In this document: positions 1 to 64,000 of the stretch, one piece after another
How the letters are laid out: each line of letters begins with the position of its first letter
How positions within the stretch are numbered: position 1 is the stretch's first letter
Assembly (NCBI GenBank): GCA_964187785.1
Contig: OZ076409.1
Span: 18,106,001 to 18,170,000 of the forward strand
DNA length: 64,000 nt
Direction: 5' to 3'
Source of the DNA: Amphiscolops sp. MND2022
Taxonomy: Eukaryota
Notes under the pieces: model-generated
What the model was told of the DNA's origin: nothing
What the model saw: only the letters and a program-made list of their open reading frames with translations
Database searches by the model: none
Translations under genes and position numbers: made by a program

Positions 1-3000
1 TGAGAAACCTACGCATATTCACCGTCACAGGTGGAGGGAGAATTCACAGGATACAACCGTTTCCTCAAAGGATTCTACGCACTATCAGATAACCCAACAA
101 TTTTTCAGGAACGGATTAATAGAATCCTGGAACACAAACCCCCGGGATGGTTCGACGACACTATAACAGTAACAAAGCAGGACATGAAGAAAAACGAAAC
201 GGAAGCTCGAGAAACGAAGAAAAATTTTTAGAACGCAGGGTACAGACCAAAGCCAAAGAAATGCGCTCTTCTTCAACATGCAAGTTTTATTGGGATGAAG
301 GAATAAATGGGAACATTCCTCCATCCCAATAATCGACCACCGATTGGGAAATACGCTAGAAATACGCCCTGTACAAGACAAACTGGAAGCAATAACAACA
401 ATAAACACACCAAAGAACAACAAAGAACTAAAGTACTTCTTGGAGCAATCCAATATCTCTCAAAATGCATAAAAAACAACCAACACCGATATTTTGAGAG
501 AACTATTGAAGACGCAATACGAATGGAACATGACAGACAAACACACGAACGCTTTCAACAAGTTAAAGGAATTTATCACCAATATCCTCTGTTTAGCACA
601 CTATAACGCGAATAGCTAAAAAAATAACAAGGGATGCCAGTACAAAAAGCTTGGGAGCAACACTGTGGCAACAACAGAGAGAGGGTAATTTAAATCCGGT
701 CGGATATGCAAGTCACTACGGTAGATTCCTATCGAACACTCAAAAAAATTAGGGAAAAAACCTGGAATTATTCGCAGAGGTGAGGAACTGGACTATTTCA
801 GACTTCACATATACGGAAGACCAATTGAATTACTGACAGATCATCCAGCGCTAGAACCACTATTAAAAAAACAGATCAATGAAGACATACATTGCAAGAT
901 TAACGTTGTGGTTGGACAAACGGGCACACTTTCATATTTTATTATCATACATAGCGAGCGAACATCGGTGACTTACAGAGTACTTGAGCAGAAATCCAGT
1001 ATCAAAACCAGAACCAACAGAAAATTACTACAAAGAAAACGCAATTGATTGCCTATTGAGTTCATCAACAAATACGGCAGCATCGACTAATCAAAGACAC
1101 AAGCCGGGAACGCCATAAACCGGCGCCATATCCAAGGCTCAAAAATAGCAAAAGGACCTCCAAGTGGCAATCTACAGTACTCGAAAATCGAAAAAAAATG
1201 GACCGAGTGGCGTGCTGGGGCCCGCTAGCGCGATCCCCTGGCGCGCTAAAAGGGGGACACTTCCGAAATTGTTAACATTTTTGTCGCAGTTGAAGGAGGG
1301 ACCTTTTGGAGAAACAAATTTCACAATACCGAAAAACTGAAAAGGAGTATCCTTTGGGATTTTTCAACATCCATTTTGTTGTAAAATGTCAAAGCAATTG
1401 AAGGGGAGGCCTTTGGAGAAAAAATTTTCTGAGAAAAAGTCTGACAGTGCCGAAACATATAAAAAGAACAACCCTTTTGGTCTCGGTAAAATATGTTACG
1501 CAGGAAAACAGGAAAAACCTTTTTGGTTAAATTCGCTAGGCCAAATGATTTAAATTGACACCATAGCATTTGGTAGAACTTTCAAGAAATATTTTGGTCA
1601 GTTCGTAAGGATTGGAAAAGAATAGTCACTCTAATAGTCGCGATTCGCGTCATGAAGCACAGCCTAAAAGGAAACACAAATGGACCGATCTGAGGAGTGT
1701 GAAGAAAAATGGGACCAAAGACAAGACACCTACCAAAACAAACAGAAGTCAAGAAAACTAAATTGAAGGATCGCAGTTGGTTGATAGCAACTCAACAGAA
1801 AGCATTACACGTGAACACTTACGAACAGCAAAAGAAATTGAAGTGGATATCAAAAAGATTGAACAATAAAATCGATACAGTAGGTGGCCGGCAGCATGTG
1901 TTTGCCAAACACTCACAGGGAAAACAGCAAAAAGTTTTCTAGAACAATGTATCACCTTGAAAGGAATACGACAACCAATCAGAACGGATAAAGGCACCGC
2001 CCCCACTTGAGGAGATTTTAGAGACTTTTGTAAAAACCTAAACATCAAATTGATTTATGGAACAGCATGTATACACCATGGAACCAACGCGTCTTGTTGA
2101 AACGGGAATAAACAAAAACACTGATGGACTATATGCGTACCAATCTTTGGGACGGATGCACTTTGAATGAAACTTTAGGAAGTTCAATAAACGTAATAAG
2201 AACAACGGTCCATTCTAGTATTAAGGAACCTCGTATGGAAAACACTATGGAAGAAAACCTAATAGGAAAATGAACAATTATCCAAACATGTCACCTAAAT
2301 CAAAAACAGATTTCATTTCAGCGATGTCATTCCAGAAACACTACAGGTGTACTCATTCTCGAGCTACGATGGAAACCAAAACCAACTGGTAATTAAGACC
2401 CCAAGACGACTCAAACAAGATGTTAGTATTAAATTCCCATATTTTTTCTCAGAGGAAAAAGTTTAAAAAATACATTTGAAAGTGCAGACAACACAAAACC
2501 GCAAAGAGCAGTAGCGGGAACGAAACACACGATAACAACCAACAGATAAAAGTAATACACCGTAAACGAGCAACTAAACCACTAACGGCTGTATTTCAGA
2601 ACACACGTGCCAGGCGAGAAAATCCAAGAAGAGCGGACGGTCGATTCATGCTTATAGTATTCTACCAGACAAAAATGGAGACAAAAACAGACCAGTCAAT
2701 GAGAGTGAGTACACCAAGGCTGGAAGAAAACATACTGGAAGCAACATTGCAAGACAGCCCCATTGATCTGAGTCAGGTGTACAGGAAAGTCAGAAACAAG
2801 ATTGGAACAACAATTACCGGGACACAACAATCTACGTATGCATGTGGAAAACATGACCGGGAAACAGCGAGAGGAAGCAAAACAAACAACAGACGAAAAT
2901 CCCGATATTATTACTGTGGTAGACCAAAACGGTATTACGGTTTCAAAAAAATTGAACAAATAGAAAACACAAACGTAAACACGAACAACAATAACGAAGT

Positions 3001-3085
3001 AACGGAGCAGGAGAACCAATTGACTACGGAACACCGACCAATGAAAAAAAAGCTAAGAAGAACCATTTACTTACAGCGACAGTAA
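1..3085 (+). pseudogene. Decayed Gypsy pol fragment (RT, RNase H, integrase), interrupted by a HINE-like insertion
   Basis: Broken motifs GFYALSDNPTIFQERI, PGWFDDTITVTK, LGAIQYLSK, DAS (~633) and PIRTDKGTA (~1975), with many stops and frameshifts. Confidence 0.75.
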
Positions 3086-3380
3086 ACGAGCAGTTAGACG
3101 TGTTGATTTTCCTTTGATGTGTAAACTAGTCTTGTAACCTACTAATTTTATATTACCCTTCTCAGTAATTTGGTGACCAGCATCGCACTGAACAGCCCAC
3201 TTTAGGAAATATTGCAAAATCTACGTAACGTACCGTGAATATAAGAAGAAATCTATGTTTTTAGATTTTTATGAAGCTCTAAACGAGACTTTTGAATCTA
3301 AATTCAAGCACTGAAAGAATTCCTTCTTAGTACCCGAGATTTTTTAGTTGAAAATTTCGCGAAAAAAAGTTTCACAAAAT

Positions 3381-3425
3381 CTTCAATCAATTGAGCGTAG
3401 TCTTGGTATTGGATGCTCACGTCCT

Positions 3426-3496
<71 letters not shown>

Positions 3497-3631
3497 CTTT
3501 CTTTCTTTCTTTTTTTTTCTCTCTCTCTCTACGTGCCCAATTATGTCAAAGACGTCAAAGACTGATGTCAGACACGTAGAAAGAGAAGGATGCGAGCATC
3601 CAATATCAAGGCTACGCTCAATTGATTGAAG
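3381..3631. mobile_element. MITE-like element: ~50-bp terminal inverted repeats around a CT/CTTT microsatellite
   Basis: CTTCAATCAATTGAGCGTAGTCTTGGTATTGGATGCTC at the left end and its near-perfect reverse complement at the right end. Confidence 0.8.
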
Positions 3632-4864
3632 CATTTGTAGCGTTTATTTCTGTGTTCTTAAGTTTCCGAACACAAGTTCACCCGCATATTGGTTTTTCCA
3701 GTTAACTTTTGAAAAGTTTTCAAATAATGGGTTGCAACAGGTTTGTTGTGAACGCTTTGATGTTAATAGTTTTCGTTTTCCTAGGAAAACACGAATAATT
3801 TTAGTTTCAACACGGGAAGTTTATGGCATGTTTTCCACTTTCTCTCTATGAAAAATTTAATACTGAAGAAGTTAGTATCCAAATTATTGAGCTTTTCTCT
3901 GATGACGCTTCATTAAGAAAACGACCAAGGAAACTTTCATTTTGAAACTGCCTTTTCTAGGAATTTTAAAATAGTTCAAAAATCAAGCAAAAGTTTTTTC
4001 AATGTTACGACAATATGAAACCAGAGCCGCATATGCGGTAAAGGAGTCGGCCTAGGTCTTTTTTCCTTCTGACTCGCTTCAATCCCAGTAATAAGAATTT
4101 ATTGAAATTGCACACATAGACCATACTATGGTGTAGAAAATGACTGTAGAAATTTTCGTTCGAATCGTATGGACAGCTTTTGAGAAAAAGTCGAAAAATG
4201 GTTGTTTTTGGGCTAATTTTGGCCATTTTTGGGCTAATTTTGGCTATGTTTCTCTCATTCCAGTCATACGATTTTGATGCCTTTGAGCACGCAGGGGCTC
4301 CTTTGGTTGTAGAATGAATGTGCAAAATTTTATGAAAATCGTATAGACAGTTTTTGAGAAATTTGAAATTTTCATGAAAAGGTCGGGAGAAAAAACGACA
4401 CGATTGGATAAGTAGTCGAAAATTTAATGATACTGACTGACTTTGATCTTTCTTACTATGTTGTCCAGCTATTTGTGCCCTGTAAGTTAGTTTTTCATCT
4501 CAACCTGAACTATACAACAAACCGATGGGCCAAAACGTTCATTTATCAATTTTCTAAGAAATACTTAAGCTGTTTCATTTTAAGCTGTTTGTCATCGTTC
4601 GTACAAAGGTGGGTCAGCTTGAACATCAAAGTCTCTCTTTTTCGGACTATGAGAAATTTTGCCTGAAACGTTTTCTCGTTTAAATCACCAAATCTATCTA
4701 AACAAAAAGATTCTATGCAAAAACAATGGAATACCCCTTCCCATTTGAATAATCTCGCATATGGTGGCTTTGCTGAAGCAAGATTCTATAAACTTCATTG
4801 CTTATCTACTTTTTGCAATATTTCAAACCACTTAGCATTTAGATTTTTAATTTATTCAACAGAC

Positions 4865-7800
4865 CTGTACAGGCAGTTTTGAAAACAGACGAGCTTTCCT
4901 CGTCGGCTGCGTCAGCCCCGTCTATATCTTTGCAGGCAGCGTGACTTTTCAGCTGGAAGTTGTAGCAGGTTTCGGCTGTTAGCCCAGTCAGAGCAATGGA
5001 TGTAGCTGTTGGTTCGTCCACAGGAGCAGGAGCGCCAGCACTGGCTATAGTAAGTCCCCCTGCTTCTGATACTTTGTAGTGAGTTACCACACCCTGAGTT
5101 GGCGCAGTCCAAGAAAGAGTCATCTGAAGAAGAACAAATTTTTATTAGTTGTGATGGTTTTTGTTTGATCGCAATTCCATCGAAAGTGAATGTTTTGCAA
5201 AACTGTCCAATCAACGTTTAGATACTTCAGACAAGTTGTTAAATATAGCAAACAAATAGTATCAGTTTCGATGATTTATCCATTTTATTCTAACAACAAA
5301 CTATTTTTCCTCAAAAAAGAGTATACTGGGTTTTTGCAAAGAATCGAAAACCCTCAACAGTTGTTGCACACTCGAAACCCTCAACAGCACACTCGAAAAT
5401 TTTGAGAGTGCCACATCATATAAGTTTCCTTTCAAAAATGAAAATGTTCAAGAAATCTTCGAGGTTGCACAGCACGGAATTTTTAAAGTCTGGATCCAAC
5501 TGCAGCCTGAAGTCTTAAAAATAACCGTTACATGATGTCGGAATCAAATTTTTACTCAACCACCTGTGCCATGATAAAGAATCCAAATCTTTCAACCAGA
5601 CTTTTGATGTTATTGGAGTCTGAAAAAATCTGGAATCTGTACATTCTGGAACAACATGTAATGTAAAAACATAGGCGTCAAGGTGCTTAGCGCAAGGCTC
5701 GCGAAGAACACACATTTGACATCAAATAAGTTCAGGATATATACCATCCGCATCGCAAATGAACTCGAAGATATATGCATTAAAAGCTAGATTAGCAAAA
5801 AGTCTCATTTGATCAATTTGTACAAAACGCACTATGTAGCAACTTTAGCGAGACCAAAATAGTTCTACGAGAGGGCCCGAGAATTTACCACAAATAATAC
5901 GGACCCATCTTGCCAGTAGTACTTTAAATAAATTTTAGAGATATTAGAGCCATTTCTTGAGAAGTGGGATTATAAGCTAAACCTACCAAATTTCTCACAA
6001 AAAGAGTACGATGAAGCCTGTTTTGGTCCACTTTACCTGCACTAGAACAAAAGCAATATTAAAAAGCGTTTTTTGTGCATGATATTTTACTGCATCGAAA
6101 CTAACGGCCAAAGGAAAGTAGACAAGTTAAAACGTTGCATTCGATCAATGAATGGTTTTGTTAAAACCTGTACTGCATAACTACTAAAGCGCGATGAAAA
6201 TAGTTCCACAACAGGGCCCCTGAACCATGGAGTAAACCATGAAAAAATACTGGTGCATAATGCCAGTTTATTGAGTGATTTCGGGGATAATAATGACATT
6301 CTGGCTGGAAACAGGACTATGAGGTCATCCTACCAATTTGTTTTCACCAAACACACTATGATGGAACTTGCTCTGGGTCAATGTTAGAGCACTAGCACAT
6401 GGATCATTGTCTCAGGTGTCTCTCGAAGATATTGGCCTCAGAAAACAAAGAGACCAAAAAGTTGCCTTTGATCGAGGGGAAACTTTTTCGTTAAAAAATC
6501 GCACCAAGATGCAACGTTAGCGGGATGAAAGGTTTTCCACGATAAGGCTCCGCACAAAGAAAAAATGTTCACCCATTATGCTAGTATCTTGAATGGTTCC
6601 GAAGACAAAAGTAGTCACTTGATTAAAAGCTGGTGTTTAGATTCGACCTATCAAGTTTTTTAACGAGAAAAGTCTACGTTGGAACATCCGTCGACATACC
6701 TTTTTCTAATTTAAAATATGAAATTCGTACCCATAATAAAAGCGAGAATATAGGGCTCAAAGTTGGAAAAGTTTGTTAATGTCCCACTTTTTTCAACAGA
6801 AAAAAGTGACACTTGCATCTGAGAAACGAATGACAATAGGATTCGCTTCGCTGCGCCTGAAAACTTATCCACAGCAATCTATGTTCGACCTGAGATGATT
6901 CAATCTTCTACTCCTCGCCATCGATGGACCACTGAATAATTGTATAGATTTCTTAGTATTGTACCATAACGGTTGCCCGAAGTGTCATTTATCCAGGATA
7001 TGATTTATCTAATCAACTTTCCTGTGTATCAATACGCTCTAATATCCGCACAATGATAGTGATGAAGAAAAAAATGAATGAAATTTTCTAATCCGAATTT
7101 TGATGCAGCATTAAGCATATGATTGCTCTTTTCGCTGTTTCCACCATTTGGCTTACCCGGGTTTTCGATCTTTGCGAATCTGTGCTGATCTGCAGGATTT
7201 TTGCAGATCTTTGCAGATTGCAGATAAGTGCAGATCTGCAGAATTTTTGCAGATCTTTGCAGATATGTGCAGATTCGAAAAAAAACTGACACACTCAGAA
7301 AAGCATTAAAAAACCCACAGGGATGTCAAACGAATAATAAAAATGTTTAAAACTGGAGAGAAGTCTCATTTATGTCAAAATGATGAAACATTTTTCTGTA
7401 GCAATCTGTACAGATCTGTAGAGATTACAGATCTTTCCAGAGCCAAACAATGACCAATAAATTACTATAACGTATTCCAAGCTAACAGCAGTTTCTAAAA
7501 ATACTCCAACAAACTTTGTTGCGGCAATATTACAAAAACAACACTTTAACAACACATCGACCAACCCAGAAGGTGGCCCCATGTCAAATTTTATCTGCCA
7601 AGACGAAGTCAATTTGGCAAACGAGCCTCTCAAAGTTTAACAACCACTTCTGGAAAGTTCGAGTGAATGGATGAATTACCGTGTTTTACCAAAACCGCAC
7701 TTTCTCCAGTGACCAAAATCACCGTGGTGGGACAAATTTTCCTTCTCGAGAATTTTGCACAGATCTGCACAGATTCGCAAAGATCGAAAACCTGGGTAAT

Positions 7801-9522
7801 TACTCACAATCAGTACTAATGGAGCCCCAACTTGTTAGCTGTGTGAATTTTTTGTCAAATTATTATAATCGTATTGCAGTGATAAATATCATATGTTGCT
7901 GTAATTTGAGCTCGTGAGCTACCAATCCTGATTTTAGATCATGTTCAAAGTCACCCTGACAATCGAAACTGTTTATTTATGGCCCTATTTTTATGAGCTA
8001 TTGGAACGATGGTTCTGGGAAGGCAAAATGCCCAATACTGTAGGCAGTTACAGATCGGCCGGAGGATATCCAGAAGAAGACAGACCTCCTCCCCACGGGG
8101 CAACAACCCACGGGGAGTTAAATGGACATGTTGGTAGATGGGAGCCCGTCCCATGCAAAAAGCCTCATTCCTTCAGGTTCCTCCCACTCATGTATTGAGT
8201 TAAGCCACATCACAGCTTGTCGTAACGCCATGTTACTCACTCCAATCATCAAAAGTTATTGGTTATGGAGAAAAAAGTCTTTTGTTATCCAATTTTTAGT
8301 TTGAATCACTACGTTGCGAGCAGGAGTTCTCATGGTCCTTAGACTGAAAACACATCTAATCGACTTTTTTTGAAAATTTGCATTCACTGTGAACATCATT
8401 ACGATACATATGAGGCAACAAAGTAGCAAGATCTTGCTAGTTCGATTACCAGCCAACAAAAAACACGAGTTTCATCTAAATACTCGTGATATGTAATCTT
8501 TTAAATATATGATATTTCGGTGGTGGTCTTTTTGGAAAATTTTAACATACCATGAGTTTACTAAATCTGGGTATAACTGGAATGATCCAAGCTGAATAAA
8601 CCAATAAAACAAGAAGCAATACCAGTCAGCAACCATCGAACTGAAAATTCTTTTCAGAACAAACCTCATGATTATTCTTGACGAGTTATTGTTTATAATG
8701 TAAATTAATTTTTTTTAATTTTTAACAATTTTTTTATTATAGTTATTTTCAGAGTAGCCAATTAAATGACAAACGCACAGTGGTGTCTGTAGGTTTGGGT
8801 GATGTCAACACTTGGAAGTCAGTTGGAGGGTCTGGCTTGGTGCAGGTGGTGACAATCGCCGACCACTCGGAAGATTTCTTCTCAAACAAAGTGATCACTC
8901 TCACATAGTACTGAGTGCCAGGAGTCAAGGACGTCAGAGAACCCGGATTATTCACCTTGGTACCTGAAAACAATCAATTCACCTCGATTCCCATTAAATA
9001 CTGAACAGCATTTTGAAAAAAAAAGATCGAATGATGAACGATGAACAATTGCAAGTTTCCTTCAATCTTATTGTTTAATAAATGCTACTAAGATGAAAGA
9101 GCAAAAAACATCGTGCTCACGACTGCGAAATTTAGTCATTTACTTGTCGTGAAGTGGGTACATTCTTGGACTTTTTGTTGATTTTGTTTTTTTTCCTAAA
9201 CAGTGAAAACTGGCTGTTTTGTTGTGCTCTAAGGTTGACTGTTGGCATCGATCTACGGCGGAAACAACCACAACAACAATTCGGATATTCTGTATACGTG
9301 AAAAGGGGTCGTTTCTGCGTTTTGTGTCACAAAAAATGCGAGTAGGGCATGCTTCATAATGATGACAAGAAATAGTGTCAATGGTATCAAAGGATGCAAA
9401 ATATAGCGTTATAGGTTATCAACGAGTTGGCCATACCAATTGGATTCAGAAAAGTTTTTTGTAAAAAACTCGTAAGAAAAGCTTGTAAATTCATCAGTTT
9501 TTAGATGTTTGAGAGAGGAAGT

Positions 9523-9616
<94 letters not shown>

Positions 9617-9737
9617 CAGAGACAGAGACAGAGACAGAGACAGAGACAGAGACAGAGACAGAGACAGAGACAGAGACAGAGACAGAGACAGAGACAGAGA
9701 CAGAGACAGAGACAGAGACAGAGACAGAGACAGAGAC

Positions 9738-9799
<62 letters not shown>

Positions 9800-12700
9800 G
9801 TGCTCCATGCTCACTAACCACCACAGTTGGTTTCAGACCAACAAGGTTGATCTGCGGTTGCCACAGCTTCAGAGTCTACTGCTGTTGCACATTGACCCTC
9901 CGCTGTAACTGCAACCAGGCCCTGAGCTGAAAAAAACATGCTTCAATTTGATTTAATAGAATAGCATTATTGAATAGCCTTATAAGAAAACTATAAATCA
10001 TTTTAAGAATCTATGCATTCAGTTGTTGCAGTTTGTTGTCATCCAAAATTTGAAGTGAAATTGCGTAATTTATCAGAGCCCCAGAAATACTGAGACTTCA
10101 AATGTTGATCTTTCTTGTTGATATGATGAAGAAGAAAATTGCGAGTGCGATCAATGAAAGAAAAACAAGACAAACTTCCAAAACTGTCTGATATTGGATG
10201 CCTGACTTATTACCTGACATTTCTGAAATCCAAGCACTCTAAATAGTGTTGTTTACCTAGCCTTATGGCAAAGTTCCAGCAAATATTGTTTTGATTTCAA
10301 AACAGTTTAATGTTTAGCTGTAGGAGTGCTATCTAACGCCAGCAAAAACTTTAGGTGTCTAAACATTAGACCAGTGTCTCCTACCACCTAAAGAACTATC
10401 TTTTTTTATTCAGACAGTGGTCTCCAGGGGGCTCATTAGACAGTGGTCTCCAGACAGCGGTCTCCAGACAGTGGTCTGCAGGGAAATCTCAATTGAAAGC
10501 TCCAAGTTCAGACATGCTCTCCAAGCAAATAAAAATTACCAGACTAACTAGTTGTTCAATCAATTTTCTGAGGTATGAAAAACTGAATTAGCAGAAATAT
10601 TGTATATTCTCATTCAGCGAGACGAGGCAATACTAACTTGCTGCGTTAAGTCCTGTGCAAGTGTAGAATGCCATGTCATGAAAGATGGCAGGGAAGATAC
10701 ACGGAGTCGTGGTTCCGTCGGCGGAGCATTCCCCTAAAGAATATACGTTTCAAATACTCTGTACGTAGCATATGTTAGGTAACATACGTCTATGGGAAAG
10801 AATAAAGTAGCTGCAAAAAAGGTGCTGATTTACCTCAAGTGGAATGACTTATCAAGTTTTTGAAGTGCTGGTAAGAGATCACCAACATGGCAAAAAAATT
10901 GGAGTCGATAGAATTTGGGTAAAAACATGAACAAACTTTTGAAAAGATCAATGCTTTTGAACCTGAAATGTGAGATTCTAGACTCCCAACTTAAAATGTA
11001 GAAGTTTAAAAGAAATTTTGATGGACTTTGATTGTAAAATGCCATACCCGGAATTTCGATAGCTTACCTTAAATTACAACGAGAAAAGTAGATCTATGAG
11101 ATCAAAAGTTCTACTTCTAAATGATTTTTCAGACTGATTTCGGGCAACATACTTCTCAAAAAAAACATAGAATGAATGCAGATAACCATAAGTGATCCTG
11201 TTTTTGGCAATTGAGTCTTTTTCAAAAATTATAGAGTTAAAATAACACGAGTTTGAACAAAGGTTTGCTCTCGATGGTCTTCGCGAGGACTTTCGATTTC
11301 AAATGCTCAACTTTTGCTATAATGTGCAAGGATTCCCTTTGGGTGTGAAGCTAATTCTTCAATTCAGAAAAGTTTATGGAAAATCAGAATACAATTGAGA
11401 AAGAACTAACGAGCTGCTTTACAAGAATCGGGACAAGCTATTAGGTCAGTGTCGGCCACAGTCACATCGGCGTCTGATGTTGAGTCCGGATTCCCACATT
11501 TTGCTGAAACAGATTTTAAAACCTACTTCCATAACGGAGCTATGGCTATCAATAGAAACACTTTAAAAACCCTTGTCGAAAGAGATCCAGCTCTGAGGGC
11601 CACAGAACAAACTTCAGTGAGAGAAGCTGTGTGTGCCTGTCTTTGCAAAAAGATGATATAGATAGCTTCCGTGCACCGGTTTTACTAACAGTATTGCACT
11701 GAGACCTTGAAAATCAGAGTTCAGAGGATTCACCTATCATGTTGACAGTTGTAGATTGCTAGAAAACTATTGTAAAGCAAAGATCTAAAACCTACTACTT
11801 GATGCGCTCAGTTACAAGTGATTGTCTTTTATATAAGGTGCTCATTGACGTCTACTATCATTTGGAGAGTTAAATTTGATCATTTTTAAAACTGTTTTAA
11901 TGATGTATATTTGCAAAATTTGATATGATATTTGGCACATTTCCTAGGGAAATGTTGCACGTGGAAATGTTTTTGTCTAGTTTTTTACAGCTCAACATAG
12001 TTTCAGGAAAATTATTGACTTCTGACTTGTGTGCATTTTTGACATAACAGAACTTAAACAGTTCTCTAAAAGTTCTAAGCATATATTAAAATCTTGGTTT
12101 TTGAACCTTAAGCAGGGCAACCTCCAATTAGTGTAGCTTGGAACAAAACATTTAGTCCACAAAAAGACCATACTATGGCGATTATATGACTCAAACGTTC
12201 TATTCCTTTGTGTGGTCATTGCATGACTGAACTAATTGCATTGGTCGCCACAAATAACTTTTCATGACAATGAATGGTTTTTCTTTTGGGGGTAAATCAC
12301 TATTATTACGCTTTTCTGGGCACTGCTGAAAAGCTCCATCTTCATGGATTGATAATGGTTCTCAGATTGCATGAGTGATAATGAATGGACTACTGAACGT
12401 TGGGGGTTACCACAACGCTGCTTCGAAGAAGAAACCAATTACCTACTACCTACAAATAGCATTGCTCGAAAAACATCCTGGTTAAATTCAAAGCTCCAAT
12501 GACTCCAATTTCTCAACAAGTTTTATTTCTAAATTAACATATCGATCATTACAAAGTTAGAGAACAAAGTTTCTTTTAGAACAGGATACTGAGTTCGCTA
12601 GAGCGCTATCATTGTAAAGATTCAATTATGATTCATAACTATTGCGACTTTGCAAAAAAGAACACCTTCGAATGAACTTTATGTCTTCTGGTAAAAACTT

Positions 12701-15700
12701 TGCACTTCATTGTGCGACTTGATGATACCAAACAATTGCCACAACTGGTTGCTGAAATTGTTCATTTCTGGCAAAAATGTGGTCTGACAAGTATTTGTCG
12801 AGAAGCTACGTAAATGGCGTTAATGGTCTCCTTGTAGGTTCCAGTGAACGATTAGCAAACTCAAATTAGAGATCATGGACTACATGCGAGGACCGGGTCT
12901 CAAATCAGCAACCGGCAATTGCGTTCCGCAAGCTTTGATAAAAAACACATAATTGTATTCGCAACACAACTTTGTAGAGGTAACGTTTGCAGAGTAGTTT
13001 CTGAAAACTTGCAAGCCGGACCTAAAATTGAACACAAGGAGCATCCAAAATGTCAAATTGAAATAACATTTACAAAAACAAACTACCAGACGAATGAGAC
13101 CTGATTCAACTCAATCAATTGCTGACAAATACTTTCTCCAAAACCGCCGACTAGCAAACATCGTTTTTTATCACTTTGCATACTCAAGAAACAAAATTCA
13201 TTGTCTAGAGCACGTTGAACGAGTGGAGGATTTTTTGATCCTCCTAAATTCGGACAGTATTGAAAAAAAATATTGGTGAATATATATTGAAAAAATCTAA
13301 TTTCAGGCCAAAAAGGAGAATTTTGAAACATTCTCATAGTGCTGGAAATGAAAAAGGGGGATTTGTTAACCCCTTGGAATTTGCTAACATCCATTCTGTT
13401 GCAAAGTATCAAAAAATTGAAGGGTCCTTTTGAAGCATTGAAAAATTTTCGAAAAATGAGAATTTTGAACAGTCCGAAAAATGTAGAGGGACCCTTTGGG
13501 CTTTTTTAACAGCCAATTTGTTGCAAAATATCAACAAATTGAAGGGGGAACATTTGGAGACATTAAAAATTCAAAGAAAAGTCTCACAAAGCCAAAAAAA
13601 TCGACGGGGGGATCTTTTAGTCTCGTCCAGTTTTGTATGTTACATTAAAAAAGAAAAAAAGTGAAAGGGAGACCCCTTGCACTAACTTGAATGCGTTTCC
13701 GAGGCGTTCGTTTGGCCGCTTTAGAGGAAAATGCGCCGACTAAAAATGAACAGCCAAAATTATTGGTAGTTTAGTCGAGACAATTTTCTAGGGAGTGGAA
13801 ACTTAGGTAATTTCTTTCTATGATCATTTTGCGGTGTATTTCCTTAAGGAGGCTATTTTCAGAGAGTGTTAAATTGAACAGTTCTTGATAGATGTAAATC
13901 GATGGAACAAAGTTTGTCCCTGTCATTCACGAAACAGGGTAAAACAAGCTTCCATTGTAACAAACTTGAAGTGAGATGACTTGGGTAGAAATTATAGTGA
14001 GACAAATGGCCCAAAAATTGTGTACAAACCGGCTCCACTATCTAGGACGCACTCATATCGCTTTTTGCCACCGAAGTTGAAGGGAAATCTGCAACTGGAA
14101 CAAGTCGCCCAGTGCTGTGCATAGTACTCAGCGGTCCCTCCGGTGGAATCTTGGTTTGGGTTGGTTATTTTGATGTTTATCTCCGTGTTTGATGTAGTCA
14201 CTTCTGCAGTGGGAGCTTCTGGGTTTGTGTATACCCCCGTGGCAGGTACAAAGTTGCTCCATGTTTCCAAATCGTTACCTGTTCCTGGGCAATTGAACCT
14301 GTTGGAAAAGGAATCAAGGTTAATCAAAATGCTTGATCATTTAAACGGTTACCGTCAAAAATACCATCGCGAGGACTTGTGATGAAGATAAATCTATCTT
14401 TCAGCTCGTTACCGGCCAAAACATCTCAAGTGAAAACTCTAAAACTTCCTTTCGTTTTGCTATTGCATTTATGACAGCATGTTGCATAAATGACATGTTA
14501 AACACTTTCTGTGTAGAAAACTGACGGATTGTCACTAATTAAGTTCAACCCTTTACCTTTTAAAGGGAACAATGACAGTTTAGTACCTGTCAACAAACTC
14601 TCAACTAAACACAAGGCTTGCCTATTCATTGCACATTTTCACAATGTTGCGAATTAGAAAAGAATATTATCAAGTTTACCCTTCTGGATTATTCATTATA
14701 ACCTTAACATACAACATGAAGAAGTCATGAAAACTATGAAAAATACGAAAACACCAAAAAGTATGAGTTCTTCAAACAGCGAAAATTCTGATAGAAGCAA
14801 CATAAATAAAGAAAAAGCTCAACAAAAAATTACGTTAACTACAAATGACAAACACGGAATTCAGGAGGCAAAACTATAGTGATGAAGGTCCATTCAACAT
14901 CCGAATGCCACAAAACATGGACTTAAACCAGATGACAACAGACGGAGAAAAATACAAAAGTACGGAAACGATCTGAAAACCTGATCAAGGATTTGTTCAT
15001 CTGGGAAATGGGAGAATCAGTTATAGCGGAAATCACAACAACCGCTAGGGACCACTATCAAAACAAAATGGACATCAACCAGCTTCATTCACCGTTCCAG
15101 ATACAATTTATACCGGAACAGAACACGTTCCACAGTCGAGTGGATGTTTTCGTGATAACAAGAGATCCGCACGAAACAGGCGAAGATATATAGACAAGAA
15201 TACTACAAATCGAGAAGACCAATTGGTACTGTAGCGGGCCAGAAGTATGCGTATGCGAATCACCTACTGCAGAAACAATCAAAACATATGCGAAGCACTT
15301 AATTGATCGCAAAGCACCAACGACGGCGCATTCGCGAATTAAAGGAACACAGTTTGAGAGAATTTACGGACGAAAACCAAAAAAAAACGAAAAAAAAACT
15401 ACTCAAACTTATCACCGGGTGTCAAACAAGTGTCGTTTCACCAAAACATGAGGAACTTCAAGTCCTCTGGTTCTCAAATGGGGAAGGACATTATGACCTG
15501 GTCCCAAAGACGCCTCGAAAATTACAGGAAGATGTAAGTAACAAATTCATATTCCTATGTTTAAAGAAGCGGTGAAATTCGAACAATACATTTCAAATTA
15601 ACTAGCAAAAACAAACCCAGTCTTTGAAAAGAGGAGAAGGAAGAACACTGAAAAGGAGCAGACGAAAGCGATCCCCTGGCGATTGCAACCAATCTACGCA

Positions 15701-18700
15701 AGCACGTAGTAAACATGTCAAAAAAACAACCAGAGGAGGCGAGACACAAACGACAACCAGGGTAAACCAACGAGAAATTCTACTAGAATAAGATCGAAAA
15801 ACCATATGGTACAATACGACAATTCGAAAACCCAAAAACATTTGATTGAAAACCCAAAACACAGTAGACAAATTGAATCGACTACCCAATCAGTCACGAG
15901 AATGCGCAATAGTTATCAGTAAAAGTTAGATCAGCTGCTTTGGTATTTTGCGAAGCACTTTCAGTAAACTGTTCCATTTTTTATATGGAATGAGTGAGGA
16001 AGTCTCAATAGCTTACTCCGTGTAATACTGAGAAGGATAAACCTTGCAATAACCTGGTTTTGCATAGTCTCTATTCGGTAAATTTTGATTACCAGCAAGA
16101 CTTAAGAAGAGTAAATTCGTTTATATTTCTTCTTAGCCAAATTCAATAACTTCAACCTGTTATATCCATTTCAGTTCTGTTAAAAGTATTGTTAAAAGCA
16201 AATCAAAACAAGCGGAATAGAATTCTGCTAGAATAATCTGATAGAATTCAAAACAATCTAATGAAACAATTTTAATAATATATAATCTATCAAATTAATG
16301 AAATCTAATACATTGCGAAAAATACTCTCTAACTTCTTAATTAAAAAGGGAGATTCAGTCTCCACTGAGAAAAGTCTAAGTAATTTTTGACTCACCAGAC
16401 CGGGAACTTGATCTCGTTGAAGATTTTTCTAGATAAGAAATCTTCGTTGGTTGAATTATATCTTGGCTAAGTTGGGAGTCGGAGAGTGGAAGTCGGAGTG
16501 AATTATTACACGAGAAATTTTGCTTGAGAGAAAGGGGAAGTATTGAATTAGGGACAAGAGAAATTGTCTAAGGTAAGAGCCAAAAAAGGAAAAGGGAAGA
16601 GAACCAAATAGACTTTTTAACTGCAAGAACAGTATAAGTAATAAAAGAGGGACAAAAATAAGAGAAGAGGGGAGTAAGAGCAACAAGAGAGAAGTGGAAG
16701 AGAAGGTTAGAAAGAAGAGAGCTGTTTCAGTTGAAGCTCTGTCGTTTGGCTGGAAGCATTAACCTCGTATGAGAACAGTCAAAAAGATCTCCGAAACTAT
16801 CTAGCGCCGGCATGCTTTGCATACAACCACTCGTAGCTTCGCTTGAATTTCAAATCACCCCGGTAAATAACAAAAAGTTTCCATTGTGCAATTCAGCCGT
16901 ATTAGTATCTAATTATTCCCCTTATTCTTTGGCAGCTGATATATGGCCGCCGCCATTTTTGATTAAAATTCTCCCCCTCCTGGTCGCGAAGTTAGTTCAA
17001 TTCCGTGTTTCATTTCGTACGTGTTGTATTAAATATAAACAACACTGAAGCACTAGAGTGATTGTTGAGCTGGAGTCATAACGCGACGGAACGTTTTTGT
17101 TATTGAGCTAATAAGATTACCAGCCCAAAAAGGAACCCTTTTTCAGAACGCCTGTAATGTGTAAAACTTGCATTGCTCCGTCGACTGGCTTGTCGGTGAA
17201 TCGCCACCAACTTTTTTACGGAAGAGTAGGATGTTGTTAGAATGGTTGCCGGTACTATTGTTTGGGGAAAGGTGGTGTTTTCTAAGTGTTTAGTGCCATG
17301 ATTATCCAAGTTCAAGTGCCTGATTGGAAGTAGAAAGTCATCATTTCAACGTGGTAGCGTAAGATTTTTTTTTTCAAATGTAAGAACGATGAAAGCTTCC
17401 TCCATACAAGGATTCTAAAGCAACAAGTGACGGTGATTCATAAGTGCAAAGCTACAATGTTTCACACACTGTTTCACATAGGTACAAAATATAGTCCCAG
17501 GATGCCAAAAGCATTGCTAAAAGGCCACACCCGTTATTGAGTTACATATAGAAGCGATAACTGGTTAGTTTAAAGAGCTCTGCGGATATACATTCTTCAC
17601 AAAACTGGCTCCCAAAAAGCCATGTTGCTCGTTTGGGAAATTGTACCTGAAAGGGCTACTAACTCGGCTCCCACTCGGTACATGTAGAAGGAAGCTGCAT
17701 CTAGACTTTCGAAGGTATGTTTAGCTGTTGTTAGGCTGCCTGCGGGGTTTTCAACAGCTGCTTCACTATTCTTCTGGAACTTGTACTTTGTAGGGACTGA
17801 TGAAGTTCCTGGCTGGTCACACTGCACTCGTTGGGTGTCGTGAGCCACTGGTACCACTTTGCAGTTCGCAGGAGCTGTTGGAGCTGAAAACATGGAACTA
17901 CTTGAGAAGCACAATCATATGTTGCTAATACTTTGAGGAATGCTTCATATTTCGCTCTAAGTGTCATATGATATTATATGAACTCGGAGGTCTTTTCAAT
18001 CGGGTCGTCTCTTACCTTCCGTACCCGAGTAAATTCAGTTTCATGTAGACCCGCAACTAGCCCCTGTGGGTCGATTTTGCACTGTTTTGTCCTAAAGAGA
18101 GCGTTTTCTTTAAATCAATTTGTCATATTGAAAATGTAACCAGAGCCGCATATGCGGTAAAGGAGTCCGCTTGGATCTTTTTCCTTCTGATTCGCTCGAA
18201 TCCTAGTCATACGAATTTGATGAAATTGCACACAGAGAACCATAACATGGTGTAGAATGACTGTGCAAAATTTCGTTCGAATCGCAAAATTTTTGGTCAT
18301 TTTGGACTATTTTTGGCTTTGTTTCTCAAATCTCAATCATACGATTTTGATGCCATTGCACATATAGAACTCTAATATGGTGTAGAATAACTGTAGCAAT
18401 TTTCGTTTGAATCGTCTGGACAGTTGAGAAAATCGAAAAAGTCGAAAAATGGCTGTTTTTTGGCCATTTTTAAGTCAAGTTTCTCACACCCGTCATACGA
18501 TTTTGATGCCATTGCGCACGCAGGTGTCCTTTTGGGTGCAGAATGACTGTGCAAAATTTTACGAAAATCGTATGGACAGTGTTTGAGAAATTTGAAATTT
18601 TTATTGAAAGGTCGGGAGAAAAGAAAACGAGACGATTTGAGACTATTGAGTAAGTAGTCGAAAATCTTTTTCCGACTCCTAAAAATGCAGTTATGATCTA

Positions 18701-21700
18701 GTTTTTATATTATGTAGAGTCATTTCTTTGAAAGTATTCTGCTTCTTTTTCTTTTGAAAACTATTCAGGCTAGATGTTTTCCCGAAAAGATGTCTCGTAA
18801 GAATATACGACAAAAACAACAGTTACTGTGCGTCTTTTGTAGTTTCAGTGTTTGATTTATCATCTTGCTGGTAATTAATTGGAGATTGATTGTTTAGTCT
18901 TAAATTTCAACCTGGACATCTTCTACACAATTTTTGTACGAAAATATTGACAATCATTCCAATTTGACCAGAATTATGACAACGAAACCATACGAAAAGC
19001 TAAGAATACACAACTGGTGTTTTTAATAAGCTGGTGTCTAATTCTCAATTCTTAAAAATTCATTAACGTACAAGGCTATTGAAGATGCTTAGCTTCTCTA
19101 TTTTAGTTGGTTTGGGAATTTTTGTTGACAGACTTTTTCGTTAGGAGTTTCCTAATATTTGAATAAAAGATTAATTGCACATACAAGAAGGGCTGGAAAT
19201 GAACGCGTCCAAACGGGACGAAAAATTGTTGACTCTTGAAACGAAAGAAAAATCAGTAAGCGGGACAAAACAACCGACTGTTCATTGATTGGCTCATTAA
19301 AGGTAAATATAACTAAGTAGAAAGAGAATACCACGCTTGACGTGAAAAATTAGAGTGACCCTAAAATAAATAAATTAGTAGAATCAACACATTAAAAACG
19401 CTGCCTTAATTGAAATGTTTCGTCAGAATTTTTTGGTTTACTTTCGGAAACCAAGTCGTGGGCTAATTTGTTGTACGTGCGTTCATTTATTTACGCATCA
19501 GCTAGGTGAACGAAAATTTCTTGATCCCAGTTGATTCTGTCGGAAAGTTTTCATGCTGCTTTCAAGCAAACAATGATGAACTTTTCTAAAAAGACATTTA
19601 AAAAAAACTCGAGGAGCTTGCTTGGGAAAATTTTGTTGAGTGACAAAACTTTAAAAAATTCTAATCGAAGAACACAAAACGAAAGGTCTTACAAAAATAT
19701 AACGATTGCATAAAAACAACTGCAAAACTTCATAGCTTCGAATTAACGCCCCCCCCCCCCCCCCGCCCCCAAACTTAAACAAACTAGTGGAGTTGTAATG
19801 CATGGATGTGTTAGCGATTTTGCATAATCATGAGATATTTGCATACATGTGAATTTTGAATGATCAACAAATATTGTTCTAGAGCCTAGTTAAAGTTATT
19901 GACTATTCAAAACTCAAAACTGTTCAGACCTTTTATATTGACCCAGTGAGTTTCTGTTTCATAACAACACCATTTTTATGGTTGGGAAAACAATCATTTT
20001 TGGTTTTGGAGAGCAATGAAAAGTACTTGGAGAGACAACCACAGTATTGATGATCTTCAATCCAAATCCTGCCAAGTTGAAAAACAATTCTAATGAAGGA
20101 ACTCGGAATAACCAAATAGCGCACGCTGCTCATAAGAACGATGAAGTTTTCATCAGTAACCGAAAACTATCGAACAATACTGTTGTTTGTCTCAAGTGTA
20201 ACGTATGGTTGACAACTAAGACAAAGTGGAAAAAAGATGTAGGTTCTCAGCAATTGCTGTCTCTTGGAGACCTAGTGCCTACGATACCTAAAGACTACAT
20301 GCTAAGACTAAATTGAAAAGTCTCAAAGTGGTTTTTGCAGCAAACGTTTCAGACTTTGATTGTACCGAATATTGACATTTTTAGACGACACTTCTTCAAA
20401 AAATACAAAACTCGTACAGTGGCTAGTTTTTCTTCTCCGCCTCACACAAGAACACGCTAAGGTAAAGATCAGTCATCTCTTCAACTCTATGGTTTTTTAC
20501 AAACATTTACATCAATTCAAAGCTTTGAGATAAATTCGAATGACTTATCGAAATCAAAAACGAGGTCTTTTATCGTGCCACAAAAGTACACGAGATTGAG
20601 CAGTATTCGAGTAAGGCTTGCATTATCTTCCGGAACTTACCATTACTATCTGAACGATCAACTATGGAGGATCTGGTAACATTCATCAACAAGCAACTGG
20701 GTACACAGATGGTACCAACAGATATGGTAGCATATCATACGCTGTCTTTTGTGGTGAACCGAGATCAACCATTGGTAAGAAACGCCGAGTTCATTTACTT
20801 TATCGAATAAGGGTTTTTTTTCAAATTTTTCTAAGCCGTTACGCTGTTAATTCAAAGGAGAGAAAAACTAAAAGTAATCAAGAACAGAATGAGGCAAAAA
20901 TGCGTTTTCAACAACCAATTGAAAGCCTCAAGCTCGGATATTACCAAATTCTTGAAACAAACCTTTGTCGACAAAGACGATCTATTGCAACTTAGAAGGA
21001 CTCAGATACTTCGAACAACAACGTAAAACATCTTTCTGACCAGCTAAAGAATTTACTCATTCAATAGATGATCGAAACAAAAGAGTAAAACAGTAAATAC
21101 AGCTAACAAAGGTGGCAGAAGGACATTCAAGGAAGATTCTCCAGTTTTTGAGATTTCACTCAATGAAAGTTGAAATCTGCGTGCAGCGACAAACGACGAT
21201 TACCCGAACTAAGGAATGTCGGTCAACCCAGAGATTGCATAAACAAGGAAATTCGAGTTAAGTGGCAGTTTTGAAGAACAAATGGAATAAACTGAAAAGA
21301 AAAACTATTCTTAATTTGAGTGAAGCGACCTTTTTCATCTTTTCTGACTTCCTTTAAAATCAGTTGGTTGAAGGCGATGTACTAGGTTTTCATGTCGATC
21401 TTTGTGATTCGATCATGAAATCAAAAAACTTTGAAAACACTACCGAGGACCTGAAATTCTTATCATCACAGAATCTTGGTTAACTGAAACTGATTACCTT
21501 GAAACACAATGGTCTTGATTATTACCAATTTAAAGGAAGTTTCAAATCGAAAAAAGAATGATATCGAATTCTAAAATCATCTGGAATGTCCCGTATAACA
21601 AGTGAAATTCTCTTATAATGATGTGAAAACCTTTGTTTTGTGTGCAATCTTTAGACCTGGAACGTTTCATTTAGCAGAACCATCGCTTGAATATTAAGAT

Positions 21701-24700
21701 CTACTGCATTTTTAAAGTTTCTGCCAGACAGACATATTTTCGGCATAATTTCAACAATGACACACTAGAAGAACATAAAGAATAAACGGTATAGACCAAC
21801 TTTTCAGTTTTCAAGTAGGTAACTTTTCACTACCTAGAGTAACCCCGACGTCTTGATTACATGATTACAGAGAGAATGATAACTGCGAATGCAATACAAA
21901 CTGGAATTGATGCCACCTCATAGTCACTACAATCATACCGGCCTGTTCGAAAGAAGGTAAGATAACGAATTTCCCAGAATAGTTCACAAAATGAGTAGAA
22001 TGAAACGTGACAAGCGCGAAACTTTTCCTCTCTGGATTAGAAGCTTAGAAAAATGAATGACACCTCAGACGTTAATGCACAAGGGAGAAAAATTAAAATC
22101 TAATATGGCATTTGAAAATCATTTTGCATTTGGGGAAGCACTGCATGTATTTTATTGAATCTGATATCTGGATAACAAACAAAAATATACAGGGCATTAA
22201 TAGATGTCTTGAGATTTTTCAGCCATGGCTAAATGCCTCCACTGAGTCAAACCGTAAAATGTACAAAGTAGTGGCACAAGTCACAAAATCCATTCAATCA
22301 CACGAGTTGGGAAAGACCAATTACGAAACACTAGGTGTGAACCCGACCGCTATAACAATCTACAAAACACTGGAATCAACAAAAATTGACAAAATCAAAA
22401 AAACTTTCCCTACCTAAAAGTATCAATTATTACAAAACTATCATGCAAGTTCTCAAAATGTCAAAAAAAGAAGCTGACTATGAAAAACAATGTTTGTGCA
22501 ATACCGAACAAAACGAACAAGACCTCTCTGATATGCTGCGTCGTTCTGAGACCAAAAAAAGTATAGTGTTAAAGATGGAAGCAGAAACGAAACTCAAATT
22601 GCACTTTCACAAATTGGTTCACGATCGCGAAGGTATTACTCCTGTATAAGGAAGGACATAAAAAGATCCTAAGACTACAGACCAATCAGTTTATTGAGTT
22701 CATCGGGCAAAATTTTCGGGAAAATAATTCAGAAGTGGATGATGAACTTCTGTCAAAATAGGAATCTTCTTGCCCCAAATAAGTAGGGCTTCAGCGGCAA
22801 ATTGTCTGCTACCCTAGCAAACGCTGCCATAACTGACTTTATTAGAATCCCCAGTGAACAACACTGATTATGCAAATTTGTTTCGTTGATCTCCAGAAGG
22901 GTTTTGAGACCCCAAATCATAATGTTTTGCTCGAAAATTGGAAAATCTTGGATTGCGAGAAAATTACAACCATCAAATACGCAAATATGCACCTGATAAA
23001 GGCAATACGTTAGTGTCACCATGTTGAGCACAGTAAAGCAAAATCTGCATAGGAGTATCACAGGGATGATCATCTTTAGGGACTTTTTCGTTCCTTCTCC
23101 ATCGCAATGATTTATCAAATTACTGAAAATGTACTGATTCACGCATCAAAATTGACATTGTAGCTGTATCTAGTTGGTTTGAAACTATCAATAATTGTCA
23201 GTGCTAAGCAAAATTTTCTGGCTACGGCAAACCTCACAACTTGAGATTTTTGTCAAGCGAATTAGGTTTCCAAAACTAATACTAGTAATTAGTTATCCAC
23301 ATGGGCAGACACTTGAGATTCAGGAAACTTTTAACTATATGGGTACAAAACCTTAAAAACTCTGATGTTTATGAAGTGAAGCTTTTGAGCAAAAAAGATG
23401 ATCAATTTTGTTCTACGTTCGTTTGATTACTTTAATACGGTACAGTGTACAATAGAATCTTGTGTAAAATTGAAGGTCTGCAAAGGAAACTAGATTTATA
23501 TTTTTTTGGGGGAAAAGTTTGCTGGCAGCAAACAGTTGACTGTGTTTGAGTTTTTCGTGGTTGAATTTACTCAGGGAACGTCAACTGTTGGAATCGCCTC
23601 GTATTCTCGTTCAATTAAACCAAGTCTATGATCCTATTTTTTCAAACAAAGAGGCGATTGAGTAACGTGTTTGCTCTATCATACAGTAGAACTGCTACTA
23701 ATAAAACGTCGTAGAAACAACATAAATCAAAAGTCACTTCTCGCTACATTGGCTACCTTTGTGACAACAAACAACTTTAAGAACTGTTCCATAGCTGATC
23801 AACTAAGACTTTTTAATTCTCCTCTTTGATTGGAGTTCATTTGGTTTCACCCTCTTCCCTCGTTCTGTGTCCTTATTGGTTGTTTTTCAAATACATATTG
23901 TTTCAATTTTTTTAACTACTCAATGAAATCAAGTCTATGAAAATTACCTTTATGTAATTTGACTTATAATAAATAAACGTTGAAAAAAATGGTTTGAGTC
24001 CCTACTTCAAATATAGGGTATTTTTGTTTTTGGCTCTCTCAAGCAGAAAAGGAGTGTTCACCCTGTTTCAAACAGTCGTATACTTATATGGTTTCCAACC
24101 TTAACATAAAGTAATTCGGCTATAACCTACAGTTTTGGACATAAATGTCTTTTACAATACCTTTAGTAACCTTAGCATTTCACCTAGAAAGCATCAAAAA
24201 CGTTTTTATTTCTGGTTACTTGAAGATTTCAGCTTTTGTAAAAAACTAGGGATCCCTTTGAAGAACTTGATATTTTGCAACTACGTGGAAACAAAAAGAA
24301 CGCAGAGAGTAAGATTTTCAATTCAGCACTGTCAGTAGATATTTCTCGAAAAGGGGGAAGTAAATAACTTCTAAATAAATAACTTCTAATTAAAATAGTA
24401 AACAACTTCTAAATAAATAAGTTCTAAAATTATTTTAGTAAATAACTTCTAAATTGCAATGGCATCTAGTAAATAACTTCCAAACAGCTATTTTGACGTA
24501 ATTATTTCTATAACGTCGTTAGCTATGTTCACATACCCCTAGTGCCCTAAATGCAGGAGCGAAGCGAAGCGGAGCGACGTGCCATATGGCCATGCCTCAA
24601 TGTTGCTACTTGGCGAAGGGAGCGAAGCGACGGGACGAGCCATACAACAAATATGCTAATCTTTTCAAATAACAGTTTTCGGAATAATAGAACGGTAAGT

Positions 24701-27700
24701 TTATTTTCGGAATAATGGAACGGTTAATTTATTTTCGGAAGAATGAATAGCAATCTTTACTAGAATGATTTCAGAAGTTACCAGACGCAAATGCATTTTA
24801 GAAGTTATTTACTAATATAATTTTAGAACTTATTTATTTAGAAGTTATTTACTAATATAATTTTAGAACTTATTTATTTAGAAGTTATTTACGTGATCCC
24901 TCGAAAACAGATCCAAATTCGAAGTACTCTTAATTTTAGGAGCTTACACATTTTAAGAAAGTTTCCATCCATTTGTCGATGCTTGGTTTCAGATGTTCAA
25001 AAGAAGAGCGATTACTTTTTTGTAAATGAAAGATTAGGGATTTCAATTTCGAGTTGTTCCAGGTTGATTATTCGTTTTATTCGATGCCACGTGACTCACG
25101 ATAGCTTACAAGGTGTCTCATAGGCTGGTTCTTGAATGGTTCTTGTTCTTGGAGTGGAACTATTGTTAATATAATGACTTTGTAATGCAAAAAAAATGCA
25201 TGACCATTGAATTTCATTTCCATTATTAACGATAGATTCAGACATATGTTGCTTCCTTCTCAACACAAAGCCCGCAGAATTTTGACTTGTTACTTACTTG
25301 TGCATTGTGTAACGGCGGTTCCAGAGGTGGTTGCCCAAGGTGTGGCGGCCCCAGCTGTTCTGTACTGAGCCACGATGGTATACGTGAATTCAGTTTGGCT
25401 TGCCAGATTCTGGTCATGAAAGAAGAGTTGTTCGCTGGTAACTGAAGCGGCATCTACTATGTCCGTAGTGTCCCTAGTGACAGTTATTTTCACACTGGGG
25501 TCAGCTGCCGTGTCATCTGCATCCACTCCATACTCCACCATTACAGAAGTTAGCCCGACTGCTTCTACATTCAAAGTGGGTGCTTTTGGTGCTGAAAAAC
25601 ATAACTGAGTAGAAGGTACATAGATTTCCGAAATATTACTGGGCCGAATGTAAGTTACCACACTATTGTTTTTGTTTCGTTATCCTATCTGTAAACATGT
25701 ATGGCAAAGGCAAGGAGCCTAGTCAGCTAACATATGTTGTGTAAGTGTTGAAGTGGTTGAAATAAAATCCAGTGTTTCAAAGTCCAAGCTGAGTTAGCGT
25801 AATGGTATGACTGTGTATCTCAATTGGAAACAAGCCGGAAACAGCATTAGTCGGCGCCCCGCTTAAGGCTCACAAATTGCAAAAGTACTTCAAAGCGTCA
25901 AAGATTCTCAGCTGAATAACTTCTCAATTTCCTTTGGGCTTAAAAATGCTTTTAAAAATTCTCACTAAAAATCACAAAATCAAAATTTTTGTTTTTTTCC
26001 CACCAGAAAATAAAACAAGAACCCTTTTGTGAAATATAATCTCCAAAAAGAGAGCACTGCGCGGAAAAAACCAAAAGGGGCGCCCTTTGGGCCTAAAAAT
26101 GCTTTTTAGAATTCAAAATTAACAAAACCAAAAGGGAGGGCATTTTCGAAAAAAGTCTCAAGTTGCACAAAATTTATTAGGCTTCGAAAAAATGTATATA
26201 ATTCTGACTAATTCGCCATTTTGTAGAGTTTTTGTACAATTTTAACATACGGCATGAACTGGCCACTTCGAGCGTGATGGAAAAAAACACGACGAAAAGT
26301 TGAAATAATATAATAGCCGCGTTTTATTTCATGAAGCACTGACTAAAATTCAATGAGCTAAAAGACAAAAGACACAAAACACTAAATCAAAACGTAAATT
26401 GAGACAAAACTTCGCATTTGGAGTTTTCTAAATTTTCAAAAAAAAATTACGTTGACAGTTGTTTGAAAGTTCTACTGGAAACTTTTTGGAAACAACTTAA
26501 AAAGAAGCCCCTAATCAGTTATTATTAACTTCCATCAATATTTCATGACTGCGCCATGATGATGAGAACGAACTACAGGTTCTAATATACAAAAAGGAGC
26601 TTGAATTAATAAAATCACAGATTTAAATTTAAAGACCGCAAAAATTACAGGCGAAAACGTTAAACATGCATTTTTCCGTAGGACATGAATTAGACATAAA
26701 AGTCCTAAGTGCCCAATTTTCTGAGATTTTGATCAGAATTACAAGGGAAAACAACTTTCACATTGAATGAAATATTAAAATGGTAAATTGCAATCTACTT
26801 ATGATTTTACAGAACTATTTGCAATCTTTATAGCCTTAAAGGTGTGAGAGACTATAGTTCATGAGTATACTTAAGAACTACTAAATTCGCAGGCCACGTT
26901 TAAATATTTAAGCGTAATTTGTTTCATTCAAAATGAAGGAAGTTTCAAAAACCCACCTGTGTAGCAGTCGAAAGTTTTTTCGTTTTTACATTCGCTTGGA
27001 TCACCAGCGCTTTCAAAAATGGACACGATTTTGCAATCGAATGTGGTTGCGGGTGCAATATCGGTAAACTCTGAAGAGGTGATAGCGGTGGACAGAGTGG
27101 CGCTGCTTAGTACACCAGAAGCTACGGTAGTGTACGCCGTCGCGCTCTGAGTTTTGATCATGACGTCATATTTGGTTGGAGCTGGAGTTGGGTTTGTCCA
27201 GGTGATAGTGATGCTGCTATCAGTGGACGTAAACAACTGAGTGGCCAATGCAGGTTCTGAAACGATGTAGACATTTTTATTGAAACCCGATTCGTAAATT
27301 TCAATTGGAAAGTTGTAGAACCGTAAAGCATTGAACATTATTAGAGAAATGAGCGTTTCTTTTTGAATTTCGGGAGACTCTAAATCCACACAAAAAGATA
27401 AGATAAAGTTAACTTCCACAGAAAATGACTGAAAAATTATCAAGTATCAAGTCCAGATCAGTGTGATCTCTTCTTGTTGGAAGTCTAAAACATACTCACT
27501 GGTGCAGAAAGTAGCAGTAATTTCATCAGTGCAAGAAATTCCAGTCACAACAGATGTTATCTTGACAGTGTAGTCTGTTCCGGCAGTTAGTGAAGTTGAG
27601 CCATCTGTAGTGGTGAAAGTGTACTCCAGAGTACTACCGCTGTCGATTTGAGGGGTGAAGGTGTGAGAGTCAAGAGTCACTTCGTACTTGCTGGGGTTGG

Positions 27701-30700
27701 GAGTCGCCGAAGGGTTGGCCCATGTGACTTTGAAGGATGACGTAGTTTTTGTGTAACCAGCATCTTCAGCCAGAGTTTCCGCTTGGTGGGGTTCTAAGAA
27801 AAACATAATACTGTGGAATGCAAACATGAATGTTTTTACATCGACCAAAGATTAGATCAAGGCACAACTGTTTCACAATGCTTTCAGACAGCAAACTCTT
27901 TAGCTATAACGACCAAGACTTTTAACTTCTTTTTATAGAAACCACTCATCTATCATGACGTTTGATTTTTCGCAGTTTTCATCCATTAAAACTAGCGAAA
28001 CTTTTTCGCGTTCCTCACGAACCTCGCTCCAAAAATTGATAACTTATTCCGTTTTTCTATTTTTTCCTGATACAACTTTATTGGGCACTAACCAGTTTGA
28101 GCTGTCATTATACAAAGAACGTCTGTTTAAGAACTAACTTGTACATTGCGATTGAGCAGGAGCGGAGTTGGAATAGGTTTCGTACGTCGCAGTCAAGACA
28201 TAGCTGTATGATGTTCCTGAAATCACAAATTTCTCAAATACTCAATCAATAGAAGTGTTTACAATGAGCTTCTAATGCAAATTAAACGAACATCAAATTG
28301 CCAACAGTGAGTTGAAGGTTAGCTGAAGAGTGCAAAATGCCAAAAGATTTTGATTGTACGATTTCGATTAGTGCGCGTCGAAAAACAGACATTCGATTTG
28401 ACATTACAGTGCGTAGACAAGCTTTTTCTGCGTATTTTGCGGAAACCATGACACCATTTTGCTGATTCCGAGCTACGCTTACGAAACTCCAGTCTCTTTG
28501 ATGCTGGCGGAATCTAAAAAAAGCCCATCTTTTGATGTTGCTGAAACGAAGAAAATCTTGAATGATTGATTGGTTAATAAATTTATTGTGGAATCCGGGA
28601 TATGAAATGCGGAAACTAAGACAGAAAGTTGCCGACAGATGTCTCGGTTTCCACGGCATGTGTCGAACCCAACCGTGTGGGTCGGCTTTGAAGGACCTTT
28701 CGAGGTTGACTGTCTGTTTTCGGTGTCTGTCTTACTTATGACAGCCATCATTAAGTCCTTCAGTTGACTGAACTCATTCTGTAGTTCGTTTATCTTTCTC
28801 TCATAACTCTCTTTTATTTCAGATAACTGAGACGAGATATCAGAAACCTCGTTGCTATCAGAGTCATTGGCAGAAGACTGAGCCATGTCTGGGTCCGTTT
28901 GAATGGGTGTTTCTGATGAGGAACTAATAACTCTTCCGCTTCTGAGTTCTGTGCCTAGATCTGGGTTCATAGAGGTGAGAGAAAAGGAATTATGAGTGAA
29001 GACTGGATTCTGGATGATTTTCGATGTATTTTACTATTTTGTGCCGTTATTCGAACTCAAACTCACTATTTCTGAACTTGAGATGTAAATGCGATGAGTT
29101 TTACAGTAAGACAAGGATACTAGTAAAGAATGAGAATAGTTAACGAGGATTAAGTAGAGTTCATCCAAATTTCATCGAATAGATATCAATCAAGAAATTA
29201 CTCAGAGTTGTGAAGGTAGCGTTATTTACGATGAATAAGAGATATGTTTTCTAGTTCAAATCTGTCGTAATTCGTCCAACTGGACAGTAGCTAATCGCAA
29301 TTTCGGTCTGTGTAAACTCTTATGGCGGTCCAAAATACAGCAGTTCACGTGTCTTTTCGGGCTGGTAAGACGCTAAATCTCTTACCAGCCGACTCTTATT
29401 GGCTATTGCCAGTTGGTGCTAATTGGTAAGTCACGTGACCGGTGTTGTGAACTGCCGCAAGTTGGCCAAACCACATGGTACATCTACATATGCTAATTAT
29501 GACTAATCATCACTTTACAATGTCGCAATTGCCTGCACACAGTGTCATGGTTTCTATAGCAACTCAAATCATTCAATAATGTACTAATTTCAAGTCAAAA
29601 CAGAGTAAGCTGCATCACAGGATGAGAAAACGATGTTTTTCCAACTAATTCTAGCATTAAAATCAATACTTCAAAAGCAAAGATGGAAACGCGATGAATT
29701 CGTCAGAATATTTGCTGATTTTCAAGTCTAGTTTAGCTCTGGATGAAAATGCGATGAATGGTGGTCTTTTAGCTCGAAAATCAACACGATATGAACTGAC
29801 GATGATAAAAGGATGAACTCGTCTTCAAAATGAATGATTTCCAGCACAATTTAAATCAACGATGGTAAAAGGATGAACTCTCCTCGAAAATAACTAATTT
29901 CCAGCACTAGTGAAATTGACGATGAATTCAGGATGAATTCAGCCAATAAAACAGGTGAAACAGCTAATTCTGCAGTGAAGACAAATATACGATGACTTTA
30001 GGATGAATACATTCAATAAAACAGCAAAATCTAATGAATGAAATTCCAACGATGGGTTTAGGATGAACTCAACTGAAAATTCGGCTAGTTCTAACGTAAG
30101 TCGAACTAGCGATGAATTTACGATGAACTAGTGATGAGTTAATCTAATAAAACAGATATCCAGCACTTCACTCTTTTTTAGGATGAATTAAGGATGTACT
30201 TTCTCATTTCTTGTAGTTTCTGTTCAGGACGATGAAATATAGATGTGTTATGCTCTTTTTAAGAAATGAGAAGCACATTGAAGGTTAATAATCACAAAAC
30301 GACGATGAGTATAGGATGGCTTTCATGCATTTTAAAGTCCCGTGAGATCCGCTGATGGATCACTAAATAAAATCAAATATATGTCCCAAATTTTGTTCAC
30401 CCGCAATCTTGGCGATGTGATTGCGATGAACCTTGATAATATAGCACCGTAATTTCACTAATAGATCAAGTTGTAGGATCACTAAGTCCGCTGATGGATT
30501 AGTGATGAACTTTCCTGAAATTCGTCACGACTACAAGTCCTGAGGCGAGGGAGCTAGTAGAAGTTACAGATTCCATTATTTCTACATCTCTCGGTCCAGT
30601 CTGACCGGAAGACTTCTCTCCCTTATCGTGACAAACCAATATTGAATAAGATAGCACATTAAAAGCTATTGGCAAGATCATTTGTGCGGACACCGGAATT

Positions 30701-33700
30701 AGAGCGCTCAGTATTAAGTAAATATATATAGCTCAAACTCAGGGGGGATAGGGATTAAAGTACAAGTAACGTAGGGTTGCTCACAACCATGGCTCTTATT
30801 ATATGACATCATATTGCCCATATCTAAGTACATAAGACATAATATTTACATTACAAATATTTAGTAGATTATATTTCCATCATGCTGGCATGACACTCCC
30901 CGGGGCGGGATTTGGACTGAGAGTGCAGGGACCAAATGCGCAGAGGATGGTTGTCTCGGCGTTGGCTTCGACTGATCCTTCGTTTGGTTGGGGAGAAAAT
31001 GGCCTTCGTTAGTTCTGAATTGGCATGTCCTTCGTTTGTTCTGTCCTGTGAGAGCTTCTCTGAGAAGAGGACCTTCGGTAATCGTCTTTTCTGGCATCAT
31101 CCTGGGTGATTTCGGTTAAAATTTTCGACGCGGCAACTCTAATTCTTGGTCCATCGAATGTCCGCTGACCTGCATTTTATTGGTTGTCATGCTTTTGACG
31201 GGAGTTTCGGCTGGTTATTTTCGGTAGAAGCTGATTTCTCGGAGAAAAGTTTCCCTCCAAAACGCCTACGCTGAGTAAACAATTCGATTAGCTTCACTGA
31301 CAAATTGGCAGCGAGTCAGGGATGAATGAACGATGAATTGTTTGCTCAGCGATACACTGATGCTGTTTAGCGGAATGGCTGGCGCCGTTACTTGTTTACT
31401 CGCGATGAAAGGAGATGAATCGTTGCCATAGCAACTGTCAAAAGTTACTTCCGCTGCTCGACTTTTGAGTGAAAGAGAAAAGAGATGAATTCGTCGCCAT
31501 AGCAACTGTTGCTCGATCTGATTGGCTGAGACTGAACTTATAACTGAAGGAAAATACAACCGGTTGTCAGCAGCATTCTCATCCATAAATCATCCTCCAT
31601 TCAAGTCGGTTTGAAAATCGCCACGATTTCCTTTGCGCGTTTCCGCTCAACTTCGTCGGTATAGATCTGAGACTGGCAGCTGTCAACAAATCAAATACTT
31701 GAAGTTTTTTGTCAAGTCCTGGGAGGGGACGATCCATTTTCAGAGAAGGCTTGAGTTGGTTGTACTGGGAAGAAAAGTGATGTCAGTATTTGAAATCGGA
31801 GAATTTTCATCGATTTTTCATCTTCTGAATTCAAGTATTTGATTAACATGGCATTCAAGCTGCGCCGCTTTTTGAAATCTTCTATTGAATTTGTTCTTCT
31901 GTAATCATGGTTGATCAGGCCATTTAATTACTGATCAAATTCTCTGCTCCTGGATTCTTCGATTTCTTTCCTTCTTTCACCGTCTTCCATTCTTTTCAGA
32001 TTGTTTTGCAATTTTTCGCGATGTCGGATATCAACTCCATCTATTCGTTACCGGAGACCGAGGCCACAGAAAGTAAGTGCACTATTTTTTCTCTTCTTCA
32101 CAAACGGGCCGGGGAATAATTAGGAATTGAAGGCGTGTCTTGGTTTTAGCGGACTCCGTTCACTCTGTCGGCATAATTTCCGAACTGACTACTTTGCAGA
32201 CAGTTCCGCCTCAAGATGCTCCGATCCCTGCAGCATCTCACGCACCTCAGTATCAACCTGAGCAGCAAACTGAACAGGCCCCTAACGTCCCGTATCTTCC
32301 GCAGTGTAAGTACTATCCTTCCATTCTTCAGTTCAGTCTTCGAATCCCTCATATCTCATCCTTACTCTGTCCAGTAGCTGACTCCTTTTCGTATGGTGTT
32401 TCAGACCACTACCCCTGGTATGCCTCCCTAGGCAGCATCACCTTCGGGTGGTATGACCGCCACATGCGGGACATGCTGCGGGATAGCATCCAGCAGTACA
32501 GTGAGTTTGTCAATTTCCTTTTCACTTCTCTAGGCTATCGTCCGAACACTCCGATGTGATTCCGATGTAAACATCTCATCTGCATGTAGTGTCCTTTGCG
32601 GTCGATTACCCATGTAATTCACCTTCGAGATGAATTTAGGATGTGTCATGAACATTCACAGCTCTTCATGACTGACTCGCTGTAAATCCCATTTTTGAAG
32701 ATGAGTTTTGGATGTATTCTTCTCCGGTTTTCTTTCTTCGCGCGGCGTACGCGCTCTTTCTTCTCTTATCGTCGTCGTCCAGTAACTGTTTCTTCTTTCA
32801 GGCCCCACACCGATCCACGCACCAAGGCCTCGTCCCATCAGCTATTCCGTAGGAGTAGGGACGAGTGATTTCGCCGCAACTAGTGCTGATGCTAGCACTC
32901 AAGGAGGGCCTCCTCAACTTGACTTGTCCTCGTTCCTTCAGGACTTGTCATTCGGGAGTGTAAGTTCTCCTGTCAGGCAGGCGCCAGTGTCTGTACTGTC
33001 GCCAGTGCTGAGGGGTTCTTGCGCCGCTAGTAGTCCTCCTCCTGCTCGTATCACTCTCGACGCTGCTGTGAATGCTGTTGTCGATTGCGTGGATGCAGTC
33101 ATCGATGCCGTTGTCGATACCTCTGATCGAGCAGTCCAGGCCGTTGTGGAAGTCAGTGAGTCCTCCACCTTCCATGATCCTCCTGTTGAGGAACCTGTCA
33201 TCGTTGCCTCTTCTTCTGTTCCTGCCTTTTCAGTCAGCGGCACTGATACACTTGGTGATGCTTCCGTGAGTACTGCCGGCGGTGCTGAGACCCTACTTGA
33301 AGTCCCTGGTGACTTCTCGTCCGACAGCCTTCTGCCTGCTGAACCTGACCGAGAATCTGCTTCTCCCAGTGCTGCTCTCATGTCGACCGTGGCTTCTCCC
33401 ATGGGACCCAGTCTACTGGATAGTGATGACGAACCAATCGCGTCCCGTCTGCCAGGTTAACTAAACAGCTTTAAACTGGTGAAATATCTGATCAGTAGAT
33501 TTTTCATTCATTTCCTTCTTCGCTTTTGCTTTCACTAGCATTTTTCACGTTTTTCTTCTTTTCTATCCATTTTTCATCGTTCTTCTGTTTTCACTATATG
33601 GTTTTCTGCAGTTTTCCATTTTCCATCACATTCTCATCGTCAAAAGTCGTTGAACAATAGTTTTCGCTCTCTAGTCCTTTTTAGAAATTTCATCTCTTTT

Positions 33701-36700
33701 ACATCTTTAAAATTTTCTCTTTTCGGTTTTCGCTATTTGTCGGTGTTTTCTTTTCAGTTTTCATCTCTTTTTCATCGTTAAGTTGTTTTCGCTCTAAAAT
33801 ATCTCAATTTTTGGTTCAAAGTCGTTCTATTTATCTCTTTTCCATCGTTCAAGTTTTTCATTCTTTAAGGTTTCCATTTTTCATTCTGGTGGTGTGCAAA
33901 ATGCATCTCTTTTTCATCTTTTCGTTTTCTTCGTTTTTCGCTTATATTTCCTGATGAAAATATTATTTTACATCATTTTTTCATCACTCCGGGTGACTTT
34001 TGGAAGTTTGCGGTGGTTTTTTCATTTTTCAGTTTTTAAAGATTATTTTAAGATGATCTTGGAATTTTGTGGGAACGTGGTCGTTTTTAGTGGATGTGCT
34101 ATGTGTTGGCATGTGATTATTTCTGTTTGTAGGGCGAAAAGTGATCAAGTCATGGTGGTTTTCTCATGAATACTGTGGGCTTGCACTGGGCTATGCACGA
34201 AGTCATCAATCGCGGCTATCATTCGTTCGATGTTTACTGTGCAAGCGTGATATCAATGTTGGCAGCCGTGGTATCACTACTTTCATGGAGCATTGTCGTG
34301 GGCTCCGTCACCATCGTTTGGACTGTCTGATTCGTTTGTTTCGGGATTTACCGTTGCGGCGACGCGACGGGTCATTGATGAGTAATGAAGAGAGTGTGGA
34401 GTGTAGGAGCAGCCTGGGCGGTGCAATGGTGCCGTTCATTGAGACGTGCCCCTCCTTTAGTGTACTGGAGGTGTTTGAGTTGGAAGCAGCTGGACGACCT
34501 GTGTGGGGGGACGAGGAGGAAGAGGATCTATTGTGTGAAAAGACGGTGCATCTGTTCGTGTGCCTGGTTATTGACTCAATCTATCGTGGGTGTCAGTTCG
34601 CCAGCGTAACGAGTTTGTGGGAGGTGATGGTTGCGTCAGAGCCGCAACATGCCTCTCTTTTCGGTGTTACTTGCGAAGTGAATGACGTGATGGTAATTCG
34701 TATTTCTTTTTGTTTTTTGTTTCATGAAGGTTCGTGTAGATGGAAAAAAAATACATTTAGTGGGTGGTTTTCCATAGGTAGTTTTGAAGCTTGGGTAGGG
34801 GGGATTTTCAACTATTAATTGTGTCGGGTTATTTTTAAGCGGATAGTGAATTAATGTATAGTAAAGTTGATGTTTGTTTTTAGAGTGTGGTTCTACTGAG
34901 TTTGTGGCCGTACGCGATGAAGAGGCTAATCACTCTGTGGTCTAACTGTGGGTTCACTAGCTTTCATGTGGCTGTTGGGCAGGGGCGCGTGACTGGCACG
35001 GTCACAATGTGTTCTCTAGAAGGGATCAGTCAGTACTGTGTCTTCAGTTTTTGTCTGTCTCAGGATTGGGAAAAACGAGTTGTCACGTGGATGATTAACA
35101 TGTGGTGTTGTTTGCTTGGAGAACCTGTTCCACTTGGACTGTGTTGCGATGCGTTGCCACAGCTGGGTGGACTGTTCCAAGCCGCCACTGGCGTTGGGTC
35201 ACTGGAGTTGAAGACGCTGTCATTGTGTGAGATCAGTCGGACAATTGTGGACGTGGGAGGGCGGGCGCTCGGCGGGACTGATATTCATGTGGTGCTGAAT
35301 CATCTGCAGAAAAGACTGAAAGGATATGTCAGGGATCCTCTGTTGTTGAGCTGCCCTCATCTGTTGCAGGTCGGTGTAGTCTTCCGCTTTTATTTGAGTG
35401 TTACTATGAGTTGTACTCTTTGTCTGTTTCTGTTGTTTGTATATTGGTAGTAGTTTGTATTGTAATATTTTGTTTTATCTATGTGGAGCTTGTTATGTTT
35501 TGTTTAGGCGATTTTATCCGGGGAAGTCTACGTGTGGACTCTTGCTGATGTGTGCGATGAATTACGTGCCAATTGGGCAGAAGTGCTGTGTCTAGTTCGA
35601 TTCGCTTCGGGAGACGGGCCAGTAGATGCGTTGGATCTTACTTTGAGGGTGGAGTTCGGGATCCCAATCAGGCTCCGGGCACTTAGTATGGTCTATCGTG
35701 CTTGTTAGTATGTTGTATACTTACCGGGTGGGAAGTTTCTGTAGTTGGCCGTTTTTACGTATTCGAGTGTTTAATCAATTCGCATTTTTCGGGAAGGGAA
35801 CGGGGGGGGTTAGTCCGATTATTTACTGTGTATAGAATTGTTGTGTTTTTCATTTCAGTAGTGACGTCGTACGAAAAGAGTTTCGGGTCTTCATCATTGC
35901 GGAGTTGCTACTGGGCGATCGAGAGTGCATTCTTTGTGAAACGCCTGCTGACTCTACTGGTTGACGAAGAGAGCCTGCCCACTGATCTGGATATCCGTGG
36001 GTGGTTGTTTGTGGATGTAGACAGTTATGTTGTGTCAGCGACTAAGTTACAAGCCCTTATCGCGAGTTTCAGCTCGGATGAGAATTTGACGGAAGATGTG
36101 GCTGTGTATGAAGAGGATGTGTCCCGAGTGCCTAATTTCTTATTGTCTATCGTCAGGAACGTATTATTGCTACCAGGGATTCGTGACGATCTTGCTTTCG
36201 TGCGAAGTGTCTTTAGTTCACCCAGACTGGTTTGTGTGGCGGAAACTGATCTTGTGGCGGAAATTCGCAATTTTACTGGTTTACTTGTGGAAATGGGGCG
36301 GATCAGTTTAGTCGAACAGGATCGAATGGAGCTCGGATTTCTGGAATTTATAAGGGCTTTTCGGTGCGAGCCTAGGCCAGCTGGGGCGACTGCCGAGTAT
36401 TCAGCCGTTGATCTGTTGCGTTGCTGTTCCAGTCGCGGGTCACAGAGTCTGTTACAACTTGTCTTTTGCCTGGGAGGGGTGGTGCAGAGCACTTGCAATA
36501 CCATATGCGAAGCGATCGGGCACCTGCCGAGCGATGTCATGAGCTGTGTGTGTGCAGTAACCTCTGGTTATTTGTCTGCTAATCATGTGCGAAGTTACGG
36601 TAGTGTCAGTGGGCCACTGATGGAAGAAGTGATGGAGTCGCACAGAAGGCTCGTCGATCTATCAGAGATTACAGAGGGCATGTTGTGGGACGACGTCGGT

Positions 36701-39700
36701 ATCGTGGCTGGGGAAGATTATCGTCTCCAGTTATATGCTAGTCTTGGTTACGATGTGACCGGGGAGCGGGCTGCCAGTCCCGAGATTGGAAACTGACTTA
36801 TTAACTGTTTATGTTGTTCATTGTTTTGCTATATAATTTGTTGTATTTACATATTAGTGTAGTTATTCATATGTTGGGAGACCCATGAAAAAGGTCAATA
36901 AATGGAAAGCACAGTAATGACCATAGTGCGAATGATACAAATCCAGATGCTACGGCGGAAAGATCGGTAGTAGTGTGTTTACAACATTAGTTATTTTGGT
37001 GCCCAACAGCTGTTTTTCTTTTGAGTTGTTAGTGATAGTTACAGAGGATATTAAGTACGTGTAAATCAACAAGTTCGTCCAACAGTTCACTTGAAGCATT
37101 GTCTTCGGTATTTTTGTATCATAGATCATCGGTCGCGCATCGCTTTTATGGTGTTCATCGTTATTACATCTCGTGGTAGTGTAAGTAACTCGTCAGCGTT
37201 TGATCTTTGATTTTTCATCTCATTTTCATCACGTTTTCCTCGGTCGACCAAGCGACGTCGTGAAAACTGTTTTTGTCATCGTTTTTACATCTTTCGGTGC
37301 GTCAGAAACATTGCATGTTGTTACATGTGGTTTTTCTACGTATTTCATCATTTTTTCATCTTGCGTTTGATTTGAGCACTTTCGTGCGTTATTTGCTATA
37401 GTTCATCGTTTTTGCATCGCAAGTTTGTCTTGTTCAGTTTCTGCTCATTTTGCTGTATAGTTCATCTTCTTTTCATCGTGCGTTTGAAATGTACGGATTT
37501 TTGCGTGTTTTCGATGTTATTTGGCTATAACGTAAGCGGGGGTTGCATTTTTCGTGTCCGGAGGAAATTTTTATTAATATTGCGGTGTTTCGGATTGTTT
37601 TCTTCATGTATTTTAGCGTTATACGGTTATAACCATTTGTCGTGTTTTTGAATTTGCATGAATTTTATGGTACATGTGTTTTAATCATCGTCGTCATGTT
37701 TCTAATTTGTCAACTTCGGAACGTCATTGCATGTATTTTTAGTTCGAATTCTGGTGACCGCCGCTTGCGTGGCAGTCGAAAATAAGTTCACTCAGCAGTG
37801 GTACTGATAGCCTGTAGGCGTGCAAGGTACTAGTGGCTTCAGTCCAGAGCTGGGTGAGTGGAGCTGCTCCGCTCCTTTCAGATAAATGGAATCTCGTAGT
37901 TTCGGGCTATATATAGTCTATATGTCATTTTTTCGGTCGGTTGTTTGCCATTATTCGTCGAAATGGGTTTGTCCATTTGACGGTCAGTCCGATCAATCAA
38001 TGTGATTGACATCTACGGTTATGCATGTGTCCAGTTTTAGACTATCTGTTTCTTGTATTTGCATGTATGGATGGTTACATGATGTGCTCTTTTAAATGGG
38101 TTGCCCCATTATTGACATGTCGTTATATGTTCGGTGGTAGTTTCATGTTTTCTAATTTTATTTTCGTTCATTTGGACAGGGCTTTGTCGTCACAAGGCCC
38201 CTACAAAACTAACTGAGAATCCACTAGCCGCTGGATAACCAACGCAGCAAGCTTCATCCGAATATGGTTGTGAGCTCCCCGCCTCAACTAACCAGCACTC
38301 TTTTCAGAGAAATGCCAGCCAGCACGAAGGAATGATTTTAGTTTTTCGGTAGGGGTGTTTTGTATTTTATGAGCTGATGTTTACTGGGGGGTGCTCACTC
38401 CTTTATTAGTTTTGTAGGTGTTTCGTCAGTTCTTATATTTTGCATGTAAGTTAGTAGACTTCATGTATTTTCGATTGTTTGTTTCATTTTTATTCGTCTA
38501 GGTTCGGATGGTTTTGGTGTGAATTGCATATATTATCTCATTCATTTTTGAACGGTACATGTATATTTCCGTGCGTTGCTCATTTGTATTGCATGTAGTT
38601 TGGAATTGTTAATTGCTTTCGTGACGTCATTGATTTGGCAGGTCTTTGAACTTTACATGTATTGATCATTTCATTTTTGTGTCGCATAATTTCGTTGCAT
38701 GATTCGAAATAAGGTCGGTTGTTTTTTATCGTTTCGTGGAGTTACATGTTGTTTGCGAATTAGCTGATTTATTGTGATGTTATGTTGATGGTGTTTCCCA
38801 TCACAAAGAGGTGTTGGTAAGTCATTTAATATTTTCGAATTTCCATTTAGACTAAATTCATCGTTTTGACATCCTCCAGCGAAGCTAGAGTATTGTGTCA
38901 GGTTAACGATAAATTCGGTCGCGATTTGATGGTAGTGTCCATCACAAATTCATCTCGTTAATTGATTTCATGTAATTTATGAATAATTGGATCGAGTTCA
39001 TCGCTATTTCATCCTCTGGCCGAGCTAGAGTCTTATGATAGCATGAACGTGAGTGCGTTCGCATTCTGATGGTATTTCCCATCTCAAATGCATCGTTAGT
39101 AAATATTGCATGTTGATTGGTCTATTTTTTGACTGAGTTCATCACTTTTTCATCTCTCGTGTGTCTGAGTTAAATTTTCGTGTGGTTTCATCCTTTTTTC
39201 ATCTCAAATTTTGTGTGTTGTTTTTTCTGGTTTTTTGATCGTTTTTCATCCGTTTTACATCTCGTTTTGTTTGTATGCGGTTTTCATGTGATTTTTAGTA
39301 ACTTTTCATCCATTTTACATCTTCATGTACTTTTTAAGTTAAAATTGCATGTAATTCGTTCGTTTTTGTGATTTGTTCATCCGTAACACATCTCAGATTT
39401 AAAGTGAAACTTTTCTTGGCTAAATCGTTACGTCTATTTTGTTGGTCTTTCTCAGTGCGTTTCTAGCTGAAGTAATCTCATGAATGAGGAAGTCTGGATA
39501 CGTTTTCGGTGTAGGGTTCTCACGTAACCTGTACCTACTTTGATTTGATCTAGACGGTCTAGAACTCATCCTTTCTTCATTTTCGTTTTGCGTGTTTGTC
39601 TGTTGTGACTGGTTTTCGTGTTGTTCGTCTCTCAGAGGTACTCTTATCCTACTTTCATCGCGGGGAGGCGGTAGAATAATTTCTTCTCGCGTTCCAAATC

Positions 39701-42700
39701 TAACTGTAGGTGGTCTAAAGTTGTTGTGATCAGTTTCTACTTGCTGATAGTCTATCCTCGTGGTTATTTCTGGTGGAATTACTTGTGGAGTGTGTTGTTC
39801 TTGTACCCGAGGAATTGTTTCTTCTGAAGGCTCTTTTTCGACCAAGTCTTGATCTAGATTGTCATTCTCATCCTGATCTACTTCGTCGGTCATCGGAATA
39901 TTCGAGTCGAAAATGTCCGTGTCTTCAACCCTTTCGGTATCTGGGTAGAGATGTTTGGACATGTTGATGTCGTCAATCGGAAATTCCGGTTTGAACAATC
40001 TCAGTCGCATGCGATGTACGCACTGAGTTTGGTGTGTGCCTACTTTGCGGATGATGTAGTTGCTATCGGATAGCACTTTAATCACCTTGTACGGTCCTTT
40101 CCAATGGAAAGTTTTAAACTCTTCTTTGCTTCTCTGAGAGTCGTACTTAGGGTCTAGTAGGAACACAAAGTCATTCACCTTCAGTGGCTGTGCTCGTGCT
40201 TTTCTATCATAGTACGTTTTGTACTTGTGATAGGCGGAAATGATGTTGTCTAGATTGTCTCTGAAGATAAAATTCATTTTGTCTAGAATTTCGTTCACGT
40301 CTTTGCACTTTGTTTCAGCCGGTTTGTTTGCGTTTCGGAATTGCAGATCTAGTGAGTTGTATGGTGTTCTTCCGTGGAAAATTTCGGTTGGTGAGCATTT
40401 CAGTGAATCATGATACGTTGTGTTATGGGCCATGATTGCTATGTCGACATAGCGGTCCCATTGTGGTCTGTCTGCGTTTACACTAATCTTAAGGATCTTT
40501 TTCAGTTTCGCGTGCGTTCTCTCCACCATGCCTATTGTCTGCGCGTGCTTTATCGTGGCATGGGAGATGTGAATATCAGCCGCTTTCGCGATTTCAGACA
40601 GAAGTTCAGCCGTGAACGCCGTGCCTTTGTCGGTCAGAATGTGTTTGGGCACATACGCGTGTTTTGTGAAGATCGACAGTAGTCCTCTGACTACGGAATG
40701 TGTGTCAGGTCTCTTCAGCGGAACGGCGAACAGGTAGCGCGAAAAAACGTCAACAGCCGTCAGAATGTGTGTAAAACCGTTCGATGCCGGGAGTGGACCA
40801 ACGATGTCTATTTCCAGCAGGTCTTCTGGTCCGTCGCACGGGTCGTAGATTTTTTGTAACGGTGGACGTAGTTGCGTTTCTTTTACACTTTTAGACTTCA
40901 TGCAGTTTTCACATCCGTCAAGGACTTTTTGAACTTTATAGGCTAAGTTAGGAGAGTAATATCTTTTACGAAGTTCATACAACATTTTCTTTAAACCAGG
41001 GTGTCCTTGTACCGGGCTGTTATGTAGAGTCCTAATTATTTTCAAAATACAGTCTTCAGGAACGACTAACTGCTTATGAGACTCTAGTCCCATGTGGTCA
41101 AAAAACTGTCTGTACAAGACACCGTTTACAACTTGTAGGCGTTTTCGATTTTTGTACAACTTTTGAAAAAACTGGTCTTGCATGTTAACTGGGTGTTGCA
41201 AAATTTCAGTACCTTCTAAAAATCTAATCATTTTTTGGATAACCCAGTTATTTTTCTGGACCTGAATTAGATCGATCCCCTCGGCGGGGCTAACCTGACT
41301 CATTACCGGGTGTGATAATGATACTTTACGGATGAATTGCGAGAGTTGAATCGGCTCGTCCACGTCTGTGAGGCGGTACGTCAGATGGTTGTCAGTCGCG
41401 AAGTCATCTGAGGCCGCAGTTCTCTCACAGTTGGTGAACTTCATCCCTTTCCCATCGTCATGAGCCACGTCAGTGCCAGTTGCCAATTTCATCTCTTTGA
41501 CATCCTTCTGGCGTTTGCATCTGAGTGGTTCGCTCGCGGGGAAGTAATCAGGCTCGTCTTCCTCCTGTTTTGGTGTACGGGAGGCGATGTCGATCTCGAT
41601 CCTGTGAATTGGAATAGTATCAGTCAATTTTAAATGTACACGGTCTTCAGGTCTAATCTCAAGCCGAGATAAGTAATCCGCTGCGGGATTTTCAACTCCT
41701 GGAACATGTGCTAATAGAAAATTGAACTGAAGGGTTTGATCGCAAAAGTTCCAAAGTGAAGGCGGGATATGCTTCGCCTGGAAAAATCTAGTCAAGGCCT
41801 TATTGTCAGTCATAACAATGATGGGTTTTTCGCACCCCACAAAATGTGGCCAAATTCATCGAATGCAAAGTGCATAGCTAAAAACTCTTTGGCATACATT
41901 GTTAGAGACATCTGGCCGCCCTGAAATTTCTTAGAGCCAAATGCAACAGGGGCGTATGTATGTTTGACTGACGGGTCTGCATAATCCTCGATTAACAACA
42001 CATAGCCTGCAGCGTGTTCGCTGGCGTCACACATGATTACCAGTTGTTTATCTGGTAATGGCAATTTCAGAGACACTTTTGTTGCTTTTAACAAACTTTC
42101 ATTAATTTCAAAAATAGCATCTTTATGTTGTTGGTTCAGCTTGAAAGGGACGTCTTTCTTGATGAGTTCCTGTAAACAACAAGTTTTATCAGCTAGACGG
42201 GGAATGTAAGACCTGTAAAAGTTCACAAAACCAAGATAACGTTGCAACGCTTTCACTGAATTGGGGGGTTTCAACTTCGTTAAATAGTCTGTTACGCGTT
42301 TTTCAATGGGAGCAATACCAGTGCTAGAAATGGTTTTTCCCAAGTACTCAATTTGTTTTTGTCCAAATTCACATTTACTCATGCTAAGTTTAAGACCAGC
42401 TTTTTGCAATTGTTGAAAAACAAGTTCAAGGTTGGTAATCAATTCTTCGGGTGAGTGTGCTGCAATTCCAATATCGTCAACGTATTGGGCACAGCGGTCC
42501 GCTTTGACCAGGGGGTCCAAATACTCACGGATTACTCCTGTAAATGCTGACAAAGAACGATTAAGACCTTGTGCTAGACGTAAAAATGCAAAAGTTCTAG
42601 ATCCAAAATTAAACGATAACAGTTGGACAGATTGCTCATCGGCCATTGGAATGCAATGGTAGGCCTGGGAACAATCAAGTTTGCAGAAGTACTTTTTCCC

Positions 42701-45700
42701 GGCCATGTGTTGGGCAGCGTCAGCAATTGTTGTTACGGGATGATTGTGCTCACCGTAATCGTTTTTGATCAGGTGGTTTATTCTTCTCAAGTCAACTAAA
42801 ATCCTCAATTTACCATTAGGTTTACGCTGAGCAAATATCGGGGAAGAGTATTTGCTGTGAGGCAAAGTAGTTATAATCCCGTACTCTTGCATTAGGGCTA
42901 ACTCCACGAGCAAATCGTCCTTCAAATTTGTCGGAGTCGGGAGACTTTGTGAATAAACAGGTTCTTCATGTTGAGGTGTTAACTTAACTTTAAAATCAGT
43001 GTTCATGCCAATATCAAAACGGTGTCTAGCAAAAATGGAGTTGTACTTTACCAGCAACTCCTCTACCTGTAACCGTTGAGACGGAGTAAGAAGCGAGTCG
43101 TCCCAGTTGAAGTTCTTCAGGAAGTTCATCCGTTGTTCATCGGATTGGGACGGGTCAAGCTTCTCGAGCTCTCGCAGTGCCAGAATCTCATCATAAATCC
43201 GTCGCTCAATTGCGTTGAGTTTGTCTGGCTCACTGCACGTCTCGGGAGTTGGGTACCACTTGGTTGACTTCATTTCAGGGTTCACAAACAGTTGGTTGAT
43301 CACTGCTTCGGCTTCATCTGGATACTTGGTGATCAAGTTCAAGTGTTCCACTGGCATGGGCGTGATGTTTGCCGCCTGGTGTGGTGTCGGGATGCGAAAG
43401 TGTGCCAGAGTGGTGTTGGCTTCAAGTGTGTACGTGTGGTTGTTTGGGTTGGTGACCTGGATTGTCGTCTTGCCCTCGTCTAGGTCAACCAAAGCTGGAG
43501 AAACAAGCAAACACGTCTTTCGCATGAATCCAGGTGAGCCCTCAACTGTACCAGTTGTAAGTGAGATGTCCGCGTCACTGTGGACCTGTATCATCACTTG
43601 ATGGAGAGGAGGGATCACTGTTCTAGTACTGGAACACAAATCAATTAAACCAGTTTTGAATCTGTTGTTCTTTTGCTGTCTAACTTGCATGGACATCATG
43701 TGATTAGGGAAGTGGACAAGGTGGTTTTTGATGTCTAAGTTGACTGAGTACTTTTCAAAAAAGGACATTCCAATTAAAATTGTTCCCATTGTTGGAAGGA
43801 TTAGGAACGTTTCTTCGAATACTTTTCCAGCAACGTAAAATCTAAGTAAGACTTGCTTACGCACTGGGACTAAGTTCCCGTTTGCTATTTGAATTTTGAA
43901 ATTCGGAGGGGGGAATTCTTGAAGGATGGCTTCTGGATGAGCCGTTGTTATTTTTCGCAGTTCGGCTTCAGACATTGCACTTTGTATTGCGCCTGTGTCT
44001 AAAAGTGCGCTGTTTTCGTATTTGTCAAACTGAAGAGGGACGTACAGCATTTTATCTTTCTTGTTTAAATGTAAAGTGGGACTGAGAACGTGAATTTCTG
44101 TTTTAATTGCATGTTTTTTAGTTTTTGAAACGTTAATACTACTCTGTTTTGCATGTTTTTTAATACTAAGCCGTTTGTCGATTGTTGAGTGTGAAGTCGA
44201 GTCGTCGTCTAGATGGTGGGTTTCCATCTCTTTGGCATCTTCCACCTGCCTCATGGTGTTTGGTTGCCAGTTCATCGTTTGTTCATCGTTGATTTCAGCG
44301 AGTGGAGAAAAACGGCTGCCGTTGAGTTGACTTGCATTTCTCATCGCTTTTTCATCGTTGGAAAGTCTTCGCTGATAGACGTCGTCAGCTTTTGGTCGTT
44401 TGTCCAGTGAAGGCTGCCATTTCTTCATTGGACGGTCGTGTGTAGTCGGTTGAGTCGAAAGTCGTTGGTCGCGCGTTGTGTTTCTAGCGGGCGGAAATCG
44501 TGGCGGAATCAAAAACCCTGATTTATGTCTTCATCAGAGTAGGTTTCTTGGTCTTCTTCTTCGGTGACTGCTTGCATAGGGTTCATCGGCTTTTGTTGTC
44601 GTTTTAAGTCTTGTCTTCTAGTTCTGTTGTCATCTTGTGAATTCGTTGCGTATGGAATCTTTCCATATGCAGAACTGCTTTCTTTAGGGACACGTCGTCT
44701 GCAATCCCTTGCTGAGTGGCCTGTGTAACCGCAAATCTGGCAGACCAATTTTGGATTGTATTTCGGCTTATCTGGATCGGCTGCTTTCTTCATTGGGATT
44801 GCATCCTCCTTCTTTATGCCGTTCGCTTCGTCTCGTTGTCGGGCGCGACATTCCGTTTTGCGGTGTCCTGTCTTTCCGCAGTAGAAACATTGTCCTTCAA
44901 ATCGTTTTCGTTCTGTCGGTTGTGCGGTCGTCGTTGTTGTTGTAGGCTTCGTCGTTGTAATCGTAGGTGGTGCTGAGGAGGTGACCGCGTTGAATGGTTG
45001 GATTGCCGTAGGTGGCGCGACGTACTGCTGGTACTGGTATTTTCGCATTAGGTAGGTTTTGATTTCCTCTGGGGAGCTCTCTTCTTTGTTTGCCATGGTG
45101 AGCTCTTGTTGAATCTCGACTGGCAGTTTTCCAAACAGGAACATTTTGATTATTCTGTCGGCCTCATTGCCGAAGGCTTGTTTGGCAGTCTTCTTGAGAT
45201 TTTTGAGGAAATCGCCGAATGTTTCTGTTGTGGGATCATAGCGTGCTTGATCCCATTTGTAACGGGCCACTTCCTTTAGATCCTCTTTTGCAAATTCTTT
45301 TCTGAAGAGGTCGAGTACGTCCTTTAGTGTTGTCATCGGCGTTATCTGGATGGATTGCCAGTATTCTATTGCGTCATCTCTCAAAAGGCTTTGAAAGAAG
45401 TGTAGTTTGTTCTCCTCGGTGATTTTGTTGGCAAGCGGGCTAAGGTGGTTGAGGAGAAGGTGTTCAAATTCGACGAATTTGTCTTTTTGGCCTCTGAAAT
45501 TTGGCACGTGTGTCTGCAGAAGCTTCGTGTTGGTGGTTGTGTTTTTGATCCGTTGGGGGATCGTCTCGATTGCATTGAGCAGTCGTTCCTCATTGCTTCT
45601 GGGGGTTGATTCTCCTTCGTCTGAATCGTCTTCTTGGTAACTTCTGAAGTTGGTGAAGCTGGTGGTCGGGCGGTTGGAGCGGGTTTCTGTAGCTCCTGTC

Positions 45701-48700
45701 ACCATGTCGAACCCAACCGTGTGGGTCGGCTTTGAAGGACCTTTCGAGGTTGACTGTCGGTTTTCGGTGTCTGTCTTACTTATGACAGCCATCATTAAGT
45801 CCTTCAGTTGACTGAACTCATTCTGTAGTTCGTTTATCTTTCTCTCATAACTCTCTTTTATTTCAGATAACTGAGACGAGATATCAGAAACCTCGTTGCT
45901 ATCAGAGTCATTGGCAGAAGACTGAGCCATGTCTGGGTCCGTTTGAATGGGTGTTTCTGATGAGGAACTAATAACTCTTCCGCTTCTGAGTTCTGTGCCT
46001 AGATCTGGGTTCATAGAGGTGAGAGAAAAGGAATTATGAGTGAAGACTGGATTCTGGATGATTTTCGATGTATTTTACTATTTTGTGCCGTTATTCGAAC
46101 TCAAACTCACTATTTCTGAACTTGAGATGTAAATGCGATGAGTTTTACAGTAAGACAAGGATACTAGTAAAGAATGAGAATAGTTAACGAGGATTAAGTA
46201 GAGTTCATCCAAATTTCATCGAATAGATATCAATCAAGAAATTACTCAGAGTTGTGAAGGTAGCGTTATTTACGATGAATAAGAGATATGTTTTCTAGTT
46301 CAAATCTGTCGTAATTCGTCCAACTGGACAGTAGCTAATCGCAATTTCGGTCTGTGTAAACTCTTATGGCGGTCCAAAATACAGCAGTTCACGTGTCTTT
46401 TCGGGCTGGTAAGACGCTAAATCTCTTACCAGCCGACTCTTATTGGCTATTGCCAGTTGGTGCTAATTGGTAAGTCACGTGACCGGTGTTGTGAACTGCC
46501 GCAAGTTGGCCAAACCACATGGTACATCTACATATGCTAATTATGACTAATCATCACTTTACAATGTCGCAATTGCCTGCACACAGTGTCATGGTTTCTA
46601 TAGCAACTCAAATCATTCAATAATGTACTAATTTCAAGTCAAAACAGAGTAAGCTGCATCACAGGATGAGAAAACGATGTTTTTCCAACTAATTCTAGCA
46701 TTAAAATCAATACTTCAAAAGCAAAGATGGAAACGCGATGAATTCGTCAGAATATTTGCTGATTTTCAAGTCTAGTTTAGCTCTGGATGAAAATGCGATG
46801 AATGGTGGTCTTTTAGCTCGAAAATCAACACGATATGAACTGACGATGATAAAAGGATGAACTCGTCTTCAAAATGAATGATTTCCAGCACAATTTAAAT
46901 CAACGATGGTAAAAGGATGAACTCTCCTCGAAAATAACTAATTTCCAGCACTAGTGAAATTGACGATGAATTCAGGATGAATTCAGCCAATAAAACAGGT
47001 GAAACAGCTAATTCTGCAGTGAAGACAAATATACGATGACTTTAGGATGAATACATTCAATAAAACAGCAAAATCTAATGAATGAAATTCCAACGATGGG
47101 TTTAGGATGAACTCAACTGAAAATTCGGCTAGTTCTAACGTAAGTCGAACTAGCGATGAATTTACGATGAACTAGTGATGAGTTAATCTAATAAAACAGA
47201 TATCCAGCACTTCACTCTTTTTTAGGATGAATTAAGGATGTACTTTCTCATTTCTTGTAGTTTCTGTTCAGGACGATGAAATATAGATGTGTTATGCTCT
47301 TTTTAAGAAATGAGAAGCACATTGAAGGTTAATAATCACAAAACGACGATGAGTATAGGATGGCTTTCATGCATTTTAAAGTCCCGTGAGATCCGCTGAT
47401 GGATCACTAAATAAAATCAAATATATGTCCCAAATTTTGTTCACCCGCAATCTTGGCGATGTGATTGCGATGAACCTTGATAATATAGCACCGTAATTTC
47501 ACTAATAGATCAAGTTGTAGGATCACTAAGTCCGCTGGTGGATTAGTGATGAACTTTCCTGAAATTCGTCACGACTACAAGTCCTGAGGCGAGGGAGCTA
47601 GTAGAAGTTACAGATTCCATTATTTCTACATCTCTCGGTCCAGTCTGACCGGAAGACTTCTCTCCCTTATCGTGACAAACCAATATTGAATAAGATAGCA
47701 CATTAAAAGCTATTGGCAAGATCATTTGTGCGGACACCGGAATTAGAGCGCTCAGTATTAAGTAAATATATATAGCTCAAACTCAGGGGGGATAGGGATT
47801 AAAGTACAAGTAACGTAGGGTTGCTCACAACCATGGCTCTTATTATATGACATCATATTGCCCATATCTAAGTACATAAGACATAATATTTACATTACAA
47901 ATATTTAGTAGATTATATTTCCATCATGCTGGCATGACAGCATGTCTAATGTTTTAAGTGTATGTTATGGGATTCCGCAGAATTGCGTTGACGGTTTCTC
48001 GGTTTCCACAACACTAGTGGAATTCAATCAAATTTGTACGTTTAAAGACATGTCTGTGGAATCTCAGGAGTTACACGCACAAAATTGTGTTTGCAGAAAA
48101 TAGGCGGGTCTATGCACTGTAATGGAGAGTCAAAACAACAGATTAAATCATTTTTCATAGTCGTTCGTTGGCTTTCAAATTAGAGATGGAGCTATTGACC
48201 ATGTCCGGACCCATGTGTAACGTTACCATTTAATACATAAATAGGAGCATGGTGGTGACAAAAAAATCGCTGAAACACTCTCATCCAACTTTTGAAATGG
48301 CATTGAACACATATGATTGTTCTTTTTACTGACTCTGCCCTTCTGAACAGAAAGGAGGTTACGAACAGACGAGGGCAGACCGAAGGCGAACAGAGAGCCT
48401 GTATAGCAGAAAAACTATTTTTAAAAACTCAAAATTAGCAGGAAATCAGTAAAAAACATCTTTGTTGTAGTTTGGTGTATTACTGCTGTATTTTAGCAAC
48501 ACGCAACGTTTTATCCTTGTTCTGTACTTGGAGCCCCAGTTTACTAGTTGTGTGTACTGCCATGCTGAAGTTTTGCAGTATCGATTATCAAAGTGTACGC
48601 CTGAATGTTTGAGCTTGTGAGCTCTTCTTCACCATTTCGTTCTTGGGCTTATTATCCTTAGAAATTGAATCATTTCTCTCGCAGTTTTTTAATGCTATCA

Positions 48701-51700
48701 GTACGATGGCTCTGGAAAGACAAAATAGTCGTTGCCTTTGATAGTTACTGACTAGGATTGGTTGGAGGATATCCAAAGAATCGGGACAGTACCCAAGGGA
48801 GGCAAAATGGACCTACTACCTTGCGCAAAGCCCCATCCTGTGCACCCAAATCCCATCATTTTAGGTTTTTCCCACTATTGTAAATAAGCCAAGCTACGCG
48901 GCAGCTTGCCGTTCCACAATATCCTAACCTGCGGTTAATCCATTGTCCGGCGAGGATGTCACCGGAGTTGTTCCATCTCTAACCAATGTGAAAGTAACAG
49001 CAGGAGCGGCAGAAGCATCATCTGCGTGGGTGGCTTCTTCGTAGGAGATTTCACTTGCACTCACTGTTGTAAGAGTCAACGTAGGTTCTTTTGGACCTGC
49101 AACAGCAATTTACAGTTTTTTGGGAATTAGTTTTGAGATTTAAGCATGGTCTAAATGAAACGCCAAAAAATATATAATTCCGATCAAATAAAACGATGAA
49201 AGAAAAAGATTTTGTAGCAAAAGAATATTAAAAAATACTTTTCCTTCATTATCAAAAAATATTACAACCAGTTCATTCAACTTTTCATATTTGAAACAAC
49301 TTTTGCCAACTGTTTCAACTTACAACCATTTTTTTGGCACGTCCTCTTTCATCCATGCTTTTTTCGTTTCAAAGTTCGAAATGTTTTAACAAGATGAGGT
49401 TAGCTATATTCAATTCACAGTATACTTGTGCTGCTGATGCACTCCCAAGCAGTAGATTAAAATTCTGTACTCTTGTCGTTAGAACAACATCGCTTGTAAC
49501 AATTCCGACTATGAAAACAAATATTTATAACCAATATCATACTACCTTGTGTCCTTTTTCTACCCAGTACGAAGCCATGGTATCCTTGCCAAGATCCATG
49601 GCAAGTTCCTTGCTAGCCTTGCCAAGATCATGCCATGATCTTACCATGGTCTTGGCAAGGATACCATGGCCATGCAAGACCGTGCAAAGGCTAACCATGA
49701 TCTTGGCAAGGATGCCAAGATTAACCATGTTCTTGACAAGGGTTTGATGGTAGCAAAAATCCGTTTTTTGGTAACTCTGATTTTCTAATTCTATTTCTTC
49801 TTATTGCACTAGTTTCTATTGCTTCTCGAATTTCAGTAATTTCAACATGTTACCTCAATAGGTGAGGTATTAGCAAGATTGACAAATCATAGCTAAAAAA
49901 GATGGTTTTCACACCGATATCGCCAACCCGCAAGTTGCAATATCTTGATTCGGAGTTTGCTTTGTATGATAAATTATGATAGTAGTAACAATGCCGTGCT
50001 CTCAAGTAACAAAACTCGGTTAATAGGTGCACTTTTTCGAGAACTTTTGGATACATTTCAGTGTAAAAAAACTTTTCGATAAATAAAGGTTATGTCCGAA
50101 GTTATCACAACGGTTTATTCAGAAATTGGAGACGGCAAGAAATTTTTGTGAAAGGAATAAATTATACAATTAAAAGCAGCTCACATGTCTTACCATTGAC
50201 AAGCGTTCCATGTATCATGATTAGCCATGATCTTGACAAGGGTACCATGGTTAACCATGATTTAGCAAGATTAGCCATTATCATGGCAAGCGTTCCATGG
50301 CTTCGAACACTGGGTACCCTCTAAACAACTTTATAACTTTGCAGACTGGCACATTTTAGAAATTAACCTCGCTAAAAAAAAAACGTTTTAAATTACCAAC
50401 TATCCAAACTGCTACAAGTATGTATGATTCCAAAACTGAGCATTTTGGTGGTAAAATTATTGCAAATGCTTTCAGGAAATTTCCTTTCAATAACATGAAG
50501 ATCAAATGGGCTCATTCGAATTACAAAGCTGAATATGAGTTCTTTAGCAACTTTATTGGAAGCCAGGTGACATTTTCTGGAAACCTTTCTTTCATTTCTG
50601 CGATTTTTCGGCACTGTGAATTTTTGAGAAAATTTTCCGAAACCTATTTTTAAGCAATTTGATGCACTTTACCCTATCTGAGCATTAGGTAAAGCGCCAA
50701 CTTATGCCGTTACCACTTTGTTTAGTTTATGATATTCCGTTACTTTTTCCGAGAGGCCAGAGTACTTGCGTTCGAGTCCAGCATTGTTTCAAAAAACTTT
50801 CAAATTTGCAAATATAGACGACAACCCTTTGGTTTTGTTAACACTGTGCGACTATTTTCGGAAGCTCTTGGTGTGACCAGAGGAAGATGTCTCTCTTCGA
50901 AAATTTTGATGTTTTCATTCAATTACAGAAAAGCCATTTGAAACGTTTTGGTTTTTTTCGGGAATGTCCCATTTTTCTGAATATCGTTTTTCATCAAAAA
51001 ATCTTTTAGCGCGTGAGTTTCGAAGCTAGTCTCGAAATATAGTTTTTTAAACTGGCTGTAACTATCCTATTTTCTGATGAAACGTCATTTGGGATGAAAA
51101 TGAGCTGTTTCCAAATTATTGACGTTTTTTTCAGAAATCTCTAAGATCTCGCCAAGAAGCTGCCGAGAAGCACAATTACCCAGTTCGTATTTTTTCCGAG
51201 AGAACTACAAAACTGTGATTTTCAAAACAACGTAAAAAGCGATAGAAAATGCAGTGTATCCAAACTATAATGATCTAAAATAATACCATTTTCTGATATA
51301 ATGTACACTACGATAAATGCGATAAAAATTCCTAATCATATCACGCAGTGTCGAGACCAGACTTAGTATTTTCATGCATTCAGAAATGCTTTAATATATA
51401 CAAAAAACATGCACTTGAAAAGCTGTTAAAATGGTTTTTGAAACAAAAATCACTTAATTTCATGCTAAAACGAGGTGATGATACAGATCATCAGATGAAA
51501 ATCGTTTTCCATTTTCAGTCAAAACTACTTCATAAACTGAAAATGACCGTTCAACATCGACTGGAGCTGTAGAGCCATTTTCAGGTATAAGTTGTACCTC
51601 ATCAGTGTAAAAACTCTTGGAACTCTTGCCAAGATCTTGCATATTCTTACATATTCCCGTTTACTCTTGAACGCCTTAATAAGATCATGTTCATTCTTGC

Positions 51701-54700
51701 TTCACACAAACCTCTTGAAATTCTTGATAGGACTCTTGGTGAGAGAGTGTCAAGAGAATAAATAAGCAAACAGTAATTTTGTTTACAAGTACTTCGCTGT
51801 TGTTCGCACTACCAGCTACACAATCATTCTATGAAGTATTGGTATTGAATATAGGACAACACAAAGTATTGAATTTTAGAACGTGATAGCTTGGTTGGTA
51901 GCGCGGAAAGCTGCGGCATAATACGCTGATTGTTGATTTGTTAACCTGAAGCTAACCCAGTGTAAAATATCTTGAAACTCTTGCAAAGATCTTGGAGTTT
52001 CCCGCAAAATCCCGTTACCTCTTAAAACCCTTGATAAGATCTTGTTTATTCTTGCTTGACACAAAACTCTTGAAATTCTTGATAGGAATCTTGGTAGAGT
52101 CTTATCAAGAGTGTCAAGAAAATAAATAAACTTGTAAAACAGACAACAATTTTGTTTACAAGTTTTTGCTGTTGTTCGCACTACCAGCTACACCATCATT
52201 CTTTGAAGTATTGGATATAAGTCAACACAAAGTATTGATATTCAGAACATGATAGTTTGGTTGGTAGCGCGAACAGCCGTGGTAGAATAGGTACGCTGAT
52301 CAAGCTGCACTTGGTGTCGGTTTTTGTTTGTTTTCTTTCACTTTTGTCAGCTCATCTCTTGAATTTCTTGGCACGATCTTGCAAGATCTTGCAAATTCGT
52401 GGATTTCTTGGTAAGGATCTTGGCAAGTCTCTTACCAAGAAATCCAGGAATATCCAAGTTTCTTATCAAGAGTTGCACGAGTTTTTACATTGGGAAGATG
52501 TTTCAGTTGGCCTTTAAGTAGATTGTCAAGTCCTCTGTTTTCCGTGAGTACATCATCAACTAACTATTCTTCTGCGAAATTCTCAAAACTGGCTGAAGCA
52601 TGATATATTGCGGCCACGGTCTCATTTGGAGATATTGCGAGTTTCTGGAGCATTTTTAATAATTCAGCAAGCGATGGACACCGGTCAACAAAATTATCGA
52701 TAGCCAACTTAGCTTCTGCATTTGCAAACATATTTGGCCTCTCTACTAGAATGACTCGCTGAATCTTCAATTGTGTCGATAACTGTTTTCGAACCTGCAA
52801 AAACATCTTTTATCTAAAATACAGACTCCAACCAAGCGCCACACTAAGTAATGCACTATTCTTCTGGCATTGGTAAGTCATTTTTTCTGAGTTAAGATCA
52901 CCATGAAGGTGCTTTGTTGAAAATTTTTTCAACAGCAACGACCATAGAACGTTTTGTGTACGTATTCGCTCACAAATTCGATGGCTCGTGCGTTCTCAAC
53001 ATATACGTGAGTCAGTTTCGGCATTAAAACCTTTATTCTTTCTACGGCTTGTAACGGCACCCTCTGGTACAGCCGATTTTGCAACTTTGGCATGTTCAGA
53101 AATTTTTTCAAAAATTCTGATTCGGTGTGACGTGGCATTGAGCATGTGATTTCTCTTTTCGCTGTTTTCGCCATTTCCAATGCAAAACGAAGACGAGGGC
53201 AGACCGAGCGAGAACACAGATAACGAGATGGCCTGAGAGCCCATAAAGACTGCGAAAAAGATGGCCCCTGTGCCCTAGCTTGTAGCTATGTGGTTTGCCC
53301 GTGCTGTATTGTATTTTTGCTGGATTTAGCCGTCCGAAATAGCTCGTGCGCTAGTTCGTGCAATTTAGATACTATACCGGATTTTAGATCTTGTTCCGAT
53401 GTCACCCTGGAATTGGAAAATTTACCTTGATCTTGGCATTGTTTTCATGTGCTAGTTAGGCGGTGGTCTTTAGAGAGTCAGGAAGATGCCCCGTTACTAT
53501 TAGCAATCAGAGACTAGGACCGGTTGGACAGTATTCGTCGAAGCACCCGCGGCCCCGGGACGTATTTCACCCCTGGAGGCAAAATAGATCTGTGGCGATG
53601 GACGCCGGTCCCGAGCGATTCACCCATTTCTGCTGATTCCTCCACCTCTATTAACGTGTTAAGCGACCGATAACAGCTTGCCGTTACAGCTTCTCATATT
53701 TTCTTTATACTGTTTTTGATAAACCGAGTTGTTGAATGACACACAACATCCAGGATCTCCATATTAACAAAATACTCTTTAGTATGATCTGGCTAAAAGC
53801 TTTCAATGACTGCATTCACTACATATCTTCTCAAAGAATCATCCTTGAATGAAATCCGAGGAATCCAAGAAATCGTAAACGAAATCCTAACCGAAATCCA
53901 CTTTTTCTTCAATGCGACAGAACTTTTAATTTCCAGAAGCCTCTTTTCGAATATTTTAAGCACATAATTGAGACGAACTGATCATTCCAAAGGTGTTGGC
54001 TTCTTTATCCCTTTTTGTAATTAGGACTATCCGCAGATTCAATAACAAATTAGCTACTTGGCATACTTCCGTAGAATACAGAGAAATCCGAAGCACTCTC
54101 AGATGAAATACAAAATTTGTCAAAAAGTCTCCAAAAATTTTCCTTGGTTTTTTCCTACCACATGGTGTTTTCAAAACGAATTTCCAACATAGTGAATTAA
54201 CAATATCCCCTTATGTTTCCATAGTCTGATGTTTTTGTTATTTTGATTTCTGACTGAAAAGAAAAAATAAGAAAATGACAAACATTAGAAAGAGTTCGGA
54301 TGGAGGAAGGGAAAAGTTTTTCATTTGTCCCGAGATTAATTGTCTGACCACTATTTAATAATTTACATGACGAAAAAGTTCGGAATGATAGTTTTTCTAA
54401 CCGGTGACGCATGGAGTATCCGCTTTTGCACTTTCGACTGGAGCACCGGTGTCAGAGCAGTACATTACTCCGGAAATTTTGCATGTACCGCTTGAAGCGG
54501 ATGAATCCAATGGTGTGGGAAGTGGGTCAATATTTGTGTGGCTGGTTGAATCGATACCAAAGTCCACGAGGGTGTCTCCAATGTAAAAATTGTACGAATC
54601 AGGGGCCGGTGTTCCTGTCCAGTCAACTGTTACTGATGACTCAGTTGCACCAGACTGTGCTAATCCAGTAGGCGTCGATGGGTCTGAAATGAGTTAACTG

Positions 54701-57700
54701 CTTGCTTCGGACGGAAAAACATCTCCAATCAACTTAATGAACGTCAATCAATCAGGGATGTACGGTAGCTAAACAAAATTTCATTATTTCCATTGCATAT
54801 TTTCTATATTCACGACATTGAATGACTGAAATGAAAAATGAAAATGTTCTTGAAAATCGTCATAGGAAAAATTAACTTCTTTATCAACCAGATCCGCATG
54901 TGCAGTAAAGGAGTCGGAAACGAATTAAAATATTGAAAAACAAAGTACGCACTCTATGGTCGTAAGATTCTCTCAAGGATTTTTGGACTAATTTTGGCTA
55001 AGTTTCTCAGATCCCAATCACATGGTTTTGATGTCATTGCACATATAAGACCCTAATATGATATAGAATGACTCTTCAAAATTTTATTCGAATCGTATGG
55101 GCAGTTTTTGCGAAAATCGGAAAATGTCTTCAAAAAAGCTTCATTCATATTCGAACTAAGACTAGCCACGCTTCACTGAAGCTGTGATTATGAAGAGAAA
55201 CAGATATCAAAAAATTGAGAGCATTGGTCCCAAATTTTCTTTATTGCTGTCACGTTACGAAAGCATGTGATTGTTACTATTGTTATACACTAAGGTACCA
55301 AAAAGTTAAAGAAACTCCATTTCGCTGACAAAAATTCAAATCGCAATAAATCTTACTAAGCTGAAACAATAGAAACGGTGTCTTTGTCAAGGTTTGGCAT
55401 GTCTTCTAAAAGTGCATGATTGGAGACCGAAGTACTCATTCGCCGTATAGCCAATTATATAATTTTTGCGGACTCCGTTGTCCAACGTATGTGAAACTTG
55501 TTGTAAATGAGCGTATCCACACTAATGTAAGCTAAAAAATTTTCATCAAATTACAGGGGATTTTTTCAGTTGGCACGTTGCGAAATTTATCATGAAATAC
55601 CTCGAAAACTGTTGTTCGTAACAAAAAATGTCTGCAATAAAAATTTGTACCTTTGATTACTGTTGAGGCAATAAAAATGATCTAAGGAATTTTATCGGCA
55701 AAACTGCTCAAAAATAGGCAATATTTCGCATAATACCTGATGAGGTAACTTTTGAGTTTTGATTCGACTTCAAACCATAAACATCGTTGTACTTTTGACA
55801 GGAACAAAGCGTTTTGGAAACATAGAGACCCCGTTAGGGTTTTTCGGCACTGTGTGACTCACCAAAAGAAACGCAGAAACTTGCATACATTTTTCTGTTC
55901 TGTAAAACCAATTTCCTGTGTCTGGTGGATGATATCTTAGCTTCAAAGTGACCACAGTAGGACTGGTGAGAGTTTTGGCCTTGTGCGAAGTTCACGCTAA
56001 GCGAAATTTTTTTGTACTAGAGTCTCGTCTCAATGTGATAGGATATTGGATGTTTTCAGTTTACAAAACATGATTTTTGAGTCTGAAAAGTCACACCTTG
56101 TGATATTTTTGGCACCATGCGACTTTCTTTTATTAGAAATTTACCCAAAATTTTCCCATTTACCATCGACATCGAATTTTTGTGATATTTTCAGTTTTAA
56201 AAATCTTTTTCTTCCGCTGAAAGGTCCCACTTTGGACAATTTCTGTTGTATCAGTATTCAAAAAATATTGCAATGCCACTGAATCTCTTGATCAGATATA
56301 AAACACCGTGTGTTCGTACGGCGACAACTCATATCAGGCGATAACTCATATCAATTTGAGAAAGCGACAACTCATATCAAGCGAAATAAGCAAAACCAAA
56401 AATTCTTACTAGTGCATCCAGTAGCAGTTATCGGACTTTCAGCAATTGCAGTTCCCCCACCGTCTAAAACCACAACGTCGAATGTATAGCCAGTTGCCTC
56501 GGTAAGGCCAGAGACCACGATAGAAAGGCCGGTGGGGGTGATAGTCTCCCCGGTACAAGCGCTCCCAGAAGATGAAAGCGCGCAAGTAATGCTGCCAACA
56601 CTGACGGCGCCTGGTGTATCCACCACGAAGGTGAGAGACGTGTCCGATCTATCTGCATCTGTATCGTAGATCACGGTCGCCATGCAGTCACACACTGTTA
56701 AAGATGAAGTACCGATCGGTTAAAATGCTATATCGGTTAAAATGCTATATCGAAGTAACTGAAATTGAACGGTAAACGTCCCATGAAAACAACGCGCACC
56801 AGCAATTAGAACTCTTGTAAGTTTAACAATCAATCAAAATCTCGAGATGGTTATAGGTTATTTCAATTAATTTCAACCTTACGATTGTTTCATCTCAAAA
56901 CGCAATTTCCAACACGAAATATGCAAATACTGCATGTCGTTTTGGACATATTCTCAAATTGAATTCACGTTTTGAATGTTCGCCCTTTTGGTAACATGGA
57001 AACAGGTACCAATAAAACAACGTCAAGATAATCCAGCCAAATTGCAATGTAAAAACACCGGGCCAAAGTTGTACAAAAAGGTGTAGAGAAGTATTTATCT
57101 CAGACAATGTTGCATGTGTAAAAATGGCCCCGGCAAATTAGCCCCTAGATTACTCGGGTAACTCGGTATTTAAAAACTTTTACCTGCAGTTTACCTGAAA
57201 CGTCTGGTAAGTCAAAGACATTTCTCAATCATAGCTGAAGCTGTACTATGTGAATGCTTGAGTAATACTGATGGGAGCAGTTTCTTTTAAAAAAAAACAG
57301 CAAAGAGAGCACAGATTTGCATGATACACCCAGCTAGATGATACCCTTGGTTGTTGCATTTTCTAACACACTTCTATTCAAACATTTTATAATGATAGTT
57401 TTCATGTAGAAAATTGAAGGTTGGATGGAGATATTTAGGATCAAAACGCTTACACACAGTATACGACAGTGCACGTATATGCGGGATGAAGGAATTACGA
57501 ACTTTTTCGATGATTATTAGTTCAATCGCTCAAAATACTACGTAGATGAAAAATAAAGCATCATGTGAACCGAATTTATTTATATAACTGCCACTCCTTA
57601 CAGTTCCTGTGGTTTTTTGGTAAATCTGACCCTGTCCGCCGATTTATTTTGGGAGATATGAGTCCTTTAAACGTTTAAATTAATTCTGGTCACTAAATCT

Positions 57701-58193
57701 AATCTTGGTTTACATTTATCATGTCATTTAAACAATTTTTTACATTTTGTAAGAAATTGTTATCTGGCGACACCATCTGAATTCCTTAGAAAAATCAACC
57801 TCACCACTACCAACGAAACGAGGCTAATGAGGTTTGAAAGTTTCATGTTTTGTATGCGTTTGTAGAGTAGCGCGTTTGTCGTTTGCATGTAGTTCGAATC
57901 CCGGTACAGTCAAATTGTTGGTGGAAATTCGGGAGTAGAGTGGTGATTGCAATGTATGAGACAGATGGCTCTGAAGTCGAAGGTTATATCACGGGATCGA
58001 GACCAGTTACCATGCAAAACATCTCGGTTGAAATATCAAAAATTTCACGCGAACCAAAAATTCGCTGGAAAAAATCTTGAAAGTTTGTGATCAAAAATCA
58101 AATGTAAGACACTGAAGGTAAAAAGAACTTACCAGACGTCAACGCAAGCAGCCATATTGTTGCGAAAAACAACAAATCATAAAATTTCGCCAT
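4865..58193 (-). CDS. Multi-exon host gene for a secreted or cell-surface protein: signal peptide, about 9 FN3 repeats and 2 FN2-like modules (3' end lies outside the window; resembles a receptor-PTP or other FN3-array ectodomain)
   Basis: Phase-compatible GT-AG exons read by eye: 58133-58193 (MAKFYDLLFFATIWLLALTS signal peptide), 56410-56694, 54402-54683, 48929-49096, 28139-28216, 27500-27793, 26957-27256, 25298-25591, 17647-17883, ~14030-14284, 11411-11503, 10638-10733, 9819-9926, 8779-8963, 4865-5123 (about 998 codons). FN3 hallmarks: P..P start, strand-B Trp (VTWANP, ITWTNP, LSWTAP), L..GT.Y motifs (GLTAETCYNF, SLTPGTQYYV, SLTAGTDYTV). Almost all introns are phase 1. Confidence 0.85.
7156..7796. 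mobile_element. Non-autonomous TIR element (CCC...GGG ends, TA flanks, AGATCTGC subterminal repeats), CMC/EnSpm-like
   Basis: CCCGGGTTTTCGATCTTTGCGAATCTGTGC at the left end versus GCACAGATTCGCAAAGATCGAAAACCTGGG at the right end; TA on both sides. Confidence 0.75.
7927..8230 (+). repeat. Dispersed repeat with a diverged second copy at ~53378-53690
   Basis: Shared GATTTTAGATC.TGTTC...GTCACCCTG start and GTTAAGC...ACAGCTTG.CGT end. Confidence 0.5.
9523..9797 (+). repeat. Compound microsatellite (AAAG)n-(AG)n-(AGAGAC)n-(AG)n
   Basis: Direct reading; accounts for the spurious SLSL, ETET and RQRQ ORFs. Confidence 0.97.
10411..10481 (+). repeat. Short tandem repeat of CAGACAGTGGTCTC
   Basis: About four imperfect 14-bp copies. 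Confidence 0.7.
14940..15900 (+). pseudogene. Decayed Gypsy gag fragment
   Basis: FIWEMGESVIAEIT...QFIPEQNTFHSRVDVF is similar to the gag remnant near 63060; frameshifted. Confidence 0.6.
18138..18685 (-). mobile_element. HINE/Helentron-associated-like repeat, family A (other copies at ~4019-4426 and ~54886-55125)
   Basis: Sub-terminal inverted repeat GGAGTC(G/C)G / CCGACTCC, terminal palindrome CCGCATATGCGG, T-rich end and internal tandem units; three copies in the window. Confidence 0.6.
21400..23300 (+). pseudogene. Decayed non-LTR retrotransposon (LINE; endonuclease and RT remnants)
   Basis: DPKDYRPISLLSSSGKIFGKII near 22665, GF...A...ITD, and GVSQG-like near 23050; a LTET endonuclease-like remnant near 21475. 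Boundaries are approximate. Confidence 0.65.
24360..24892. mobile_element. Foldback/MITE-like element with AAATAACTTCTAAA repeats in inverted arms
   Basis: GTAAATAACTTCTAAATAAATAA at the left, TTATTTATTTAGAAGTTATTTAC at the right, and a GCGAAGC-rich core. Confidence 0.7.
25829..26348 (-). mobile_element. HINE/Helentron-associated-like repeat, family B (other copies at ~1099-1669 and ending ~13746; isolated ends at ~50690-50722 and ~59780-59813)
   Basis: AACAAGCCGG...TTAGTCGGCGCC at one end and GC(G/A)C(C/T)GACTAAAA at the other (asymmetric sub-TIR plus short hairpin); internal GGGACCCTTTGG-type units. Confidence 0.55.
28661..30895 (-). repeat. 3' LTR (2235 bp)
   Basis: Direct repeat of 45705-47939, bounded on the left by the GCATG duplication and preceded (minus strand) by a short purine tract GGGGAG. 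Confidence 0.96.
29621..30428 (+). repeat. Array of GATG-N7-GATG dyads with a 60-bp period in the LTR (copy at +17044 in the 5' LTR)
   Basis: Dyads start at 29621, 29682, 29742, 29801, 29861, 29921, 29991, 30051, 30111 (triple), 30182, 30231, 30304 and 30414, while the intervening sequence is diverged. Confidence 0.9.
31422..31506. promoter_or_regulatory. Two RFX-type X-boxes upstream of the antisense cargo gene
   Basis: GTTGCCATAGCAAC (31422-31435) and GTCGCCATAGCAAC (31493-31506) fit the X-box palindrome GTTGCCATGGCAAC; an inverted CCAAT box (ATTGG) lies near 31521. Confidence 0.6.
32021..36796 (+). CDS. Antisense cargo gene inside the retrotransposon: 8 exons, about 1045 aa; disordered Ser/Pro/acidic N-terminus, BED-like zinc finger and hAT-transposase-like body
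   Basis: Exons 32021-32072, 32150-32305, 32405-32500, 32802-33455, 34133-34692, 34884-35369, 35508-35703 and 35859-36796. All seven introns are GT-AG and preserve frame (sum 3138 nt = 1046 codons). The exons join five separate ORF-track fragments. AATAAA at 36897-36902. Zinc finger CLLCKRDINVGSRGITTFMEHCRGLRH. The exon 4 donor (AG/GTTAAC) is the weakest junction. Confidence 0.8.
39420..41840 (-). CDS. pol: Pol part 2: C-terminal RNase H, integrase (HHCC, DDE, GPY/F) and acidic tail; separated from part 1 by a 1-nt frameshift
   Basis: TDNKAL and NPAADYLSR (RNase H); H-x6-H...CENC zinc site; DIVGPLP, TDKG and VERTH catalytic motifs; WKGPYKV GPY/F motif. Confidence 0.95.
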   Translation of the reverse strand: MGCEKPIIVMTDNKALTRFFQAKHIPPSLWNFCDQTLQFNFLLAHVPGVENPAADYLSRLEIRPEDRVHLKLTDTIPIHRIEIDIASRTPKQEEDEPDYFPASEPLRCKRQKDVKEMKLATGTDVAHDDGKGMKFTNCERTAASDDFATDNHLTYRLTDVDEPIQLSQFIRKVSLSHPVMSQVSPAEGIDLIQVQKNNWVIQKMIRFLEGTEILQHPVNMQDQFFQKLYKNRKRLQVVNGVLYRQFFDHMGLESHKQLVVPEDCILKIIRTLHNSPVQGHPGLKKMLYELRKRYYSPNLAYKVQKVLDGCENCMKSKSVKETQLRPPLQKIYDPCDGPEDLLEIDIVGPLPASNGFTHILTAVDVFSRYLFAVPLKRPDTHSVVRGLLSIFTKHAYVPKHILTDKGTAFTAELLSEIAKAADIHISHATIKHAQTIGMVERTHAKLKKILKISVNADRPQWDRYVDIAIMAHNTTYHDSLKCSPTEIFHGRTPYNSLDLQFRNANKPAETKCKDVNEILDKMNFIFRDNLDNIISAYHKYKTYYDRKARAQPLKVNDFVFLLDPKYDSQRSKEEFKTFHWKGPYKVIKVLSDSNYIIRKVGTHQTQCVHRMRLRLFKPEFPIDDINMSKHLYPDTERVEDTDIFDSNIPMTDEVDQDENDNLDQDLVEKEPSEETIPRVQEQHTPQVIPPEITTRIDYQQVETDHNNFRPPTVRFGTREEIILPPPRDESRIRVPLRDEQHENQSQQTNTQNENEERMSSRPSRSNQSRYRLRENPTPKTYPDFLIHEITSARNALRKTNKIDVTI
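41810..44512 (-). CDS. pol: Pol part 1: aspartic protease, reverse transcriptase, N-terminal RNase H (in the -1 frame relative to gag)
   Basis: LLDTGA protease; RT motifs LRILVDLRRIN, KLDCSQAYH, LAQGL, QYVDD; RNase H CDAS and KEFLA. Confidence 0.95.
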   Translation of the reverse strand: MIPPRFPPARNTTRDQRLSTQPTTHDRPMKKWQPSLDKRPKADDVYQRRLSNDEKAMRNASQLNGSRFSPLAEINDEQTMNWQPNTMRQVEDAKEMETHHLDDDSTSHSTIDKRLSIKKHAKQSSINVSKTKKHAIKTEIHVLSPTLHLNKKDKMLYVPLQFDKYENSALLDTGAIQSAMSEAELRKITTAHPEAILQEFPPPNFKIQIANGNLVPVRKQVLLRFYVAGKVFEETFLILPTMGTILIGMSFFEKYSVNLDIKNHLVHFPNHMMSMQVRQQKNNRFKTGLIDLCSSTRTVIPPLHQVMIQVHSDADISLTTGTVEGSPGFMRKTCLLVSPALVDLDEGKTTIQVTNPNNHTYTLEANTTLAHFRIPTPHQAANITPMPVEHLNLITKYPDEAEAVINQLFVNPEMKSTKWYPTPETCSEPDKLNAIERRIYDEILALRELEKLDPSQSDEQRMNFLKNFNWDDSLLTPSQRLQVEELLVKYNSIFARHRFDIGMNTDFKVKLTPQHEEPVYSQSLPTPTNLKDDLLVELALMQEYGIITTLPHSKYSSPIFAQRKPNGKLRILVDLRRINHLIKNDYGEHNHPVTTIADAAQHMAGKKYFCKLDCSQAYHCIPMADEQSVQLLSFNFGSRTFAFLRLAQGLNRSLSAFTGVIREYLDPLVKADRCAQYVDDIGIAAHSPEELITNLELVFQQLQKAGLKLSMSKCEFGQKQIEYLGKTISSTGIAPIEKRVTDYLTKLKPPNSVKALQRYLGFVNFYRSYIPRLADKTCCLQELIKKDVPFKLNQQHKDAIFEINESLLKATKVSLKLPLPDKQLVIMCDASEHAAGYVLLIEDYADPSVKHTYAPVAFGSKKFQGGQMSLTMYAKEFLAMHFAFDEFGHILWGAKNPSLL
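44509..46014 (-). CDS. gag: Gag, 501 aa, with N-terminal coiled coil and two CCHC zinc knuckles
   Basis: Intact ORF; LRSGR N-terminal motif; capsid-like region (VPNFRGQKDKFVEFE...LRDDAIEYW); knuckles CFYCGKTGHRKTEC and CQICGYTGHSARDC. Confidence 0.93.
   Translation of the reverse strand: MNPDLGTELRSGRVISSSSETPIQTDPDMAQSSANDSDSNEVSDISSQLSEIKESYERKINELQNEFSQLKDLMMAVISKTDTENRQSTSKGPSKPTHTVGFDMVTGATETRSNRPTTSFTNFRSYQEDDSDEGESTPRSNEERLLNAIETIPQRIKNTTTNTKLLQTHVPNFRGQKDKFVEFEHLLLNHLSPLANKITEENKLHFFQSLLRDDAIEYWQSIQITPMTTLKDVLDLFRKEFAKEDLKEVARYKWDQARYDPTTETFGDFLKNLKKTAKQAFGNEADRIIKMFLFGKLPVEIQQELTMANKEESSPEEIKTYLMRKYQYQQYVAPPTAIQPFNAVTSSAPPTITTTKPTTTTTTAQPTERKRFEGQCFYCGKTGHRKTECRARQRDEANGIKKEDAIPMKKAADPDKPKYNPKLVCQICGYTGHSARDCRRRVPKESSSAYGKIPYATNSQDDNRTRRQDLKRQQKPMNPMQAVTEEEDQETYSDEDINQGF
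44512..44518 (-). promoter_or_regulatory. -1 ribosomal frameshift slippery site at the gag/pol junction
   Basis: CAG GGT TTT TGA contains the G_GGU_UUU heptamer immediately before the gag stop; pol continues in the -1 frame (TTG ATT CCG). Confidence 0.75.
45693..45704 (-). promoter_or_regulatory. Primer-binding site, tRNA-Leu-like
   Basis: TGGTGACAGGAG directly follows the 5' LTR CA end. It is an 11/12 match to the typical metazoan tRNA-Leu(CAG) PBS TGGTGTCAGGAG (recalled, not searched). Confidence 0.75.
45705..47939 (-). repeat. 5' LTR (2235 bp)
   Basis: Minus strand begins TGTCATGCCAGCATG and ends ...TTCGACA. Matches 28661-30895 at offset 17044; only two substitutions noticed (28715/45759 and 30494/47538). 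Confidence 0.96.
46441..46607 (-). promoter_or_regulatory. Putative LTR promoter: X-box, E-box palindrome and CCAAT boxes
   Basis: GTTTCTATAGCAAC (46594-46607), GTCACGTGAC (~46474) and two CCAAT boxes on the minus strand (~46442, ~46466). They lie between the dyad array and the gag ATG. Confidence 0.5.
49563..50314. mobile_element. Non-autonomous TIR element (CCCAG ends, TA flanks, CCATG/CAAG subterminal repeats)
   Basis: CCCAGTACGAAGCCATGG ... CCATGGCTTCGAACACTGGG, with dense short repeats at both ends. Confidence 0.75.
51460..53200 (-). pseudogene. Decayed hAT-like transposase, interrupted by MITE insertions
   Basis: STAPVDVERSFSVYEVVLTENGKRFSSDDLYHHLV resembles the hAT C-terminal ERxFS (catalytic Glu/dimerization) segment; further broken ORFs at 52564-53244. 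Confidence 0.55.
51956..52494. mobile_element. Non-autonomous TIR element (CCCAG ends, AA flanks, TCTTG/CAAGA repeats); a truncated sister copy lies at ~51603-51930
   Basis: CCCAGTGTAAAATATCTTGAAACTCTTG ... CAAGAGTTGCACGAGTTTTTACATTGGG; AA on both sides. Confidence 0.7.
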
Positions 58194-59932
58194 GCAACCT
58201 CAATTTTTCATTTTTCTGCACAAGAATAAAAAAATTATTCAGCCTGAATTAAATATTGGAGCTGCAGTGAGTGTACAAATTTGAAATGATCAATAAAAAT
58301 TTTATTCTTTTCTCTGAGTAGTTTATTACAATTAAACTCAACAAGAGAGAAAATGAACTTCAGTATTTAGCTTTTGAAAAATCTCCTTTCAAACTTGTAC
58401 AAGAAAAAATGGCTGAAACGACCAACAAACGTCACAGCCACATAATTATGACTTCGTTCAATTTTTAACTTATTGTTGAAAATTAAGAATAAGCCAACCG
58501 CGTTTCCAAAATTACAGGAGAAACTTAATTAGATTCAATTTATCATATAATTGGATGCTTTACATCAGCAAGCTAAAATCTCAGATACTTGTTAACTCGA
58601 GTACCAGCAAAATGACCGGATATGGACGAATTATACCCGCCGAGCTATTTTTTGAATGTTTTTGGTCGCCAAAAATTTCACGTGAGCAAATTGCATCATC
58701 TTTCTCTAGCACAATTTTGTTTAAAAAATCTCAGTACAATTTTTGGCCAGCGATTTACAGTATTACCACAGTTGCTTTGAAAACTCTGTGACAAGCAATG
58801 CGAAGTTCTCTGTCAAAACGACGTGCTGTTATGTAATCTTTCATTGTTACATATGAACACCAGAGCAGCTCACAATTTTAAAATTGGATTAGTTTTGAGA
58901 AGAAATTATCGAAGAAAAACTAAAGTCGAAGCATCAAGATTATTTTTCCAATAATGTTTTAGCCACAATTGTGCAGTCAAGAGCTAAGACCTCTAAAGTC
59001 CTAAACAGCAGCATTTCGGAAAGTACACGCATCAACTTTCTTGATTTAAAAAGTTTCTCGAGTTCAAGACCTGATTTTAATCGAGAAATTGGAAACTTTC
59101 GACTAGTTAACTCGAACTTCACTTCCATCGAAATCAATAATACGTACAATTTTCAACTTTCGTAGTCCGAAGTAAAAAAATTTTTCGACTGTTGCTCTCT
59201 CCACTTTTTCTTCTTCTGGTTTATTGCTATCGCTTGAGAAACTAGATAGAATGAAACTGAACTCCCAATCGATGCAAACATAAGTGGATCTTCTCACGAT
59301 ACAAGCAGTGTTCAATAAAATGAAACTTACGCGAAGTAGAGCGGTGTTCTAAGATTACCAAATACATTGATTGAAATATAAAATTTCAAAACCAAATAAA
59401 TCAAAATAGAAGACGCCTGCGGAGCAGCGAGATATTTTCCGCCCCCAACTGTTCTACAACGACATAAATTTGAGGCTCAAGAATAGTCAATGCAATATGA
59501 AAATGCATAGAAGTTCGCATAAAAGAAAATTTTGATTCGTCTTAGCCCATTTTTAGAGCAAACCCCTAATTTATAAACACGCGAAGTACCTAACTGTTTT
59601 GTTGTTCAACTGAGTGGATACCAGTACCTAAGATACCAAATTATCAGTCGGCTCTTTTCGTCAGGAAAGAGCTTGTTTTTCCTGTTGGGAAAAAGGTGTT
59701 TCCGAGTCTCAGGGGTAGTTTTTGGCACTGAGAAAACAGGTAAAAGATTGAAACTGTGTTCTTTGCAAGTTTAAGAAACTTAGCGGGCGCCAACTTGGGC
59801 GGTCCCGGTTTGTTATATTATTGAACATAACGTCACCAGAAGTGTCAAAAAGTGATTTCCACAAATTGGAGGTCAATTTGAATTTTTCAACATGAAACTA
59901 CGCATGTCTCTTCTAAAACGCATAATGGAAAC

Positions 59933-60992
59933 TGTCATGCCGAACGGCATGATTTATCCAACGACGACACACCCTAGTCGTCAGAAACTGCAACTAAACT
60001 TAAAACGAAATAAAACTCATGAAACATTTTTACAACAAAGAACGACCGACTTATCTGGTCGTCAATTTCCCTAAAAACACATTACATGTAAAGTTACATA
60101 TAATCATACAGTGCATCGTTTAGTATCTCACAAAAAACAATTCCCAGTTATTGAGCAGTATTCATAAACTCATTTTACTCAGTAGTTACAAATTACAGAT
60201 ATTGCATCGATTTATACCAATAACCAAAACAATTAGTCGTCACCAACAAATTGTACACCGATTCATATTATATATAAGTCCACATCCATGGTTACCATAA
60301 ATGCTTTAATTACAGTTCAGTCGGGGCTAAAAGTAGGAATGTGATAACAGGTGCGAAAGTGCTACTTAAAGGATTAACGACGACTGAAGTTAATAGTCGC
60401 TGAACGCACCTTAAAGTGTGACTTACCGGATCAATAAGAAACAGCAAAGAAAACAGGCGCAAATTATGAAGTATTATGTACGCTTGACTTAAAATATACA
60501 AGGTGCAAAACCGAAGTAAGAAATCACCAGAAGAAATTGTGCTACCATTGAGAACAGACGTTACTAACATTACAGCGAAGTTGACCTTTTGACTAATTCA
60601 TACTTAAAATATCTTACGAATTTCTCTTTTCAATTCATCAATAAATCAACCTTCTTGAACCACTAATTGATAGAAAGATGGTAAATACTAGATCCCAATT
60701 CAGTAGAGAAAACCGAGTAGAACAACCGACAAGTGATGGTTACTCTTACAATGAAGACAATATTAGTGTGATTGACGACTAATCAGGAAGTTATTCCAGG
60801 AAAACGATGAGTCGTTGAGACAGCAAGAAAGCGATCATAAAAGATCCAGGATAGAGCAGAGGTTCATGGAAATGAATAGGCAGATCGGCGAATTAACCAG
60901 TATGGTCAGAGCAATAACTGAAAAGGTCTCGAATAGTAGGGAAGAGAGTGACCCCAACGTCCGCAAACTTAGCACGTTGCCTCATTCTGACA
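59933..60992 (+). mobile_element. Solo LTR (1060 bp) of a related Gypsy family, carrying a decayed gag 5' end
   Basis: Starts TGTCATGCCGAACGGCATGAT (compare TGTCATGCCAGCATGAT of the big element) and ends TCTGACA. GAAAC duplication at 59928-59932 and 60993-60997. ATG 60678 (MVNTRSQ...) and a coiled coil (RIEQRFMEMNRQIGELTSMVRAI) run to the LTR end. Confidence 0.88.
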
Positions 60993-62789
60993 GAAACCGA
61001 GTTGTCGTTGAAATTTTACACCATTCTAACCCACGAAATAGCTCGAAAGTTGGATAAAAAAATCAAAAAACGTCAATGATTTCTTGATTTTCGGATCATT
61101 CTCAGGATGTCTTCCTACGTGGTAAACTGCAAAATCAAAATTTTGAGGGTTTGGGGTGTTTCCGAGGTCCATGGATTTTGGGGTGTTCCCGAGGTCAACT
61201 CCAACAAACAAAATAATGCAGTCATATGTTCAAAAACGCCAACTGGATACCAAACTATGTCGTTGCTAAGTTTCTTGAATTACCCATTTTATTCAAGGAC
61301 GTTGCACAAAAAGTATACAAAACGTCCATGAAAACTTAAATATTTTTGCATATTTTGGTTCATTCTGAGGAAAAATTCTTTGATGAAATGTGGACTATTC
61401 TCTTTGACAAGCAATTTGCGGGCCTCGTTATACCAACTAGAACTTTTTGAAGCTTTGATCTCACCAAAAATTTCTAATCTCAAATAAAACACCACTGAAA
61501 ATCAGTAACTTTTTTGACATTTTCGAGATTTAGTGGTCTAATCTGAGCCATTTTCCAACTGAAGTCGGCAAATATGTCCTTAAAACGTACTCGATTTTAA
61601 GTTCAGTCCTTTTTGAACGTTTTCCAACATGCTGACTGCTGAACAAGTTGCAAAAAATATTGAAGATGTTGAAAGTTTTCGCCTCATTTGGAGTCATTCT
61701 GAAGTGTTTCTGAAACAAACCGCTGCAACGTTCTCGTGAAAAGGGTACTGCATAGCTTGTTTGTTTAATTTTGAACGTTTTGGAACTTCTATCTTATGAA
61801 ATCTCTCAGAAACTTACAGAAATTGCACTAAAAACACTAATTATTGAAAGTGTTGGATTTTTCGACAATTTCCGGGTCAATTTGATGCATTTTGCTATTA
61901 CAAATTGTTTTATCTATTACAAAAGCTTTCTGAAATAACAAATTCTTCCATTGTTCGACAGTTTCAACATTATAATTCAGGAAGGCTATCCAAAAAGCGA
62001 CAAAAAATTAATGAAAACCGTGAAAATCGGAAAAAATTGAAAATTTTCTTTCCGGTGTCTATCCGAGACATTATTCACTTTAAAAAAACAGCATTTACCT
62101 GTTAAGAAAAATACTACTTCTTGTTGACCAGTTTCAATTTTCCAATCAACGAATTCTGTCGAAAGTTTGGCAAAAAATGTATAAAATCATTGAAAGTTGA
62201 AAATAAGTCGAGTTTCAGTCATTTTTGGTGTCAATTTGAGACAATTTCAAAAAAACCGCATTTATTTATTAGGAAAAGCCGTCTGGATAAAAAGTTTTTG
62301 CCTTGTTGAACAGGTTCAACATCTTAATTCACGTCCTTTATCGAATATTTGAAAACAAATGCATAAAAAAGTTAAGCTCAAAAAGTTTCGCATTTTTTTG
62401 TTTTTGGGGTCAGTTTCGGTTTTTTTGTTCAGGAAAACCGCATTTATTTCTCCATAAAAACCTACTGGACAACGAAATCTAGCCTTGTTGAAAGTTTTCA
62501 CCATCTTCGATGTCTATAGAGTGGTGCTCAGACTGTTCACATTGATTATTCTCCATTCACAGTTTCTTGCTTTTTTGTTCTTTTCATTAAATACCAATTG
62601 AGTCCAGAAAAAGCATTGCTCACAAGAAAAACAACAAAATAGATCACAGTCGAAATGAATAATAATATATGTTTCAATCTAATGCTAGAATACAAAATGG
62701 CGCAATCAGCATAACATTCGAGGCTATATTTGTGTTCATAAAACGTTCAAGAAAACGATATGGAAGAAAACATAGAAGCAACTCCAAAA

Positions 62790-64000
62790 AATGGTGGTCT
62801 CTCAAACGTCGACAGAACCACGGTTGAGTGGACAAGTACTACCGAACGACCCACTGAATAGGGCGGCAGACCGGAGCTGTACCCAAAACATTACCATTCC
62901 TACACTAGAGAAGCAAGATCAAACCAACGCGAACATGTGGTGGCAAAAAAATGTCCAGTACATAAAAACGACAAAAGATTTTGAGTTGTAAACCATAACG
63001 AACAGCAAAGAATTTTTACCACAAAACCGTGATCAACTCAACACAGACTAAAAAAAGATATTCATATGGGCAATTAGACAGAATGCTAACACGGAAATGA
63101 CGAAAATGATCAGAGAAAGAGAACCGAGATCACTACCACTACATAAATTACACACGCTGTTCCGTCTACACTTCCTACCAGAATGAATTGTACATCGTAC
63201 CAAGGCCGACTTCTTTGACCTGAAGCGAAAAGATGAAGATTCTGCGGCAGACGTCTGGAAACGATCCTAGAAATAACAAAGGACTGCGAATACTAGACAA
63301 TAACTGCGGCTGAAATATTGGCATCAAAATTTCTAACCCTCATTGGAAAATCTACCGGCAACTCCAAACTAACGAAAAAGATTAGAAAGCGCGCTATGTG
63401 AGTAAAAGCCACAGCCGACACGATACGTAAATACATGTTTGAGAAAATCAATGACTCAACAGACACGGAGGAAGAGAAAGGTTCAGTACTTGAATATAAA
63501 AAAACAAGACCCACAAACGAAAACCGGGTAAACCAACGAATATCAAGAAGATGGATCGTGATGAATGCGGAGCACCAAACTGGTCACAGCAACACGAGTG
63601 TCCCTCTAGTGGAGAAATGTGCCAAGTACGGAAAGAAGGGTCATTTCACTAAATGTTGCCGTTCGAACAGAAAAGTAAACCACGTGAAGGAAGGAGAAAC
63701 AAGCTGCGCGTTGGAAGTTGACTGGTCACCGGACAGGACCCATTCATTAAAACAGAAAAAATTTTCAGCGCGTTCAACAAACAACAATGGTCCTGAATTC
63801 TTCACAATCACCGCATTGGTCAACAACCGACCAAACAGATTCATCATAGACAGCGGTTCATCGGTAACACTGATGCCAAACTCACAGTTCAACTATAAAA
63901 CACCATTACGTCCATTGGAAACAGAAAACAGGGAGGTGTATGACAACCGGATAAAAATGGAAAGGAAAACATTAGCAATTATAGAAATTGACGGAAATCA
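62790..64000 (+). pseudogene. Decayed Gypsy gag-protease fragment, running off the right end
   Basis: IFIWAIRQNANTEMTKMIRERE...FRLHFLPE, knuckle remnants, and protease motif FIIDSGSSVTLMP near 63840; multiple stops. Confidence 0.7.

Follow-up and report, generated by a model that had tools for sequence, protein, structure and literature searches.

An LTR retrotransposon of Amphiscolops sp. MND2022 carries an antisense gene for a BED-like zinc-finger protein together with many copies of a short DNA dyad, and in related elements the dyad changes along with the finger. The element lies in the window, by which is meant the whole 64,000-nucleotide stretch of contig OZ076409.1 that was analysed. 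The protein (cargo) is probably a self-recognising activator or anti-silencer of its own element, to judge from sequence comparison; it would work like plant VANC but is unrelated to it.

Anatomy of the element and its antisense cargo gene

The features of the element, in window positions, are:

28661..47939, minus strand: Ty3/gypsy-type LTR retrotransposon, 19,279 bp, recognised by its ends with a 5-bp TSD (GCATG) and by its domain order
28661..30895, minus strand: 3′ LTR, 17 dyads (29082-30507), upstream of the antisense cargo gene
30896..30910, minus strand: purine-rich tract abutting the 3′ LTR (PPT by position)
31321..31822: three dyads upstream of the cargo ATG (31321 minus, 31580 plus, 31808 plus)
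32021..36796, plus strand: antisense cargo gene model, 8 exons, 7 GT-AG introns, 1,049 codons without a stop
32021-32072, 32150-32305, 32375-32500, 32802-33455, plus strand: cargo exons 1-4
34133-34692, 34884-35369, 35508-35685, 35859-36796, plus strand: cargo exons 5-8
32553..32714, minus strand: three dyads in intron 3
33624..33985, plus strand: five dyads in intron 4, directly upstream of the finger exon
34133..34692, plus strand: exon 5, C2H2 finger of BED-like type (C-x2-C...H-x5-H), plus a helical segment that distant clades share
34884..35369, plus strand: exon 6, predicted helix-three strands-helix (pLDDT 41)
35859..36796, plus strand: exon 8, entirely helical C-terminal region, assigned to no known family
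37127..39392: 18 dyads in the DNA that separates the cargo stop from the end of pol (two arrays, 37127-37477 and 38859-39392, and dyads at 38070 and 38776)
39420..44530, minus strand: pol (protease, RT, RNase H, integrase), seven dyads inside
41442, 41490, 43127, 43925, 44225, 44273, 44342: the seven dyads in pol
44509..46014, minus strand: gag, two CCHC knuckles
45705..47939, minus strand: 5′ LTR, 2,235 bp, TG...CA ends, 16 dyads (46126-47472)

The element has paired TG...CA LTRs and a short TSD, and its pol domains run protease-RT-RNase H-integrase, the order that membership of Ty3/gypsy requires. PBS and PPT were assigned by position and composition; the PBS-like TGG word follows the 5′ LTR at 45704. 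The gag ATG (46014) lies inside the 5′ LTR, and the 3′ end of gag is a GGGTTTT slippery-type heptamer overlapping the pol frame, where a programmed -1 frameshift may lead from gag to pol. In the window copy, the pol frame is broken in the RNase H region, near 41810-41855. With two mismatches between its 3′ and 5′ LTRs the element is young, and its family is abundant and recently mobile; 49 of the 150 matches listed have at least 98% identity. CpG is not depleted (o/e 0.83-1.02 in the element, its flanks and random DNA), and so lends no support to DNA methylation as a silencing mark.

An antisense ORF between pol and the 3′ LTR was also found in relatives, these being copies picked by their cargo, and the splice sites of introns 4-7 are present in six of them. 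As the cargo is antisense to the genomic RNA, its introns would survive retrotransposition. The gene is under purifying selection, as judged from a dN/dS of 0.05-0.36 in the 20 of 64 exon pairs with estimable dS (dS was saturated in the other 44).

The finger fits the BED (PF02892) pattern C-x2-C...H-x(3-5)-H/C with an upstream aromatic residue, and its C, C, H, H, W and F are invariant in all nine clade A rows. It scores 18.2-18.8 bits against Pfam BED (E 0.002), below the cut-off of 20.6; seven of nine members match at E up to 1, and the BED structure of ZBED2 is a weak match (E 0.46). Going by these residues and scores, the finger is BED-like and not a filed BED member. Pfam scans of the cargo gave no VANC-like match and, with exons 3-6 and 8 scanned in their own frames, none to TRP28 (PF04195). 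Searches for full-length annotated homologues found none, which are weak negatives. All 120 matches listed are ENA proteins without a name, as are the 10 clusters that were looked up. For P0061, the genome gave no match at E 1e-15.

Number, placement and conservation of the dyad

CATC-N7-CATC occurs 69 times in the window, always within 29082-47472, compared with a mean of 1.95 and a maximum of 7 in 100 dinucleotide shuffles. The enrichment noticed in the first-pass annotation is thus real, and every coordinate it named was confirmed; its tally of about 15 dyads per LTR and about 27 internal ones was low, the split being 33 in the LTRs (17 + 16) and 36 internal. Other spacers (3-6, 8-12) give 0-5 matches each. 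The internal dyads comprise three upstream of the cargo ATG, three in intron 3, five in intron 4, 18 downstream of the cargo and seven in pol frames. There are no dyads in the cargo exons (3,151 bp) or the flanks of the element (44.7 kb), as had been noted for clusters, but the statement that arrays mark all non-coding parts was too wide: it holds for the LTRs, introns 3 and 4 and the DNA on either side of the cargo, while introns 1, 2, 5, 6 and 7 (69-191 bp) are empty and seven dyads are coding.

The dyad is not equally dense genome-wide. Twenty evenly chosen 10-kb stretches (200 kb) contain two, a background lower than the one per 19 kb or so that had been calculated, and the double dyad occurs 16,459 times in the genome versus 19 for the reversed pattern. 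Of the 35 gaps below 130 bp, 14 measure 59-61 bp, the most frequent spacing; the main array of the 3′ LTR (29621-30507) has a period of about 60 bp, and Tandem Repeats Finder reports 58-60-bp units in three arrays.

Across ten relatives the half-sites are conserved at 3,198 of 3,280 positions (97.5%), compared with 2,509 of 2,870 (87.4%) in the spacer and 10,138 of 12,119 (83.7%) in the flank. Five of the seven pol dyads fall in less conserved linkers, and isolated dyads inside these linkers are kept in relatives.

Motif and finger in related elements

The first-pass annotation had raised co-variation of motif and finger across related families, and the elements compared are consistent with it, the motif differing along with the finger. 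All ten close relatives keep the dyad (37-72 per 20 kb) and have TT or ST as helix residues, as does a clade C element at 49% exon identity, with 41 dyads in 15.7 kb. The ten distant elements of clade B are laid out in the same way but contain just 0-6 CATC dyads, alongside inverted dyads of their own. Seven of them, with helix residues SS, carry 5-20 copies each of ATGTGG-N9-CCACAT, which is absent from the HN elements; the three with HN carry 10-14 copies each of AYGACTG-N7-CAGTCRT, found 0-3 times in SS elements. Separate EM runs (on L155, and on L151 with L159) recovered the SS-type half-site and the same 7-base core; L151 and L159 have five strict sites each. The SS and HN dyads share one geometry (7-base core), and the half-site differs with two helix residues. 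Among 18 short HN loci outside the sample, only 2 contained the HN motif.

The two varying residues lie five and four positions before the first zinc histidine. By counting, they match S66 and N67 of Hermes, which read bases there according to the accessible text of PMC10368747; at the position preceding the histidine, clades A-C have E or D and Hermes has R.

Because the same motif is found at 49% exon identity and a different one at 72%, the motif tracks the helix and not overall distance. The window's dyad is consistent with the finger in 22 of 22 elements and the two clade B motifs in 10 of 10, relatives not being independent samples. Only two motif switches are well supported (A to B, and SS to HN), both at lineage splits and so confounded with descent. 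The non-coding DNA of SS and HN elements (45-51%) is unalignable, so that site-by-site switching could not be demonstrated. Two distant, cargo-less-looking LTR elements, a small control, are without any of the motifs.

The trees and alignments leave out L041 (both trees), L147 (RT tree), and L035 and L049 (alignment A3). L099 was dropped as a cargo-less control when a distant cargo was found in it. A dispersion score proved too blunt, L151, L155 and L159 scoring like controls. A candidate motif of clade D was not validated; it is based on six sites within a single element, and an unrelated repeat dominates its count across the genome.

A candidate self-recognising regulator and its counterparts

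Self-recognition, as proposed initially, is supported in part, by the confinement of the dyad to the element and its co-variation with the finger; binding remains a candidate activity. On this model the element would encode its own sequence-specific DNA-binding regulator. Transcription of the cargo, probably from the 3′ LTR side, followed by splicing and translation, would give the modelled 1,049-residue protein, whose BED-like finger would read the CATC half-site; paired half-sites one helical turn apart could be bound by two fingers, by analogy with Hermes. Dyads spaced by about 60 bp in the LTR and other non-coding parts would gather the protein in many copies, and solely on members of the family. 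If VANC and TnpA are a guide, the LTR promoter and the cargo's own promoter would be kept active against host silencing in a positive loop. Finger and motif would diverge jointly between sub-families, and the pattern suggests that each sub-family makes a protein that may recognise and switch on its own copies.

Arrays of host-factor sites are common in LTRs, and the dyads might likewise bind host transcription factors, different ones in each sub-family, with some other function for the cargo protein. Lineage, too, is followed by the motif class, and the half-sites contain words that may be of host-factor kind, the RUNX consensus TGTGGT in SS and TGAC in HN. Such an origin is nonetheless unlikely, given that SS and HN dyads keep one geometry while the half-site changes with two helix residues, that the sites surround the cargo gene itself, and that the dyad is nearly absent from the host-like DNA of the flanks and of the 200-kb sample, where targets would be expected. 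It is quite unlikely, too, that the protein recognises the dyads for another purpose, such as self-repression (copy-number control), insulation, or coating of cDNA for nuclear entry or integration. All of the co-variation evidence would fit equally, the sites extend over the whole element and not the promoter alone, and the BED domains of hAT transposases serve transpososome assembly in the accessible account of PMC10368747. However, VANC and the transposase-derived regulators, the closest tested analogues with such a site layout, act by derepression or activation, as far as their available descriptions go, and an abundant, recently mobile family is more in keeping with something that promotes activity than with a brake.

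The 58-60-bp units, and the inverted form of the clade B dyads, which could fold, would also suit dyads left over from a 60-bp tandem repeat in decay, or dyads serving as RNA signals (packaging, hairpins); in neither case would a protein read them as DNA. This we regard as very unlikely: conservation of the half-sites far exceeds that of spacers and flanks, the dyad of the window is a direct repeat present in both orientations, and isolated dyads persist in the pol linkers of relatives. Deviations in clade B halves are almost never Watson-Crick compensated (2 of 89 and 0 of 18; G-T in 35 and 9).

If the cargo does activate its own element, this would be sequence-specific, element-encoded anti-silencing in an animal LTR retrotransposon, with a natural panel for the BED recognition code. 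It could help to explain the continued activity of a single retrotransposon lineage at high copy number, and in its roughly 16,000 double dyads the genome would have a regulatory network ready for use. The literature covered, mostly outside subscription journals, described no LTR element of an animal that combines a BED cargo with cognate arrays. A 2019 review, in its accessible part, counts just three anti-silencing mechanisms that elements themselves encode, every one of them in plants (PMC6719617), and the role of gypsy antisense accessory genes is described as unknown in the available text of PMC7264820 and PMC11963269. Here, both a protein domain and its candidate site can be named, and between sister sub-families two helix residues differ, as does the motif, so that a long-open question becomes testable by a simple cross-wise binding assay.

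Published systems are compared below as the accessible parts of their reports describe them. Hermes shares with the cargo a BED-type finger, a 4-base half-site, paired sites bound by two domains (PMC10368747) and the position of the varying residues. It differs in that no terminal inverted repeats or 8-bp TSD were seen around the cargo and the catalytic acidic residue is absent at its presumed position in exon 6. The predicted strand pattern of exon 6 fits an RNase H-like DDE core (pLDDT 41 model), and we infer only that it may be such a core without the acidic residue. In hhalign it aligns onto strands 1-3 of hAT proteins with a score of 15.3, within shuffled controls (maximum 16.3); fold searches, uninformative with so low a model confidence, gave a small phage alpha-beta protein as best match (Z 8.2) and nothing from Foldseek, and the exon 8 model (pLDDT 59) has generic helical matches only (Z up to 5.6). 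Profile searches of solved structures with the cargo gave nothing significant, profile comparison with this genome's hAT proteins did not rise above shuffled controls, and Pfam found no PF05699 (C-terminal dimerisation domain) in the cargo. Atlas gave PF05699 clusters at 0.90-0.91 for the last exon of clade D, as a lead only, and none such for that of the window. Between clades A and D, hhalign matched exon 5 (E 0.0017), and exons 6 and 8 not significantly (E 0.14). Homology to Hermes beyond the finger, and a hAT-transposase origin of the cargo, are hypothetical.

TnpA and AtMu1 illustrate how a transposase or its catalytically dead derivative activates cognate copies sequence-specifically (bioRxiv 10.64898/2026.08.24.746577). 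They differ in being plant DNA transposons that regulate themselves, and the words LTR, retrotransposon and BED are absent from the accessible text of that preprint. By analogy, a path from transposase to regulator is a plausible route for the cargo. Tentatively, and with rather less confidence than in the regulator itself, one may imagine that a gypsy lineage long ago captured a hAT transposase that lost its catalytic centre and became a private transcription factor; finger and arrays would since have diversified as a lock-and-key code (TT/ST, SS, HN, possibly RE) over thousands of copies, allowing each sub-family a selective escape from host silencing.

Foamy-virus Tas and HTLV Tax/HBZ are retroviral transactivators encoded by accessory genes between pol/env and the 3′ LTR, and act on their own LTR. 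The cargo resembles them in its position before the 3′ LTR, but the element here has no env, its dyads are not limited to the LTR, and no sequence similarity is expected. HTLV antisense genes are mentioned in PMC11963269, as far as its text was available.

The plant gypsy elements Retand, Grande and RIRE2 have antisense ORFs between pol and the 3′ LTR, for which DNA binding and a regulatory role were proposed by the authors (PMC11963269, PMC7264820). Likenesses are the antisense accessory gene in the same position, its conservation across copies and the family-specific repeats nearby. The cargo, in contrast, is a multi-exon zinc-finger gene without a TRP28 domain, and its repeats come down to one defined dyad, which occupies the LTR as well and differs where the finger differs, whereas the accessible Retand texts define no cognate motif.

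The anti-silencing systems VANC21 and VANC6 of Arabidopsis VANDAL (MULE) transposons (PMC5735166) provide the nearest functional parallel proposed here, as a works-like comparison only. The carrier is a gypsy LTR retrotransposon and not a MULE/VANDAL DNA transposon; the cargo has a BED-like finger, its candidate site is a spaced dyad that occurs in either orientation, and binding and demethylation are putative. Both VANC and cargo are element-encoded accessory genes. In the accessible text of PMC5735166, short motif arrays lie in introns, intergenic and terminal non-coding DNA, not in exons, the motif differs between families and the arrays are tied to tandem repeats. The element described here likewise combines an accessory gene kept by selection with a short, family-specific motif in dense non-coding arrays.

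The element and its antisense gene

The dyads lie in an LTR retrotransposon, whose Pfam matches (gag knuckles, then protease, RT, RNase H and integrase) follow the Ty3/gypsy order. Its LTRs are 2,235 bp long and differ from each other at two bases.

Features mapped in the window
28661-47939, minus strand: Ty3/gypsy-type element, with LTRs and GCATG target duplication
4839-5141, 13992-14336 and 17597-17914, minus strand: exon-like frames, fibronectin type III-like as judged by eye
25290-27851, 54397-54693 and 56372-56719, minus strand: exon-like frames, fibronectin type III-like as judged by eye
4012-4423, 18131-18665 and 54879-55147: a further dispersed repeat, present three times, with sub-repeats of 130-170 bp inside it

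Because the fibronectin type III-like frames flank both its sides, the element has probably landed within an intron, that of a same-strand host gene. The host is probably an animal. The RNase H frame is broken in this copy, at a point that is read through in some relatives. The gag frame begins within the LTR at 46014 (28970 is the counterpart in the other LTR) and crosses the primer-binding site; relatives likewise show gag similarity inside the LTR. A GGGTTTT heptamer immediately ahead of the gag stop (44509-44520), with pol in another frame, is a candidate programmed -1 frameshift.

An antisense gene (the cargo), located between pol and the 3′ LTR, is modelled as eight exons with seven GT-AG introns and 1,049 codons with no stop inside. 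Over six relatives, the acceptors of introns 4, 5 and 7 and the donor of intron 6 are all conserved, and the intron 5 donor is conserved in four. As dN/dS is 0.05-0.36 in 20 of 64 exon pairs (dS being saturated in the other 44), the cargo is functional by sequence criteria. Exon 5 encodes a C2H2 finger that matches zf-BED in Pfam at E 0.002, slightly below the cut-off. A genome search with this exon gave 2,452 first-look candidates, and the 150 scored span 100% to 57% identity.

In its order of parts, from the finger through a helical region and a helix-three-strands unit to a helical C-terminus, the cargo resembles a hAT transposase minus the catalytic aspartate, and the chances of a hAT origin are about even. 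Fold searches and profile comparisons of the cargo gave nothing above controls. In the Atlas, PF05699 clusters appear at 0.90-0.91 for the last cargo exon of a more distant group of elements (clade D), which is a lead; they are not listed for the window's last cargo exon. The genome also has several ordinary hAT transposons that carry BED fingers (among L051-L080), and these 30 loci hold one CATC dyad in 94 kb.

Dyad arrays and their conservation

The pattern CATC-N7-CATC (the CATC dyad) occurs 69 times in the window, always within 29082-47472, against a mean of 1.95 and a maximum of 7 in the shuffled window. Other spacers in the 3-12 range give 0-5 CATC pairs each. The wider site is W-rich, with TT ahead of the first CATC and W bases within the spacer. 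The LTRs hold 33 dyads, internal non-coding DNA 29 (in 5.4 kb) and the pol frames seven; none occurs in the cargo exons (3,151 bp) or the window flanks (44.7 kb). The clustering described in the first-pass annotation is thus borne out. Its proposal that all non-coding parts of the element are marked is too wide as worded, since the five short cargo introns have no CATC dyad.

Equal density of the dyad genome-wide had been named as a refuting condition; it is sparse there, with two in 200 kb sampled as 20 evenly chosen 10-kb stretches. Genome-wide there are 16,459 double CATC dyads about 60 bp apart, and 19 when the pattern is reversed. Reading by eye puts the first 100 places of the double dyad in about ten clusters, of which two are at cargo matches and one resembles an unrelated simple repeat. 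At G000:C1:6315833-6324333, the distance between two dyad arrays is 8 kb and not 17 kb; this may be a derivative that has retained its sites without cargo or gag-pol.

All ten close relatives have pol and carry 37-72 CATC dyads per 20 kb. When 53 dyads (one LTR plus the interior) were mapped onto these ten, 410 of 530 site-by-relative pairs were alignable. Identity was 97.5% for half-site bases, 87.4% for spacers and 83.7% for flanks, a strong trend rather than a p-value, because the relatives' history is common and BLAST favours conserved seeds.

Co-variation of motif and finger

A profile search led to more distant fingers and, through them, to clade B of the same genome, whose ten elements have an identical layout (pol in nine) and just 0-6 CATC dyads, bearing inverted dyads in their place. 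Hermes reads bases through S66, N67 and R70, ahead of the zinc ligand H71, according to the relevant section of PMC10368747. At the equivalent pair, placed by its distance ahead of the first histidine, all 11 readable fingers of the window's clade A and of clade C (the L041 finger is unreadable and was left out) have TT or ST; seven fingers have SS, three have HN, and clade D has RE. The seven SS elements of clade B carry 5-20 ATGTGG-N9-CCACAT each (up to two mismatches), and the three HN elements none; the latter carry 10-14 AYGACTG-N7-CAGTCRT each, and the SS elements 0-3. Background per 10 kb is 0.5 and 0.0, respectively. In the six elements examined, 87 of 95 clade B sites fall outside mapped coding DNA.

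Six of the ten clade B elements served to derive the SS and HN patterns. Separate EM on L155 and on L151 plus L159 gave a half-site resembling the SS one; its 7-base core is the same, and it far exceeds shuffles. Among short loci outside the derivation set, the CATC dyad is found in 29/29 and 9/9 clade A/C loci, and the SS motif in 18/18 loci of the clade B search set and 0/18 HN loci. The HN motif is found in just 2/18 HN loci. These loci are 3.6 kb long, with the LTR outside them, and are closely related to the training set.

A clade C element has 41 CATC dyads despite 49% finger-exon identity (pol 79%). Since 49% exon identity goes with the same motif and 68-72% with a different one, the motif, on these comparisons, tracks the helix pair, not overall distance. 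The two solid motif switches both coincide with lineage splits; site-by-site change was attempted, and the SS and HN non-coding DNA is unalignable.

The window's element and L047 have sister RTs and finger exons 59% identical, and in L157 the RT is of L149 type and the cargo of L151/L159 type. As RT and finger trees disagree, cargo modules appear to have moved between backbones; with the same helix class in both cases, these swaps are no test of co-variation. Internal tandem duplications of 0.5-3.7 kb cover parts of cargo or pol at L037, L043, L049 and L157, and the LTR pair beside L045 is just 80% identical.

L099, drawn at random (pol 46%), also carries antisense cargo, distant but related in its finger, and belongs to clade D, a large group (8,018 candidates, 150 of them scored). 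A candidate motif, GGCC-N4-WCGGC, chosen post hoc from one copy, has eight matches in six places (0.1 expected). Its genome-wide excess is due to another repeat. That repeat is short, interspersed and very abundant; of 40,087 pattern matches, it accounts for the majority of the first 100.

Ends of the repeat, containing GGCCCAAGTCGGC
L081:3594
L081:8679
L093:1521
L098:8556
L143:2984
L153:7622 (this copy lies within a cargo intron)

Few elements serve as true cargo-less controls. Two of them, L094 and L095 (pol 23-26%), show no cargo match, no CATC dyads and no dispersed dyad clearly over host-flank scores. For three finger-exon homologues (P0002, P0049 and P0061), the best match in the genome is below 50% or absent. 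They are further finger types, probably from other genomes, and the finger-motif system may therefore extend beyond the present genome.

Proposed function and known systems

The dyad/finger feature is real: an antisense finger gene, intact and under selection as modelled, accompanies selected dyad arrays around the cargo and in the LTRs, and motif class matches helix class in the sequences compared. The self-recognition suggested by the first-pass annotation gains support from half-site selection and co-variation, and falls short of proof. The cargo would be expressed from the 3′ LTR side and spliced, and two fingers would bind each dyad, loading cooperatively onto the 60-bp arrays. The element would then be activated or shielded from silencing, with positive feedback. 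This predicted self-recognising activator or anti-silencer, encoded by the element, is fairly probable. CpG is not depleted anywhere in the DNA examined, and the silencing opposed, if any, is for that reason more likely histone- or piRNA-based.

With motif class following helix class, it is unlikely that the arrays are sites for a host factor. Self-recognition that serves repression, insulation or integration would fit the same matching and is slightly less likely still. That the dyads are a repeat remnant or an RNA signal is improbable; an RNA signal is disfavoured by clade B dyads, where a deviation hardly ever has a compensating one.

No description of a finger gene with cognate arrays was found in the literature searched, mostly outside subscription journals and supplements. 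Rotifer LTR elements with extra ORFs are reported (PMC5408684), and element-encoded anti-silencing comprised three cases, all plant, as of 2019, according to a passage of PMC6719617. A 2026 preprint (bioRxiv 10.64898/2026.08.24.746577) describes, in its available text, sequence-specific activation by transposases and their dead derivatives in plant DNA transposons; neither LTR nor BED occurs as a word in it. The cargo matches in position and orientation the antisense ORFs of Retand-type plant gypsy elements (PMC11963269 and PMC7264820, which describe the function of these ORFs as unknown), but TRP28 was not found in the window's cargo. A parallel is VANC (PMC5735166), where an accessory gene goes with arrays of a short motif in introns and elsewhere in non-coding DNA, the motif being family-specific and differing from family to family. 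The window's cargo is not a VANC; the likeness is in the way of working.

Follow-up and report, generated by a model that had tools for sequence, protein, structure and literature searches.

Exact GATG dyads along a young Ty3/Gypsy retrotransposon and a candidate antisense-encoded protein that may read them

A run of paired GATG motifs in the genome of Amphiscolops sp. raises the question of what reads such pairs, and why one element should carry so many of them. The pairs lie in a 64-kb stretch of DNA that was analysed as a whole (the window; positions 18,106,001 to 18,170,000 of contig OZ076409.1). A sequence-only reading had described them as dyads of two GATG half-sites with a seven-base spacer (GATG-N7-GATG), and had taken them for a protein-binding array rather than a satellite.

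Dyads along a young, high-copy element

At least 13 dyads had been claimed in about 800 bp. Counting overlapping occurrences, we found 14 at 29621-30428, where 1000 dinucleotide shuffles average 0.048 and never exceed 2, with one triad among those of the LTR array (30111/30122/30133). Within this interval, 27 of the 28 GATG belong to dyads. The lone one, at 30354, is in phase with its neighbours, which are 50 and 60 bp away, and is similar to the dyad at 30493, so that it is likely a decayed dyad. Position 30493 is itself the start of a 15th dyad, just beyond the interval; one of the two LTR mismatches (30494, versus 47538) hits its half-site, so that the 3′ LTR has the complete dyad and the 5′ LTR a broken one. 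The recurrence of about 60 bp was confirmed, spacings in the LTR array being 61, 60, 59, 60, 60, 70, 60, 60, 71, 49, 73, 110 and 79 bp. The array had also been placed in U3, upstream of an X-box/CCAAT promoter. This fits, as on the minus strand it precedes motifs that we take to be an X-box-like site, an E-box and two CCAAT boxes.

A spacing scan, proposed for k = 0-20, was run over k = 0-30. The sole spike was at k = 7, with 53 dyads (one LTR counted) against 0 to 3 at any other spacing. All 53 lie inside the element described below and none in its 44.7 kb of flanking DNA; over the whole window with both LTRs, 69 of 69 dyads are within the element. Among all direct pairs of 4-mers with k from 0 to 25, GATG-N7-GATG has the top excess in the element, its own shifted versions coming next.

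The features of this element are collected in the table. Two 2235-bp LTRs, 99.9% identical, with TG...CA ends and a 5-bp duplication, together with the domain order gag, then protease-RT-RNase H-integrase (Pfam matches in sequence), make it a full-length Ty3/Gypsy retrotransposon. It is young, and its insertion very recent, because the LTRs differ at two positions and the element is flanked by the 5-bp duplication. A TGG sequence resembling a primer-binding site immediately follows the LTR end, and the gag frame, with its 45705-46074 part, crosses both that end and this sequence. The window contains no tRNA gene, and Rfam returned no match. A relative with an unbroken pol heads a pol cluster of 1482 member sequences, many of them fragments; judging from these sequences, the family is high-copy. 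No remnants of a related element were found elsewhere in the 64 kb. Fibronectin type III-like exons (25290-27851, minus strand) adjoin the element, which may have inserted in an intron of a host gene. Together with the RFX-type boxes, these exons fit a eukaryotic host that is probably an animal. The 3′ non-coding stretch at 36797-39419 is dense in CATG, with 26 occurrences in 2.6 kb versus 3.7 per kb outside, and the GCATG of the target-site duplication itself includes CATG.

Table. Coordinates of the element, its dyad arrays and its predicted genes and promoters (positions in the window)
Feature	Position	Strand	Remarks
Full-length Ty3/Gypsy LTR retrotransposon	28661..47939	-	19.3 kb, TG...CA ends
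Target-site duplication GCATG	28656-28660 and 47940-47944		5 bp, abuts both element ends
3′ LTR	28661..30895	-	2235 bp, 2 mismatches to 5′ LTR (28715, 30494)
Predicted LTR promoter	29398..29563	-	X-box-like 29550-29563, E-box 29431-29438, CCAAT ending at 29426 and 29402
LTR dyad array	29621..30507	+	15 dyads counted with overlaps, most at intervals of 59-61 bp; AA/TT locked in phase; probably U3
Predicted accessory-gene promoter	31321..31822	.	X-box-like 31422-31435 and 31493-31506, CCAAT 31521-31525
Predicted antisense accessory gene	32021..36796	+	8 exons, 7 GT-AG introns, 1049 aa, no internal stop
Predicted accessory exons	32021-32072, 32150-32305, 32375-32500, 32802-33455, 34133-34692, 34884-35369, 35508-35685, 35859-36796	+	
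Intron 3 dyads	32553..32714	+	three
Intron 4 dyads	33624..33985	-	five
Exon 5 finger (C-x2-C...H...H), candidate BED type	34133..34692	+	aa 363-390, then helices
Dyads 3′ of accessory gene	37127..37477	-	seven
Dyads directly behind pol	38859..39392	-	nine
pol (protease, RT, RNase H, integrase)	39420..44530	-	two frames, break in RNase H region
gag frame	44509..46074	-	CCHC knuckles; begins within LTR
5′ LTR	45705..47939	-	second array copy (46665-47472) and start of gag frame inside

The description of an array in the LTR was therefore right as far as it went, as the array is there; the dyads are not specific to the LTR, however, and 36 of the 53 are internal. The LTR accounts for 17, the surroundings of a second promoter for 3, two introns for 3 and 5, the stretch from the accessory gene to pol for 18, and pol itself for 7. 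The non-LTR part of gag has 0, and the LTR tips are free of them, the closest being more than 380 bp in. Within the span of the predicted accessory gene all eight dyads are intronic, although exons make up 66% of that span (p = 2×10−4). The dyads are on the plus strand in the LTR array and in intron 3, and on the minus strand in intron 4, in the 3′ arrays and in most of pol. As they face both ways relative to either transcript, a motif acting at the RNA level was rejected, and we infer that duplex DNA, not RNA, is what is read.

Exactness, phase and codon use of the dyads

Relaxing the motif gave no excess: dyads with one mismatch number 24 at k = 7, compared to 12 to 40 at other spacings. The count of 40, at k = 10, is likely the shadow of a GA-N-GATG found before the first half-site in 10 of 38 units. 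DNA between the dyads is close to random in comparison. Linker identity is 0.31 in the LTR (0.28 expected) and 0.28-0.38 in the other arrays (0.29-0.33 expected), and between the five arrays it is 0.22-0.34, meaning that their linkers are unrelated. Traces of a repeat origin are nevertheless visible, since the LTR stretch 29797-29925 is a recognisable 60-bp tandem repeat with 78% matches, and adjacent units are marginally more similar than distant ones (0.34 versus 0.31). A decayed third half-site was seen at −11 in 2 of 38 units and at +22 in 1 of 38. Linkers being near chance except for one tandem stretch, tandem duplication would have made the arrays and selection kept the half-sites; afterwards, it is likely that half-sites, phase and bend alone were retained. 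The contention that this is a protein-binding array and not a satellite is supported, by inference from the exact half-sites with no excess of near misses, the near-chance linkers, both orientations and the dyads in pol codons.

The spacing between dyads is not continuous. Thirty-six intervals between neighbouring dyads group at 48-49, 58-61, 67-73 and 79-81 bp, that is in steps of about 10 bp, with a best period of 10.3 (R = 0.72). When the 58-61 class is left out, the 18 remaining intervals of 40-90 bp are still in phase (p = 5×10−5, against a uniform null picked post hoc). The bases around the half-sites are not free either. Spacer and linker had been said to vary freely; this holds for the linkers as overall identity goes, but the seven-base spacer has an A/T-rich middle part (identity 0.41 versus 0.33), the four bases past the second half-site prefer AA (0.55 versus 0.34), and AA/TT steps are phased relative to the dyad, with peaks at about +6, +16, +26 and +37 and at −23, −33 and −43 from the first G.

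The phase lock of AA/TT was strong in the LTR array, none of 20000 random-phase draws being as strong, and in the array behind pol (p = 10−4), which has the same phase as the LTR array. These p values are optimistic, as units within one array share ancestry; the LTR and 3′ arrays, for their part, have unrelated linkers and opposite strands. In the first 3′ array, behind the accessory gene, the lock was borderline (p = 0.054), and it was not significant in intron 3 (p = 0.99), in intron 4 (p = 0.39) or for the 14 isolated and pol dyads (p = 0.93). In the three larger arrays the phase peaks at 6.6-7.0. As to the period, spectral peaks were found at 10.0 and about 12, both harmonics of 60, and a local fit gave 10.6-11.5. 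Local AA/TT power near 10 bp is 9-13 in the arrays versus about 7 outside. Periodicity is present in two to four arrays. GATG centres are half a turn off the A-tract centres. By standard DNA geometry, a half-turn offset would put the major grooves of GATG on the inside of the bend, an arrangement that suits a protein core wrapped by the DNA better than a nucleosome with a reader on its outside. Several repeat families of the host flanks also have periodic units of 10-12 bp and raised AA/TT periodicity (4012-4423, 18131-18665, 54979-55135, 7167-7274, 49582-49653 and 50216-50278).

Six of the seven dyads in pol are translated as D-x-x-x-M. Three of these precede the protease, another is in the RT region and two are in the linker between RNase H and integrase; five of the six are in variable linkers, with spacings of 48, 48 and 69 bp. 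All six D[VADEG]xxM peptides of pol are coded GAT...G ATG, whereas GAT accounts for 35% of Asp codons, a joint chance of about 2×10−7. The single such peptide in gag uses other codons. For relatives known from protein only, this peptide footprint served as a proxy for dyads. It was counted in 15 listed members per cluster, out of 40 read, for clusters of 153 to 1482 sequences. The element's own pol cluster and its sister had 49 and 36 footprints in 15 members each (85 in 30), compared to 2 in 120 listed members of eight other pol clusters. Relative to the sister family, D and M are kept in 41 of 44 positions, while linker residues match in 70 of 310 (these sequences are related, hence not independent), and the sister has an additional footprint 48-51 nt further along. 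As D and M are kept while linkers diverge and the footprint is limited to the family, the code appears older than the linkers that surround it, and confined to one clade. In five members of a distant pol family (P0138, P0143, P0146, P0147 and P0157), the RNase H-integrase linker contains two D[VADEG]xxxM peptides 21 residues, or 63 nt, apart. This pair would be the trace of a GATG-N10-GATG dyad, or could reflect a helix constraint.

A predicted antisense gene with a candidate DNA-binding finger

A predicted accessory gene runs antisense to gag and pol in the interval from pol to the 3′ LTR, with an AATAAA following at 36897. Its exon borders were picked by eye for frame fit, and the model is a prediction. 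Three dyads fall in its predicted promoter (31321 on the plus strand, 31594 and 31822 on the minus strand). In 31404-31506, a single GAGATGAA-type half-site stands immediately before each of its two X-box-like sites, and the first of these half-sites makes a k = 6 pair.

The N-terminal third of the predicted protein is acidic and rich in P, S and T. Exon 5 encodes a finger whose ligand pattern is present and conserved among relatives. Against Pfam zf-BED, exon 5 gave an E value of 0.0016 and 18.8 bits, below the 20.6 cut-off, and 3 of 33 aligned members matched. The sole PDB sequence match was ZBED2 (2djr, E = 0.43). The AF2 model of this exon is confident (pLDDT 86). Foldseek returned nothing at E ≤ 0.001, Hermes (E = 2.4) and ZBED2 (E = 2.8) being among the non-significant rows; an Atlas lead pointed to BED clusters at 0.85, a wide fold search gave generic helix pairs only (Z < 6), and a word-index search among longer proteins gave none. 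Four weak but concordant lines (Pfam, the ZBED2 sequence match, the Foldseek rows and the Atlas lead) make exon 5 a candidate BED-type zinc finger. Relatives of exon 5 comprise 72 proteins, down to about 25% identity, and those of the finger are 20-66% identical.

The last exon, exon 8, has relatives at 37-98% identity, which fall into 15 clusters, some of them of 28-46 members; its model is poor (pLDDT 49) and had no fold match. Neither a hAT catalytic (DDE/RNase H-like) domain nor a dimerisation domain was matched in exons 6-8 with Pfam or PDB. A transposase origin of the accessory protein is suggested by the finger. TRP28 (PF04195), which marks Retand elements, was not found in the accessory exon frames.

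Candidate readers of the dyads and known systems

What, then, would bind the dyads? With about even confidence, we propose that they are likely binding sites for the predicted BED-finger accessory protein of the element itself, which would read pre-bent DNA and so activate or de-silence its own family. This is the most economical reading, because it joins two family-specific oddities, the dyad code and the accessory gene. The gene would be expressed from its own X-box/CCAAT promoter, and could retain introns since the genomic RNA corresponds to the opposite strand. Two BED fingers would read two GATG cores one helical turn apart, together with the A/T-rich bases after each, a readout modelled on the Hermes BED domain with its 4-base core and AT-rich flank. 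Phased A-tracts would bend each 60-bp unit with the GATG major grooves facing the inside of the bend, and an oligomer of the accessory protein could wrap this bent DNA. Dense loading next to both promoters might then open chromatin or block silencing, as VANC and TnpA do, the protein marking copies of its own family and keeping them transcribable. The sign of the effect could also be the opposite, that is repression instead of activation.

Host-factor arrays are common in LTR elements, and Su(Hw) reportedly acts on Drosophila gypsy. The dyads might accordingly bind a host protein, either an activator or a Su(Hw)-like insulator or repressor, recruited by the element's family, the accessory protein doing something else. 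Both predicted promoters already use host-type motifs, all the dyad statistics fit any sequence-specific dimer, and a family-specific array is equally expected if the factor was recruited by one family only. We nevertheless find a host reader rather unlikely, given the 0 dyads in 44.7 kb of host DNA in this one window, the near absence of the footprint from the eight related pol clusters, the extension of the sites beyond promoters into introns, 3′ DNA and pol codons, and the presence of a candidate reader in the element. DNA shape alone is a less probable answer still: the phased A-tracts would bend the DNA or reposition nucleosomes and resist silencing, as do periodic A/T clusters (PATCs; 10.64898/2026.08.08.743475), and GATG would be a relic of the founding repeat. 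The raised AA/TT power of the arrays, and its occurrence in further repeats of the window, speak for shape. But shape needs no eight exact bases, whereas here perfect dyads number 53 and one-mismatch dyads are at background, and the pol dyads have kept their exact codons with no A-tract phase. It is more probable that shape assists a reader.

The two poorest fits are a role in replication and neutral decay. The sites could serve the replication machinery rather than transcription control, with integrase or Gag coating the cDNA, or in nuclear import or targeting, the accessory protein being possibly an adaptor. Dyads do span the entire element in both orientations, as a cDNA coat would require, and hAT BED domains build a transposition complex on such repeats (PMC10368747). 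However, the dyads concentrate near promoters and in non-coding stretches rather than at the LTR tips, and RT is still 74-78% identical in clusters that lack the footprint; a replication role is quite improbable. As for neutral remains of tandem duplication with 11-bp slippage, they would account for the 78% tandem stretch, the triad, the slight resemblance of adjacent units and the spacings of 49, 60 and 71, which differ by 11. That account is largely refuted, and we give it hardly any credence: half-sites are exact while linkers have decayed to chance, decayed third half-sites are all but missing (the 2 and 1 of 38 units above), and five separate arrays with unrelated linkers occur on both strands, with dyads also in pol codons.

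Among the known systems closest to the one proposed are several of plants. In Arabidopsis, VANC21 binds a short motif that its own family carries in dense arrays, both in introns and in non-coding regions (PMC5735166). The likeness to VANDAL/VANC (PMC5735166, PMC10398659) lies in a family-specific short motif dense in non-coding DNA and accessory-gene introns, in arrays born by tandem duplication, and in an extra protein encoded by the element. Here too we found a dense short motif, family-confined and mainly non-coding, as judged from one window and the peptide proxy. The resemblance is one of analogy, as VANDAL is a Mutator-like plant DNA transposon with a 9-base single motif, and the present element is an LTR retrotransposon with a helically phased dyad of two half-sites, known from sequence, whose sites extend into pol codons and whose BED-type finger has no demonstrated homology to VANC. 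Transposase-derived factors also activate cognate copies, and Spm TnpA and the AtMu1 transposase are, as our candidate would be, transposon-encoded, transposase-type DNA-binding proteins that act on repeated motifs in their cognate copies (10.64898/2026.08.24.746577); those belong to DNA transposons, unlike our candidate, which is in a retroelement.

In its architecture the element recalls the antisense ORFs of plant Retand, Grande and RIRE2, although it is not a member: TRP28 was not found here, 7 introns are predicted, and the plant arrays are ordinary tandem repeats, while here half-sites and phase alone are kept. No function is known for the antisense genes of Retand elements or for their repeat arrays (PMC11963269, PMC7264820). 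The Hermes BED domain requires AAGT and an AT-rich region (PMC10368747), and hAT BED domains on subterminal repeats offer the same combination of 4-base core and AT-rich flank, with cooperative binding of several BED domains and bending, as would be expected of the candidate reader. They differ in that the Hermes core is irregular, partly palindromic, near the ends and used for transpososome assembly, compared to strict head-to-tail GATG pairs throughout the element. C. elegans PATCs originate in minisatellites of transposons; they encode DNA curvature and give protection against silencing (10.64898/2026.08.08.743475). Their 10-bp A/T periodicity in introns resembles that of two to four of our arrays, and an origin in transposon repeats and a proposed anti-silencing role are further points of likeness.

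Among retroelements, foamy viruses encode Tas, a DNA-binding transactivator of both the LTR and an internal promoter, which resembles the proposed accessory protein. Tas differs by its sense-strand gene, its few degenerate sites, its lack of a BED finger and its vertebrate retroviral host element. Search listings of the open-access literature contained no description of this element, of the motif, or of a BED-finger accessory gene in an LTR retrotransposon. We would tentatively suggest, though the odds seem to us somewhat against it, that a transposase-type BED finger was captured by an LTR retrotransposon of an animal, where a spliced antisense gene now encodes it, and that the element evolved a matching, helically phased barcode running even through pol codons. 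The outcome would be self-encoded, family-specific anti-silencing, of a kind described so far for plant DNA transposons, in which sister families would use different barcodes.

That a transposon can activate itself through a sequence-specific protein of its own is established for DNA transposons of plants, whereas no function has been known for the antisense extra genes of Gypsy elements. In the present case one young, high-copy element combines a candidate reader with a candidate target of unusual exactness, whereby the role of LTR-element antisense accessory genes can be reduced to one binding assay. If true, base readout and DNA shape would here work together in a natural system, which would also offer a small, programmable-looking family of DNA-binding proteins.

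Viral contigs and prokaryote genomes contained no locus related to the element. Four weak, GC-rich metagenome matches had neither dyads nor a tblastx match to the window, and were judged to be chance. A triple-dyad pattern occurred at 85 loci of viral contigs; those listed were plain tandem or coding repeats with no relation to the window. In one viral contig (L018, 4782-5160), a repeat of about 29 bp recurs unchanged every 71-74 bp between spacers that are each unique, a CRISPR-array-like arrangement that is likewise unrelated to the window.

Follow-up and report, generated by a model that had tools for sequence, protein, structure and literature searches.

Element structure and classification

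The window, a stretch of 64,000 nt from Amphiscolops sp. MND2022 (GCA_964187785.1, OZ076409.1:18106001-18170000), contains a Ty3/Gypsy element of 19.3 kb on the minus strand (28661-47939), whose features are listed in Table 1. It is flanked on both sides by the 5-bp target-site duplication GCATG and ends in two LTRs of 2235 bp each, with TG...CA ends and only two mismatches between them, as near to identity as an earlier note on this DNA had claimed. Gag, protease-RT-RNase H and integrase together span 39420-46074. Pfam domains follow each other on the minus strand in the order zf-CCHC; gag-asp_proteas (weak), RVT_1, RT_RNaseH_2; Integrase_H2C2, rve, Integrase_p58_C. This order of gag, PR, RT, RNase H and IN, the LTR ends and the duplication are those of Ty3/Gypsy elements (Metaviridae). 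A stretch starting with TGG follows the 5' LTR and GGGGAG precedes the 3' LTR, read by eye as a candidate primer-binding site and polypurine tract. The pol of the window copy has a frame change in RNase H, within 41813-41855, and this copy may therefore be non-autonomous. The host is metazoan, its genome giving 114 cadherin-repeat matches above the cut-off of Pfam.

Table 1. Features of the element and of the gene on its opposite strand (window coordinates)
Feature	Position	Strand	Details
Target-site duplication GCATG	left copy 28656-28660, right copy 47940-47944
3' LTR	28661-30895	minus	2235 bp, TG...CA; 9 TCATC-N6-WCATC copies; 60-nt tandem repeat 29797-29925
3' LTR to ATG	30896-32020	plus	candidate promoter/5' UTR of the antisense gene; putative polypurine tract at left edge; 3 motif copies
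Exon 1 (ATG)	32021-32072	plus	52 nt; intact in 12/12 other copies
Exon 2	32150-32305	plus	156 nt
Exon 3	32405-32500	plus	96 nt; peptide strongly conserved across subfamilies
Exon 4	32802-33455	plus	654 nt; low-complexity, Ser/Pro/Ala/Val-rich, hypervariable, in-frame length variants
Intron 4	33456-34132	plus	677 nt, T-rich; ~70-nt periodic repeats bearing the motif (2 exact copies)
Exon 5	34133-34692	plus	560 nt; BED-like zinc finger 34156-34326, then conserved 120-aa stretch
Exon 6	34884-35369	plus	486 nt; 162 aa in all lineages examined
Exon 7	35508-35685	plus	178 nt; 59 aa wherever detected (five lineages)
Exon 8	35859-36796	plus	938 nt including TGA; all-alpha 311-aa domain, conserved C-terminal GERAASPEIG
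AATAAA polyadenylation signal	36897-36902	plus	
Variable cassette, exon 4 to 3' UTR	32806-37143	plus	
Spacer, gene to pol	37144-39419		58-60-nt tandem repeats
Open frame: end of RNase H and integrase	39420-41855	minus	zf-H2C2, rve, Integrase_p58_C
Open frame: protease, RT, start of RNase H	41810-44530	minus	
Gag frame	44509-46074	minus	two zf-CCHC knuckles; first ATGs 46014 and 45930, within 5' LTR
Putative primer-binding-site region	45687-45704	minus	TGGTGACAGG... (element orientation); adjoins 5' LTR; read by eye
5' LTR	45705-47939	minus	

Antisense gene

A gene of eight exons and seven introns (32021-36796) lies between pol and the 3' LTR; since gag and pol are read from the minus strand and this gene from the plus strand, it is antisense. 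All introns are of the type GT...AG with pyrimidine-rich acceptor tracts, and the GC content is 0.48-0.59 in the exons versus 0.32-0.43 in the introns. The joined exons (3120 nt) form one frame of 1039 codons plus TGA, and an AATAAA occurs 101 nt past the stop codon. The predicted multi-exon model is confirmed: the in-frame joining of eight GT-AG-bounded exons and the downstream AATAAA stand as the earlier note gave them, with the length of about 1045 aa replaced by the computed 1039 codons.

Predicted protein

From the N-terminus, the product would begin with a variable and disordered third (exons 1-4); a BED-type finger (exon 5), a core that is conserved, rich in cysteine and probably RNase-H-like (exon 6), and an all-alpha domain at the C-terminus (exon 8) would follow. 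BED zinc fingers carry the zinc ligands Cx2C...Hx3-5[H/C] and conserved aromatic residues before them. Both are present in seven exon-5 sequences sharing 55-88% identity, in which W8, F9, H11, Y13, C33, C36, H53, C54, H59 and H60 are invariant; judged by these residues, exon 5 encodes a BED-like zinc finger. The Pfam profile zf-BED (PF02892) matches with 18.8 bits (E = 0.0016), below its gathering cut-off of 20.6 bits, and only three of the seven exon-5 members match at E <= 0.1. The best Atlas clusters for the finger are of BED type (score 0.85, a lead only).

Structural models were obtained with pLDDT values of 62.8 and 70.7. The exon-6 model (pLDDT 62.8) shows a helix, three strands and then further helices. 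Retroviral integrase cores, IS621 and Hermes make up most of its best Foldseek hits, all of which have E >= 0.045. The Hermes transposase (8edg_A) is matched in collinear order by exon 6 (residues 1-108 on 152-264; Z 4.9, rmsd 4.8, 100 aligned) and exon 8 (residues 1-242 on 368-609; Z 5.0, rmsd 9.4, 167 aligned). According to the notes that come with the tools, every structural match falls within the noise (Z about 5; Foldseek E >= 0.045). An RNase-H-like core in exon 6 is weakly supported. The first strand of exon 6 has no conserved acidic residue, and no conserved catalytic acidic triad is visible. Pfam searches of 20 exon-8 homologues gave no match to the hAT dimerisation domain (PF05699) at E <= 0.1; true hATC domains elsewhere in the genome score 44-82 bits. 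TRP28/Transposase_28 (PF04195) was absent from the open frames with exons 2-3, 4, 5, 6 and 8, the scan covering all but exon 7, as well as from 20 exon-8 and seven exon-5 homologues. Besides the weak zf-BED match, neither bZIP nor any other Pfam domain was found in the antisense protein, and the open frames and exon-8 homologues gave no Pfam match to known retroelement proteins.

Relatives and second lineage

The exon partition is the same in relatives at 23-88% protein identity. In five further lineages exons 5-8 encode 186-187, 162, 59 and 309-311 aa, respectively, and GT/AG was found at every boundary inspected in four of these five and in lineage 2. The latter is a second Gypsy lineage whose pol is 78% and 68% and whose gag is 54% identical to the window element; its LTRs (99.1% identical) enclose an antisense gene whose location and orientation are those seen in the window element. 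Between the lineages the antisense protein is 23-54% identical versus 54-78% for pol and gag and has diverged faster, the zinc finger being its best-conserved part (54%, versus 23-39% elsewhere). Among 1.84 billion representative proteins 68 homologues were found, each an exon-sized fragment not exceeding 367 aa; longer proteins of host type were absent from them.

Conservation and selection among copies

Thirty copies were sampled as the best-scoring among 280 first-look candidates, the window copy included, a choice biased to young, intact copies. In all 30 the gene occupies the same place and orientation, and the GT-AG ends of the four introns between exons 4 and 8 are kept; in 22, the window copy among these, exons 4-8 are free of interruptions and every splice site is present. 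All 12 further stretches examined have exons 1-3 intact. Among copies, substitutions amount to 1.01% in exons 5-8 and 1.96% in introns 5-7, and indel events per kb to 0.05 in exons 5-8, 4.5 in introns 5-7 and 6.8 in intron 4; compared with the introns, exons 5-8 have about 100-fold fewer indels. Exon 4 stands apart with 6.95% substitutions versus 1.01% in exons 5-8.

The low indel rate of the exons is partly owed to the T-rich, repetitive make-up of the introns.

Relative to the window copy, changes in exons 5-8 common to at least two copies comprise 33 synonymous and 14 non-synonymous ones, versus 40 and 69 among private changes (Fisher p = 2e-4). Non-synonymous private changes are still below the neutral prediction (ratio about 0.5), and the division into shared and private changes is therefore not a clean split of selected and neutral change. 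As judged from these substitutions, the antisense gene is under purifying selection in active lineages. Other family copies keep the exons open while the introns drift, the pattern for which the earlier note had proposed to test.

Cassette exchange

The best 40 matches to the pol DNA are all 99-100% identical. For the window copy and 15 others among them, an exon-5 match is found about 7.65-7.70 kb away; these exon-5 matches fall into three types with 98-100%, 69% and 60% amino acid identity. One other element (C10) is 96.3% identical to the window up to 32805 and 94.7% from 37144 on, with only patches at 69-71% nucleotide identity over 32806-37143; the borders are sharp (32805/32806 and 37143/37144). 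The alignments show the stretch from exon 4 to the putative 3' UTR to be a swappable cassette, with at least three anciently diverged versions on near-identical backbones. Exons 1-3 belong to the backbone, outside the cassette, and in each of the two cassette types examined they would be joined to exon 4 without loss of frame; elements with other cassette types carry the antisense gene in the same position and orientation.

Between cassettes pS is saturated (0.72-0.81) and pN is 0.22-0.37; whichever exon and cassette pair is compared, pN remains far below pS. Together with the synonymous excess among shared changes, this supports the proposal of the earlier note that the gene is selected for a role in the life cycle of the element. 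A one-off nested insertion, which that note had also considered, is ruled out by the same site in 30 copies, in lineage 2 and in other cassette types, with no flanking TIRs.

Bipartite motif

The motif TCATC-N6-WCATC occurs 39 times in the window, always inside the element, versus 0.39 expected. Its spacing is strict, with 39 matches at N6 versus at most one at any other spacing from 0 to 15, and its half-sites are 11 bp apart. About 30 copies per element are found in one LTR and the non-coding interior. Between the stop codon and pol (36797-39419) there are 12 copies, all on the plus strand, the twelfth at 39377; the spacer is credited with 11 of these 12. In lineage 2 (19.9 kb) 24 matches were counted versus 0.06 expected. 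The LTRs of the two lineages can be aligned over only about 300 bp, yet both carry motif arrays. Among 29 copies the motif cores are less diverged than their flanks at six of seven sites (0.004-0.027 versus 0.035-0.123), and the sites are kept in 25-28 copies.

Four motif copies lie within the pol coding sequence, where conservation has another cause.

Co-occurrence and co-conservation of motif and gene suggest that the protein may bind TCATC-N6-WCATC; the motif could instead be read by a host factor or by Gag or integrase of the element.

Comparison with known systems

Antisense ORFs between pol and the 3' LTR are described for the plant Ty3/Gypsy Tat/Retand group (Grande gene23, RIRE2, Retand, PvRetro13); in the same accounts the Grande antisense product is nuclear and has its own promoter, DNA binding is predicted for the plant ORFs, and the TRP28 domain (PF04195) occurs in 97% of Retand clusters (PMC11963269, PMC7264820). 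The gene reported here has the aORF-3R-type location, being antisense, between pol and the 3' LTR and present in most copies. It shares with the plant ORFs place, orientation and predicted DNA binding, and with their elements a long pol-to-LTR region with tandem repeat arrays. Most of the plant ORFs carry TRP28, whereas PF04195 was not found here; the present gene differs further in its animal host, its seven introns, its predicted 1039-aa product with a BED-like finger, and the exchange of cassettes on a shared backbone. PMC11963269 and PMC7264820 nowhere use the word 'intron' in their text.

The statement of the earlier note that antisense extra ORFs are known in plant Gypsy lineages is correct, but they are not confined to plants: Boty-like Gypsy elements in Botrytis and Sclerotinia have an additional gene in antisense, brtn (PMC7264820, PMC8365987). 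The present gene resembles brtn in being additional and antisense in a Ty3/Gypsy element from outside plants; it differs in that its host is an animal and not a fungus. The brtn gene of Boty was reportedly described by Zhao et al. 2011, Virology 417:248. Literature searches yielded no animal case of an antisense extra gene in a Gypsy element.

HBZ of HTLV-1 and the related antisense genes of deltaretroviruses code for protein and are described as driven by the 3' LTR, with a nuclear product that acts on transcription (PMC11963269, PMC7264820). The gene predicted here likewise codes for protein on the antisense strand of a retroelement, but unlike HBZ, a small bZIP protein, it shows no bZIP match, and the two differ greatly in size and in number of introns. 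HBZ also has a spliced form.

Interpretation

The gene is probably an accessory gene of the retrotransposon and not a passenger, coding for a DNA-binding regulator that reads the element's own motif and whose cassettes are exchanged. A promoter within the 3' LTR, or just internal to it, would drive transcription of the gene on the strand opposite to gag-pol, and the seven introns would be spliced from the antisense transcript only. In the genomic RNA of the element the introns are present as reverse complements, which the spliceosome would not see; reverse transcription would therefore carry them into each new insertion. The product would be a nuclear, sequence-specific factor that recognises TCATC-N6-WCATC and thereby controls the transcription or chromatin state of the element itself. 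Cassettes would be exchanged between near-identical backbones, presumably by template switching between co-packaged RNAs.

The gene may also be a selected accessory gene whose protein does not read the motif but counters host defence (silencing or restriction factors), a reading that we regard as credible but rather unlikely. On this view the anciently diverged cassettes would reflect an arms race or frequency-dependent selection, and the motif would be read by a host factor or another element protein. Synonymous-saturated cassettes on backbones with 99-100% identical pol DNA, the hypervariable exon 4 and the faster divergence of the antisense protein than of pol and gag would suit this reading; yet pN is well below pS throughout and positive selection is not seen at this resolution, the finger, which is of a DNA-binding type, is the best-conserved part, and the motif is conserved across the same lineages.

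The likeness to hAT transposases such as Hermes and to domesticated BED-finger derivatives extends to an N-terminal BED-type finger, a probable RNase-H-like core and a long helical domain in the same order. Transposases of the hAT type bind short repeats scattered through the transposon ends, which the motif arrays resemble. Unlike in hAT elements, no hATC domain (Pfam), conserved DDE residues, TIRs or 8-bp duplication were seen here, and the structural matches are weak (Z 4.9-5.0). That a hAT-type DNA transposon, independent now or recently, hitch-hikes in the Gypsy element and is served by the protein is improbable. Although true hAT elements are many in the genome (2215 first-look candidates for PF05699) and the cassette borders are sharp, no inverted repeats were found at these borders or around the gene, exons 1-3 join exon 4 in frame from outside the cassette, the position and orientation are constant in all elements examined, lineage 2 included, and neither the dimerisation domain nor the catalytic residues were found.

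Even less probable is a host gene transduced once and now a neutral passenger. Transduction of host sequences by retroelements is on record (PMC7264820), and the protein is without match to known retroelement proteins; a transduced mRNA is, however, expected to be intron-less and sense-oriented, whereas this gene is under purifying selection in active lineages, has been retained by different lineages and cassette types, with first-look candidates numbering hundreds to thousands, and has exclusively exon-sized homologues (68 of 68). Non-coding antisense transcripts are known from the retroelements micropia and TART (PMC7264820), but that the antisense RNA alone matters, e.g. as regulatory double-stranded RNA, with an incidental open frame or an exon model assembled by chance, is scarcely credible given the synonymous excess, the rarity of exon indels and the identical exon lengths across lineages with saturated synonymous sites.

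As to origin, we offer tentatively that a hAT-like transposase was captured by an animal Gypsy family and made into its own site-specific DNA-binding factor, present as ancient recombining cassettes on one young backbone. If the gene is indeed an accessory regulator of the element, its product would read about 30 bipartite sites over the LTRs and interior of each element, and the set of cassettes would be comparable to viral serotypes or immunity types. On this reading, modular exchange would let retroelements diversify a regulator that they themselves encode, and antisense genes with introns would offer them a general route for carrying complex cargo.

Gene structure and host element

The antisense gene consists of eight plus-strand segments, which join in frame to 3120 nt, i.e. 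1039 codons followed by TGA. All introns start with GT and end with AG preceded by a pyrimidine-rich tract, and the GC content is 0.48-0.59 in the exons and 0.32-0.43 in the introns. A complete LTR element (28661-47939) encloses the gene. Its LTRs are 2235 bp each, with mismatches only at 28715 and 30494 and with TG...CA ends, and a 5-bp duplication (GCATG) flanks the element. Gag with zinc knuckles, protease-RT-RNase H and integrase are located on the minus strand in Ty3/Gypsy order. The earlier note had described eight exons with GT-AG junctions joining in frame ahead of an AATAAA, inside an element with almost identical LTRs, and both descriptions are confirmed.

Exons and AATAAA of the antisense gene in the window, and segments of the window element compared with the C10 element, a copy with a cassette of the 60% exon-5 type
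Feature	Position	Strand	Observation
Exon 1	32021-32072	+	
Exon 2	32150-32305	+	
Exon 3	32405-32500	+	
Exon 4	32802-33455	+	
Exon 5	34133-34692	+	
Exon 6	34884-35369	+	
Exon 7	35508-35685	+	
Exon 8	35859-36796	+	
AATAAA	36897-36902	+	
LTR, 5' region, exons 1-3, intron 3	28660-32805		96.3% identical to C10 element
Exon 4 through 3' UTR (cassette)	32806-37143		just two patches, 69-71%, in C10 element
Segment following the cassette	37144-41996		94.7% identical to C10 element

The gag frame begins within the 5' LTR (45705-46074, minus strand; first ATGs at 46014 and 45930) and crosses the primer-binding site; the same sequence is also present in the other LTR at 28661-29030. In a second, related Gypsy element of the same genome, here called lineage 2, about 370 nt of the gag frame likewise lie within the LTR. 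The pol frame of the window copy shifts inside RNase H (41813-41855, minus strand), where lineage 2 is uninterrupted; the break in lineage 2 pol lies between the integrase core and the C-terminal part, where the window copy is uninterrupted. The frame change at 41813-41855 is possibly an assembly error, homopolymer runs being present at the shift.

The genome of 1.07 Gb contains 114 cadherin-repeat matches above the Pfam cut-off, many of them in tandem in long open frames, and is thereby placed among the Metazoa. The element is flanked by two weak fibronectin type III frames, which adjoin each other at 26931-27851 (minus strand; E = 5e-4 and 5.5e-5, under the Pfam cut-off) and are probably host-gene exons beside the insertion. 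Repeats outside the element comprise a dispersed pair (4012-4405 and 18131-18637, 80-85% identical), a tandem pair of about 310 nt (51603-52271, 81%) and an inverted pair of 115 nt (24360-24472 and 24778-24892, 90%). An Rfam scan of the whole window gave no match.

Conservation among genomic copies

A DNA search of the genome with 34133-36796 delivered 280 first-look candidates, and the 40 that underwent scoring are all full-length with 98-100% identity. The 30 best-scoring loci, the window copy among them, were aligned, a choice biased to young copies; the candidate counts are first-look numbers rather than copy numbers, and a small part of the family is sampled. Exons 4-8 are open to the same stop, with four GT-AG introns, in 22 of the 30 aligned copies, and the eight splice dinucleotides are kept in all 30. 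The eight broken copies carry length changes in exon 4 (L004, L007, L024), exon 6 (L028) or exon 8 (L016, L027), or a single stop codon (L015, L021).

With the window copy as reference, the 29 other copies show 1.01% substitutions and 0.05 indel events per kb in exons 5-8, whereas the values are 1.96% and 4.5 per kb in introns 5-7 and 1.79% and 6.8 per kb in intron 4; the contrast in indels is partly due to the T-rich, repetitive nature of the introns. Exon 4 is of low complexity, with 6.95% substitutions and 0.58 indel events per kb, and its length variants are in frame. By these counts the exons stay open while the introns drift, a point that the earlier note had suggested checking.

For exons 1-3, the check covered the 800 upstream bases of 12 plus-strand loci, each with unbroken exons 4-8 (the broken L015 and L028 were left out). 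ATG, open frame and splice sites are kept in 12/12 loci, and in one subfamily 3 nt are inserted in frame. Among 150 scored exon-5 matches no open frame exceeds 314 aa, which is a weak test for processed, intron-less copies. Two loci (L017, L019) contain a different exon-4 variant of 672 nt instead of 654 (aligned to 32802-33455) and about 240 differences over exons 4-8, both in frame.

Selection on the antisense gene

Single-base codon differences in exons 5-8 were classified with the window copy as reference and without a consensus. Differences common to at least two copies are 33 synonymous and 14 non-synonymous, whereas those private to one copy are 40 synonymous and 69 non-synonymous (Fisher p = 2e-4). 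Since non-synonymous and synonymous sites stand at about 3.1 to 1 in the sequence, these counts translate into ratios of about 0.13 for the shared and 0.54 for the private class. For the most part, shared differences arose in replicating lineages and private ones after insertion. Taken singly, exons 5 and 6 have private ratios close to neutral (0.84 and 1.02) and shared ratios of 0.10 and 0.07. Between cassettes the synonymous proportion is saturated at 0.72-0.81 and the non-synonymous proportion is 0.22-0.37. Both comparisons support the view, put forward before on the sequence alone, that the gene is selected for a role in the life cycle of the element: each new copy of the element brings along an antisense, intron-bearing gene, and selection retains it.

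Probable exchange of the gene body

With the PR-RT-RH region (41837-44500) as DNA query, 3557 first-look candidates were obtained, and the best 40, which were scored, are all 99-100% identical. For fifteen of these 40, the window aside, the exon-5 matches listed include one at a distance of 7.64-7.70 kb, antisense to pol like exon 5 of the window. This exon 5 is of the window type (98-100% identical) in seven, of a 69% type in four (C7:10246042, C3:41488359, C2:98115444, C7:6845430) and of a 60% type in four (C10:46220443, C6:71049618, C8:4660144, C2:97434952). In the C10 element (see table) exon 4 is an open 274-aa frame; its acceptor lies about 30 nt away from the position in the window, and the phase with exon 3 is kept. 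The gene body, which spans exon 4 through roughly 350 nt beyond the stop codon, is therefore a cassette far older than its backbone. In-place mutation cannot give such a pattern of old cassettes on a young backbone; recombination between elements is therefore the natural explanation, most simply by template switching during reverse transcription.

In ten window-type copies (L012-L016, L018, L024, L025, L027, L028) the 1.5 kb past the stop (36797-38296) differ by about 14%, the gene by about 2%. This step is a second recombination boundary and a further sign of mosaicism.

Diverged relatives

In a set of 1.84 billion representative proteins, 68 are homologous to exon 8; all are unnamed and at most 367 aa long. 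They derive from assemblies with single exons called as ORFs, and no annotated full-length model is among them; a search with exon 5 against longer proteins gave no match. One database homologue, P0034, is 22% identical to exon 8 of the window and is encoded 100% identically in the same genome, inside the lineage 2 element, which has 99.1% identical LTRs and gag-pol on the strand opposite to the gene. The lineage 2 gene aligns to residues 318-1038 of the window protein except for exon 7, which was not detected by tblastn; over the finger 54% of the residues are identical, in the other parts 23-39%. Lineage 2 and the window share 78% identity in the PR-RT-RH part of pol, 68% in IN and 54% in gag.

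Five further loci (L045-L049) share 88, 73, 69, 59 and 57% identity with the window in exon 5, and identity in exon 8 goes down to 41%. The exon partition is the same in all five: 186-187 aa in exon 5, 162 in exon 6, 59 in exon 7 and 309-311 in exon 8. Every boundary inspected, in four of these loci and in lineage 2, has a GT donor and an AG acceptor with pyrimidine tract. Some of these single copies are broken, by frameshifts in L045, one stop in L046 and one frameshift in exon 5 of lineage 2.

Predicted protein

Domains were modelled and searched exon by exon, the exons not being joined. Residues 1-319 (exons 1-4) are of low complexity and variable, except for a peptide in exon 3 and both ends of exon 4. 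The best-conserved stretch of the protein is the start of exon 5, where W8, F9, H11, Y13, C33, C36, H53, C54, H59, H60 and C64 are invariant in seven sequences of 55-88% identity. The resulting pattern, CxxC-x16-H-x5-H after aromatics, we take to be the signature of a BED finger. Pfam zf-BED scores 18.8 bits on exon 5 (cut-off 20.6; E = 0.0016), with E <= 0.1 in three of the seven members, and the nearest language-model clusters are BED-type (0.85), which serves as a lead only.

The exon-6 model (46 sequences, pLDDT 62.8) consists of a helix, three strands and further helices. Foldseek found nothing significant for it and nothing under E = 0.045; catalytic cores of retroviral integrases make up most of the best rows (E 0.045-0.3), and IS621 recombinase, Cas12 and Hermes transposase also occur there. 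The exon-8 model (20 sequences, pLDDT 70.7) is all-alpha, with nothing under E = 1 in Foldseek. In VIA-align, Hermes (8edg_A, a hAT transposase structure) ranks 37 for exon 6 (Z 4.9, rmsd 4.8, 100 aligned; residues 1-108 on Hermes 152-264) and 7 for exon 8 (Z 5.0, rmsd 9.4, 167 aligned; residues 1-242 on Hermes 368-609), each match being singly within noise by the program's own notes. They are stated because two separate models match one chain collinearly behind a BED-like finger.

A true hAT transposase is disfavored by three absences: Pfam on 20 exon-8 homologues gave no hATC, just single stray matches at E >= 0.0018, whereas true hATC domains (PF05699) of the same genome score 44-82 bits; exon 6 has no conserved acidic residue on its first strand; and the repeat finder detected no inverted repeats flanking the gene. 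The C-terminal GERAAS of exon 8 resembles the 'SERxFS' block of the genome's own hAT frames, with different spacing to the upstream W and Y. A search of PDB sequence profiles gave no match at E <= 1. The chances that the protein has a transposase-derived core are about even.

A match of exon 8 to the genome's hATC profile (hhalign, E = 1e-18) was rejected as an artefact, as the same score was obtained against a reversed control and an unrelated alignment. The genome is rich in true hAT remnants, with 2215 first-look PF05699 candidates and 150 scored matches, every one above the cut-off.

The repeated motif

A short unit recurring in the non-coding parts was first shown by a repeat finder and is written TCATC-N6-WCATC. 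The 64-kb window contains 39 matches, all 39 inside the element (expected 0.39; at most two in 100 shuffles). The spacing is strict, with 39 matches at N6 and none or one at each other spacing from 0 to 15, so that 11 bp, roughly one turn of the helix, separate the starts of the two half-sites. Each LTR holds nine matches (eight minus, one plus) and the part between LTR and ATG three (two plus, one minus); intron 4 has two, the gene-to-pol spacer 12 and pol four, all plus, and the exons of the antisense gene none. Since the orientation flips between LTRs and interior, double-stranded DNA would be a more likely target than RNA.

Lineage 2, whose LTR aligns to the window LTR over the last ~300 bp only, has 24 matches in 19.9 kb (expected 0.06) with equally strict spacing, and the C10 element 24 in 14 kb. 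At seven sites followed across 29 other copies, nine specified core bases were compared with 120 flanking bases: core divergence is 0.004-0.027 at six sites and 0.073 at one, as against 0.035-0.123 in the flanks, and the exact pattern is retained in 25-28 of the 29 copies. The extended motif is T-TCATC-[G/C]-N-TTTT-[T/A]CATC.

Tandem repeats of 58-60 nt occur in the LTRs (29797-29925, 46841-46969) and the spacer (37344-37487, 39186-39322); each unit holds TCATC-N6-WCATC, the remainder having drifted (72-78% matches). In the pol coding sequence two motif copies lie 63-69 nt apart in the window (44272-44356, plus strand) and in lineage 2 (15241-15319 of L044+L031+L043), seemingly at matching places, one copy being sequence-identical.

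Proposed role and significance

The introns read as GT-AG in the antisense transcript only; the genomic RNA therefore takes them unspliced into each new copy. The gene is very probably a selected accessory gene of the element. Its product is a predicted nuclear DNA-binding protein, the finger of which would read the motif arrays of the LTRs and the interior and would thereby regulate transcription or chromatin of the element. That this protein reads TCATC-N6-WCATC is proposed tentatively, at somewhat less than an even chance; the explanation as a whole, an accessory gene for a candidate nuclear motif-binding regulator of the element, appears moderately likely. The main rival is retention of the gene as a counter-defence factor, which the cassette diversity would fit. 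The zinc finger and the strictly spaced motif, which co-occur and are jointly conserved, provide a concrete and testable candidate for the function of the protein.

In the available text of PMC7264820 and PMC11963269, antisense extra ORFs that lie between pol and the 3' LTR have been described for the plant elements Grande, RIRE2, Retand and PvRetro13 and the fungal Boty (brtn), the latter on the basis of a citation in PMC8365987 and one line of its methods. The available text of the first two gives a TRP28 domain for 97% of Retand clusters, whereas the antisense gene of the window is without TRP28, and does not contain the word 'intron'. The literature covered (full text, few subscription journals, no repeat database) delivered no animal case, no case with a BED finger and no cassette exchange, and a prior description is possible. 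We know of no established function for the antisense extra genes of LTR retrotransposons in plants and one fungal family.

The present case is an antisense extra gene of an LTR retrotransposon from an animal, and its size, with seven introns, shows how much cargo antisense placement protects from splicing. Ancient cassettes on near-identical backbones suggest that recombination is frequent and that alternative forms of an accessory gene are maintained over long times. First-look candidate copies of the family number from hundreds to thousands in the 1.07-Gb genome, very young insertions included; the family therefore probably matters for the recent evolution of this genome.
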